64,000 bases of DNA from Amphiscolops sp. MND2022 (taxonomy: Eukaryota), in contig OZ076409.1 of assembly GCA_964187785.1 (NCBI GenBank), positions 65,908,001 to 65,972,000 on the forward strand, given 5' to 3'. This document shows, piece by piece, positions 1-64,000 of the stretch (position 1 is its first letter; each line of letters starts with the position of its first letter). Position numbers and translations under genes: made by a program. The notes under the pieces are model-generated. The model saw only the letters and a program-made list of their open reading frames with translations. It made no database searches and was not told where the DNA came from.

Positions 1-409
1 ACAGCGTTTTACTAAACGCCGCGAGAAAAAGTGGCATTTTGTGAATAATGCGCCCAACTAATATTTCAACTAGTTTTTATTCAGAAGAAAATGTGCACGA
101 TCATTCGAGTGACATGTTTTTTCGTCAGACAACAGAATGTATGTGTAACGTCCACTTTTTGAACAAAATTTCTAAACCTCAGAGATTAAACCAGAGTAGC
201 CATGGGCGCTTCCCAAACAAACGACCATCGACTCGATGTCTTCCGAGAACTAAATATGTCTGTTTTACGTGTTAAATAGTCTTCTCCCCATTTGTGTTTT
301 TTTCGACAATGTGCTACTTTTTCGAACTTTTCTTTATTTCTCTGCTTTTCGGTTTTCTCATGTTTCAACTTCCAAAAATACGTTTTTAAGCCTTAATTTT
401 CCCATGTTT

Positions 410-610
410 ACTCTGTTTTTTTTTCGGCACTGTGCGACTTGTTTTTGTGAATTTTTTTGCAATTATGGTCTTTTAAAATGTTTTTTTTTCAAGTGACAGG
501 CGTTTTTTTACAATGATACATTTTATACTCTGGAAATTGTACCCGGAACATAACTATGAGCTTTTACGTTTTTTGAGCTTCAAGCGCTGACTTAGGACGT
601 TCCCGTCTTG
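410..610 (+). mobile_element. HINE (non-autonomous Helentron-type) family A, 3' fragment
   Basis: Internal motif TTTTCGGCACTGTGCGACT at ~420. Ends in degenerate 3' subTIR GCGCTGACT plus hairpin GGACG-TTCC-CGTCT and TG at 584-610, matching the other copies in the window. No 5' end found. Confidence 0.6.
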
Positions 611-2902
611 CGTTTTTTTTCCTTTGGATAAGACCACAATATGTATACGAACAGAGTTTTTGTTCAGGCCGCCAGTTTGTTCATTGAGCCTTAAGCAGGG
701 CACCGACTTCAGACTTTAGACAATAAACTCTGCTAGTGTTAGAATGCGAATATTTTCCGATGCATCTTAGAAAATCGTTGGTTCTAAAATGGAACCATTG
801 ACGAGATTTGATTGGCCTTCAAAGAAAGGTATGCAAAAATATTAAAGGAAAAGTATGTAGGAGCATATGAATTCATTTAAATTGTTAAATGACCATGCCT
901 TGAGAAAACAATCAACTAAAGAATGTGTATTGCCTTCGTCTTTTAAACTGTTTGAAAAAACCTTGGATATAGAATTGTTTGATGCTTGTTTGTAGCGCTT
1001 ATAATCTCTCTCTAAACGTTCTCTTTTGATTCATGCAGCGTTTTTGTTCAAGTTGCATTAATGTTTCTTTCATCTGACACTCGAGAGATCCTCCTTTTTT
1101 GCTTCAATGAAATCGAGAAACGTTTAACTCACTATTCTATTTGATTGACATTAAGATAAATATAGCCAATAAATATCACAAACGCACAGCTCTTGAATTT
1201 ATGAGTTCCAATACTTGAGTTTGTTGAACAAAGCAGGAGAAATTTTCAAACCTCATTGAAAAATAAATTGAACCTTGCTCGTCAAATAGATACTGACAGG
1301 GGAAAAAGTTTTCATTTGAATACGTTATCTCTGACTTAGAGCATACGCTTAATTCTGAAGCATTCAGAAACGAAACATCACCTTCAGTTGAGCCAATAAA
1401 TTCCACGAAGAAATTTTTAGTTTTTTTAAAACAAAAATAAAATCATGCGTTTCACGTAATTGTGTACGTGACGCATCGATTGAAGTGATGAAATAGGAGT
1501 CTTGTTTAATAAAACATTCAATTTGAATCCAGATTACCGACTTGCTTAATTTACTGATGGAAAATCAAAAATGAAATTTGACTTAATCTTGAGGTTAAAT
1601 CGAAAGTTTGCTTTGGATTTTCCATCAGTATATTTTGATCAGTTCCATGATAGTGGTAATGTTGATTTTTGAAATGAAACAAATGAGATTTCGTTTTTGC
1701 AACGCAAACTTCACTGAGCAACTAATGCGTGTTGGTTTCACCTTTTGTGAACTAGTGAATTGACGAAACTACGCCTACTATACTGTTACAACTATTGCCA
1801 ATGTAATTTTTCAAGTTGCAAGTTGCTATGTGTACCTAAGTTTCTTTTCTAATAGCCTCCGCGACACTTTTTTTTCGCAAATTTCAATCACTGCATTAGC
1901 ATGATACAATCGATAGATGCATTTTCATACATGCAATCGCAACAACCTTGTACGTAGTGGAAAACCAAGAAAAGAGTAATTGAGTACTTATATTCCCGAC
2001 ACTTCACCAAAAATTCTCAAACTAAATTTCCCCACTCATTATTTCTGGAAGACAGCAAAACAACTCTCTCAAACGGTGTTTTCTCAAATTAATTTTGCAA
2101 TAGTCTACTTTCAGAGTCAAAGAAGAAAGTTTCTTCCACAGATCTCAACGACAAAACGTAAAGATTTGAGCATAATTATTTGTGAAGACACATTAAATTT
2201 TTTGAAAAAAGTGCTAACATGTAAAGTGTTAAAAAGGGCCAAAAAACGTTTTAGAAATTTGCAAAGGTCGGACAAAAGAAAACCACGATCGAGCATAGAA
2301 ACGTGAACAAAGAAATACAAAGACTGAGAAATGCCATAATCTGTTTGAGAATGATAGCAAAGTTTCATTTCGTCAGTACGGAGTTAAATTGGTGCTTTTC
2401 GCGCGATTAACCGGAAGATCAACATCATAATGTTTTCTATGCTTTTCGGTCTATGTGTTATTTTGTGACAGTATTGAGATGCATACATCTTTTCTCCATG
2501 AATTTGTTTTTGCTCTGTTATTTACCCTCGTGTTTTTCTGACATAATTTTCTACCGAAACTAACTGCCGAGTACCACGAACTTTTCTACCCGTTCTGAAA
2601 GGCTACTTAAAAGTTGAATTTGTTGGCTTATTGCGCGTTGTTTGTAGCAATTACAGACCGGAGAGTACATTGGAGGACGGCTTCGAAACATCTCACCTTA
2701 GGGATTTTTTCGGGCACTGCGCGTTAGGCATTCAGTGTCTGTAACTGCTGGACAAAACTGATCCCCTGGATGTTCTAGTTTTACGCTAAAAACGATCCGG
2801 TGCTCAATGGGCGTCGTTTCATCATAGGGGAGTGTATTCAAGGGTATCTTTCTACATTTCAGTTTTATATATTTTCTTCGATTTTTCGTATTTATTTTAT
2901 CG

Positions 2903-3619
2903 ATTACCAGAAATTTCGTCGTCGGAAATTTCGTCGTCAGAAATTTCGTCGTCGGAAATTTCGTCGTCGGAAATTTCGTCGTCGGAAATTTCGTCGTCGG
3001 AAATTTCGTCGTCGGAAATTTCGTCGTCGGTGATTACGTTCTGTAAAACGTCGCATTATCTTTAATCTATTAGGAATCGTCTTATTATTGAGTCTTAATA
3101 ATTATCGATAATTGTGCAATAATTACTATCATTGACTACTTTTTGTTATGGTTTTGAGAAAAAAAGTTCCTTATAACTCCCCATATACACCTTGTTTGTT
3201 ATCCCCCCGACACGAAGTTGTTTCGACACTTGAAGCAAAAATTTCCATTACCAGAGGATTTTTTGATAATTTTCTGACAAAAAAGTAAAAATTCCTCCTG
3301 GAGCAAGCTTGAATTGTATTGTAAAGGACCCGGTAAATAGTTCCACCGGTAGGACTGAAAATATACCATTGCTTAATAAGCGTCTTGATGAGTCGATTGA
3401 ATGCAATTAACTTTTTGACTCAATTTTGGTGTCAAAATGAAACTTGTTCTTAAGATCTCATTTTAATAATTAAGTAATTGTATAATTCAAATGATATCTT
3501 CTGGTGAACGCTGTTATTCTAATCAATACGACGAAATTTCTGACGACGAAATTTCTGGATTTGCTGATACGACGAAATTTCTTACGACGAAATTTCTGGC
3601 GACGAAATTTCCGCCTCCC
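2903..3619. mobile_element. Fold-back MITE with 15-bp tandem subterminal repeats, possibly Mutator/Foldback-like
   Basis: About 8 copies of GAAATTTCGTCGTCG at 2910-3029 and inverted copies (ACGACGAAATTTC) at 3528-3611. Right end is ...GAAATTTCCGCCTCCC. Direct repeat ATTTTATCG(A) at 2894-2903 and 3620-3629 is a likely 9-10-bp TSD. The left terminus is degraded. Confidence 0.7.
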
Positions 3620-3800
3620 ATTTTATCGAATTCAACTTAGTCTGTTGACGCCATTCAAACTCACACAGAAAGATATCACGGCGACAATATTGTTTTAAAC
3701 ATCGAAACAATTTTAAAGTGTAGGCAAATAAATATTCCTGTATGGGTTCTCATTCATCGAATCATTTGGAATTGTACCAGTTGTTGTTTCCGCGTAGTAT

Positions 3801-4593
3801 AATAAGACGCGTAGTTCAAGAGCGTGATTTCTTCCACTCTGAACTAAGTTAGCAACTGACATTCAAAATCTGCTCAAAACATGCAAAAAAGCATGAGCAT
3901 TGAAATTTCATTTTAAAAATTCATAAAATTATTCTGAAAAAAAAGTGGAATTATCGTCAAAATACATCAGGCTCCGAAGAGCTCTTCTTGTCGTTGAATA
4001 TTAGGGTTAAAACTCTGTCTTTTAATTATGCGGTTTTTAAACTGGCAAAATTGGTAGAATAAAACAATATAATTTTTTAATCCTCTAAAATTATGACTGC
4101 TCGCAAGTTATTGAACTTTCATTTCACAAGGACTTTCCTTTGAAATTTACGACATATTGGGTTCATAACATATCCTTAATGGCTCGCCGAATAGCGGCGC
4201 TTCTAAAATTTTATGGCACCGAAGATTTTTCGACCCATGGAAGTTGACGCGAAAGTGTGTGTGAACTTGAATATCTGGGTCATCAAGACGTCAGAAAGGC
4301 AAAACATGGCGACGACAAGATTCAAACCTTGGACTTATGGCATGACAGCGTACTGCCCGATACCAACAAGACGCCCGCTAAGCACCGTAATATTTTCCGC
4401 TAAAAATGCAACGCATCAGCACGGGTTCGAACCCACAACCTCGTGTCTGCAAGGCAGACGCACTACCAACTGCGTCATGGTGACTATAATTTACTTAATG
4501 AAGTAATAAATTGGAGATTTGGCAGAATTTGTAAAAAAACGCAACACAGATTATGATTTTCCTCCCCCATTATATGTGGGCGGAAAATAATAA
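3801..4593 (-). mobile_element. Probable second HINE-like family (B) carrying tRNA-derived modules
   Basis: Terminal 43-nt hairpin 4551-4593 (TTATGATTTTCC...GGAAAATAATAA). The opposite end AATAAGACGCGTAG... at 3801 resembles the AACAAGACG end of family A. Contains tRNA-like segments. Boundaries are inferred. Confidence 0.4.
4413..4484 (-). pseudogene. tRNA-Ala(TGC)-like pseudogene / SINE-type head
   Basis: Minus strand reads GTCACCATGACGCAGTTGGTAGTGCGTCTGCCTTGCAGACACGAGGTTGTGGGTTCGAACCCGTGCTGATGC. It has an A-box-like TGACGCAGTTGG, a CT-TGC-A loop and a B-box GGTTCGAACCC, but acceptor and anticodon stems pair poorly. Confidence 0.6.
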
Positions 4594-5910
4594 ATCAAAT
4601 TTTTCTTCGACCGTGACCAAACATCCACATACCAAACGTGAGATGGTAAATAGAATTTCACGCAAAATTCTGTTGCGATAGCAATATGATGATTGCTTAT
4701 TCTTTTAATCACAGAAAAATGCTCATGGAAATGGTTTCCTGATCTTGAAAACACTTCCCATCAAGATCTTGCAAGTCAATGCATAGAAATATCGTGAAAA
4801 TCAACGTGTATGTTTTTCTTGAGAGGATTTTGTAATCAGCAGTGAGAACTTTACACAATCCTTGCAAAGGTTGCGTTTTGCTTCTTTCTAGGCCAGGAAA
4901 CATGTACCTACAAGGCATTTAATCGAATTTAAAAAACACTATTTCTCAATGAATGATTTTTCTTAAAGGTCAATGAAATGCCACTACTCACGGTTTTATT
5001 TCCCGTCTCCGTTCTGATTCCGCTACAGAAACCACTTCGTCTTTGAATCACGTTAATCGGTGAACTGAAACTAGGAGCCAAATCTTAGTCGGCTCGTTCG
5101 CCACCTTAAACACAACTGCGCCTGATGAAATAATAGAACAATAAGATGCAAGAAAATAGAAAAGTTCGTTTCTGACAAATTTAGGATCTATTTTTTGGGA
5201 AACTAAGCTCAGTTCAAGAGTTTCTATCACCACTTGACAAGATTATGTGGCTCTAAGACAACCAACCTTCTTTTCTGAAAGTAATCTACAATGTATTCCG
5301 TTCCTTTCAAAACGAACACTAAAGGTTTGAGCTCTCAGTTTGAAAAAGCTTTGTCAACATTTTCCAAAATCACAATTCTGGTGCTTCAGATATGCAAAGC
5401 TTCGTAAATAATTTTACCCTTTTATTCCGCATCCCTTATGGCTGTCAAAAAAATTTACGCATTTTTCTTTACATATGAATGGATTACTGAAACTGAACGC
5501 TAGCCTTCAGTGTTGATATTATGTTCTTTACAAATTCATATGATTTGTCCAGTATGAAATTTTTCTACGAATAAAAAATCTCTAAACGCAGCAGAGATAG
5601 ATAACCGACGGGTATATCATATATTTAATCAGCGTAAAATGAATTTTTGAGAGATGAAATTCGATCGATGAAAAGTAATGTGAAAAAAAATGGAACAAAC
5701 TTGTTGTTTCGTTTATTTCAGCGGTCATAAGAATCCACAACCAGAAGTCCCAAACTTCGTTTTGAATCTGAAATTAATAAATATCCCGTGTTTGTGTGAT
5801 TTTTCAAGGTGCTGTTAATTACTAATAAAACATTTTTAGATGACCTAAAATTTTTGTAGCTTCGTTAAATTTTTGTTCACTTTTAATTTAAAATTTAAAT
5901 TTGAAAACAT

Positions 5911-6290
5911 CCTTTATTGGTTCAAAGGTCATGTATTTTTATCATCCACAATTCTTGGGTTCGCTGTGTCGAGAACCATCCCATGATCATGAAATGATAT
6001 CCATGACTCATGACTGTCGATGAAAAGAGCCATGATGCCAGGGATGATTATGGACGAAAAAGATCATTTATGTTTTAGTATTGACAGTCCTAAACACCAG
6101 TTATTGTTGTGGATATTCGTGCTTCGTGACAGAACCATTTGTTCTTTTTGGATAATTTTTCATAGTTTATATGTAATACGCCATAGATAACTATCCTTAC
6201 TCAAACGTACAGAAAAAAAACTATCCATGAAAATCCATGAAAGCAAAAGCAATATCATAAAGAAGCCAAGATTATGAGTAAGATGTTAAG
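5911..6290 (+). repeat. CATG-rich dispersed repeat (MITE-like), homologous to 30465-30746 in opposite orientation
   Basis: TTGGTTCAAAGGTCATG...TGTCGAGAACCATCCCATGATCATGAAA matches the reverse complement of 30658-30746 (TTGGTTTACGGTCCATGG...TGTCAAGAATCATTTCATGATCATGAAA). Confidence 0.55.
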
Positions 6291-7331
6291 ATGAACAGAC
6301 AAGTTAAGATAATTCAAATTCAATTATTTCACTTTTCAATCCTGAAGACGACTATAAGGACTTTCAGGTTGTGATAACTTTCAGCTTTTCTGTGATAAAT
6401 TCATTGCGAAAAAAGACAAAGTTGAAAATGTAAATAAACAATTGAAGTTGATAAAGATTATTGGATCGCAAGAAATTTACAACATAAATTTTGTAGCTCC
6501 GAAACCCAAACCAATGACACTTGAATACGATCTCATGCGAAGCGATTTCAGCATACCGCTGCAAAGACATTTCCCGTTGTGAATCATTCTAATGACGAAA
6601 ACTCTACGGAGCATGACCAATGCATTACGAATCTTGAAATATTCAAAAAAATGACTACAATTTTTGGTCATATACTGCAAATTGTGTCCGTCTCAGCTCA
6701 AAGACTTGTCCCGGCAATTACAGAGGACGAGAATGACTAGTGCCACGGTGCAGAACCCAAAAGCAGACTGAAATGAGGCCAATTTAGTGCAAAAAGGACT
6801 CAATTAGCAAATTGCTAATCTCGACAAGACGGATCTAAAACTGAAACTTACGCTGCGAATTCTTTAGCATGATGCTACTGATTTTTTTTGATTGCCTAAA
6901 ATGAGTCTTTCTGCTTAAATAAGTCTACAGGGCTTGTGTTCCCTTCTTATTGCCGTGTAAAGTCAATAGGGCTGTAAATTATCGTATTTTCTTGATGTCT
7001 TAGCTCGTGGGCTACTATTTCTCACTTTCCTATGATCCGAAGAATTTATAGTTGACACCATCGCCCACGTTCTTAAAGGCTGTCTAAGCGGTGATCTTGA
7101 AGGGGAAAGCAAGGTGCTCGTTGCTGATGGCAATTACAGACTGGAGTACTCCTTAGATGTGGAATCCTCTTCTGACGGGCCACGTTTACCTCAAGAGGGT
7201 AAAATTTTAAGAAAAAAAGTCGCACAGTGCCGAAAAAATCTAAAGGGGGACCCTTAGGGCACAGAATGCATGGTAATTATAGTAGGGACATGATCATGCA
7301 TGTAAATAAGATCATCTTGAGACAACATACG

Positions 7332-7821
7332 AACAAGACGAGACGTCTAACGTTGGCGCTATATCTAAGGCTCAAAAAGCGCAAAACATTTTTCCGGAAA
7401 AAAACTTGAAATTTTTGAATTTTTTTCTCGGAAAATGTATAGTGCCGAAAAATGTGAAAGGGACCCTTTTGGATTCATTAACATACATTGTGCTGCAAAA
7501 TATCAAAAAACTCGAAGGGGGACCCTTTGGGGTCATTGAAAAATTTTCGAAAAAAAAGTCGCACAAGCCGAGAAAAATCGAAAGGACCCTTTAGTTTCGT
7601 CCAGTTTTGTAGGTTACGTTAAAAAAGTAAAAAAAGAAGGGGTGACCCCTTTGCACTAATTTCCGCTGACCGGACTTGGCCTTATGGTAGTAGTTTTAGT
7701 AGTTTCGATTGTAAGAAAAGTGGCCCAATCAGAGTGAGATAGTAGTCTGACGAAAAAAAAGAAAAAAAACTAGCCACTGTAAGAGTCGGGCACTTTTCAA
7801 TAGAAAAGCGCCGACTAAAAA
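7332..7821 (-). mobile_element. HINE family A, full-length copy
   Basis: Plus strand starts AACAAGACGAGACGTCTAACGTTGGCGC (hairpin plus subTIR). It ends AGTCGGGCAC...GAAAAGCGCCGACTAAAAA (short inverted repeat, subTIR, A/T run). No TSD. Confidence 0.85.
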
Positions 7822-8803
7822 GACATCATTGCACAAACTTGAATATATGTTCGATTACGAGGTTCTTGTGAAGCCGAGGTTTTGCCTGGCCAACTGAAAG
7901 AGTTGACGCTGACAACACAACTGCCGAGAAGGTGCATGAAAAATCCCACATACAATGAAACATAAAAATAATTCCACAAAAAGTAATATATTGTAACTTC
8001 AATCTGTCACCTCTGGTAGATATTGAGGAATGCATAGTATGTGTATTTGACCGGGACAGGCGTCCATGTCCATCAATCCATTTTGCCTCCTTAGGGCACA
8101 AACTGCCCCGTCACAGGAGGATTTCGCTTCTTTGCAGTACTCGACGGCTTACTCCAGTCTTTAATTGCTGTCAGTAACATGAATTACGCTGCTGTTTCTT
8201 TGGACTACCGCTTAGACAGCCTTCAAAAATCGAAGGTATATTGGTGCCAAAGGTAAATTTCTTCCGGGAACAAATCATTATGAAATAGTAGCTCACGAGC
8301 TACACAAGCGCCGTAAGCTTGCTTAGGCTAATTGACTCAATTAGGTGATCACTATCGTATGTATCAATTTGCTAACAAAAGCGCCTAGTTTTGCAGAGAG
8401 TTTGTTTTGGCGTAATTAGCAGTTTTGCTACTGAGTCGTCTCATATCGATTCTGTGTCTTCCTTTGATTTCTTCTCCGTCTGGGTATGAATATGGTGGTG
8501 AAATGTGCTTCTTTTTGAAGACAGGTCTTTTTGAAGACACGGTTTTGATTAGCAGCAACTGACTGAAAGTCGCGATATCTAGTTGTGAACGAGTTTTTCA
8601 TTTGTGGCAGGTGATCGTTACATATCTTTGACTTCGAGGTCTTGTAAAATCGTTATCAGAACCATCATTCACACTGATGCAAAGACACAATTTTACAAAC
8701 AAATGAATGCATGTTCGATGAATGTATGTAAGATAAGGCCTGAAATCACTATCCCAAGGTATGGGATCTGAAGTCACTACTTTCGGGTGGAATAATAGAT
8801 AAT

Positions 8804-9230
8804 AACAAGATGAGAACGTCTCAAGTCGGCGCTATATCTAAGGCTCAAAAAGCGCAATACATTTTTGTTGGAAAAAAACTTTTGATTTTTTTCCTTACGA
8901 AAAATGTCGCATAGTGTCGAAAAATGTAGAAGGGGGCGCTTTTGGATTTATTAACATACATTCTGTTGCAAAATATCAAAAAACTCGAAAGGGGGACCCT
9001 TTGGGGACATTAAAATTTTTTTTAAAAAAAAGTCGCTCAGTGCCGAAAAAATCCAAAGGGGGGACCCTTTAGGCACAGAATGCATGGTAATTATAGTAGG
9101 GACATGATCATGCATGTAAATGCATGTGAATCTGTACCATGGAAAGTAGCGGTATGAAGCGATATAAACAACCGAACAAAAAGGTTAGCTTGCAATCCCG
9201 CATGCAAAAAAGACTACACCTTAAAGCAGT
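8804..9230 (-). mobile_element. HINE family A copy, 3' part joined to an unrelated cassette
   Basis: AACAAGATGAGAACGTCTCAAGTCGGCGCTATATCTAAGGCTCAAAAAGCGC at 8804. Family core runs to ~9070, then a CATG-rich cassette also present at 7255-7307. Canonical 5' end not found. Confidence 0.7.
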
Positions 9231-11906
9231 CTTGTATCTTGTTTGTACTATAAACGGTAAAAATCTGTGCAACTTTGCAAGCTCTTGCCGAGAAAATGGA
9301 TAAAATAATTTCGGCCGAAAAAAGGCTCAGATATCTTTTGAGCTGGAGAAAGCATCCATAAACTCCAATAGTTATAATCAGGAATATCAAGAAAAAAAAG
9401 ATGAGCGAAAAAAGTGAGGGGTCTCAAGATTCCCATATACAAGGTAGATCATCGCAAAATCAAAAATCACTAAGAAGATGAACGAATATGCTTTGAAAAA
9501 TGACCTGAAACTACCAGAATAAGATGTGAAAGCACTAAGATGTGAAAGCACCCTAAACATTGAACAGCAAAACTGAACAAGCTCTGAAAAATTGCTCAAA
9601 TTATAATAATTACTACAAATATTGTCTAAAGTCACCGAAAATTATACGAAAGAATTTGTAATTGTATTTTGAAAATCACTGGAATACATCTGGAAATACT
9701 GTGATGATACCTAAAACCATCTAAAGCCACGGCTGAACACTTTGCAAGAGTACTGCAGAAAACAGGAAAACTAAAAAGTCCAGGAGATGAAACTCATTAC
9801 TAGATAAATTTCCTACAACGCAGAAAAAACTTCATCGATGGAAAAAATGAATCTGATAATCTTGTCATGAGAGGAACAAGATTTGTAAGCACTGCCACTG
9901 CTGTATATGATGTAATAGCACTTTTCACCTTATAAATAACTTGAATAACAGCAAAAACAATCGATATCAGAGGCAATTTAAAATTTTTAAAGATAAGAGT
10001 TAAGTAAGATGCAAAAGCACAGCTCAAAACTATCTTTTATCACAGCGAATTTTTTTTCTAAACTCGCTGCAGGTTAAAATCTAAATCGCATTTCGCACAA
10101 TCTTTGTCCATCAAATTCGGCGCGCAAAATAATGAACCTCGAAAAATATCATGAGCCATGAAAATAATGCAACCAATACAGCAGTTTTTGAATAATTTGG
10201 CTAGAAGTAGGCAAATAGGAGTCTAGAAAAGCTCAACCACAACTTCCTTCGTTTCGAATTTTTTGAATTTCAGATTAATTTTTATCACTGTTTGAATTAT
10301 TTTTGTAGTTATCTTGGCAATACCTTTCCAGAAGTCGAGGATTTTTCAAGACGTGGTGAGAGGTTGAAAAATGTAAAAAGGAATTTGTAGGAGATCCAAG
10401 GTCTTACCAGATGTTTCGAGATTCTTCGGCTTGGGTATACCTGGAGGTATAATAATTCGTTGCCTCCAGGGACGTTTTGTCGGTGAAAATTCAAAACTCC
10501 TGGCAATGATTTAGAAAAAAAAGGGATTTTCTCCAAATGTCGCAAGAATCAATTTACTGTAGTAACTTGATTTTTTAGGACGTTAGACGATTTTATATTT
10601 TTCATTCAATAAATATGAAAATTCTTGAAAATCGTGCATTTTCGTGAAACGCTTGGAAAGAAGACGCTAACAAAAGTGTTGAAAACAAACAAAAACCGAC
10701 GTCAACTGCAGCTGGATCAGCGGCGTACCTTTTATGTCTAAGCCGTTCATGCTACCGACCAACCTATCACGTCCTGAGTTTCATCAATACTTTGAGTTGT
10801 CCTTTAACCAACACTTCAAAGAATGATAGTCAGGTGGTAGTGCGAACAATAGCAAAGTAAATTTAATCAAAATTGTTGTTTGTTTTACGAGATTTACTTC
10901 CTCGACACTCTTGATTGGACTCTTACCAAGATTCATACCAAGAAAAGCAAGAAGTTTGTGTGAAGCAAGAATAAACAAGATCTTCCCAAGGCTTTCAAGA
11001 GTAAACGGGAATATGTAAGAATATGGAAGATCTTGGCAAGAGTTTCAAGATCTTGGCCAGAAAAGGATATTCTGCACTGTGTATATTTTAATGAATTCAA
11101 AAGGTACAAAAAATTGCGGAGTACTTACTTCTTGACTTCTCCAATTAAAAATCAAAAAGTAATTTGAATTCGGCCTCTAAACGAGGGTCACTGAAATTGG
11201 AGCAGCCAATTAACTTTATAATCTACTTTTTCTTGTCCAAAGCCCTAAGTTTTCTTCAATTTCTTGTCGATAAGGCATTTTGCAAAATTTAATGACCGAG
11301 TTGCATGCTATGTAATTATTTTTACTCTCAAATTTGTAAGACGGGAAATCAACACTAGCTTCTTACATTATTCAGCAAGTAGTGTAAACAAGAATTTCCC
11401 GTGGAAAACTCCTGCTCAAATAAAATGAGAGCTGAAAAGAGCAGCAAAAACGACGAAGTGTTTCGAGGAAAGTCAATTAGATGAAGTTGCTTACTTTTTG
11501 CCAGTCTGAAAGTGAAAGAGTAGCGGGACAAATGAAGTGCGAAAGGTTGACAAAAAAGGGACAGATAAAACTGACAAGCGTGAAAATCAACATTTTTTGT
11601 ATTCAAGCAGTTCCTTTAATTGCTTTTTTATTTGAAAAATTCTGTATTCACTTTGATTTCTTCATTCGATGAATTTTGTTTGATAAAATTGACTGTCGAA
11701 GAAAAACAAAAATGTATAGACAAAATTAGGATTGTCTATTGAATTTCTCACAATGTAAACTAATTATTTTTCCGAGTTTACGACTGGAGTTGTTAAATTA
11801 GCTTTAAATCGAAGCTTATTCAATTTCAAGACGCAGGAAAAACATTTGCAATGAATCAGAGTATTAGTAAAATCCAAACTCTAGAAATCTTAATGAAGTC
11901 TTTAAC

Positions 11907-12244
11907 GGGTGAATTCCCAAATAACATAAGAGCAAATAACATAAAAACAAAATTAGTTTCAAATAACATAAAAATGAAATGAGTTTCAAATAACATAAAA
12001 ATGAAATGAGTTTCACTAACATAAAATTGTTTACGAGAAAGTTTTACTGGTCAAAATCATTCACAATTCAAAAGATTCGCTGGAAAAAGTATGAATAATT
12101 ACAAATAAAATTTTGTGAGTTCGATTGTTTAACCGGGTACTCGGTTTAATTTTTATGTTATTTGAAACTAATTTCATTTTTATGTTATTTGAAACTAATT
12201 TTGTTTTTATGTTATTTGCTCTTATGTTATTTGGTACGTAATCC
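11907..12244. mobile_element. Fold-back MITE with 26-bp subterminal repeats
   Basis: CCAAATAACATAAGAGCAAATAACATAAAAACAAAATTAGTTTCAAATAACATAAAAATGAAAT... from 11917 is mirrored in inverted form at ~12150-12234. Termini are GG...CC, flanked by direct repeat TTTAAC (11901-11906 and 12245-12250). Confidence 0.8.
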
Positions 12245-13693
12245 TTTAACACACTTGAAATTTTATCAAGCTTTCGGTCATTTCCTTGAAGCAGCCAATT
12301 TAATCAACTTAGGGGTCATTCAAAAATGTACCCTCCAAATTTTATTTTAATTAAACCGTTTTGAGCTGAGCTTACACTTCTGACCGAAACAGTTATTTTG
12401 AACGAATTGTTTTTTTTGAGTCGGTTTTGAAATCAGATGGATTTTTACCACTTATATAGAATTGATGCACACATACATGAAAGAACCACACATTGAGAAA
12501 ATTCATGCTGAACAAAAGCAACTTTTCCAAGCTTTCAATTTTTTTCGCAGTATGCTTAAATTCGAATTATTGACATGAGATCAACGATTAAAAGGCAACC
12601 ATGGAACCAATTACGATCGAACCAAATTTTCGGATAACCTACTGAGACATTTTTAACCCGATCTGTTTCTGATTTAGGACCATGTTCATGCTCATTTAGA
12701 TGAGGCGAATAATGAATACTCAAATGAACATTTATAAGGATTGCTCGAAAACGAGTAGAAAGTTCATTAGAATCGTGCGAGAGTTTCTAGATGGATCGTT
12801 AAGTTGACAAAGTAAATGAAGCTAGAATTTTAAACGAGAAAGTTTGTTTGAAAAAAACTTGAAAACCCGAAATTTTAAAGAGTTCCGAAGCCAAAAGTTG
12901 CAATGAAATGGCTACTAACAGAATGGTCAAACACCAATTTCCTAAGCACTCAAGACGCCAACTGAGCACAGTTTTCCGATCTCAACTAATTCAGCAGCTA
13001 GATATGTTTAAAGGTCGAGCATAGACAAACAACTTGAGCCGGGAAAGCTCATTTGAGGCACTTTTTCACGCGTCAGATTTTGTTTTCTCTTTGTATGCCA
13101 AGAAGCGGAGTACTTTAACAATACCTTCTGAGACATAATGATGGTCATTGTAATAAAATTGTTTCAGAATTTCTAATCCGACGATTGATGAGGCACTCGA
13201 GCATGTCATTGCTTTTCTTGCAATTCTGCCATTTGCAGAATGAAAAAAAATGAAACGAGCAGAGAACACAGAGGAAAAGTGTGGAGAAAAATATTTAAAA
13301 GCACACTCAATAAACAGGTCCTAATCACACCTTGAATGCAGTACATTGAAGAATTGAGATATTTCAACTAAGCGCTACATTATGTAGTGAAGAGTGTAGA
13401 AAAGAGTTTGATACCTTAATCGTGGTATTTCGATGCATGGAGACCCAGCTTTTGAGCTACGTGGCTACCCCTGAGGTGTTTTGTGGTACTTTGGCATGCA
13501 GTTATTGTTGGTGAGCTACTATTTGGCTTTTACGCATTACCCCCTGGGCCGAAAAGTATGGTCGATTGGTTACAACGATTAGTTACAACGAGAATCGAGC
13601 TCTAATAGAGTGAAGAAAGAGCTCATTACTAACAATAAACTGAATCATCCGATTGTATAACAGTTTCTTGAAGACCTGATTCACATTTCGTCG

Positions 13694-14263
13694 TCACCTG
13701 CTGTAAGGACTAACGTCCGAATGTTCTCTCAGGTCACAAGCGGACCTTGAGTCCTTCTTCGTCAATCTTGTATTTGTGTTCTCCCATGCGCTTCTGACTC
13801 CATCCTCATTTAAGGACGTACCCGGCTCAATGCCATGTTGACCCAAAGGCAAATTTTCTACAATATTCTGTATTTCCGGAATAATTCTCTCACTTATAGC
13901 AGAACTAATGGCCCTGGTAATCTGTGATTGCATTAGGTCCATCATAGCCTCCATCTCGCGCGACATCCTAGCGTTCATTTCACCAGATAGCGTATTGATA
14001 GACTCTATCAGTCTACTTTCCCTAACGGGTTCATTTCTACTATCGATGTCTCTAATCTCATTTTCTTGAGATGAATTTTCTCTGTTCGGAAAGGACTGAA
14101 AGTCTCGTTGTCCCTCAGGGACGTTAATCAAGCTATCAAGTTCTCTTTCTATAGAGTTGGAACTTCTCCCACCTAGCATCACGTCCATGTTGCCGTAGTC
14201 GGACAACATATCTAATTCTCTAGAGTTTCTAGACTTGGCCTTTTGTCTCCTCGTAGAAGGCAT
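13694..14263 (-). CDS. Intact 189-aa ORF inside the solo LTR, probably the N-terminus of a Gag-like protein (MPSTRRQKAKSRNSRELDMLSD...)
   Basis: ATG at 14263. No stop for 187 codons up to the LTR end at 13702; the stop TGA (13694-13696) lies in the flank beyond the TSD. Basic N-terminus and an amphipathic helical segment (RLIESINTLSGEMNARMSREMEAMMDLMQSQITRAISSAISERIIPEIQNIV). Gag assignment is inference. Confidence 0.65.
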   Translation of the reverse strand: MPSTRRQKAKSRNSRELDMLSDYGNMDVMLGGRSSNSIERELDSLINVPEGQRDFQSFPNRENSSQENEIRDIDSRNEPVRESRLIESINTLSGEMNARMSREMEAMMDLMQSQITRAISSAISERIIPEIQNIVENLPLGQHGIEPGTSLNEDGVRSAWENTNTRLTKKDSRSACDLREHSDVSPYSR

Positions 14264-15336
14264 TGAAAATGTTATTCCAAGAGAAAATATTTGAATTGTT
14301 CCTGTGGACAAGTATTTCTATTTTCAGAATAATCAAGATGAGCGTAGTGTATCAGGTAGCTGCAAAATTATGATTAACCTTTGTCGGGCCGACTTGGGTA
14401 TATATACCCCAGAAGGCATGACAGGCAAAATTGTTACGGTCATGATATTAAAAATAGCAACGCAAACTGAAAATAGATACGTCAGCACTATAAATAGTAA
14501 CATTACGTCACTAGGCATGTTTGGGGTGGCATGATCAAAGTGCCTTGCGAGGCCGTGGCGGGACATGCCGTTTGCATGGCTGAAAAGGTTTACATGTTTG
14601 AATCAACACTACATGTATACATAATCCATATGGACCTACATGGCCGATTGCCATGAGGGGCATTCTACATTCATGAGGATTAAATGATGAAACTGCATTT
14701 ACTAAGAAAGCGCCGTGTATCCATCATCTAATTACGGTTATATGTATGTAGCAACATTTCATGTTCAACAGACCAACATTTCATGTACAATTTCAGATAA
14801 CACTCAATGTGTCGATAGGCAGTGAAAGGCCTCACTTAAAATAATAGCAACAGGTATTCTACCGGTATATAGCAACTGGTATGTAGTAATTCTAACAATT
14901 GGACCACTTAACTCGCAAGCCGAGTCCGTCCTTATTTTGCTTGTACAGTTATCAACAAACAAAGCATAGCATCAAACAAAGCAGGCCGGTCTAATCACGT
15001 GGCCGGACTGGTCCTTTCTTGAGTAATTATATAGTTAGCAACTATGAGTGAATGAGTGAAATTAGCACGGCTGTTATTGGTCAATTTGCCGTACGCGGCC
15101 ATATTAGCTATACTGAACAGGCAGCCACTTGAACACGTTTCCTTTCTGCCTGTCAGTATAACTTGCTGTCAAATATTACCACAATAAACTAAAATAACTT
15201 TACATGTATTGAATGGATTAACATTGAGTTTTAATCAACAAATAAAGTTTGTGAAATAGTTTATATTGGAATTGTTCCGGGTAGGGCAATCGGCATAGTG
15301 TGGTCAATCGTATAAAGGTTGCCATCGCCTGCGACA
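13702..15336 (-). mobile_element. Solo LTR, 1,635 bp
   Basis: Bounded by TGTAAGG (13702) and GCGACA (15336), with a perfect 5-bp TSD CCTGC at 13697-13701 and 15337-15341. No second copy, PBS or pol adjacent. Orientation inferred from the internal ORF. Confidence 0.85.
14399..14406 (-). promoter_or_regulatory. Candidate LTR TATA box
   Basis: TATATATA about 135 bp upstream of the ORF ATG within the solo LTR. Positional inference only. Confidence 0.3.
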
Positions 15337-16403
15337 CCTGCCCAAGATACAATCATTGCTCAAAAACAAATGAATCCATCATTTTTTCCGAAGATTAGCA
15401 TACTGCTTGATGTTTTTACAACGATATAACAAAACAGAATTGAACTTTTTGAAAGTTTTCAAAATCTTTTTCTGCATAATCTTATATGCAAAACCGTCGA
15501 TTAATGTTCAATTTTTGAAATCTGGTGGAAATACCAGATTAAATTGAATGCTGGGTTATCTTCCAAGAAAAATTTTCCTGAAGTTTTGTCATTAACTTTG
15601 AGTAGATTTTTTTTGAAACTCAGAAGATTGACGTATTTGGAGCGTTTTCTTTCGGTTTACCGGACTACCAAACTTATAGCGTGAAAAACTGGATAACGAT
15701 TGAATAAACATGCCAGTTCCGAAAACAACGATGACAATTAAGACTTTCAACATTTGAAAAAGAATTCTTGGTGTAAAGACCTCGTAAGATTTCCTCTCAA
15801 AAACTTCTAACGTGGAATTCATTACCCAAATATCCAAAGATATTCATCAAAAGATGCCCATACAAATGCCGAATTTTCCTATAACTCTTCCTTCTTTTTT
15901 TTGAAGGAAGAATATTTTGGTTTTCCGTGTAAAAAGGAGTTTTTCAATGCAATTATGCATGCAAAAACGTCTTGAAATGGCCTTGTGTCATACTAACGTC
16001 ATTTGGTAAGAAACTTGATAAAAACTTCGTTTGGCCTTGCAGGAGTGGTAAAAAAAGATTTGAAAATTGGTAGACTACTTAACTCAATTTCAAGCTGTCA
16101 AGTTACGGCTCTTTGAACAGAGCGTGAAGTCCCTCAAGAGACTTTAAACAGTGACTTCTCTAAGCTAATGAGCTGTCACTTTGGTTGATTGAGTCCAAGA
16201 TCTTTCCTTTATATCATCTGACGTTGATTTAGGAAGCAAAGAAAGTTTGTGAAGTTAAAGTAATTATTCTAGGCACAACACCCTTCCGCTACTTCGTCAC
16301 TGTAATTCATCTCGGAATGATCCAACGGGCAACGAAGATTTTATTTTCTTAAAAGAATGCAAAACTGGAGGCTTTAAATTTGTCCCAAAGTTTATTTTTA
16401 AAA

Positions 16404-17000
16404 AACAAGCCGGGAACGGCATAAAATAGCAAAAGGACTTCAAAGCGCCAAGTATTCTCTTCCACATTATCTGAAAAACCCAAAAGGGGGCCGAACTGTT
16501 TTTTGCGCGAAGTCCTCCTCTTTTGTGGAACGCAACCTACTCGGATATAACGTCAAAAATTCGGATAGTATTGATGAAAGTTCTTTGGTGGAAATTTATT
16601 GAAAAAACCTACTTTCAAACAAAAAACGAGAATTTTGAAGCAGTCTCATAGTGCCGAAAAATGTAAAAGGGGGAACCTTTCATATCTTTTAACATTCATT
16701 CGTTGGCAAAATATCAGACAATTGAAGGGGGACCTTTTGGAGACATTAAAAAATGTTCAAAAAAAGTATCACAGAGCCAAAAAAATGGTGGGGACCCTTT
16801 GGTCTGGTCCGGTTTTCGATGTCACGCTAAAGAAGGAACGGTACAACTAATATAGTCCAGTTCCTTGGGCCAAATGGTATAATTTGGCCTCTTAAAATTT
16901 TGTAGAACTTTTGATAGAAGTATTTTGGTCAGTTCGTGTGGATTAAAAAAAGCGTCACTATTATAGTCGCGTTTCACGCCATGAAGCGCCGACTAAAAAA
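16404..17000 (-). mobile_element. HINE family A variant with 3' subTIR deleted
   Basis: Starts AACAAGCCGGGAACGGC (hairpin variant) but lacks the adjacent AGTCGGCGC. Core motifs AGTGCCGAAAAATGTAAAAGGGGG present. Ends AGTCGCG...GAAGCGCCGACTAAAAAA. Confidence 0.75.
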
Positions 17001-17706
17001 ACGATTCTTCAGCTTCTAGTCAAGTTTTTAATAATGAATTTGAAAAAAAACAACAGAAAAGTTGCAAAAACATGTTAAAACAAACCCCCATTTGAAAGGT
17101 ATTGAATTTTTGACAAGGGCTAGAATCATTTCATAAGCCCGAGAAATCGAAACAAAAATTCCAAAGAAACTTCACATGAAGGTAAAGACATCGGCGTTGC
17201 TGAAATATTTCAAACTCTTCGTATCCTGTATGTGCTTGAGATTTTAGTGAGGACATAACAACAATTTTTCCACAATTTCGCGAAAAAGAAAGTTATTTTT
17301 CAAGCTCACAAATCGTTCCGAAATACTATCGATCATTTTTGTTCGAACAGTACTGCAACGACAAGGGCAACGGAGCAACAAGTTTTCGCAATTAATATAA
17401 AATGAGAAAAAAACAAATAACTTTAAACAATTTTCAGTCGGAAATAGTCAATTATTTATTTCGAGCTGAAAAACAACAAAATTTGAATTTTTCAAGCTGA
17501 AAACAAAAAGATTGAATTTATCAGTTGTTAGAGTGCTTCGGTGGGGAAACTAGAACTTTGAATCATCCTTTTCTCTCGAAGTGCAAAAACAATTTACATC
17601 ACCGTGCTTTCTTCGACAAACACTGCTAATCTTGTCGAAACGTTGCGAAACCATCTTTGCTGAAAAGAGGGCCTTTAAACTTGAAAGCATCTTAAGACAA
17701 CATACG

Positions 17707-18171
17707 AACAAGACGAGAACGTCTAAAGTTGGCGCTATATCTAACGCTCGAAAACGCAAAACATTTTTTCGGAAAAAAACTTGAAATTTTTGAAAATTTT
17801 TTCTTTCGGAAAATGTATAGTACCAAAAAATGTGAAAGGGACCCATTTGGATTCATTAACATACATTGTGTTGCAAAATATCAAAATATTCGAAGGGGGA
17901 CCCTTTGGGGTCATTAAAAAAATTTCGAAAGTCGCACGGTGCCAAAAGAAAAACCCTTTAGTCTCGTCCAGTTTTGTAGGTTACGTTAAAAAAGTAAAAA
18001 ATGAAAGCTGGACCCTTTGCACTAATTTTGTCTTTGCCGGATTTGGCCTCAGTGGTTTCACGATTATCTCTAAAAAGTGGATCGATCAGTGTGAGGTCTG
18101 TGGTCTGACGAAAAAAGGCTACTGTAACAGTCGGGCATTTTTCCCTAAAAGGGAAAAGCGCTGACTAAAAA
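17707..18171 (-). mobile_element. HINE family A, full-length copy
   Basis: AACAAGACGAGAACGTCTAAAGTTGGCGC ... AGTCGGGCATTTTTCCC...GGGAAAAGCGCTGACTAAAAA. First ~250 bp closely match the copy at 7332. Confidence 0.85.
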
Positions 18172-20399
18172 TAGCGGGGTCAAACTGCGCCTTTTGCTTG
18201 TTTTCAGTGTCAGAATGAAAGTTCAAGATGTTACGTTTTAACCGAAAAACGTTGCATCAGCCTGTCAGAGCTAGCTCCCGGCTGCTATCGCATTGAACGC
18301 GATTACACTTAAATTTACTGTGATGAACTAATTAGAATGATTTTTGTGACGTCATCAAGACAGCTATGCTAGCAAAACTTTATAATTTGGAATGATTATG
18401 TGACGCCATTATTAATAGAATTGGAACTATTTTCTAAAGCCCGCCTCAACGTCTCCGTCACACCTTGGTCAGCTATAGCTAACCTTAATACACACGGAGA
18501 CACCACGTTGCTATTGTAAAATTGTCTCCATTAAGACAAATATCCAAGTATTATACGAACAGAAAGTCTTTGCAAAGTGAAGAAATTTGTAGTATTCGAA
18601 AAAAGTTTGAAATTACCTTAAAAATGCAACGTGTTGTATACAATGAATTTCCAGTTTGTATATTATCACTTTGGTTTTTTCATTTTGAATATTTTTCTTT
18701 CCGTTTTTGTTGAGTCGCCAATTGAGCGAGTCATCCTTTTATCTTGATTTTTTTAGTAGTCATGAACTACATTGTTCCTGCCCAGCGTGCTTTAATCGTG
18801 ATAAAATGCAGGTGAACTGCTCTTTTACCGCCATTTCAAGCAGAACGAAAATGATTTCAAGAATCATGACGCAGAGTTGAGGAAACTAGGAATTCCGATA
18901 CCTAAATGTAATACGCGGACAGAAATAATATGAAACAACTGGGTTTTTGATGAACAAACCCGACTTTTTTGATTCCTAGGAATTTTTAGGGGAGGAACGA
19001 ATGATGCTAAGAAGGTATAAATATGTTGGTTTTGTAAATTAAATCAATTAGTTATTAGTGATTCTTGTTACACTGTTTGTTACATTGCTATAACGATTCT
19101 ACTTGAAAAATTCAAAACTCTTCAAATAATTGTTTCTCATCAAAAGTGACAACTCGAAGTCAGACGAGCCTGAAAATTTATTCACTGCACCTACTTCAAC
19201 TTACATAAAAACCAAAACGGCTAGTTAAAATAACACTCCGTTAGGTAGTCTTAACACTGCCATACTCGGTTCATTTTACGTTTTAACGTTTTAGAATAAC
19301 CTGTGTTATTTTTACAAAAATTGTTTGGCAAAATTCGCTTAACTTTCCTTCTTGTCTACCAGATGGAATTTACTATATTAAGTTTCATCAGTAGCCAAGA
19401 AGAAACATTGAACTCAGGTTGAGATCAACTTCATAAAGTTGCATTGCGATACATGAGCCGCAAAAAAAGAACTTTTTTCATCAAGTGTAATATGTTTTCG
19501 GTGTGAAATAATCTCGAACTGTATGTTAGTAAAGGAGTGTAACACGTGTCAGCTATTTTATTGCGTATTTCATTCAAGCAGTATATTGCAGATTCGAGAA
19601 TTCCAGTCATTAAGTGTAGTTCGTATAAAGTGTACTCCAGTCAAGAAATTGCGTCAAATATAAATCCGTCAAACTTCAACTAGAGATCATTTTTTGACGG
19701 ATTTAGAAATTAATTTCCTCAAAAAGTGGATATTAGTTAAAGTTTGATTACTTTACATCATATCCTTATTACTTGACAATTTCGTGCTGACGCTTCAATT
19801 TTGGATTCACTCTGTAACACTTTTGACTGTTTTACGCTGTTTAACTTGGTTGATTTACGCTACAGTTTGATTGTTTTACACTGTTTACAATCAATACACT
19901 TTGTAAACGCTTCGATCATCACTTCAACGCGTAATTTTTGTTCAACACTTTGCCGTTAGGTTCGCCCGCCTTTTACAGTTAAACTTTAAAAATTATACTA
20001 TGTACATAAATTCATACTCACATTCGTTCATTCATTGATTCGCTCACAACATTTATTTAAATAGTACATTTCAGTTGTTTTATTTTAATTCATTCGATTT
20101 TAATGAACTCGCTATCTTCCATTTTACGGACTGTGATGAGCTGGAGATAAGATTATCTTTCATTTTATCGTTCATTTTATCATTATTTCACAGTTTATTT
20201 ACGAAAACTATCTGTCAGTTCACGGACATGAGTGATCTAAACTTGAGTTGCATAATTTGGTACAACAATAGTTTATCTAAAAATTAGTTTATACGAAGAA
20301 GTTTTCTTCAAAGAGGTTTTGAGTATCTAAAAGTGCGGTTTATGAAGAGGTTTTGTTCAAAGAAAAGTTGGAACCCGGTAAAAAATCCATTCGAAGCAT

Positions 20400-20760
20400 A
20401 TTGTATCAAGTGAAACATTCAAGAGTTTTTGGGTGAAGATTAACGTGATACATTGAATAATAATGGAACTATGTTTGATGGGAGAGAACTTAGGTGCAAA
20501 GGATGCCGAAAAACCGAAAATATTTCTTTCTGTCCTACTCCGCGGAGACCTTGGAATGGTGTATTTCACCGACTTTGTACCTTCGATGAAAAGCCAGAGA
20601 GAGAGAGAGAGAGTAATTGACGCCTGTTTAAATTTTGCACAAGCTTGCAAAGATCATCTTCAAACTTTGAAAGACAACTTTGTTGAGCTTGAAAACGGTA
20701 TATTTAAAAGATGTAGAGTTTGCTCATTGAACAGAACTTTGATCTTTATCTCGAAAAACG
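20400..20760 (+). pseudogene. Possible degenerate Ty3/Gypsy reverse-transcriptase fragment
   Basis: ORF 20463-20966 contains 'VIDACLNFAQACKDHLQTLKDNF', resembling the RT pattern YLDDxIIFSxTxEEHLxxLxxVF, preceded by 'VLLRGDLG'. A (GA)n insertion lies at ~20597-20612. Confidence 0.3.
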
Positions 20761-21036
20761 CATTCACAAGGAAGCCAACAAGTGTCACAGAAATCTTGGT
20801 GAGCAATCACATAGAAAAGGAAGTTCAAGATGTTGGCTCTACAAACGTACGGATAAAGTCACGCAGTGAAGCGTTTGTTCTCTTTTTTTTCTTCAGTGCC
20901 AGTGAACCAAAAATATCCGAAAAAACTACAGCTTCAGTGAAACGTGATCAGAACCAAAAGCCGTAAAATTTCTAGTGAATGATTCAAATGACCTGATACG
21001 GACATTATCCGCAAATGGAAATCTTTTCAGTCGCTT

Positions 21037-21110
21037 TTTTCGGACCTATTTGTGCCTCTATGTTATGTAGTGATCACTACATAACATAGAGGCACAAATA
21101 GGTCCGAAAA
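21037..21110. repeat. Perfect 74-bp palindrome with no spacer
   Basis: TTTTCGGACCTATTTGTGCCTCTATGTTATGTAGTGA|TCACTACATAACATAGAGGCACAAATAGGTCCGAAAA: 37-bp arms, zero mismatches, centre between 21073 and 21074. Confidence 0.97.
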
Positions 21111-22949
21111 TTCTAAATTATACGAACTTCGAACTTGGAGTAGTGAAAATTTTCGTTTAACCGATTAATCATTAAAAATAACCGCGTAATTAGTTTTAAA
21201 AAATCACAATTACAGAATAAGAAAATATTTTGAAGAAGACAAAAGCTGAGCAGTTGGATATTTTCCGGCCCAAAAGAAGTTAGTTCCAACGACATTTTCT
21301 TGAAGCTCCAGAGTTTTTTGTACACCGATGTTTTCCCTCGAGACTGTAATCCACCAAAATGCTAGAAACTACTAGTACTAAACGGCCACTAAAATATCAA
21401 AGTTTTTGCTTTTTTGGCGTCATTTAGAGGCTTTCTTTTATCACGAACTTCGGTGTCTTTTATGTGAAGTTTTCGCTAAATTGATAATAGTTTAATTGTT
21501 GAACACTGTAGTAAGTAATACACACTAAACTATCCATACTTTCGATAAATTTGGCATCAGAGTGTCAAAAGAAAGACAGGAACTGCATTTTTTGCTCTTT
21601 TGTAGATATAAAAAACTTTTAATATTACACAATTCGTTTTTCTTCGGTACTTTGCACAATTTCGTGTTTTTTCGGTACTATGCGACTGTATTGCCTAATT
21701 TTCAAAAATCGAAGCCCCCTTGAAGCGTTTAGAAGCATAGCCTGTGTAACGTCAAGCTAACAGCTACATTCCAGAACCGGGACAATGCCCAGATTGCCTT
21801 AACAAGAGACCAGTGTCTTACAACAACCTGAACAACAGTTTTTAGTCCCAAATGGTCTCAGTGGGAACTTTTCCAAAACGCCGTGGAGACTCCTCATATT
21901 AGAGCTCCGTGGCGACGTGCCGGCACACTCAAAGTCCGGACACATCCCACAAGCACGTAAAAACGGTCCTAAAGCTTCCTGCGATCCTACATACCTCCGA
22001 GGTCCGAAAACAGGGGTTTTAGTTCATACTCATTCTGTTAGGAAAATATCCTCAAAAGTACCAATCATAAGGATCTAGCAGATCCAGCACCACCATACAT
22101 CTGCAAATCAATATCAACAGCATTAGAATTAATTAAAATGGGAACTTCTGACACATTTCTATTAATTCGTCTATTTTTTGTTCTTCTGGTTCTTTTTTTG
22201 ATTTCAACGACCTGCTAGGTCGGCCATTTTGATTCGCACATTTTCGACTTTTTTGAACAAAATTTTAGTGCTTTACTGGTGGACGTTACACTGGTTGGAA
22301 CTGCTTGAACATTTTACAAGTTTTTGTAGGTTACCAAGCAAATTTTTCATGATTTTATAAAATTCTCAAGGAAACCTCCATGCAATAAAACTTTGCAACT
22401 GATGCAATTTAAATTTATCAAGATGCCTATAAGACGCATCCTAAATTTGGCGGCAATTCTGATCCGCGAAGTTTTGCAGGTTTCATAAAGACGCCGTTCT
22501 AATTTTGAAAGCAGCTGAGAACTTAGTCAATTTTACCGCAGTTTCAATGCAAATAAAGATCAGTCGCATCATTAATTTGAAAGTAGCATCATATTCAGCG
22601 TGCTATTCGACTCACGGTGTTTACATAAAATACTCACTTGAGAAACTTACGCGTGAAAACGAAGTGATCGCGTTGGTGAAAAAATAGAAATGTTTTCAGT
22701 TTTAACTCAAATAGTGAAATCTGCATAGTAATCCTATGCATGGTCCCTGAATTTTCCATGTTTTATAAAAATTAGCCGGCATTCTTTGAAGATGCCTGTA
22801 AATTTTTGCGGCAACTTCGACTAGGGTAGTTTCAAGTTTTTCAAGACTTTTTTTCGGAAAAATTAATTTGTTCACGTTATTAGGCTTTTCAAAGTTTCAA
22901 AGGAATCTGTTCTCCGTGTCCCGAGGGTGACCTTCATGGTTTTTTAACT

Positions 22950-23337
22950 TTGAGACTGATGAGATCTTTCTGAATATTTGCGGAAAAGAGGTTTTTTCAG
23001 AACCGTGCGAATTTTCTTGATAAATATTTTATTTGGTCAAAGAGTCACACTCTTACTTTTTAAAACTTTCCAAAATAAAAAGAGCGTTTGGTGAACCTTA
23101 AGTGTCTCTTCTAGGGTTTTTCGGCATTGCAAGACGTTTTCAGAAAGAAGAAAAGTTTAGATAAAAAAGTGAAAAGTTGTAAAAAAAGGTTTTCGAGTCT
23201 TATGAGAATCCTTTCGGATAACTTTTGCACTGTAATTTCAAAAAAAAACGAAAGAGTCTTTTAGCATCATTAGTTATAACACTTTACTCTGCTCCAACTT
23301 CGTGCAGGGTTTCGACTTGGGTCGTTCCCAGCTTGTT
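22950..23337 (+). mobile_element. Old degenerate HINE family A 3' portion
   Basis: Ends CGACTTGGGTCGTTCCCAGCTTGTT (decayed subTIR plus hairpin), 2 bp before the next copy begins. Left boundary uncertain. Confidence 0.5.
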
Positions 23338-23339
23338 AG

Positions 23340-24232
23340 TTTTTAGTCGGCGCATTTAGAAGAAAATGAGCCCGACTATTACAGTGGCTAGTTTCTTTTT
23401 TTTTCGTCAGATAACAGAATGTATGCGTAGTGGACACTTTTTACAGAACAGAACTACTAAACTAAAGTACTGGATCGGCAAACGGGGAGCGTATTTAAGA
23501 TAATGCAAAGGGTCCCCCCTTTCAGTTACTCCATTTTTATCGTAAGATACAAAACCTGACGAGACAATAGGGTCCCCCCTTTGAGTTTTTATCGGCACTG
23601 TGCGACTTTTTTTTCGAAATTTTTTTTGTCTCCAAAGGGTCCCCCCTTCAATTTTTTGCTGTTTTGCGACAAAATGGATGTTGGAAAATTCCAAAGGGTC
23701 CCCCCTTTCAGTTTTTTCGGCACTGTGAGATTTTTTTTCGAAAATAAAAAAATTTCATCCCTTCAATTTTTTGATGTTTTGCGACTGAATGGTTGGTGAA
23801 AAACCCCAAAAGGTCCCTCCTTTCAGTTTTTTTCGGCACTGTGAGATTTTTTCCTAAAATTATTTTCTCTCCAAAGGGTCCCCCTTCAATTTCTTTGATA
23901 TTTTACAACACATTGGGTGTTTAAAAATCCCAAAGTGTCCCCCTTTCAGTTTTTCGGCATTGTGAGACTTTTTTTCGAAAATTTGTTTTTTCTCCAAAGG
24001 GTTCCTCCTTCAACTGCCACAAAAATGTTGACAATTTCGGAAGTGTCCGTTTTTTAGCGCGCCAGGGGCTCGCGCTAGCGGGGCCCGGCGCGCCACTCAG
24101 TCCATTTTTTTGGTTTTTCGAAAAAAAAGTTCGATAAAATTTTGAAAAAAAATTCGTTTTTTTTTCAAAAAAAGTCTTTTGCGCTTTTTGAGCCTTAGAT
24201 ATGGCGCGGACTTTAGACGTTCTCGTCTTGTT
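23340..24232 (+). mobile_element. HINE family A, long full-length copy with internal tandem repeats
   Basis: Starts TTTTTAGTCGGCGC...GCCCGACT. Contains ~3.5 tandem ~120-bp units (CCAAAGGGTCCCCCC...CGGCACTGTGAGA) at ~23570-24015 and a GC-rich hairpin at 24057-24093. Ends GCGCGGACTTT-AGACG-TTCT-CGTCT-TGTT. Confidence 0.9.
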
Positions 24233-24264
24233 ACTATTTGGGTGTTCTAGTTGACGAATCATCC

Positions 24265-27200
24265 AATTACTGTCCAAAATTGCCAGAAACTGGAACATTT
24301 TTGTAATGTCCCACGTATTTGGCGTCTTTTTTGAGGCTTTTTCGAAACGTTTTCGATTTTAATATATTCCGCCCTTATTCCATATGGAAAAGGAAAATAC
24401 TCAAATCGGCTACGTTTTTTTCACAAAAAATTCTAAATTCGTAACCAAGTTACCAGGGTTCACCCATAGAGTTCAACTGACGTACTTTTAGTTCCGTGCA
24501 AAATGTAATAAAAAATAAATTTGTCAAGTTTTTAATTCACCCCAAAAGCCCCAAAATGGCCCAACAACGACCGCAAAAAAGATCAAAACTTCAAAACTTT
24601 GCATGTTTTCAAACATTTTTTGCAAGTTTTCAATCGACTTGGTGGCTTGGAGAGGTAAAAACGTTCAACAAGGATAAACTCGTTGTCCATGAGGCTTTTT
24701 CGAAACAATTAAAGCACATTTTTATGCAATCCAAGTCAACATTGCACTAGAACTTCTTCGATCGAAACATGTAACACGTTCAATGAATAAAATTCCTTGT
24801 CTAATTGACATATGTGAAGAGATAAATGCATTTGTTTCATAGAAAAAAGCCTCGAACTGACACAAAAAACCCTAAATTTTATATTTTGGTAGTTTTTCAT
24901 ACAACTTGTGTGCATTTTCCGAGGGTTTCGTTAGATTAGGGGTTCTAAACGTTCAAGAACGAAAAAACCAGCCAAGAAATTTGCGTTTAAGAAAGGAAAT
25001 TGACACTTTTTTTCAAGAAACGTCGTGGATAAAAGTATAGAAACCGTTCAATGAAAAAACTTTGCTGTCCACGAGACTGTTGTGAAGAGTTGAATGCATT
25101 TGTTTGATTAAACAAGCCTAAAACTGGACTGACACTAAAATAACAAGAAACAATATATTCTAAATTTGTCATTTTTTAATAAAATATTGTACAATTTCCG
25201 AGGGTTTGTTAGGTTAGAGGGTTCTAAACGTTCAAAGATATAAAATGCAGATTTTTTGTTCCAACACTTTTAAGATTGACTTCAATTTAGATTGTTTCGA
25301 GTCATAGTTTTCATTGTACACTTTGTGAACGTATTGAAACTTTTCGTTTTAGAATGTTGAAAACGTTCTAAAATGAATTAAACTGTTCTCAAGAAGGCTT
25401 TCAGACGAGAAAGAGATATCCGCATGTTCATGTCAGAAAATCCCGAAATTGGCCGCAAAAAAGTCAATAAAATCCAATTTGATGTCTAGAAGTAGATTTT
25501 TGTGCAATTTTGGATGTTATTACATCTTTTAGATACCTAATTAAGCTCCAAACGAAATGTCTAGCCAGTCAGAACGCTTTTCATGGAATTTTCATAGGAA
25601 AACTAGTGCGACAAAGCGACCAAAACAGTCGACTACGTATCGATAGTTTTGGTTTTTAATGTTTATAGAATTGTCGAGAGGTTTCGTGTGCTAGAGAAAT
25701 AAAAACATTCATTACCAAAACAAAGCAATACCTAGTGGGCTCTTTGAAGAAAAAGCTATTTCTTTTCTACAAAAGTGTCCGAAAATGACTTCAAACTAGT
25801 CGAAAACTTCAGTTTTTTTCAATTTTTGATAATTTATTGATTTTTCGTTAAAAACTAGAACACGCTGTTGCGGTAAAAACTTCGAGAAGATCAAATATGT
25901 TTGCAGCACGCTTTCAGAAGAAAAATATGCAGTTTTTCGGAAAAATACCCTAGAATGACGTGAATTTCAAAAGTTTTTGGCGTTTTGTTGCAACTTCTTT
26001 GTAACATTTTTGAGCTATTTCGTGGTTTTTATTAGTTACTGGTTTAAGTACTCAACATGATCGAACCCGGTACCCTGTAGTTGTCTTTGAAAGTACAAAT
26101 GCAATTAATGTGTTATAACTGTTCTCAAAAACACCCAAAAACCAAAAACGGCAAGAAATCTTGTAAATCGACAAGTTATTAAAGAATTTAATGAAAAATG
26201 GTTTTCGAGCATTATGAGCGTCGTTTCAGATACTTTTTGCATTGCAAGTTCAATAAAAAGTAATCACAAAAGAGTCATTCAGCATTGTTAGAACACTTTG
26301 CTCTGATTGAACATTAGGCAGGACGTCAAAAAATTGTCCAAAACTGCCGTTTAGTTGCAAAAAATTGGACAATTTTTGTAATGTCTCACTCATTCAATTC
26401 AATTTGAAGCTCTTCTTTCAGACATTCAGGTTAACGCTCCGGTTAACTATAGCTAGTATTAACAATTGGCGCAAAATTAAAAGTATTAGTTAGATTTTAT
26501 TTTTTCGACCATATTTTACATGGGAAAGAAACTACTTGAATCAGTCGCGTTTTTTTTTCACAAATTGTTCGAAATTTATATCCTCTATATTCAAGTTAAA
26601 AACTTTCGCCCATGGAATGCAACTGACTTTAGTTTGGTGTCATGCGATATGTATTAATAGATATTTTTGAATTTTTTTGAATAACACCTAAGAGCCAGAA
26701 TGACCCCATAACGACCGCAAAAAACACCAAAATTTCTCAACACTTTGATTAGGTTTTGCAATTTTTGTTAAAGTTTCGATATACTGTGTGGCCTAAAGAG
26801 ATAAAAACGTTCAACAAAGAAGAATTCTTTGTCCAGGAGATTTTTTTAGATAATTTAGAACCGTTTTTTATTATAAAAATGTCCCAAATTCAGACTGAAC
26901 TTAAGAAACTTCAAAAACTCTCGTTTTTTAAATTTTTTTTGCAATCATTGTCAACTTTTTGATAGATTTTTTTTCGATGAAACATTGAATAACAATCATT
27001 GAAAAAAAATTGTCGTCCAGTAGTCTTTTGTGAAGAGATAAATGCGTTTATTCGATAGAAAAAAAGCCTCAAATAGACACTAAGTAACAAAAAAAAACAA
27101 AAAATTTTCAATATTGTCTCGTTTCATACAATTTGCGAGAGTTTTGTAATGTCGGAGGGATCAAAATGTTTAGGGACGAAAAGACTAGCTATGCAGTACA

Positions 27201-28650
27201 CCTTTTGAAACGAAACTTCCAAAACATTTCCGGTTGACTCCGAAAGAGACAGATAATAGGGGAAGTTGGTTTTTTGTACTAGGTTTTACTTTAGTTTTTG
27301 AATTTTCTAAAAACTTTTGGAATATTGAAAACTTTCAATAATAAACGAATCTATCCCAAGTATGTTTTTTAGGAAAGGTCTGCATACTTTGATTAAAAAA
27401 GTCAGAGAATCTCTAAATTAACCACGAAAAAGCAAATGAAATCAAATTCTAGTTTTTAAAATAGAATTTTGTGGAATTCTGTATAAAGTTTCAGAAACAA
27501 TATGCAGCTACTTAGATCCAAGCGAAACATCTAGCCATGCAGTACGCTTTTCATTCGAAAAGTGTAATTTTTCCAGAAAAGAAGTTCGACAGATCGACCA
27601 AAACTGTTGACCACGTTTTGACAGTTTTGTTTCGTAATGTTTGGAAATTTGTCGAGAGGTTTCGTGTGTTAGAGGAATTAAAACATTCAACTACGAAAAG
27701 CCGCAGTATCAAGTGGGCTCTCTGCAAACAAATGCAGTTTCTTTACACCAAAGTGTCTAAATTGATTTAAAACTAGTCCTGATTATCAAAATTTTCAAGT
27801 TTTTTGTAAAATAAGTGGTTTTTGTTTCGAATTTAGATTACAGTATTGAGTAAAAAATTCGACATGATCAACTATGTCAGCAGATTTTAAACGAAAAATG
27901 TGCAGTTTTCGTACAAAAATATGTCAGAATAACGCCAAATTCAATAAACGTTAGGTTTTTGACAATTTTTTGCAGCTTTCTCGTACGATTTTTCAGCTAG
28001 TTCGCTGCATACAAAAGTTTCAATATTCAACAACGACCAAGACGGTATTCAGTAGTCGTTTCTGAAAATGTAAATACAATTTTTGCTAGAATCGGCCTCA
28101 TAAGCACCCAAAAAACGACAAAAAATCAAGTTTTTAACGAATTAGGGCCACTTTTTGGTCACAAAATTTTTTGTGCAAAAAAGAACTTCCGAATTCTTTC
28201 CCAACATTTTACGCATGTTTTCCTGAATTAGAAAAAGCATAGGATGATAATAGAAACATGTAGTCACCAATACGGGTTTGAAAAAAAATTGTGCTGCTGC
28301 AAAAAAAACAGAAATTAGCAGTATGCCTTTCAAAGAAAAGTATTGCAATTTTTCTGGTAGAAATACCCCTGAAAATTCAAAAGCGTTTAACGTTTTCATA
28401 TAATTTGTTTTAAAAATATCGAGCTAATTTGTGGCTAAGACTGGTATGAGTAATTAGCATCAACTGAATCCTTTCGGTATCCAGTAGGGCTTTTGGAAGA
28501 GATATGTGCAGTTTCTTGTTTGAAAAGTGCTTCAAAAGACCAAAGGAAAGGAAAGCATCATTCTCTTTATTTTTGAATTACAAAGTGACTTTATGTGGTT
28601 CAAAACGTATAAAACTTGTTAAGTTAGGTGCTGATATTCACTTGATTCGA
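24265..28650. repeat. Old, diverged ~2-kb tandem duplication built from shorter subrepeats
   Basis: Colinear anchors offset by ~2.0-2.15 kb: ACGACCGCAAAAAA (24567/26711), CGACCAAAAC (~25617/~27595), TTGTCGAGAGGTTTCGTGTG (~25671/~27649), AAAACGTTCAACAA (~24657/~26804). Internal repeats such as TTCCGAGGGTTT...GGTTCTAAACGTTCAA occur at ~24917 and ~25196. Confidence 0.7.
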
Positions 28651-30464
28651 CAACAAAACAATTTGGTACTTGTCGCATTCTTAAATCATGTGTTTCCGTT
28701 GAAAAATGGATAAGTTGAATCAAAATGCGTCGAAACGTTCTTTTTTTCGAACTTCTATGCGTTTTCATAGTGCATTCGCTACTCTTGAGCCTCACAATTA
28801 TGTCGTACTAGAACAAATTGGGGCAGAAAATATCCTGCTGGCTGGTCACCGGGCGTCTTGTTTTACATTTCATTGAAATTCAATTAGTATCTATGGTGTA
28901 AATAATAAAGATATGTCTAAAAGTGCCGAAAAAGCGTTGTGAACCAAACCGATGTAATTTCTGTGGAGAAAGGTCGAAACGAGCAGCATGTTCATCGAAT
29001 CCTAAGGACATCCTCTGTAGTTTACTGAGACTTCTGCAGTTTCTTTTTTGTTAACGGAGTAAAACTTTTCAAACAGTTAACAAATTATTAGCCGAACAAT
29101 CGGTTAACAGGGTAAATGGTCCAGGATCTATGGGTTATTGAAATCTAAAACTTATATTTAGGTGCTTCTTGGAGAACAAAATTTAAAACATTATTTCATT
29201 TTCATTCTAGTACTTTCTAAAACTAATTTATTGAATTTTGTTCACTGGAAAATCAAATAGTTTTTTCAAGAAGTTGAATAGAAACACGGGAATGTGGATA
29301 AAGATTTTTTTGACAGAACATCGGATGCTTTTGATTGAAAATGTGACCGCTTAGAGAGCTTCGCTTGATTGCAAAATGGTGACGGTTTTCAGAGCAAATT
29401 AATTCCACGAAAGTTTACCAATGAAATGTTTCTACTGTTCATTGAACAGTGCGTTTTGCAAATTTCAAATAAACGAAAATGAAGAATGAGATTGAGTTTT
29501 TTTTTTAAAAAATCATCAAAACTCACCCGATGGGAAGAGAAATGAAACGTCTCAGAGTAATAATGTTGTGGGAATGAAAATTGGGCTACCAATGAGGTAT
29601 CATTTTTTGAAGATAAATCTGAAATATTCAGTTGAAAGCAATGTTTAGGCAGTCGCTTATTCTCTAATTACCAAATAAATGAGCATATAAAAGTCAAACT
29701 CGTTTAATAATAGCCTTTTTGGGGCCAATTTATTGGAAGGGCTAACAAGATCAGAAAATATCAATTAACAAGATTTGACTAGCAGATTTGTAAGCTTCGA
29801 TGCTATTTTTTCGTTGGTTGCTACGGCATCAGATTATGAAATTTGTTCAATTCCTATCAAAAATACCTAAAAACTGTTAAACATTTAAATATACGTAGAA
29901 GTTGCAATTTGAAAGTTCTTTAGGGCAGATTGACTGCGAATATACTTTTTTAGGTTTCAATTTGATTCATTAAAACATGACCCCAAAACTCAAAATCATA
30001 AGCGACGCAAAATTTTGTTGCCAGCTCAAGAAATCAATCGTTAAGAAAAAAATTAGGAGACTTTACTTCAAATACGTCGAAATGTCGAACAAAAGATGGC
30101 TTCAAAAGTTTTAAAATTGTGCTTTGTTGAAATTTTCCTCAGGAACTGATAAGAAACCTGATAAAAATTGATCACATTATTTCGATTGTTTTCTTAAAAG
30201 TCGCTATCGTAAGGTTAACAAAAAAAACAATTCGCTTGTTTGCAAAACTATGGTATCATGATTAACTATGAAAAAAAGAATTCACATAGGGTTTTCGAGG
30301 CTTTCTTGAGAACAATTAGGGCTGAAATTTAGTTGTCTCCTTTGCAAACAAGAAATACAGCTGCATTACTGCTTTTGTTTACCCTAATTTCTATTTATTC
30401 ATGACGAGAAGGTGGAGTCTAATGGAGTTTTCAAACAGAAGGTCAGTAATACAAAATATAAATT

Positions 30465-30746
30465 CATCATGATGCATCCCCTAGCTTGACCATCATGGCG
30501 GATTCTCGGCTTCTCATCCATGATCATGGCTTTTTCATGGCATCATATTCTAATCATGGCTAGTTAGTTATCCATGGTCATTTTCATTATATTCAAATCA
30601 TGGCTTATCCATGATTATCCATGAATCATGAATAAATCTTTCTATGGAAATATATTTTTTCATGATCATGAAATGATTCTTGACATGGCAAAACCCTAAA
30701 TCATGGATGAATCCGGGATGGAAAACCATGGACCGTAAACCAAGGC
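30465..30746 (-). repeat. CATG-rich dispersed repeat (MITE-like)
   Basis: Dense CATG/CATGATCATG modules; inverted homologue of 5911-6290. Confidence 0.55.
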
Positions 30747-30999
30747 CTAGTCAGCGCTTTCAGAGTAGTTTTGTATGTCATTTAAATAATGGAAAATAAC
30801 TTCTATCCAACATCTACGCGATGTGAAGAAACTAATAATTTCGCTTTATGTCGGAATCGACCATCTAGAACAATTCCAAGTCGCGAACAGAGTAAAATTA
30901 ATTATTATTGGAAAAAACTTCATAGATGCGTAAGTAGTCTTTTTAAAGCAGTACAAGGACTGCAAATTATGTGAATCGCAAATTGAAAGACGATGGTTT

Positions 31000-31350
31000 T
31001 GGGTTTTTAGATGCAAGTTCAAAAACTTTTTGGTAGTTGAACTTACATTAGCAAATGAAAATTTCCTGACTTTCCTTTGCAAAATGCTAACAAACCTGTA
31101 GAATTTCGTTTCATCTGAAATGACTAGATTGACTTTTGCATAGAAAATTTTATTACAGCAGATTAGTTTTTTCAATTTGTGATAATAATTAAAAGTTTGA
31201 CCTGCTCTAAATTGACCTCAAGTAACAGAAATCGAGTAGAATACTTCCAGTTGAATAGGCTGAGATGTAAATTGGATTTCTCAAACCATAAACAAATTGA
31301 ATGAAACCAAGTGTGAACGCAACCACCAAAAGGGTGAACAAGTTCCTGGT
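31000..31350 (-). pseudogene. Degenerate LINE ORF2 C-terminal relic
   Basis: 'LLEVNLEQVKL...KKLICCNKIFYAKVNL...KFYRFVSILQ' loosely follows the LINE pattern YLGVxLDxxL...KL...FY...LQYG. Confidence 0.3.
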
Positions 31351-32799
31351 TCAAACCGCTTCAAATTTCGACCACGCTTCATCGGATTTTTTTCATTTTC
31401 TTTCTCTAGAGAAAATAACTATCGTCCAGACAGAATTTTAAAGTGCAAGACACAAGAATTAAGTATCAGTTTTAAATTTTTGATGCACTTTGTGAAACTG
31501 TTCTCGACAACTGAGCTAGAAAATATGAGACTACTGCAAGTTTTCTGAGTCTTTTTTTCACGCACCGATAAATTGCCAGAAGCGAATCAACATGAGACTG
31601 TTGCCGGAAAGTTTTGTTTCATATTCACGGCTAATGTGAACTCTGTCCGAGGATAGCAAATAGTCTTATTGGCTCCAGGAGCAATTGTGCTAGCATTCGG
31701 TTGAGCAGTTTCTGTGGCAACTTTCACTGCACTATGTAAGCAAATTGACATTTTTGCACGAGCTTGACAGAATTCAAGACATACTGTGAACTTGAGCTTA
31801 CCAACTCATGATCTGTTAAGATGAATTTTCGACAAGAATAGAAAAACCAGTTTACAGAAACGTTTGCAACAAAGTGACCAAGGCAAGCTTATAAGTAAAA
31901 AATTTATATTCTTTTTGAAAAATTTGAGTTCTAAAGAACCCAAAGATTATTTGCAAAAGATTTCAGTTTTCCGAAAGATTTAAGAGTACATAAGTGGTGT
32001 CCTAACGTTGAGTGCAAGCTACCTCTCTCAGGCAGAGGTGAATAAGACCCAAGCAACATTTGCAATTTTGGTTTTCGTTTCTAACCAAAAAACACCTTCC
32101 TGCATTCTTATCTGGCATGTTTTTTCCAACATTTTTCACAGTTCTCCGAAGATAATGAATTGAGCCTAGAGACAAGTCTTTTTGTTATCATATTTTCACT
32201 AATTTTCTGAAAAAATTTTGGTGGTGGTGGGGAGTCAGAAAAGAGTCGAGAGTTAGGCAATATGGTTACGCAGATCTAGTGGGTAAGCAAGAGATCATGT
32301 ATTCCTGTCTCACTGAAGTCCTATAATTTTTTCAAGTGTAAAGTCCTAAAATGAGTTTTTCGAATCATTTTTTGTTGTCATTGAAAATGAAATATTTTAC
32401 TTTTATTGAGCGTGCTTTTGAAAAAAACACTTTGCATAATGTCTCCAAAAAATTGGAAAATTGCCGAAGAAAAGTGCGAAACGGACTAATGCTGAACAAT
32501 TGTATTTTTCAAACGAAACTTCATTGTTCCGGTTCTCAGATAATCTTATTAAACGATAAAAATGAGCTATATCCGAATCGTTGACGTTATTGACGTTTTT
32601 CAGAATATAGGTGTGAGTTCAAATCTAACCCGAAAACTCTAATCTTTTTCCAATTGAGCTATACTAATCCCATTCTCCGGTATAGAAGAAAGTTTATTTG
32701 ATTAGCTGCATACGAGTATCAAAATAGTATACAGTATAGAAACGGTATTATAGCATCTAAAAAAAACAGAGTTAGTACAGCTCGTCCAGTTGAAATTTC

Positions 32800-33480
32800 G
32801 ACAGTTTGGCTACACAAACTATAGTTAGGTTCTTTTTCGATTTTCAGTTAATATGTTCAAGTTAGAGGGAAGCAGATCCAATCTGGTTAGTCAATATTTT
32901 CCCAATACCATAGTTCATGGAATCATAATCCACGATAATTTTGACAAGTAAGAGAATTTGTACATCAGAAACTCTTCAACCTATGTGCTAGGTAGCTGAT
33001 ATGTTCACGAAATTTCAGCTGTGTCAAATAAATTCCTGAAAACTGGCAGAGTATCACGTATTAAGTTTATGATGTATGTCAATTGATCGCAGTTTTTAAA
33101 CATGGAGGTTGGTAATTTCCGAAAGGAATAGTTTCACAGTTCAAAATGTCGTTAGAAAGTTTGTTGCATGGAACTCAATGGACAGTTTTATTTGTATAGT
33201 TTTGGAACGCCAGTAGAATACATTTCCGGCCAGGAACAAAACAGTATCGGCTGCAAACTGCGATTCCACTTGCAAAGATACAGCGGATCGTCATTGAAAG
33301 GAATTAGAAAAAGGAAGGTCCCTAAGATGGAATCTTGACCTTCGAAGATAATGACAGGAAGATTTTTTGGTGATTGGTTCTTCATCAGATAGAAATTGCT
33401 ATCTTTTCGTTAAATAGTCACTCATGATATGGAATGTAGGTCCTTTGAACCCTCATTTGACAACTTTTACAGCGATTGAA
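32800..33480 (-). pseudogene. Degenerate non-LTR retrotransposon (CR1/L2-like) RT
   Basis: ORF 33188-33385 'EGQDSILGTFLFLIPFNDDP' corresponds to PQGSILGPxLFLxxxNDLP. A decayed FADDT-like motif and 'LKFREHI' follow in shifted frames. Confidence 0.65.
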
Positions 33481-34567
33481 AAAAACTCCAAGTATTCAAA
33501 AATTTCGTGAGATCAATGAACAAAGCCTGAACCCGTAAACTTTCAGTCAACATCATCTTGTTCGATGTCAGGTTTGCGCATACTGCATAAACAGTTATAT
33601 AGTTCGAGCGGAAATTTGAATCTTACAGGTCATTCCTACGAAATCATTCCTAGCAAAAAAACAACCATTCTGTTGTTTGAGAGTTTCTTTGAAGATCGTA
33701 ATCAGTTGAGAAATTGCATTGTGATTTTCCGGATCAGTAAAATCACCTACTTTGTGGAACGCAAATGCTTTTGCTAGATAAAAAGGTTTCTGGATACACC
33801 TGAACTATCCAAAAGAGGTCTATCAAAAGTTCTCCAGTTTCAAGGAACTTCTCAACGTTTCTTGGCCTCAATTTGCAGAACTATGAGGCAGACTAAAGGG
33901 TCTTCTCTTTGGAACGTTTTGGCACAATGCTCCTTTTGTTGACGTTTTTTCAACTGCAAACTCTTTTCATCACTTTTCAGCAGAAACATAGCGTTTTTCG
34001 AACATAAATGGCCACTTTTAGGCTTTTCAGCACGGCGAGAAAACTGAAGAAAAAAAGTTCGTAAAAAATGTTTTGAAAAATATTCCAAGCTTCTTTCACA
34101 ATTTTTGGTGTTTCAATGCTCTTCATGAAGTAGATTCCCGAATCTTCAGGGTATCGTCTTTGGTATTTTTTCAAAGTAGCACTGAGAAATTGAAACAAGT
34201 TCGATACTAGTGTCCTTTGCATACTCAAGAAACGGCTTCTTCAAATTGAAGTTATAAAGTTGATGTTGATAGGTGCTGCATAGATACCTTCCGGTTTCAG
34301 GAGCGGTTGACAAGGTTAGAAAAATTCTGTGTAGGCAGTTACATTCACATAATCGAACTAAATCTTGAACAAACCTTCTGTTCATGCCTACATTTTTCAA
34401 CTGGAACGTTGTGAAAAAGAAGGGAAAACTCGATGCATAACGCTCCTGCTGCAGTACCCTCTTGACGAAATACCCCACCTTCTTTGAAAGTTGATTAACT
34501 TCTTTGTCTTTTCTGGCGCGCTTTCTGAAGATCATTTTGAATATGTTGCGGTAACTTCCATATTCAA

Positions 34568-35683
34568 TTTTTAGTCGGCGCAATTTACGTTGATCTTTTT
34601 AGTCGGCGCCTTCGCCCTTAAGGAAAAAAGCCCGACTATTACAGTGGGTAGTTTTTTTTCAGTTGACAATCTCACTCTTATTGGTCAATTTTTTTTACAA
34701 TTTTCATGATCCATGAATTTTAGCAATGAATGAATGAATTATTTATTAGTTTGTTACCCGAGGGCGTACAAATTACAAACAATAAAGAAGATGATACTTA
34801 GATAGTACTAGATGTATAAGCTTTACAGGTAATACCGCATAGGGCGGCAAGCCAAATTATAAACAATTGCACAAAAGCTTTCAAGTATTTTCAATTCATC
34901 GAAGAAACTGAACGGGACCAAAGGTTACTTCCTCAGAGTATTTTCGTCTCGGAGACTTTTTTCCAAAGGTTCCCCTCTTCAAATTTCTTGGTGTTTTCCG
35001 ACAGAATTTCCCTTTCATCAAAGGGCAACAGAATGGATGAAATATCTCAGAGTGTCCCCTGGTGCGACAATTCGGGCCAACTTTTGTTTGAGTTTTCCAG
35101 GAACTGTAGAGATTACTTGACACTTTGAAGTCCTTTTGTATGGCACCGACTTGGGCCGTTCCCGGCTTGTTTTTTCTTCAGACCACAGACCTCACATTGA
35201 TCGGTCCACGTTTTACACAAACTACTAAAACTACTCAGGCCGTGTCCGGCCAATGCAAACTTAGTGCAAAGGGTCCTCCCTTTCATAATTTACTTCTTTA
35301 ACGTAACCTACAAAACCGGACGAGACTAAAAATTCTTTCGATTTTTTTTGGTACTGTGCGACTTTTTTCGAATTTTTTTGTCTGCAAAGGGTCCCATCTT
35401 CGAGTTTTTTGATATTTTGCAACAGAATGTATGGTAATAATTCTCAAAGAATCATCTTTTTACATTTTTCGGCACTTCGCGACATTTTCCGAAAGAAAAA
35501 AATCCAGTTTTTTCCAAAAAAAAATGTTTTGTTCCCAGTTGGGGAAAAGTGGTTTACAAGTCTTATCCAGCTTGAAAGGCACCCTTTCTGAGCTTTTCAT
35601 AAACACGTCCTGGGCATATTTTAAAAACTTTGCGCTTTTTGAGCCTTAGATATAGCTCCGACTTTAGACGTTCTCGTCTTGTT
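34568..35683 (+). mobile_element. Nested or mosaic HINE family A cluster with two 5' ends and two 3' ends
   Basis: TTTTTAGTCGGCGC at 34568 and 34596. 3' ends are GCACCGACTTG-GGCCGTTCCCGGCT-TGTT at 35171 and CCGACTTT-AGACGTTCTCGTCT-TGTT at 35683. Confidence 0.8.
34725..34865 (-). mobile_element. Probable 5'-truncated LINE/SINE 3' tail inserted in the HINE cluster
   Basis: Minus strand ends ...AATAAATAATTCATTCATTCATT (polyadenylation signal plus (ATTC)n tail). The segment is absent from the other HINE copies. Confidence 0.5.
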
Positions 35684-36517
35684 GATATAACAGTTCGTTG
35701 GGATATAATGTCGACAACGATATATTTAACTTGTATGCACGCTATTTCTGAGATATGCAAAATGACTCCAGAGACTTTCGAACACCCATAGAAAAATTAT
35801 ATATTCTTTCTTGTCTCAAACTGTCCTATAAAGTCGGAATAAATTGATGACACCTGCAAAATTTTCAAAAAGTTGGTTTGTTACAGGCTTATAATTGGTT
35901 GATCTCAAGGTCGCTTTTTTGGCCCCCGGGGTTTGCCTTTTTGGCGGTGGAAAAAATGTCCCCAGCAGTCATGCAAGTAATTTGCTGAGAAAAAAAACAG
36001 AAGATTAAAAATGGTAAATTCCTTGCTATTAATCCACCCCCGCTGTTTCAATTTTCCCATGCAATTGCCTAGTCAATGGGAGCTGGTTCAACAGTGCAAA
36101 CTTAATTATAAATAAATAGTTAGTGGAATGGTCTCTGTTGAGTGTTCAAATGATCTTATTTCAGCCAAGTAATTTTCAGCACCTGTGTAATTCTGCCTGC
36201 CTGCTATTTGAATACATAGCTGGAAATGGAGGCGTGGATACTTTTTCTGCTATTATTGTATCATGAAAGAAAAAAGAAGAAAGTTTATTTTCCCAATTCC
36301 GCGGGGTGGACGCCGAATAAGCAGTTCTGATTTTCCAAGTCGCCGCCACTCTGTCATAAAGGTCTAACGTATTATGAAGTATTACACTGTAACTATAAAA
36401 GTGAAACATTTCAAGTAATTATATAACTAAAAGAGATATAATATGCGTAAAACTGAAAATTTTACGCATCAATTAAGGAAATTTAATCCATAATTAGCAC
36501 TGGATAATCCCTGAGGG

Positions 36518-36650
36518 TAATCTGTACATATTCGACGAGTTCGCACTCAATTATTATTCGACGAGTTAATTGTCGACCAGTTTTCCGTCCTTTAATTTCG
36601 ACGAATTGTTTTCGACGAGTTGCATTCGGCGAGTTGTTTTCGCCAAATCG
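36518..36650 (+). repeat. One-armed MITE remnant with ~15-bp TTCGACGAGTT repeats
   Basis: Six to seven degenerate TTCGACGAGTT/TTCGGCGAGTT modules. No inverted arm found. Confidence 0.5.
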
Positions 36651-36658
36651 GATTTGAC

Positions 36659-37177
36659 TTTTTTAGTCGGCGCTTTTCGAAGAAAAACGCAGACTATAGA
36701 CGAACTGACAGATTTTATAAATTTTATAAGTTGGCACTAACACTAAACCGGCACTAACACTAAACCGTGTCACACAATTTCACTGCCACTTGGCCACTAC
36801 GGCTTTTTCGAGGTCTGACAAGCAGAAGGACATGGGTTCGAGTCCCGCCATGACCAAAAATTTTTTGTGCAAATTTTTTCTCGGCTTTGTGAGACTTTTT
36901 TCGCAAATGTCTCCAAAGGGTCCCCCTTCATTTTTTTGTCTATTTTGCAAAAAAATGGATGTTAAAAAACTCCCAAAGGGCCCCATTTTACATGTTTCGG
37001 CACTATGCGACTTACGGGTGACCAAAAAAATTTTTGAAAAATTTCAAAAAAAAATCGGAATTTTTTTCAATTTTTCCTCAAACGGGTACTGTAGAAGAGA
37101 AAACTTGACACTTTGAAGTCCTTTTGTTATTTTTGAGCCTTAGATATGGCGCCGACTTGGGCCGTTCCCGGCTTGTT
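36659..37177 (+). mobile_element. HINE family A full-length variant with embedded tRNA-like module
   Basis: 5' TTTTTTAGTCGGCGC; 17-bp tandem GGCACTAACACTAAACC x2 (36733-36766); tRNA-like segment 36790-36856; 3' GCGCCGACTTG-GGCCGTTCCCGGCT-TGTT. Confidence 0.9.
36790..36856 (+). pseudogene. tRNA-like module (T-arm/B-box) inside HINE
   Basis: TCTG-ACAAG-CAGA stem-loop, AGGAC variable loop, ATGGG-TTCGAGT-CCCGC T arm with B-box GGTTCGAGTCC, ending ...GACCA. D arm is degenerate. Confidence 0.55.
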
Positions 37178-37238
37178 ATAAATCGGATTGACCACTTTCT
37201 ATAAAACTTATAAGTTTCAGTAAAGAAATGAATATGAA

Positions 37239-37302
37239 GGTTGTTGGCCTAGTGTTTATTAGATCGTGAGCGCTCCACGGGTTCAATTTCCACTCGAAAC
37301 CA
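37239..37302 (+). pseudogene. Degenerate tRNA-like / SINE head
   Basis: A-box-like TGGCCTAGTG and B-box-like GGTTCAATTTCC with tRNA-like spacing, ending ...AACCA. Confidence 0.35.
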
Positions 37303-40300
37303 ATATTTTTCGTTTTCAAACGTATATTCAGGTGATAATCAAGATGACACGTAAAAATTCGAAAATAGTGCTTTTTCTTAAAAAATTATAAATCGGATTG
37401 AACATGTGGTTATATTTGGACTTGAACCAAATTCGGCCTAGTTTCTTAGCGACATCTGAAGTTACTCGTTTTATTGCTGTTTCATTATTTTACTATTCCC
37501 CAATGTTTTTGGCTTTGTGAGACATTTTTTGGAAAGCCTACCCATTTCCCTTAAAAATCCCGCTTAAATTTTTTGATAAAGTAGTTGGGAAAAAGCGTTC
37601 TTTGTGTTCAAGAAAACCGTCTTTCGTTAGTAAATGTTTTTTTTTTGCAGTGAGATTTGCCATAGTTTTTCTCGAAGCAACAGTTTGTATAAAACTATAT
37701 TTAGCAAAATTATGTTCCAACTTCATTATGGTTTTCTAAAATTCTCACGTAAATTTTCATGCTTTCCCTGCTGTGTTCGACGTTTATCAAGCTGCTTGGA
37801 AGAAGCATTCTAACTCTGGCGGCAAACTAACGCTTTGAAGCTTTGCCAGTTTCATTGGGAAACAATTCTTTTTTTAAATGTGAACAAGTTGCAATCATTT
37901 TAACCGCCATTTTAATGCAGAATAATTTCAATTACGGAAAAACTGCAAATAAACATCATCTTAAGGCTTCCAATGAGAAGCAAGATCACATCAGATGAGT
38001 ATTTGAAAAAAAAAACAAAGTATGGATACAACGTGATGGTGCATGACGGTAACGAAGGGGAAAATAATTTCATTTTCAATAGCAAAAGTGTAAACTGCAG
38101 TGTAATTCCAGAAGACTTACCGCCGAATGCCCTCTGAATTTTTAGGTTGTATAAAAAGTATTCCTGCATTCGGAATTTCAGCGTGTAGTAAGATCAAACA
38201 ATCTTGACATACTATCCTTTGAGGTCTCGATAACTAGTTGTTAACATGCGTTCAAAGCTCCCTCGATCACATTTTACTTTCGAACTTAACATCTAACTTT
38301 GATTAAAGACAGCAGATTGTTGATATATTCAATTATACATGTTCACAATTAGAAACATATCGAACAAAAAAATAAAACCGTCATTCACCAAATAGTCTCA
38401 ATATGATACAGTATTGTCAACGGATTGTTTTATCCAACTCCAGTTGTAAGCAAGATCACCTCGACAACATGGTGTTGCGAAATGTAATAGACGCCAGCGG
38501 AATATCAGCAACCAGCGGTTCTTCAGCTTTGGCGGGACTGGCAAATTATTGTAATGGAGGAGAAACTCCATCTAAATAGATTGGGGGAAATGGTTGTACT
38601 TATGGTGGCAGAAAACAACAACAGAACAACACTCGAGACAAGAAGAAGCAAACAGTAGATTGATGAACAATCGAAATGAAAGGCAGCGGAGAGCAAAATA
38701 GGTTGTCTGTTTTCGTATCATATTATTGGTTCTGCAAGCAGGAAAAATCTACTGACAGATGATTTTCCATAAACAACGGTAGCGGTATTATCATTGGTTG
38801 AAATGAAATCAAACAGAAGTGTCAAAAAGTATCATGAATCCCTCAGACAGTTCTGGAACTTATTCAGTTGATTCGTAGCCACATTGGAGTTTAGAGGACA
38901 AACAGACAGCCAAATTATAGACTCATCTAATCTGAATATGAACAACAAAACATTTTCGGAGGGACTATGTACAGAGCCGAATGAACAACCAAAACCACTG
39001 CAATTTGATTTCTCGTTTGACGAAGGCATGAGTCAGAAACGAAAATATGAAGGAAATTGCGAAATTAAAACAGAACCAGTGTTAACAAAAGACGGAAACG
39101 CAAAAAACTCATATACTAAAAGTGGAATCGAGTTTGCACAAGTGTGTGTCTGGCAAACATCAGCGTTGCGGCAAGTGTGGAGTGACTGGACAAGTCTCCA
39201 GAATGTGCAAACGACCAAAAACAGAGGTAATGGCAAAGCCGTAAATAGAGGTGAATGAGAAGGGTGAAAATGATTGATCAACAAGCGGACTAATCAGAAG
39301 GCAGCTAGGAATGGGATGAAGACAGCGTGGTTCTTCATGAAGCTGAAGCACCACCATTCGCGTTGAAGGGAACGATTAATAGCAAACCGCTTTCAACAAT
39401 GATTGATTCGGAATGATTCAACATGCATTTGGTCAAAGAATCACACACAGACAGAGAAAAGCCTTGTGCGAAGCCTTCCAAAAGATTGCGCGAGAAACAA
39501 CATGCAAATACGCATTCAAGATAAGTTATTATGAACAAAACACAGATCTTCTGGAATTTCAAAAGATAATTACACATTCTGATGAAAATTCAAAAGTGAC
39601 AACGGTATCGAGAAATGTCACATGAAAACAGTGCTGAAAGCAAACAAGGTGTTGATTGCAGCAGGACTCCGACCAAAAATAGAAAATGCAAAATAACCCA
39701 GGGAGAAACAGAATTACTTGGAAACATCTCAGCAGAGACAATCAAGCCCGTGAAAGAGAAGGCGATAACATTTAAAGAGAATCTAAGGAACAACAAAGAC
39801 TAACTGTCGTTCTTGTAGGGTTAGGGTAGGGCTTTAAGTCAAATGAACCGATTCCTTCGTAACTTGGCAAATCATTGAGACCCGTAGTGAAACGCGATAC
39901 AGTGTGGAGATGGGGAAAAGTACCATGAAGAAGCTTTCCTAATCATCAAAGAGTCGATGAAAGAAATGAGCAACAAAAACAAGCAATGAGCAATTTCAAA
40001 ATATATTTACCCCTCAGAATCATATGCGACGGACGTGAGGACAGACTGGAAGGAATGCTGCAACAAAATCGAGGATGATGTTGTGAAACTACTCACTTTC
40101 CATCAAGGTTTTTAATTGAACTCGAACAAAATTAAAAAACAGAGTTCGAGGAAGTTTCAAGTCATAAAGCACTAAAATTGTGCAGAAGGATAAGCACACT
40201 AACAAGATTCCAATAGAGACTATCCAGATGGGTGAATCGACTTCTCCCATTTCAGTTCGCCCATCAATTTCTACAATGGGGATTTAGATCCAGCTACATC

Positions 40301-40668
40301 TCCCACTGTCCCTCAAAATGTATTAGTAGTGAAAGTAAAGTAAGAGCAGAAAAATTTTGTAGCAACTGGTTTACAGGAAATGAAATAAGCAGAAATTATT
40401 GTTTCAGCGAAAGACTTTCAACAGAACGCACAAAACAAGCCAACTGGAGCGATGTTGGCCGATGAGAACGAGCTGCACAGCAATTGACAGCGGTTTGGCA
40501 GCGAGATATAGGCAAGTGACATCCTTTTAATGAAAAATTAAACAGTCAATTGACGAAACAGCGGCCACTCTCAAGACGTCACAGTCAAGCGATAAAACAC
40601 CAGAATTTATAGAAACAATGAAAAAGTTACGTGAAGTTGCGAACAGACGAGCAATCAAAACATGACCA

Positions 40669-41534
40669 GCTGGTTGAGAAACATGACTCAAACTCTCAAA
40701 AACTTAGATGAAATTTTGATGAAAAGTTGAGGGGGACCAAAATGGAACCCCCCAAATGGGTTTTCTCTACAGCTGATAAGAGCACGAAACTTGGTACACA
40801 TATGCAGGTACATAACACGAACACCACGGCTAAGTTTCAAGGTCATTCACCCATCAGAACCCCCTTTACCCCTCACATATGTGGTATTCAAGTTCATTGA
40901 GCCAAAAATGTAAACATTGCTATTTACCATTATGACCACTTTGGAAAGTAACTCTGTTGCAATTGATGATATTAACATAGTGTAAACATGTGCCCACCTG
41001 ACCAACATGCCAAGACCACCACATAGTTTTTTTACATAGCTAATAACTTTAATATTTCACTTAAATGTTATTTATTTATACCGAATATTTCAACTGATAT
41101 TTGTTCCATTACCTGCATTTACTGTAGAACTGTGAACCAGATTTATACCATTATTATATAGAGGTTTCACGACTGAAAAACTACAGTCAAGTTGGGTCTT
41201 AGGACCAAGAGACTAATTGATAAACTTCTCAATCTTCACAACATTTCGCTAGAGTTAGAGCGACTAAGTAGCTACTCTCATAGTTGGAAAGGTGGAGCGC
41301 GTGAAGATACAGTGAGGGAAGTGTGTGCAGGATCACATCGGATCCAAATCAGTGCGAAGAGGAATCGCAGGAGATTCCACGGGTCACATCGGACCCACCA
41401 GTCAAAAGATACAGTCCTGTAAACAAGAAAACCAGGATTTGTTTAGTAACGGTCCACAGTACTAAGCAACGGATTAGGGCGGCGTAAAGCTTGTCAAGCC
41501 TCAGCACAGGATAAGGGCAAGCAGCCGTTGCACA
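40669..41534 (+). repeat. 5' LTR of BEL/Pao element, lacking the first ~45 bp
   Basis: About 95% identical by eye to 45807-46673. Ends GCCGTTGCACA directly before the TGG of the PBS. Confidence 0.8.
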
Positions 41535-41551
41535 TGGTCCGCCGACCCGGG
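41535..41551 (+). promoter_or_regulatory. Primer-binding site, tRNA-Tyr-like
   Basis: TGGTCCGCCGACCCGG immediately after the LTR. Resembles the TGGTCCTTCGAGCCGG tRNA-Tyr PBS common in BEL/Pao elements. Confidence 0.55.
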
Positions 41552-41719
41552 CAGCTCGTTGGTGGACGACACGGACAGAAGAAGAAGACGAGGACGAAGA
41601 CAACTCGTTGGTGGACGACCCGGACAAGAAGAAGACGAGGACGAAGACGTCTCGTTGGTGAACAACTGAGAACATTGCCCAAGAAGAACGAGTGTCTGGA
41701 TCTTGGAGTCTCTGATTTT

Positions 41720-41985
41720 GTGTCTCTGGGTGTTTGGGCTACTGTGTCTCTGGGAGTTTGGGCTACCATGTATCTGGGCGATTGGGCCACTGTGTGTCTT
41801 GGCGATTGTGCCACTGTGTGTCTTGGCGATTTCGTGCCACTGTGTGTATTGGCGATTGTGCCACCGTGTCTCTGGGCGATTGTGCCATTGTGTATCTGGG
41901 CGATTGTGCTACGGTGTATCTGGCATATCTGCCACTGTGTCTCTTGGCGATTGTGCCACTGTGTCTGGGCGATTGTGCCATAGTG
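41720..41985. repeat. 24-bp minisatellite (~10 units) in the BEL element leader
   Basis: Unit ~CTGGGCGATTGTGCCACTGTGTGT. Antisense translation gives TVAQSPR(H/D/Y) repeats. Preceded by a ~48-bp tandem duplication at ~41555-41660. Confidence 0.9.
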
Positions 41986-42632
41986 ACTCTGGAGTTGGGC
42001 TCTTGCGTCTCTGGGAGTTCGGACTATTGAACTCTGGGTGTTTGGGCTATAGTGACTTTGGATAGGGGACTATTGTGTACTCTGGGAATTGGGATTTAGC
42101 GACACTCTGGAGGTATTTGTGCATCAATTCTAGTTTTGAGACGAATTGTTTTCTTTGGAACGTATTCCTGATTGAAGCAATGATTTGGTCTAAGACGTCA
42201 TTGCAAGTAAATTCACCATATAAAGAAAGTGATCAAGTCAGAGGGACAAGGTCCACCGAGCCAATCAAGTTCGTCAACGAAGGCAGGTAAAATCGACAGA
42301 ATTAGGTTGACTCTTCAAGAATTGGCGATTGATTACTGGATTGAGCAGTTGACACTTTGTATCTGAGAAATTGCACAGTTGGGAAAAGTGAAAAAGTCTA
42401 CAAGAAACCATTGCGAAGTTCGAAAGCCCTCAGTGAAATAAAAGAGTCTTCTGAACAAACGAATGCCAAAAAGATAGAAAGGCACGGGATGCAGTATCCT
42501 CGAATGACAAAAGTGTTTGAAGAAGAAAACACAAAGCAGAGCCAATAACTGATGGAGCTCAAACCAAACGATTTGGAAAATGTGTCAGATTGGTACGCTT
42601 GGAGCTTCTGTTAGAGTACTGTACCCCTACAT

Positions 42633-45600
42633 GTGAAAAAGCTCCATACGTTGGTAAAACACTTGGATGACAAGCTCGTTGAGAAAGAAGCTGTTGTAGC
42701 CAAAAGCAACTTGATTGATTGGGTAATTGAATACTGCGACAGACGACAAGCGTTGCTGTTTAGTGTAGACCTTATCTTGAGTCTTACGAATGAAGAAACG
42801 CAAAGACAGCTCAGTCGAAGTGTGACTGAATGGAAAGAATGCTTTGCGAAATTGGAATCGAGTTGGGGATACTGGTTCCCCGATGCGAAGCAAATGTTAA
42901 AGTGTCCAATTGATGGGACAAATGCGTTGAAACTGAGCCAGATGGCAAATAGAACATCTGCAGACGCAGCTATGAGATGCCCTTGCACAAGAAAAATGAG
43001 GCAAAGACGTGTCCCTCAGGAAAAACAAAATTGTATAAAGAAAACGGATAGTAAAAAGGAATCAAGAAGGAACAATGACCGAGAACCTCGCTGTGACATG
43101 GGAGACAACATATTTGAAGTGGAAAACTCAGTCAACCATGTGACATCACTACTCGAAGAAAACAGTATGGTGTCTGAGAAAACAATCCAGATGGACAACA
43201 GAGCAACAGTTAGCTCAAAGTGGTCTAATGGAGATCGGCTGGTTCCTCTAGCATCAGAGAAAGCGGAGTATCACAAATTGGATGAACTCAAGACCAAAGA
43301 AGCGAGCTGGATCATTACAAATAGAGGAACTTAGCAAAGGTTCAGAACTTGTCGATACCAGAAGGGACAGAAGCTCAGTGATTTCGAAAACTTCATGTGC
43401 TAGACGAGTTCATTATTTGAAAGTAAAAGATCTAAACGAGCAAGAAGAAATGCAAGGCCGACGGAGATGTGAAGTTAAACAAAGTTGTGAAAGACTTGAA
43501 AAAGTTGCTTTTCAAGAAGCGTTTGACCGCAAACTAGAATAGCTGAAATAGAAAGACAATTAGCGAAATTATTGAATAGTTGTGGGTCTAGCTTGCGAAG
43601 TATTTCACAGGTCGGGTCACCAGACGACATCTGACGAAAGACTCAGGATGTATGGACATAACAGAAACAGCCGAGAACGGGGCTAAGTCCAATATGGTAG
43701 TATCAGTACATTCGAAATCAGAAAATGCAGGGAAACTAGTTCACGAAGGAAAGTTCTCCATACCTATAAGAGACTCGAAATCTCTCACAAAAGCCGATGC
43801 GCAAGCTGATCGGAACGACAGAACAAACGCTGAAAACAGAGCATACAGACGAGGAGCAACATCACAATCAGATGTGAATGTTGCAAACAAAGGAACCTCG
43901 AAGCTTCTCACAGCGGAATGCATACAGAACTGGTCAGAAACAATCGTTGTAGACGATGGCTGGCAAGACCTCCATTCGGAAACCCTCCTTGTGGATACCA
44001 AACACGTTAGGGAAGAAGAGATTCATTTGGTCATGAGTGAGGATTCAAAAGTGCAAACAGACGAGAACTTGAATTACACTATGACGGAAACAAGGAATGT
44101 GCATAGAAGCTTAACTTTCTCCTTAGGCGAAAAAACTTCGGAAGAATCGAGCGTGCAATTCGAACTGCTGCAAGAGTGTGCAGAAGTTATCACCGTACAA
44201 CAGGACGTACAACAAAGGAAACTATCCAAAATGACGATGTTTTATGACAGTACCCTTCTCTTAGAAGAAGGAAACAAATGTTTCGAATTTGTTAAAAATT
44301 ATGGCTTTGTGCATGAGCAGCAATTCGCACTGCAAGACGGTTGGAATGAAGGAGTCATGTATCAAAAGCAATGCCACGTTGCAATGAAAGATGACAAACC
44401 AGTGAAAGGCAATGCCAAATGTGAAACACCATCCATGAATGCAACCTTTGGAAAGAAAACTGATTTTGACTTCAAAGTAAGCCTTGTTGAAGAAACTATT
44501 CCGAGTAATAGTAATATACGGAACAATTGGATTGGTAATGGAAACTCTGGGATGGACGCCGTGGGACAAGCTAACGGCATTGATAAAACTCAATTGAGCA
44601 ACGGCAGGCAACAGAAGTAAAAAACTTGGAAGATTGAACTTAATCTCGAACCAGATACGTGAGATGGAAGAAGGAACTCACTTGAACGAGAATGGAATAC
44701 AAAATGACACAGCTTGGCTACAAGATTTGAGAGACAGATCGTCAGTGACGACAACGCAAATAACTTCTTTGAAAGTACCAACAACAGCAAGTTGGAGCAA
44801 TGGGTCTTGCAATGGGCCGGCTGCACCGTTCAAAACAATGTGGACTCGATATGGGATTTTCGGAAAATTGGAAGTTTCTCATGAACTATCGGGGCCTCAA
44901 AGAATCCAGATGATAAGAAGTTGGTGTTTTGTGGTGAGAGAAGCTCAGTGACTCTCTACAAACAGAAGCGAAAGCGAAACTCCACAGAATTGCAGTTATT
45001 GGAAGAAAACTTGGATGTACCTATGGAAAACGATGTGTCAGAAAGCAGAGAGCAAAATTTAGTGCAGCAATCAAAATACAAATCCATTCCCGTTGGATGC
45101 TCAGATGACACTGAAAACAAAAGGAAGAACTTCAGACGCCGTAATGCGGAAAATACTCTTTATATACTACTTATGATGATGGATGATTCGACGATGTTTC
45201 AAGAAGAGCAGATTCAAAACAGGATTATGGGACGATTAGAGAACGAATTCTGTTTGACATGCCTCCCCCATGGTCAGTCAATTTTGATGAGGAAATGTGT
45301 TGCAGAGCAAATCTTGGAAAACTGGCTGAAGACATTTTTGACCTAAATGGAAACCTACTCTTTGGATGTTGACGCAATTATGGAAGCTAAGTTGACTGAG
45401 CTGATGCGTTTTGGCATTGTACCTTTCAAAGGTTCAAGAGAAAGCAATGAATGTTGGACATTGTTAATAAAGTTTGTGATAATTGGGAAAACTACGACTT
45501 CAAATGAGAAAACAGTTATTGGAAATATTTTGTTGTTTTATGTGAGCATGTGGAAAACAACCTTATTTTCAGCGAACTGGTTATGGGTCGGAAAATCATT

Positions 45601-45775
45601 TCAGCAGAGAAAGAACACATCACGCAGCTGACAAAGATGACAATGAAACTCGACCTCTCAGAATGACAACGATGAATGGTGGCAAACTCAAAAGAGCAGT
45701 AGTGAAACTGGCACCCATGTTCTATGAAAGTGTTTTTCGGGAAAAAAACAGGGCCGGCAATGTTGGCGCCAGTCA
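42633..45775 (+). pseudogene. Fragmented gag-like coding region plus pol C-terminal tail of the BEL/Pao element
   Basis: Successive plus-strand ORFs of 233, 86, 322, 105, 141 and 94 aa separated by stops and frameshifts. Includes a Cys-knuckle remnant and the BEL C-terminal motif. Confidence 0.6.
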
Positions 45776-46673
45776 TTAGCAGGCAAAGAAACTCGATTTA
45801 AAAGATGCTGGTTGGGAAACATGACTTAAACTCTTGAAAACTTAGATGAAATTTTGATGAAAAAATGAGGGGGTCCAAAATAGAACCCACGAAATGGGGT
45901 TTTCTCTACAACTAATAACCCTAGAAGCACGAAACTGGGTACACATATGCAGGTACATAACACGAACCCCCGGCTAAGATTCAAGGTCATTCACTCATCA
46001 GAACCCCTTTTACCCCTCACATGTGTAGTATTCAAGGTCATTGAGCCAAAAATGTAAACTTTGCTATTTACCATTATGACCACTTTGGATTGTAACTCTG
46101 TTGCAATTGATGATATTTACATAGTGTAAACATGTGCCCACCTGACCAACATGCCAAAACCACCACATAGTTTTTTACATAGCTAATAACTTCAATATTT
46201 CACTTAAATGTTATTTATTTATACCGAATATTTCAACTGAAATTTTTTCCATTACCTCCATTTACTGTAGAACTGTAAACCAGATTTATACCATTATTAT
46301 ATAGAGATTTTCATGACTGAAAAGCTACAGTCAAGTTGGGTCTTAGGACCAAGAGACTAATTGATAAACTTTTCAATCTTCACAACTTTTCGCTAGAGTT
46401 AGAGCGACTAAGTAGCTACTCTCATAGTTGGTAAGGCGGAGCGCGTGAAGATACAGTGAGGGAAGTGTGTGCAGGATCACATCGGATCCAAATCAGTGCG
46501 AAGAGGAATCGCAGGAGATTCCACGGGTCACATCGGACCCACCAGTCAAAAGATACAGTCCTTTAAACAAGAAAACCAGGATTTGTTCAGTAACGGTCCA
46601 CAGTACTAAACAACGAATCAGGGCGGTGTAAAGCTTGTCAAGCCTCAGCGCAGGATAAGGGCAAGAGGCCGTT
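45761..46673 (+). repeat. 3' LTR of BEL/Pao element, lacking the terminal GCACA
   Basis: Starts TGTTGG after the PPT. Homology to the 5' LTR stops at GCCGTT. Confidence 0.8.
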
Positions 46674-49215
46674 AAATTCAGATTGCACTTCGGTTAACCA
46701 AACTGGGGTTCTTGAATTTTTGGGCAATATCACAATCGACTCTCAAAACGAGACCTGTGAACTCTTACAAAAAGTAATCGAGTTACTGAAAAAATCGGAG
46801 AGAACAAAGAACAAATATAATTCTCCTCCCAACACCCTGGAGGGAAAAAATACGCTGCTTAGGCCAGTTAACGGACAAAAAACTCGTTATCATAGGGTGG
46901 TTACCATTCACTCATTCCATTACTGACATATGCTGGCTACAGTCTCATTGTGCGGTAGCCAAGACTTCACAGAGAAGTCATATGATTGCTAAAGCTTGCT
47001 CACCGTGTCAAGAAGCGGGTGGGAGCATTAAACTTGTATCAAGACGAAAACAAACAAGTGAACACTGCAGTGCACAGAAAGTAACCTGACAGAGATAGTT
47101 TTATATTTTGCATGCATGGCTTTTCCAAAATGCGATTATCGCTGGAAGTACTTACTAGATTCAGATCATTTGTATGGGTGGTCAGAAGCAATCTTTTTAA
47201 GGAAACCAACAACGAAAAAGATATAGGATTTCTCAATTTTTTATCTAGCTACACATAGGATACCACAATAATGAGAAAAAAGGATCGTCTAGTATGAACA
47301 ATAAATGAGCGAATGAGAACGAAGAAGCAAATTGTGTTAGAGCGAAATAACTTCGGTTTGTCATAATATCTTTTTGCACTGAGAATGTACTCATCTGCAA
47401 AAGGAAAATCACTGAATGAAAAATGTACAGGCAAGTAACCAAGCACAAGTTAAAAGTTGGTCATTAATCGTAAACGATTCATTTCAGTAACACCAGAGTT
47501 TTCAGTGAACGAGACTGATTTCGAAATCGGACAGGACTCGACTATACTGCTGAGGGAGGGGCCAGAGGAAGTAAACAGTCTACAAGAGAAGAAAGGGGTA
47601 CTACTAGAATAGTCAACAAATCGCCAACACACGTTCCATTAAGATAACACAAAAGCTTAGACTACCTGGTATGAAAAATACATTTTTGTCAAAGGTTTAC
47701 TTCCAATTGGTAGCCTTTGATTTTTGTTGAAATTTTAAATCCAATAAAGGATAATGACTCCCACATTGCAACTTTGTGGTAAATTACGACCGTAATTCCT
47801 ATTTCTTCGAATGATATCATGAAACAAAATGAAAAACAATTTCGAGGTTTTGTGGTGCAAAACTCATTTTGACTCAAATAAAAAGTCAATTTAGATCAGT
47901 GTCAAGCTTCGGTTTGGATTCTAAGTTTTTTCAAGCACTATTAGAGAATTGTTTCCAAATTGAAAAAATTCAAAAAGTATAATTTTTGTTCTTTGGTTCA
48001 CCAAATTATAATCATATTGTTCAAAATGTTGAAATGTTGCGGCATTTGTGTCCGATCACTGCAAAAATCTCTCGAACGCAAAGACTGAAAACCCAAAATT
48101 TTGAATTATCGGTTGTAACTTTCTGCAATTTTTTCGCTGGGATCAATCGAGCCTATCAATTGAATCGTGCAGAATCTAAATATTATGCTTTTTTCAGCTC
48201 AGTTTTAGTTCGTAACTGAAGTTGCAAAATATTCAGGCTAAGTATCTGACAGCTTACCTCTATTTCGATGTTAATTGATTACTCTGCTCTATAGGTGGAT
48301 TTATAAGTAATCCCCGACGGCCAGTTAACCTTTTTGGTGACAATTTGTTCAAGAGAAGCGTAAATTTAATGATGCAATGATTTAAACAAGATTTGACATT
48401 TAGAGAGGTGAACGAAAAAAGATTGAGGTTGAATGAAAAGTACTCTAAAATTTCCCAATAGACCGAATGATTGAATGCTACATTTGGGATTAGCAGTCAA
48501 TTAACACCCAGAAATCAAACACCGGTAAATCAAATCCGGGAATTCGTTTACAGGGAACTCACCCATAAAAACTTGTCTTTTCCAGGGCATATATTACCCT
48601 CGGGAAAGATAACATTTTTAGCCAAGGCGAAAGGGTTCAATTGAGTCACAGATTATATCGCTAAGCTTCAAAACATTAAACAAAGTTCGTTGAGTTGTCA
48701 ATGTTGAGCTCGGGATACTTGAATAAAGGCGCTCTTACCTTGAATAAACGGTAAATCATTGATTTTTGGGGTGCATTTTAGATTTGTCTAAAAATCAGAA
48801 CAATGGTAAGTCGATTTGAACAGAAAAACTAATAACGCTTTTTGGTTCCCTCATTACTATTTCAGGCAATTTTTTCCTCAAACACTAATGGGATGAAACG
48901 GATGAGGCGGCCGATATGAAATCTTTTTGCATGCGAATTAACGTATACTAAAAGAAGTTAAAGGGTTCTCCCTTTAAGTTTTCTAATTTTCACATCCCTT
49001 ACGTAACAAAAAAGTGCAACATATTTCGTTTTTTTTTACTCTGGGCAATTTTAGGGACTGTTTTCAATATATCTCTCCTTTTTATATAGATCCCTTTTTT
49101 TAACATTTTGAGGTGAGAAGAGCCTCTCCCAACCCCAAGGGGCCCTGTGGGTTTTGTTCCCGCACTGTGGGTGTTTTTCAACACTATAATATTCTTGTAA
49201 TCCCAATTTTCACAT

Positions 49216-49435
49216 TGTAGAGCACGTACGAACTCGGACTGTAAAACTAAATAGTCTATGTCTATGCTTTCATCCTATTTGTACTCTATTAGTATTATTA
49301 GTGTTGTCTAAAGATCTGTCTCTGCCACATACGCGTAGAAGAAGCAGCAGCTTAGTGCTACGAAAAGATACGATATAAAACAGTTTATTTGAAACATTGA
49401 ATTCCTTCTTTTACAAGTTGATAAGGAATACAAAA
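49216..49435 (+). repeat. Gypsy 5' LTR, copy 1 (220 bp)
   Basis: CACAT|TGTAG ... GAATACAAAA|TGGCGCAGTC. Equivalent copies at 52617-52836 and 56009-56228. Confidence 0.88.
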
Positions 49436-52400
49436 TGGCGCAGTCAGAGTAACCTTGAAGGTTACAACAGACCATTACAAAAAACTAATTGTCAACAACA
49501 CAGAAGCCACTCCAAGAAGCGGAGGCACCACAATGACGTCGGCGGAATCACACTCAAGCGGACAACTGCTGCCTAATGACACAATGAAAAGGACCGTGGA
49601 ACGGACCTGAACACAGAAACTCACCATTCCAACGTTGGAAAAACAAGACTATACCAATGCAAACTTGTGGTAGCGGAAATTTTACAGCATAAAAAATGAC
49701 AAAGGACTTGGACCTATCAACAAGGACGAACAAAAAAAATCTGCTATAATACCGTGACCAATCAGAAGTGGAATTAAAATTCATATAATATTTATGAGCA
49801 ATTGGACAAAATGCCATCATGGAGAAGACCCAAACGGTTAGGAAGAGAACTGAGCTCACTACCGTTGTATAAACTATATACACTTTTTCGGCTACACTTT
49901 ACACCAGGAAGAAACGTTCAACATAGCAGACTCGATTTCCTTGACCTGAAACAAACGAGAAGACGGAGAATCTGCAGCAGACGTTTGGACGCGAATCCTA
50001 GAAGTAAAAAACTGCGAATTCGAAACAGTAACCGCGGTAGAACTTTTTGTTTTATCAATAATCGGAAAATCAACTGGCGATTACGATCTCACGAAAAAGA
50101 TCAGAAACAATGATATGTCGGTAGAGGCAATAACCGAACCCTTGCAAAAATACATGTATGAAAAACGATATGACTCACCAGAGACCGAAGACGATACGAC
50201 GATTCGATATCTCAACAAAAGAAAGACAAGAACCACCAAAAAACCAACAGATAAACCGGCAAACTTAAAGAAAATATACTGCAACAGATGTGGAGTACCA
50301 AACTGGTCGCGACAGCACGGATTCCCGGCAATGGTAAAAATTGCGCAAAATGTGAAAGATTGGCCATTTTGTGGAAAGCTGCAGGACAAATAGAAAAATA
50401 AACTGCATTCAGGAACAATGAACAAGAATTGCTGAAGAAGACGATTGGTCACCAGACACATTCTATTCTTTAAATCAGAAGATCCATTCAACACGTTTAT
50501 TTGTTTATTTGTTTATTTATTCAGTGAATAACGACGATTCAGAATTCTTTACTTTCACCGCCTTGGTCAATAACCGACCGATCAAATTCATTAAAGACAG
50601 CGGCTCACCAATAACCTTAAGAGCGAAGTCACAATTCAACAAAAGATCACCAATATGTCCACTAAAACCCACCCGAATACAGAGACGTAATTGACAACCG
50701 AATAAAATTTGAAGGAAAAACAATGGCGAACGTTGAAATAAATGGAAAACTGGAGTGTCTGGCATTTTGGTAATAACAAAAAAGGCAAATCGCTTACTCA
50801 GCTTAGACCGGATGAAAAAGCTGGGAATAACGCTAAATACCGGAAAGACCGGTCCACAAATAAATCACGTGAAAGAAGATCCGGATATAACAAGGCTAAA
50901 AAAAGTTTTAAAAAATTTTTCAACAAAAATCATACCGTGAAGGGACTAGAAGTAAAAACACAACTAGAGCAGACGCAAAATTGATACAACAAAAAGAAAG
51001 ACCAATATCGACTTATTTACAACAATCCGTCGAAAAAGAAACTGAAAGCCTAAAGAAACAAGGCCACATTAAAAAAGCAAAAAAAATGATGAAAGATGCC
51101 AAATTAGTCCGGCTGTAATGACAGTAAAGAAAGACAAATCAGTGAAGATTGCACCGGATTCACTAAAACTGAATGAAATAACCATAAAAAGAGAAGCAAA
51201 ATGCCTAACATGGAAAAATTGAAAGCAAGAATATCCAGAAACAATGCAGATGGACCGAGAGATGAAATTTGGATTTCAGAAATTGATTTACATTATCCGT
51301 ATGGACAATTACTACTTTTCAGAGAAGCCTGAAACTTGTGCATATATGCCATACCCGGAAGAAACTTTACCGGTTACTGCTGTTTCCTGAAAGCATTTTA
51401 CGGGTTAGTGGATATACCAACAATCTTCCAAGAGACACTTGACCAAACATTAAAAAACAAACGGCCAGCATAGTTGGATGACATAATTGTGGTAACTGAA
51501 GTCTCGAAAGAACAACACTAAAAAAGACAAACTAATCGCAATAAAAAACCGAAGCAGCCCAATAATGAAAGAAACTGGAATCGTTTCTGGGGGCTATCCA
51601 CGCTGGCACTTGGAAACCTCAAGGAAAAAATCGCGGAGTTACCGTGTCTGGCTCACTAGAACTTGAACTACCCAAATGTTGTAAAAACCGACGCCAGCGC
51701 TAATGGCCGCGGTGCAACTTTGTGGCAGGAAAAACTACTTCGAAAAATGAAACCTATTGGTTTTGCGAGTTGACTTTTGTCAGATACAAAAAAAATATGC
51801 ATCAAATAAATTAGACTTGATATCCTAAATTGCTGAAGACACTAGTATGCCTAGAATGCCAGCAACTTGAGTTGATACCAGAAGAGTCCCATGCACACAA
51901 AAAGAAGATATCAAGCCGGTTCGGTCTGGTCTGCCTAGAAAACAAATTCATTGTCACGAAGAATCTCCGAAGAATCTCATTTCCAGGGCATATGTTACCC
52001 TCGGGAAAGATAACATCTTTAGCCAAGGCGAAAGGCTTCAATTGAGTCACAGATTATATCGCTAAACTTCAAAACATTACACAAAGTTCGTTGAGCTGTC
52101 AATGTTGAGCTCGGGATACTTGAATAAAGGCGCTCTTACCTTGAATAAACGGTAAATCATTGATTTTTGGGGTGCATTTTAGATTTGTCTAAAAATCAGA
52201 ACAATGGTAAGTCGATTTGAACAGAAAAACTAATAACGCTTTTTGGTTCCCTCATTACTATTTCAGGCAATTTTTTCCTCAAACACTAATGGGATGAAAC
52301 GGATAAGGCGGCCGATATGAAATCTTTTTGCATGCGAATTAACGTATACTAAAAGAAGTTAAAGCGTTCTCCCTTTAAGTTTTCTAATTTTCACATCCCT

Positions 52401-52616
52401 TACGTAACAAAAAAGTGCAAAATATTTCGTTTTTTTTTACTCTGGGCAATTTTAGGGACTGTTTTCAATATATCTCTCCTTTTTATATAGATCCCTTTTT
52501 TTAACATTTTGAGGTGAGAAGAGCCTCTCCCAACCCCGAGGGGCCCTGTGGGTTTTGTTCCCGCACTGTGGGTGTTTTTCAACAATATGATATTCTTGTA
52601 ATTCCAATTTTCACAT

Positions 52617-52836
52617 TGTAGAGGACGTACGAACTCGGACTGTAAAACTAATTAGTCTATGTCTATGCTTTCATCCTATTTGTACTTTATTAGTATTATT
52701 AGTGTTGTCTAAAGATCTGTCTCTGCCACATACGCGTAGAAAAAGCAGCAGCTTAGTGCAACAAAAAGATACGATATAAAATAGTTTATTTGAAACATTG
52801 AGTTCCTTCTTTTACAAGTTGATAAGGAATACAAAA
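52617..52836 (+). repeat. Gypsy 5' LTR, copy 2
   Basis: Same as 49216-49435, with the same CACAT left flank and PBS. Confidence 0.88.
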
Positions 52837-55800
52837 TGGCGCAGTCAGAGTAACCTTGAAGGTTACAATAGACCATTACAAAAAACTAATTGTCAACAAC
52901 ACGGAAGCCACTCCAAGAAGCGGAGGCACCACAATGACGTCGGCGGAATCACACTCAAGCGGACAACTGCTGCCTAATGACACAATGAAAAGGACCGCAG
53001 AACGGACCTGAACACAGAAACTCACCATTCCAACGTTGGAAAAACAAGACTATACCAATGCAAACTTTTGGTAGCGGAAATTTTACAGCATAAAAAATGA
53101 TAAAGGACTTGGACCTATCAACAAGGACGAACAAAAAAATTCTGCTATAATACCGTGACCAATCAGAAGTGGAATTAAAATTCATATTAAATTTATGAGC
53201 ATTTGGACAAAATGCCATCATGGAGAAGACCCAAACGGTTAGGGAGAGAACTGAGCTCACTACCGTTGTATAAACTCAATACACTTTTTCGGCTACACTT
53301 TACACCAGGAAGAAACGTTCAACATAGCACACTCGATTTCCTTGACCTGAAACGAGAAGACGGAGAATCTGCAGCAGACGTTTGGACGCGAATCCTAGAA
53401 TTAAAAAACTGCGAATTCGAAACAGTAACTGCGGTAGAACTTTTTATGTTTTATCAATAATCGGAAAATCAACTGGCGATTACGATCTCACGAAAAAGAT
53501 CAGAAACAATGATATGTCGGTAGAGGCAATAACCGAACCCTTGCATAAATACATGTATGAAAAACGATATGACTCACCAGAGACCGAAGACGATACGACG
53601 ATTCGATATCTCAACAAAAGAAAGACAAGAACCACCAAAAAACCAACAGATAAACCATCAAACTTCAAGAAAAAAGACTGCAACAGATGTGGAGAACCAA
53701 ACTGGTCGCGACAGCACGAATTCCCCGCAATGGTAAAAAATGCGCAAAATGTGAAGGATTGGCCATTTTGTGGAATGCTGCAGGACAAATAGAAAAATAA
53801 ACTGCATGCAGGAACAATGAACAAGTATTGCGGAAGAAGACGATTGCTCACCAGACACATTCTATTCTTTAAATCAGAAGATCCATTCAACACGTTTATT
53901 TGTTTATTTGTTTATTTATTCAGTGAATAACGACAATTCAGAATTCTTTACCTTCACCGCCTTGGTCAATAACCGACCAATCAAATTCATTAAAGACATC
54001 GGCTCACCAATAACCTTAATAGCGAATTCACAATTCAACAAAAGATAACCAATATGTCCACTAAAACCCGAAGACAGAGACGTAATTGACAACCGAATAA
54101 AACTTGAATGCAAAACAATGGCGAACGTTGAAATAAATGGAAAACCGGAGTGTCTGGCATTTTGGTAATAACAAAAAAGGCAAATCGCTTACTGAGCTTA
54201 GACTGGATGAAAAAGCTGGGAATAACGCTAAATACCGGTAAGACCGGTCCACAAATAAATCACGTGAAAGAAGATCCGGATATAACAATGCTAAAGAAAG
54301 TTAAAAAAAACTTTTCAACAAAAATCATACCGTGAAGGGACTAGAAGTAAAAACACAACTAGAGCAGACGCAAAATTGATACAACAAAAAGGAAGACCAA
54401 TATCGACTTATTTACAACAATCCGTCGAAAAAGAAACTGAAAGCCTAAAGAAACAAGGTCACATTGAAAAAGCAAAAAAATGATGAAAGATGCCAAATTA
54501 GTCCGGCTGTAATGACAGTAAAGAAAGACAAATCACTGAAGATTGCACCGGATTCACTAAAACTGAATGAAATAACCATAAAAAGAGAAGCAAAATGCCT
54601 AACATGGAAAAATTGATTTCAAGAATATCCAGAAACAATGCAGATGGACCGAGAGATGAAATTTGGATTTCAGAAATTGATTTACATTATCCGTATGGAC
54701 AATTACTACTTTTCAGAGAAGCTTGAAACTTGTGCATATATGCCATACCCGGAAGAAACTTTACCGGTTATTGCTGTTTCCTGAAAGCATTTTACGGGTT
54801 AGTGGATATACCAACAATCTTCCAAGAGACACTTGACCAAACATTACAAAACAAACGGCCAGCATGGTTGGATGACATAATTGTGGTAACTGAAGTCTCG
54901 AAAGAACAACACTAAAAAAGACAAACTAATCGCAATAAAAAACCGAAGCAGCCCAATAATGAAAGAAACTGGAATCGTTTCTGGGGCTATCCACGCTGGC
55001 ACTTGGAAACCTCAAGGAAAAAATCGCGGAGTTACCGTGTCTGGCTCACTAGAACTTGAACTACCCAAATGTTGTAAAAACCGACGCCAGCGCTAATGGC
55101 CGCGGTGCAACTTTGTGGCAGGAAAAACTACTTCGAAAAATGAAACCTATTGGTTTTGCGAGTTGACTTTTGTCAGATACAAAAAAAACATGCATCAAAT
55201 GAATTAGACTTGATATCCTAAATTGCTGAAGACACTAGTATGCCTAGAATGCCAGCAACTTGAGTTGATACCAGAAGAATCCCATGCACACAAAAAGAAG
55301 ATATCAAGCCGGTTCGGTCTGGTCTGCCTGGAAAACAAATTCATTGTCACGAAGAATCTCCGAAGAATCTCATTTCCAGGGCATATGTTACCCTCGGGAA
55401 AGATAACATCTTTAGCCAAGGCGAAAGGGTTCAATTGAGTCACAGATTATATCGCCAAGCTTCAAAACATTAGACAAAGTTCGTTGAGCTGTCAATGTTG
55501 AGCTCGGGATACTTGAATAAAGGCGCTCTTACCTTGAATAAACGGTAAATCATTGACTTTTGGGGTGCATTTTAGATTTGTCTAAAAATCAGGACAATGG
55601 TAAGTCGATTTGAACAGAAAAACTAATAACGCTTTTTGGTTCCCTAATTACTATTTCAGGCAATTTTTTCCTCAAACACTAATGGGATGAAACGGATAAG
55701 GCGGCCGATATGAAATCTTTTTGCATGCGAATTAACGTATACTAAAAGAAATTAAAGGGTTCTCCCTTTAAGTTTTCTAATTTTCACATCCCTTGCGTAA

Positions 55801-56008
55801 CAGAAAAGTGCAAAATATTTCATTTTTTTTTACTCTGGGCAGTTTTAGGGACTGTTTTCAATATATCTCTCCTTTTTATATAGTTCCCTTTTTTAACATT
55901 TTGAGGTGAGAAGAGCCTCTCCCAACCCCAAGGGGCCCTGTGGGATTTGTTCCCGCACTGTGGGTGTTTTTCAACAATATGATAATCTTGTAATTTCAAT
56001 TTTCACAT

Positions 56009-59000
56009 TGTAGAGGACGTACGAACTCGGTTTGTAAAACTAATTAGTCTATGTCTATGCTTTCATCCTATTTGTACTTTATTAGTATTATTAGTGTTGT
56101 CTAAAGATCTGTCTCTGCCACATACGCGTAGAAAAAGCAGCAGCATAGTGCAACAAAAAGATACGATATAAAACAGTTTATTTGAAACATTGAGTTCCTT
56201 CTTTTACAAGTTGATAAGGAATACAAAATGGCGCAGTCAGAGTAACCTTGAAGGTTACAATAGACCATTACAAAAAACTAATTGTCAACAACACGGAAGC
56301 CACTCCAAGAAGCGGAGGCACCACAATGACGTCGGCGGAATCACACTCAAGCGGACAACTGCTGCCTAATGACACAATGAAAAGGACCGCAGAATGGACC
56401 TGAACACAGAAACTCACCATTCCAACGTTGGAAAAACAAGACTATACCAATGCAAACTTGTGGTAGCGGAAATTTTACAGCATAAAAAAATGACAAAGGA
56501 CTTGGACCTATCAACAAGGACGAACAAAAAAATTCTGCCATAATACCGTGACCAATCAGAAGTGGAATTAAAATTCATATAATATATTTGAACAATTGGA
56601 CAAAATGCCATCATGGAGAAAACCCAAACGGTTAGGGAGAGAACTGAGCTCACTACCGTTGTATAAACTATATACACTTTTTCGGCTACACTTTACACCA
56701 GAAAGAAACGTGCAACATAGCAGACTCGATTTCCTTGACCTGAAACGAGAAGACAGAGAATCTGCAGCAGACGTTTGGACGCGAAACCTAGAATTAAAAA
56801 ACTGCGAATTCGAAAAAGTAACCGCGGTAGAACTTTTTATGTTTTATCAATAATCGGAAAATCAACTGGCGATTACGATCTCACGAAAAAGATCAGAAAC
56901 AATGATATGTCGGTAGAGGCAATAACCGAACCCTTGCATAAATACATGTATGAAAAACGATATGACTCACCAGAGACCGAAGACGATACGACGATTCCAT
57001 ATCTCAACAAAAGGAAGACAAGAACCACCAAAAAACCAACAGATAAACCGGCAAACTTCAAAAAAAAGACTGCAACTGATGTGGAGAACCAAACTGGTCG
57101 CGACAGCACGAATTCCCGGCAATGGTAAAAAATGCGCAAAATGTGAAGGATTGGCCATTTTGTGGAATGCTGCAGGACAAATAGAAAATTAAACTGCATG
57201 CAGGAACAATGAACAAGTATTGCGGAAGAAGACGATTGGTCACCAGACACATTCTATTCTTTAAATCAGAAGATCCATTCAACACGTTTATTTGTTTATT
57301 TGTTTATTTATTCAGTGAATAACGACGATTCAGAATTCTTTACCTTCACCGCCTTGGTCAATAACCGACCAATCAAATTCATTATAGACAGCGGCTCACC
57401 AATAACCTTAATAGCGAAGTCACAATTCAACAAAAGATCACCAATATGTCCGCTAAAACCCGAATACAGAGACGTAATTGACAACCGAATAAAACTTGAA
57501 GGAAAAACAATGGCGAACGTTGAAATAAATGGAAAACTGGAGAGTCTGGCATTTTGGTAATAACAAAAAAGGCAAATCGCTTACTGGGCTTGGACTGGAC
57601 GAAAAAGCTGGGAATAACGCTAAATACCGGTAAGACGGGTCCACAAATAAATCACGTGAAAGAAGATCCGGATATAACAATGCTAAAGAGAGTTAAAAAA
57701 AACTTTTCAACAAAAATCATACCGTGAAGGGACTAGAAGTAAAAACACAACTAGAGCAGACGCAAAATTGATACAACAAAAAGGAAGACCAATATCGACT
57801 TATTTACAACAATCCGTCGAAAAAGAAACTGAAAGCCTAAAGAAACAAGGCCACATTGAAAAAGCAAGAAAAGAATGATGAAAGATGCCAAGTTAGTCCG
57901 GCCGTAATGACAGTAAAGAAAGACAAATCAGTGAAGATTGCACCGGATTCACTAAAACTGAATGAAACAACCATAAAAAGAGAAGCAAAATGTCTAACAT
58001 GGAAAAATTGATTTCAAGAATATCCAGAAACAATGCAGATGGACCGAGGGATGAAATTTGGATTTCAGAAATTGATTTAGATTATCCGTATGGACAATTA
58101 CTACTTTTCAGAGAAGCCTGAAACTTGTGCATATATGCCATACCTGGAAGAAACTTTACCGGTTACTGCTGTTTCCTGAAAGCATTCTACGGGTTAGTGG
58201 ATATACCAACAATCTTCAAGAGACACTTGACCAAACATTAGAAAACAAACGGCCAGCATGATAGGATGACATAATTGTGGTAACTGAAGTCTCGAAAGAA
58301 CAACACTAAAAAAGACAAACTATTCGCAAAAAAAACCGAAGCAGCCCAATAATGAAAGAAACTGGAATCGTTTCTGGGGGCTATCCACGCTGGCACTTGG
58401 AAACCTCAAGGAAAAAATCGCGGAGTTACCGTGTCTGGCTCACTAGAACTTGAACTACCCAAATGTTATAAAAACCGACGCCAGCGCTAATGGCCGCGGT
58501 GCAACTTTGTGGCAGGAAAAACTACTTGGAAAAATGAAACCTATTGGTTTTGCGAGTTGACTTTTGTCAGATACAGAAAAAAATATGCAACAAATGAATT
58601 AAACTTGTTATCCTAAATTGCTGAAGTTACTAGTATGCCTAGATTGCCAGCAACTTGAGTTGATACCAGAAGAACCCCATGCACACAAAAAGAAGATATC
58701 AAGCCGGTTCGGTCTGGTCTGCCTAGAAAACAAATTCATTGTCACGAAGAATCTCCGAACAATCATAATTAGCCTTCTTTCTTCTTAATAGGCATACCGC
58801 CATCAATAAGATGATGATTGCAGCGCGACATTTCTGGCGGTCGCGAATTACCGAGGCAATACAGAAGTCCAAAACATGCCTTCGCTGCAAAAGTAAGAAC
58901 ATTAGGCCAAATTTACCGAATACTTTACCAACGTTAAATAGTCCAAACGAAGTAATCCAATTGGATTTCATCGGAACATTCACGAAAAACAACCGTCGAT

Positions 59001-60465
59001 TTTGAATTCTATTGTCCGTAGACCGGTTTAGCAAAAGACCGGCGGCAAGCTTTTGCACATCTAGGGACGGAAAAACAGGCGGCAAAATTTTTTGATGAGT
59101 ATATCCAACTGAGTGGTATACCGAAAACTATGAGAAAGGGATAAAACCACTGCGTTCACGTGACACCTTTTCAGAGATTCATGTAAAAAAACACTACAAC
59201 AAAATAAGTAACGGGACACCGTTTGTACACACCTTCACCGGCCTCAGCCTAGTAGAACGGGGTGTTAGATCTTTGAAAGAGAACCTCTTACCGAATATGA
59301 AAGCCGGAGAACGATTTGGTAAGTCATTAGACAAGTCTCTGTGTGTAATGAGAAAAACATCACATACGTGATTGAGAAAACTGCTTTTGAACTCCATTAC
59401 TGTAGAACACCGAACACCAAAATAAGCAACCTGGTAAAATTCGACACCAGGTTCAATTGTGACGTCACAATCTTGACGTCACAATTGATCAGCTACCCAA
59501 GAAGCCAAAGACAATCAAAAAGAAAAGGAGTGAGTGAATACCCCTTTTTTTCTTAAAAAAACGACAGCGGAAAAAATTTGAAAGTGGATATTCCGATAAA
59601 CCTCAAACAGCAAAATCGGGCACTGATCATACAGTTACCACCCCTAACGGGAGAGTACTACATAGAAATTATATTAGTAAACCCATCGCTGATTTCAACC
59701 AGGAACAGAGCAACAGAGGGAATGGACCACGTGGTTCGGACAACCGATTTACAGAATCACCATCCAACCAAAAAAGGGCGACGGTGATAGAATTGGGCAG
59801 CGTGCCAGAAACACCACCAATGGAGATAGAAGACCCGAAAACACCAGCTCCTCTGGACAACACAACACTGAAGAAAAACACATTCTGCCGAGACAGACCC
59901 AAACTAATCAGGGACCCCTCCTGCCCAAACTCTTCCTAGAACAGTTCGACAAAAACACCCATACCGGGAGACAACACGGGCTCACTGACCATAATCACCG
60001 CACTCAGGAAAAACACGAAAGTACACCGGGCCATAGAAGACGCGAAATGCGCTGACCAGGAAGTTTCAACCCAGTTTGCCATGATTACAGGAAACACAGT
60101 GAAAAGACTGAACTCGGGAGTCTCACCGAGTCAATCAGAAGCAGAGCCGAAGACGGGGACAACACACCATAAACCGGCAATCCAACCAAAATCAGACGTT
60201 ACGGCCAATCACAAACCGTGACAACCAAAGTAGCGATGATCGAGTACCATTCCTTGGACCAGTGGAGGAACGACCGCCACAAAAGAAAGCAGCACATCCC
60301 CATTGGCAGATCATTAGCCAATGGTAGAGGAGGGAACGTACGGACTTAGGCTGTATAAACTAATTAGTCTATGCTTTCGCCTTATTTGTACTTTATTTTT
60401 CTTAGTGAAAGCAGTTAGTTTTACACATTGAATTTCTTCTTTTACAATTGATGAGGAATAGAACA
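56009..60465 (+). mobile_element. Full-length but decayed Ty3/Gypsy LTR retrotransposon (short LTRs, tRNA-Ser-type PBS)
   Basis: TSD CACAT at 56004-56008 and 60466-60470. 5' LTR 56009-56228, PBS TGGCGCAGTC. Gag 'LFRLHFTPERNVQHSRLDF' plus Cys knuckle; protease 'FIIDSGSPITLI'; RT 'AWLDDIIVVT' (intact in copy 2); RNase H 'KTDASANG'; integrase 'HTAINKM...CLRC' and 'IQLDFIG'. PPT AGAGGAGGGAA, then an internally deleted 3' LTR ~60337-60465. Confidence 0.92.
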
Positions 60466-60470
60466 CACAT

Positions 60471-60553
60471 AAAAAACTCCTTCATCGTATTCGAAAGACT
60501 CAGCAATTTCGGCGCCTTGAGCGGGCGCCAACTTTGGACGTTCTCGTCTTCTT
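60471..60553 (+). mobile_element. HINE 3' end, probably the distal part of the element interrupted by the Gypsy insertion
   Basis: GGCGCCAACTTTGGACGTTCTCGTCTT subTIR plus hairpin at ~60524-60550. Confidence 0.6.
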
Positions 60554-60599
60554 CTAGTACAAGGTTCTAATAGGAAGTTCATTCTTGTTCAATATTATA

Positions 60600-62235
60600 A
60601 AATAATGAGAAACATCAAAAAATAAATATTTAGAATTTACATGGTAAAAAAGATTGAGGACAAAATTTAAAACAAGTTTCTCTACCCAAAAATGGTTTCA
60701 AAAAGTTCATCAGATTAGAAACAGTTGAATGTAACAAATTAGATTGCAAAGCATATTTTGAGTTTCAGTCAGCTCAGTTGTTATCCTTCCAAGTGTTTTC
60801 AGCATCTGTTATGTTCCACAAATCTGTTTTTTTTTTCAAAAGGCTCTGAGGGTGTAAATAGTGTCGAAAAGGTCGTAAGCACAGAAGAAATTGGAATTCA
60901 ACATTATATTCTCAAAGAGTTTTTTCGCAATCTCAAGGAAATCTACAAAAATTTAGAACTTCATAAAAAGGACAATCAATTTTCAACGAAGCGCTTTGTT
61001 TGCATGCAATTCTTATTCGATCGAAATCAATGCAATGTTTAGAAATGGGAATGAAACTTTTTACCTTCGGATAGAAATTTCTGGAAGTCCTAAGTACAGT
61101 ATTGGTTTTGTTGGACCCGCGTCACAACTTTTTCTATTTTTCTTATTTTTTGAAACTACGTTGTTCAAAAAATACGTTGCGTTTTTGGACTGCGTGTTTT
61201 AATTTCAGTGGTGGATTTTGTTGTTTTCCTGCGATCCAAACAGAAATCCAACCAAAATTTCATACAGCTTCTAGAGGTTGATTGAACTTGACTCTGAAAG
61301 CTTAATTCGTAGCATTAACCGATCGGACAATACGATGCAAAACGTCTTGGACAGATCCCCAAATTGACTACTTTTTGGGCATTGTGCATTAGAGGATTAC
61401 AGTCTCTTAGTCCTGAACTATACTGGTATTTTAGGTTTTCCCGGTCGTATAAGCCTTTTGTGCTAGGTTAACGTTACATTATTTAATGGTACGATAACAG
61501 GAAAGCTTCTTTTAAAAACCGGAATGCCGGAAGGATCTGTCTTGGGGCCGTTTCTGTTTTTGACCCATGTGAAAGATATTCCAAATCTTGTGAGAAAGCG
61601 GAAGTGGCCATGTTTGCTGATGATACTATGTTTATTCAGACAGGAACGCGTGAATCCATAGCTTTAAAAAGATGTGAAACGTCTTTGCGGCTGGTTGGAA
61701 TTGAGCAAATTGACAACTATGAGTAATAAACCAAGCAATCTTGAGATTTCACGGAAGAAACAGTATTCCAATAAATTCGCTTGCAAGTATTTGGCAGTTC
61801 ATATTGATAGAAAAATGTCCTTCCGGGACCATATTGACTATGTTGTGAGAAAACTCAATAAGTTCTTTGGTTTGATTTACAGAGTCTGTCATATCTCGTC
61901 ATTTCTATCCAGGAAAATGTCTGACACTTTTATAACTCTTTTAAGAAATCAATATTATGGTGCTACGGCGAAAACAATTATATATTGAAAATGACGACAG
62001 TGGAAAGGCGAATTATGCGAGCTATTTTCTTCACAAGACATCAACACTCCCTTGAGAATAATTTTATTTGAAAATAAAATCCATTCGGTTTTTGAGTTCT
62101 TTCTATTCGAAACCATTCAAGAGTTGTTGCGGCAAAATAGAAAGGAGTCTTTGTTGCTTACTTTCGAAATCGGAAATACATTAAAGGTATTCGACACCCG
62201 AAGACGTCAAAAAGGCTTGATTGATGTCAAATAGA
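60600..62235 (+). pseudogene. Degenerate CR1/L2-like LINE ORF2 (RT and C-terminus)
   Basis: 'GMPEGSVLGPFLFLTHVKDIP' (~61520-61585), 'AMFADDT' (~61607-61627) and 'CKYLAVHIDRKMSFRDHIDYVVRKLNKFFGLIYRV' (ORF 61674-61988). Frameshifted; left boundary uncertain. Confidence 0.8.
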
Positions 62236-62237
62236 GA

Positions 62238-62511
62238 GCAAGACGGGAACGTCTAAAGTCGGCGTTATATCTAAGGCTCAAAAAGCGCAGATTTGAAATA
62301 TTCGTAATACGTTTTCATGAAAAACTTCAGTTTTCGAACCTCTGCCTCCTCCTTACAAAAACGCAATACAGTTCTGATGTAACGTCAAAAGTTCGGATAT
62401 AGCGCTTCACTTCGAATATTACGAGGGAGAACTTCAATAAAATATAAGGGGGACCCTTTGAAGACGAAAAAATTTTTCGAAAAACGAGTGACTGTAATAG
62501 TCGACTAAAAA
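62238..62511 (-). mobile_element. Short HINE family A copy with collapsed 5' inverted repeat
   Basis: GCAAGACGGGAACGTCTAAAGTCGGCGTTATATCTAAGGCTCAAAAAGCGC ... ACTGTAATAGTCGACTAAAAA. Confidence 0.8.
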
Positions 62512-62767
62512 CGGCTTCCAAACGTAGGTCTCTATCAGGAGTGGGATCTGATACCCATAAACCTAGAGGAATTTACGGGAAAACAAGTTAAGCAGTATGT
62601 TATAAAGGGTTTATCGGTACACATTGTAGATAACAAGGAATTTTTCAGCATTTTTTCAACTAAGGAAATTTGAAAAGGCTGTAAATTCATGTTGAAATTC
62701 ATTTGAGCTTTCAGTCACTGCAAAATTTAAAATTTTTGAGCAGCTTGTGCATAGAAGTCAGGTCAAG

Positions 62768-63400
62768 TCAATTATGTGATGAGTAAGAAGATAAGAGTGA
62801 AACATATTCTTCAGAAGTTACACTTGGATGGAAAATTTTGACAAGCAAAGTCTGGTTCCGAATTTCCGAAGATCGATTCGCTTTGAACACGCTTGTTAAA
62901 AAATTGTAGATTGTCTTTATAAAAATATCGGTCACTCCATTTATGAGTTGATGTCCAGCCTTTGAACCAACAATGGCCGAGTTTGTGCTAAGTGACAAAC
63001 ACAGAAAACGGAATTGAAAGCAGTTCAACGTCAGTTTGTCACTATTCATATTTTTAGCAGAGAGTTCATTCTTCTTTTAATGAAAAAATTCAAGAACAAG
63101 AATAAGATTTTTTCAAACACGCGACCGTCAACATGGCAGATTTCTCAACTATTCGCAGAATGTACATTTAGGACACTGAACTCTGTAAAAGCGTATATGT
63201 CCCGATAAAAACAACCATTAATGAATGCTTTTTTTCAACGTCGAATTCAAAGGTTCATCAAATTTTTATCATTAATAAGATATCAAGAACGTCGTGTCAA
63301 AACTGTCAGTTCTATGACGAACAAGACTGTGAGAGAACTTGAATGGATGAAAATGCACATAAATTTCATAAATTTATTTCCATCTTTGCGGAATACTGCA
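62768..63400 (-). pseudogene. Degenerate LINE ORF2 relic (start of RT domain)
   Basis: 'SKAGHQLINGVTDIFIKTIYNFLTSVFKAN...LLVKIFHP...YVSLLSS' follows the pattern K-S-G-D-I...L...FN...KV-P-FK...YRPISLLS. Confidence 0.45.
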
Positions 63401-64000
63401 GCTAGCCGTTAAAAAAGCACACAATTGGGCAAAATTAGCTGTATGCTTAGAATCAGTTATCGCGACACACTAACATCGAAGATAAGGTTTTTTTTGAACT
63501 TTGAATATAAGTGAGAATTTTTGAATAGTTTTTCTGTAGAGTGTGAAAAATGCCCTACTTTTATCGAGGCCGGATATTTCAAACTCATCTGCCTTTCACC
63601 GAAAGGATTTAAAACAACAATGTGTACACAATTCAGGTGAAACCGACTAGGTTTTTGTAAAATTCGGTAATTTGGAGACGAACGAATCAAATCTCGATCA
63701 GACATTTCTGCTACCCTAGTTCACTTGAAGACTTCTATGAGATAACTCTTTTGTCTTTTGTTACCGAGGTTATCCGGAATAAGCATTAGTTTTACTTACC
63801 ATTTACGACTTGACAGATGCAAAGTTATCTCTGAAAATGTAGTTTAGTGTCTTTACTAATTAGTTTAGAACAAAGCTATCGTTTTTCTCTGCGAATTTTC
63901 AACAGTATTTAAAATAAACCCTTGTCTCGTCAAACTAAAACGATCGATGAACTCACAGTTCCATGATCCAACTCACAGTTAAACGAGGGCATTGATTAGA

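What the first reader, a model, noticed from the sequence alone, without database searches (positions are those of the whole stretch)
13694..15341. Solo LTR that carries 187 intact codons and reads out of its own end
Seen: a TG..CA-bounded 1,635-bp segment with a perfect CCTGC TSD contains an ATG-initiated frame (14263) that stays open to the last base of the LTR and stops only 2 codons into the flank. It looks undamaged, whereas every other recognisable retroelement coding region in the window is broken by stops or frameshifts. Known: coding inside LTRs is usually limited (yeast Ty1 gag starts a few codons inside the LTR; MMTV sag and HIV nef lie in U3). Inference: in this family a large Gag N-terminal domain (basic head plus helical/coiled-coil segment) lies in R/U5 and continues across the PBS. 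Every solo or 3' LTR would then be a portable promoter+ATG+domain cassette that makes a truncated Gag, possibly a dominant-negative copy-number control, or fuses to host sequence.
Basis: partly seen in the sequence, partly recalled or inferred. Interest (0 to 1): 0.8.

Follow-up and report, generated by a model that had tools for sequence, protein, structure and literature searches.

The report
Retrotransposon Gag head inside its LTR
This is the leftover end-repeat of a young jumping gene whose coat-protein gene starts 187 codons inside the repeat, a layout shared by four distant families in this genome; the fragment is conserved only while elements replicate and decays like junk in leftover repeats, so it likely has no selected job there.

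Summary
13702-15336 is a solo LTR with a 5-bp TSD, and an ATG at 14263 opens 187 codons to its end. In full-length Ty3/gypsy-order copies the frame crosses the LTR end and the tRNA-Leu PBS into a 567-aa Gag, so a third of Gag is LTR-encoded.

Inherited variants show purifying selection from codon 1 (37 N / 95 S, omega 0.13). After insertion the frame drifts neutrally: 5' versus 3' LTRs omega 1.26, solos 1.26, and 19 of 20 old copies are broken. The window copy is open because it is young (about 65-70% expected by chance). A selected solo product is not supported, and the fragment lacks the capsid domain that Ty1 p22 uses.

Three more families (114-189 codons, two with no significant head similarity) keep the same junction phase and PBS. 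Ty1 is the precedent (about 14 codons). Expression was not testable. The scan reported this layout before in this genome (e1-9174308). The neutral-decay test and the four-family comparison are my own. Verdict: new variant of a known kind.

The parts
13702..15336 (-). Solo LTR (1,635 bp, TG..CA) of a Ty3/gypsy-order retrotransposon
13697..13701 (.). 5-bp target-site duplication, LTR 3' side; supplies most of codons 188-189
15337..15341 (.). 5-bp target-site duplication, LTR 5' side
13702..14263 (-). First 187 codons (+1 nt) of gag, inside the LTR
   Evidence: 95% identical to residues 1-187 of a 567-aa Gag
13694..13696 (-). Stop codon in host flank that ends the read-out frame (189 aa)
13856..14020 (-). 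Predicted 55-residue amphipathic helix (Gag 82-136), the best-predicted part of the head
   Evidence: pLDDT about 80 in a full-length Gag model; conserved hydrophobic pattern
14216..14263 (-). Basic head (codons 1-16, net +5); no inherited amino-acid change in codons 1-30
14399..14406 (-). TATA-like box 143 nt upstream of the ATG; candidate core promoter (inferred)
14448..14497 (-). Repeated A/T-core motifs (MEF2-like; label recalled) upstream of the TATA box, at a recombination break among LTR haplotypes
15261..15336 (-). Remnant of the last ~27 codons of a sense ORF (ORF4) that reads into the 3' LTR of full-length copies; here hit by a private 10-bp deletion

Best explanation
This is a young solo LTR of a Ty3/gypsy-order retrotransposon clade whose gag gene starts inside the LTR and crosses the LTR end and primer-binding site, so each LTR carries the first third of gag, and in solo copies that third is a passenger that decays neutrally and likely does no selected job. 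Shown: the contiguous 567-aa frame, selection in replicating lineages, neutral decay after insertion, and the same junction in four families. Inferred: transcription starts upstream of the ATG, probably about 30 nt after the TATA box (near 14370). The head is then in R/U5, reverse transcription copies it from the RNA 5' end into both new LTRs, and minus-strand strong-stop DNA is at least about 600-700 nt long. LTR-LTR recombination would then leave the solo. The LTR end and PBS are read as protein too (x-M-V-T-G), so tRNA priming and translation would compete on one RNA, as in Ty1. The head itself (basic tip, acidic disordered linker, long helix) most likely works as an assembly or targeting scaffold ahead of the capsid, in the position of the Ty1 prion-like domain; that role is untested (about 0.5).
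For: Frame continues into Gag with DUF1759 (E 9e-6) and two CCHC-type motifs, then pol in the order PR-RT-RH-IN. Atlas neighbours are Retrotrans_gag/Ty3_capsid clusters at 0.92-0.93. The best solved relative of pol is Ty3. The 12-nt PBS matches the 3' end of host tRNA-Leu(CAG) plus CCA. PPT and 5-bp TSDs match in 31 of 34 pairs. Inherited variants: 37 N / 95 S, omega 0.13, p 3e-30; codons 1-30: 0 N / 16 S. 5' versus 3' LTR in 34 pairs: 104 N / 27 S / 4 stops, omega 1.26; Fisher against inherited p 2e-17. Eleven solos: 27 N / 7 S / 4 stops. Old cohort: 19 of 20 broken, 321 N / 89 S / 22 stops, omega 1.18. Neutral chance that the window frame is still open is about 0.64. Same junction in 9 of 9, 7 of 7 and 5 of 5 LTR pairs of three other families.
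Against: The start and end of the transcript are not mapped. The main linkage break among LTR haplotypes lies at LTR 820-870 (window about 14515-14470), about 100 nt upstream of the start predicted from the TATA box, so the U3/R border is unsettled. No conserved AATAAA lies downstream of the TATA box. Family 3 had no TATA match within 350 nt in 23 of 23 scored loci. Only 11 young solos were typed, and the loci were ascertained by protein match. Private changes in 5' LTRs are oddly skewed (58 N / 4 S, p 3e-4), which is unexplained. The capsid fold was not confirmed (mean pLDDT 43; no Foldseek match). Neutral decay does not exclude an effect from the constant supply of young solos.
Confidence: 0.85

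Rival explanations
1. Solo and 3' LTRs make a truncated Gag head that binds full-length Gag through its helix and damps particle assembly as copy number rises: a self-encoded copy-number control that needs no selection on single solos because young ones are made all the time.
For: Promoter-like box, first ATG and 187 selected codons are present in most young copies. There are 170 exact matches to the 17-nt LTR end alone. A long amphipathic helix is predicted. Ty1 p22 is self-encoded and constrained through Gag (PMC13709905, passages).
Against: p22/p18 and Drt2 act through the CA-CTD (PMC13709905, passages); this fragment has no capsid part. No sign of selection in any solo or old copy. The clade is very abundant and many copies are young.
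Confidence: 0.1
2. This particular solo has been co-opted by the host as a gene or fusion exon.
For: The frame is open and has a candidate promoter.
Against: It is about 0.55% diverged, and its three private coding changes are all non-synonymous. It stops two codons out. The left flank is only weakly repetitive sequence, and no host gene was identified near it.
Confidence: 0.02
3. Gag starts mainly at the Met formed by the LTR end and PBS (Met188), and the LTR frame is conserved for another reason or as a minor isoform.
For: A Met stands at the junction in all four families, and several database proteins are called from it.
Against: That ATG is forced by the terminal A plus the PBS start. Amino-acid-level selection runs from codon 1, with synonymous sites free along the head. 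There is no stop between the two parts.
Confidence: 0.05

Closest known systems
Ty1 of Saccharomyces cerevisiae (Ty1/copia, Pseudoviridae)
   Same: gag starts before the PBS and the PBS is read as gag codons: 5' UTR is nt 1-53 and the PBS nt 95-104 of the RNA, about 14 codons (PMC5454406, passages). Ty1 Gag also has a disordered N-terminal region needed for assembly (PMC10372613, passages).
   Different: Here 114-189 codons, a third of Gag with a whole predicted helix, lie in the LTR. The pol order is Ty3/gypsy, the primer is tRNA-Leu, the LTR is 1.5-1.7 kb or longer, and the gag-pol overlap is of -1 type.
Ty3/gypsy LTR retrotransposons (Metaviridae)
   Same: PR-RT-RH-IN order, CCHC Gag, PBS, PPT, 5-bp TSD; Ty3 Gag-Pol is the best solved match.
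   Different: gag normally starts after the PBS (recalled). This clade also has a weak dUTPase-like insert, a spliced antisense gene and a sense ORF reading into U3.
Ty1 p22/p18 and Drt2 restriction factors
   Same: Truncated Gag made from element sequence.
   Different: They are the capsid C-terminal domain, and Drt2 is under purifying selection at a host locus (PMC13709905, passages). This fragment is the pre-capsid head and decays neutrally.
HIV nef and MMTV sag (recalled)
   Same: Protein coding inside an LTR; ORF4 of this clade overlaps U3 in the way nef does.
   Different: They lie in U3 and are separate accessory genes; the frame here is on the R/U5 side and is part of gag.
Plant Retand elements with antisense ORFs (PMC11963269, passages)
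   Same: Long pol-3'LTR region with conserved antisense coding.
   Different: Concerns the internal region, not the LTR. The antisense gene here has conserved GT-AG introns; the word intron does not occur in that paper's main text.

Membership tests
Ty3/gypsy (Metaviridae-type) LTR retrotransposon | Direct TG..CA LTRs with short TSD | tested here: met
   34 pairs, 31 with matching 5-bp TSD; in the other 3 the LTR start was not located correctly
Ty3/gypsy (Metaviridae-type) LTR retrotransposon | PBS complementary to a host tRNA 3' end; PPT before the 3' LTR | tested here: met
   12-nt match to tRNA-Leu(CAG); ARAGORN called a tRNA in 1 of 4 loci checked
Ty3/gypsy (Metaviridae-type) LTR retrotransposon | pol order PR-RT-RH-IN | tested here: met
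   best PDB match Ty3 Gag-Pol, E 1e-47
Ty3/gypsy (Metaviridae-type) LTR retrotransposon | Gag with capsid fold and zinc knuckle | tested here: inconclusive
   DUF1759, CCHC motifs, Atlas Retrotrans_gag/Ty3_capsid neighbours; fold model too poor to confirm
Ty3/gypsy (Metaviridae-type) LTR retrotransposon | RT tree placement in a named clade | not tested
   No named reference set; the 120 listed RT relatives are all unnamed
Solo LTR | One whole LTR between TSDs, no internal sequence, PBS or PPT beside it | tested here: met
Ty1-type gag start inside the LTR | ATG in the LTR, frame open across LTR end and PBS into gag | tested here: met
Ty1/copia | IN before RT | tested here: not met
p22/Drt2-type Gag restriction factor | Contains the capsid C-terminal domain | tested here: not met
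   Fragment ends at 187; DUF1759 region starts at 272
p22/Drt2-type Gag restriction factor | Frame kept by purifying selection at a host locus (Drt2) | tested here: not met
   omega 1.26 in solos, 1.18 in old copies
p22/Drt2-type Gag restriction factor | Expressed and inhibits mobility in trans | not testable with these tools
   Needs RNA, protein and functional data

The most novel reading that the evidence does not exclude
The many young solo and 3' LTRs of this clade are working promoter-ATG-domain cassettes. They pour out capsid-less Gag heads with random tails that poison assembly in step with copy number and seed new host genes. The heads themselves were recruited more than once from U5 sequence upstream of an older start at the LTR/PBS junction, which would explain unrelated heads on one junction.
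Probability: 0.12. Interest if true: 0.8.

Novelty: new variant of a known kind. Interest (0 to 1): 0.45.

Why it matters
It stretches a layout known from Ty1 (about 14 codons) to 114-189 codons across a whole Ty3/gypsy clade. The integrase end and the primer site become protein-coding, and a long strong-stop DNA is implied. In practice, every solo and 3' LTR yields a spurious gene model with a random tail: 377 such relatives sit in the protein database. Dating by LTR divergence still works, because the frame is neutral after insertion. The same 187 codons can be read under selection (inherited) and without it (post-insertion) in one genome, which gives a built-in control. If solos are translated, the question of LTR-encoded copy-number control becomes directly testable.

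Tried and rejected
RNA: no RNA holder was listed for the LTR, so no reads were laid.

Structure: the full Gag model was low-confidence outside the helix and gave no fold match. The antisense last-exon model was also poor and gave none; the wide fold search was busy and not run. The two-copy prediction for residues 72-142 returned no verdict. Pfam on the 189 aa gave nothing significant, and a Gag profile gave no PDB hit below E 0.07. The Atlas search on the antisense exon gave only leads under 0.9.

Mapping R by linkage found a break but cannot tell R from a recombination hot spot at repeated motifs.

One old copy with an open frame (L115 = L239) looked like a possible domesticated copy. It is the 3' LTR of an old deleted element and differs from its partner by 36 N / 9 S, so I rejected that.

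The deleted-element reading was rejected.

The script crashed after two of six loci. In one search, 8 older copies were not scored because the ATG pattern failed.

Papers: searches for a long gag inside an LTR listed 6, 1, 0, 0, 0 and 11 papers; none describes it by title or abstract start. Two were read in passages (PMC3601003, PMC3485330) without a match, and so was PMC10309623. One search used a host-group guess from memory; I saw the listing only and the guess is untested. Repbase, Dfam, GyDB and subscription journals were not available, and no supplements were read; element descriptions there could hold a precedent.

Full report
1. Observation. The segment 13702-15336 begins TG, ends CA and is flanked by CCTGC on both sides. 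On the minus strand an ATG at 14263 opens 562 nt to the last LTR base. Two further codons come from the duplicated site and the stop is at 13696-13694, giving 189 aa. This is the only stop-to-stop frame over 90 codons overlapping 13000-16500.

2. It is a solo LTR. The genome (1.07 Gb, unnamed) gave 42 matches from 40 scored candidates, most in pairs about 14.1 kb apart. Of 112 distinct LTR copies typed, 44 were 5' (followed by the PBS), 45 were 3' (preceded by a PPT), 11 were solos with a TSD, and 12 were unclassified. Thirty-four pairs were formed, 31 with matching 5-bp TSDs. The window copy is a solo. It has a private 10-bp deletion near its start and 12 private bases, 3 of them alignment artefacts beside the deletion.

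3. The frame is gag. In 5' copies the last LTR base and the first two PBS bases form a Met codon, and the frame goes on to 567 aa. It hits DUF1759 at 272-402 and carries two CCHC-type motifs. pol follows in the order protease, RT, RNase H, integrase, and the best solved relative is Ty3 Gag-Pol. Atlas neighbours of the Gag are Retrotrans_gag, Ty3_capsid and zf-CCHC clusters at 0.92-0.93. The 12-nt PBS is complementary to a host tRNA 3' end; the pattern has 818 matches against 0 for the control, and ARAGORN called tRNA-Leu(CAG) in 1 of 4 loci checked. A slippery heptamer precedes the gag stop.

4. Selection acts in replicating lineages only. Neutral expectations came from 225 substitutions in the non-coding part of LTR pairs: 72% non-synonymous, 24% synonymous, 4% stop. 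Codon states shared by both LTRs of at least two elements give 37 N / 95 S, omega 0.13, with 0 N / 16 S in codons 1-30 and the weakest constraint at 141-165 (omega 0.49). Pairwise omega in 7 non-independent within-family pairs is 0.06-0.38 for the LTR part and 0.04-0.13 for capsid plus nucleocapsid.

After insertion the picture reverses. The two LTRs of one element differ by 104 N / 27 S / 4 stops, omega 1.26. Private changes are 27 / 7 / 4 in 11 solos and 70 / 20 / 1 in 45 3' LTRs; 5' LTRs give 58 / 4 / 4, a skew I cannot explain. These sets leave out 8 copies under 80% identity and one duplicated locus. In 20 older copies (70-89% identical to the query), 19 have stops, frameshifts or a lost ATG. 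The one open frame is the query, chosen for being open, and private changes total 321 / 89 / 22. At the window copy's divergence a neutral frame stays open with probability about 0.64. Read-out tails of 56 solo and 3' copies average 15 codons, a little shorter than the 21 of random window frames; I did not pursue that.

5. The layout is clade-wide. A sister family (head 43% identical) has 181 or 183 codons plus 1 nt in the LTR in 9 of 9 pairs. A third has 189 plus 1 nt in 7 of 7 pairs, and a fourth has 114 plus 1 nt in 5 of 5 pairs. All four have the same PBS. The heads of families 3 and 4 show no significant similarity to the window's (E 0.17 and no hit), yet all 8 heads compared have a basic tip and an acidic body. 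Among 147 newly listed representative proteins, 17 internal MVTG-like motifs in 16 proteins are all preceded by Y, H, N or D, the four residues that a codon ending at the LTR terminus can encode.

6. Promoter and borders. A TATA-like box lies 134-161 nt before the ATG in 16 of 16 scored LTRs of families 1 and 2, with no upstream ATG within 115 nt in 14 of 16. Family 4 has one at about 260 nt in 4 of 5, and family 3 has none within 350 nt. Linkage among 64 LTR haplotypes breaks at LTR 820-870, upstream of that box. That may be the U3/R border or a hot spot at repeated motifs. Either way the ATG lies downstream, so the head is in R/U5 (inference). No conserved canonical poly(A) signal was found downstream.

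7. The protein. AlphaFold predicts one confident helix, residues 82-136 (pLDDT about 80), within a mostly low-confidence model. The hydrophobic pattern of the helix is conserved in a 48-sequence alignment. By position the head parallels the Ty1 N-terminal prion-like region, which is needed for particle assembly (PMC10372613, passages). A scaffold role is my inference.

8. Mechanism. Established retroelement biology (recalled): R-U5 is copied from the RNA 5' end into both new LTRs, and LTR-LTR recombination leaves solos. That explains all the data: selection seen only in inherited variants, identical open heads in both LTRs at insertion, and neutral decay afterwards. The dominant-negative idea is weakened because known Gag restriction factors act through the capsid C-terminal domain and Drt2 shows purifying selection (PMC13709905, passages; PMC7055915, passages). 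It is not excluded, because young solos are continually produced.

9. Known and new. Ty1 starts gag about 14 codons before its PBS (PMC5454406, passages). Six searches found no paper on a gag head of this length inside an LTR; curated repeat databases were not available. The scan's own notes hold the same reading for this family elsewhere in the genome (e1-9174308), the antisense gene (e1-8580076, e1-8580077, e1-8580099, e1-8590810), and LTR-internal gag starts in other genomes (e1-9578924, e1-7177626, e1-8073826). These are unchecked notes and were seen only after my main tests.

10. Verdict. A real and unusual architecture, and a new variant of a known kind. The solo itself is an ordinary young remnant. 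Interest 0.45; the cassette reading has probability about 0.12 and would deserve 0.8.

Noticed in passing
L044:511-4597 (minus strand) and matching regions of L032-L050, L176-L192: [quoted passage not shown] It has a zinc-finger-like motif and looks hAT-transposase-like by eye; my searches did not confirm that. The scan noted it before.
   Followed up: partly
L044:5606-6493: Sense ORF4 (about 295 codons, no Pfam hit) is conserved at 50-58% across lineages (omega about 0.2 in informative pairs). It reads through the PPT and about 27 codons into the 3' LTR, so both LTR ends overlap coding frames.
   Followed up: partly
L044:4555-5626: About 1.1 kb between the antisense gene and ORF4 with a GC-rich and CCAAT-like patch; possibly an internal two-way promoter.
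   Followed up: no
L043:4215-4604: Weak dUTPase-like insert between protease and RT (Pfam E 0.003, below cut-off; PDB E 0.09, all five hits dUTPases).
   Followed up: partly
L043:3262-3276: gag and pol overlap by a few codons with a slippery heptamer just before the gag stop, kept in the sister family; likely -1 frameshift.
   Followed up: partly
G000:C8:35.59-35.65 Mb: Long tandem array (about 300-bp spacing) of the tRNA-Leu 3'-end pattern; 818 matches genome-wide.
   Followed up: no
5' LTR set: Private changes in 5' LTRs are 58 N / 4 S against 70 / 20 in 3' LTRs. Perhaps silent changes in active 5' LTRs pass to daughters and stop being private.
   Followed up: no
P0316: A distant Gag with two junction-like motifs (positions 189 and 224), perhaps a duplicated LTR end/PBS.
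   Followed up: no
window 48576-58676: Three tandem copies of a 3.4-kb unit, 95-99% alike, with broken gag-like frames; Pfam found nothing.
   Followed up: partly
window 40824-41464 and 45968-46608; 41695-42061; 2880-3059: A direct repeat 5,144 bp apart, a 24-bp minisatellite and a 15-bp tandem repeat.
   Followed up: no
window 7343-9070, 16642-18116, 23340-24237, 35170-37012, 62239-62294: Many dispersed copies of an inverted-repeat element family.
   Followed up: no
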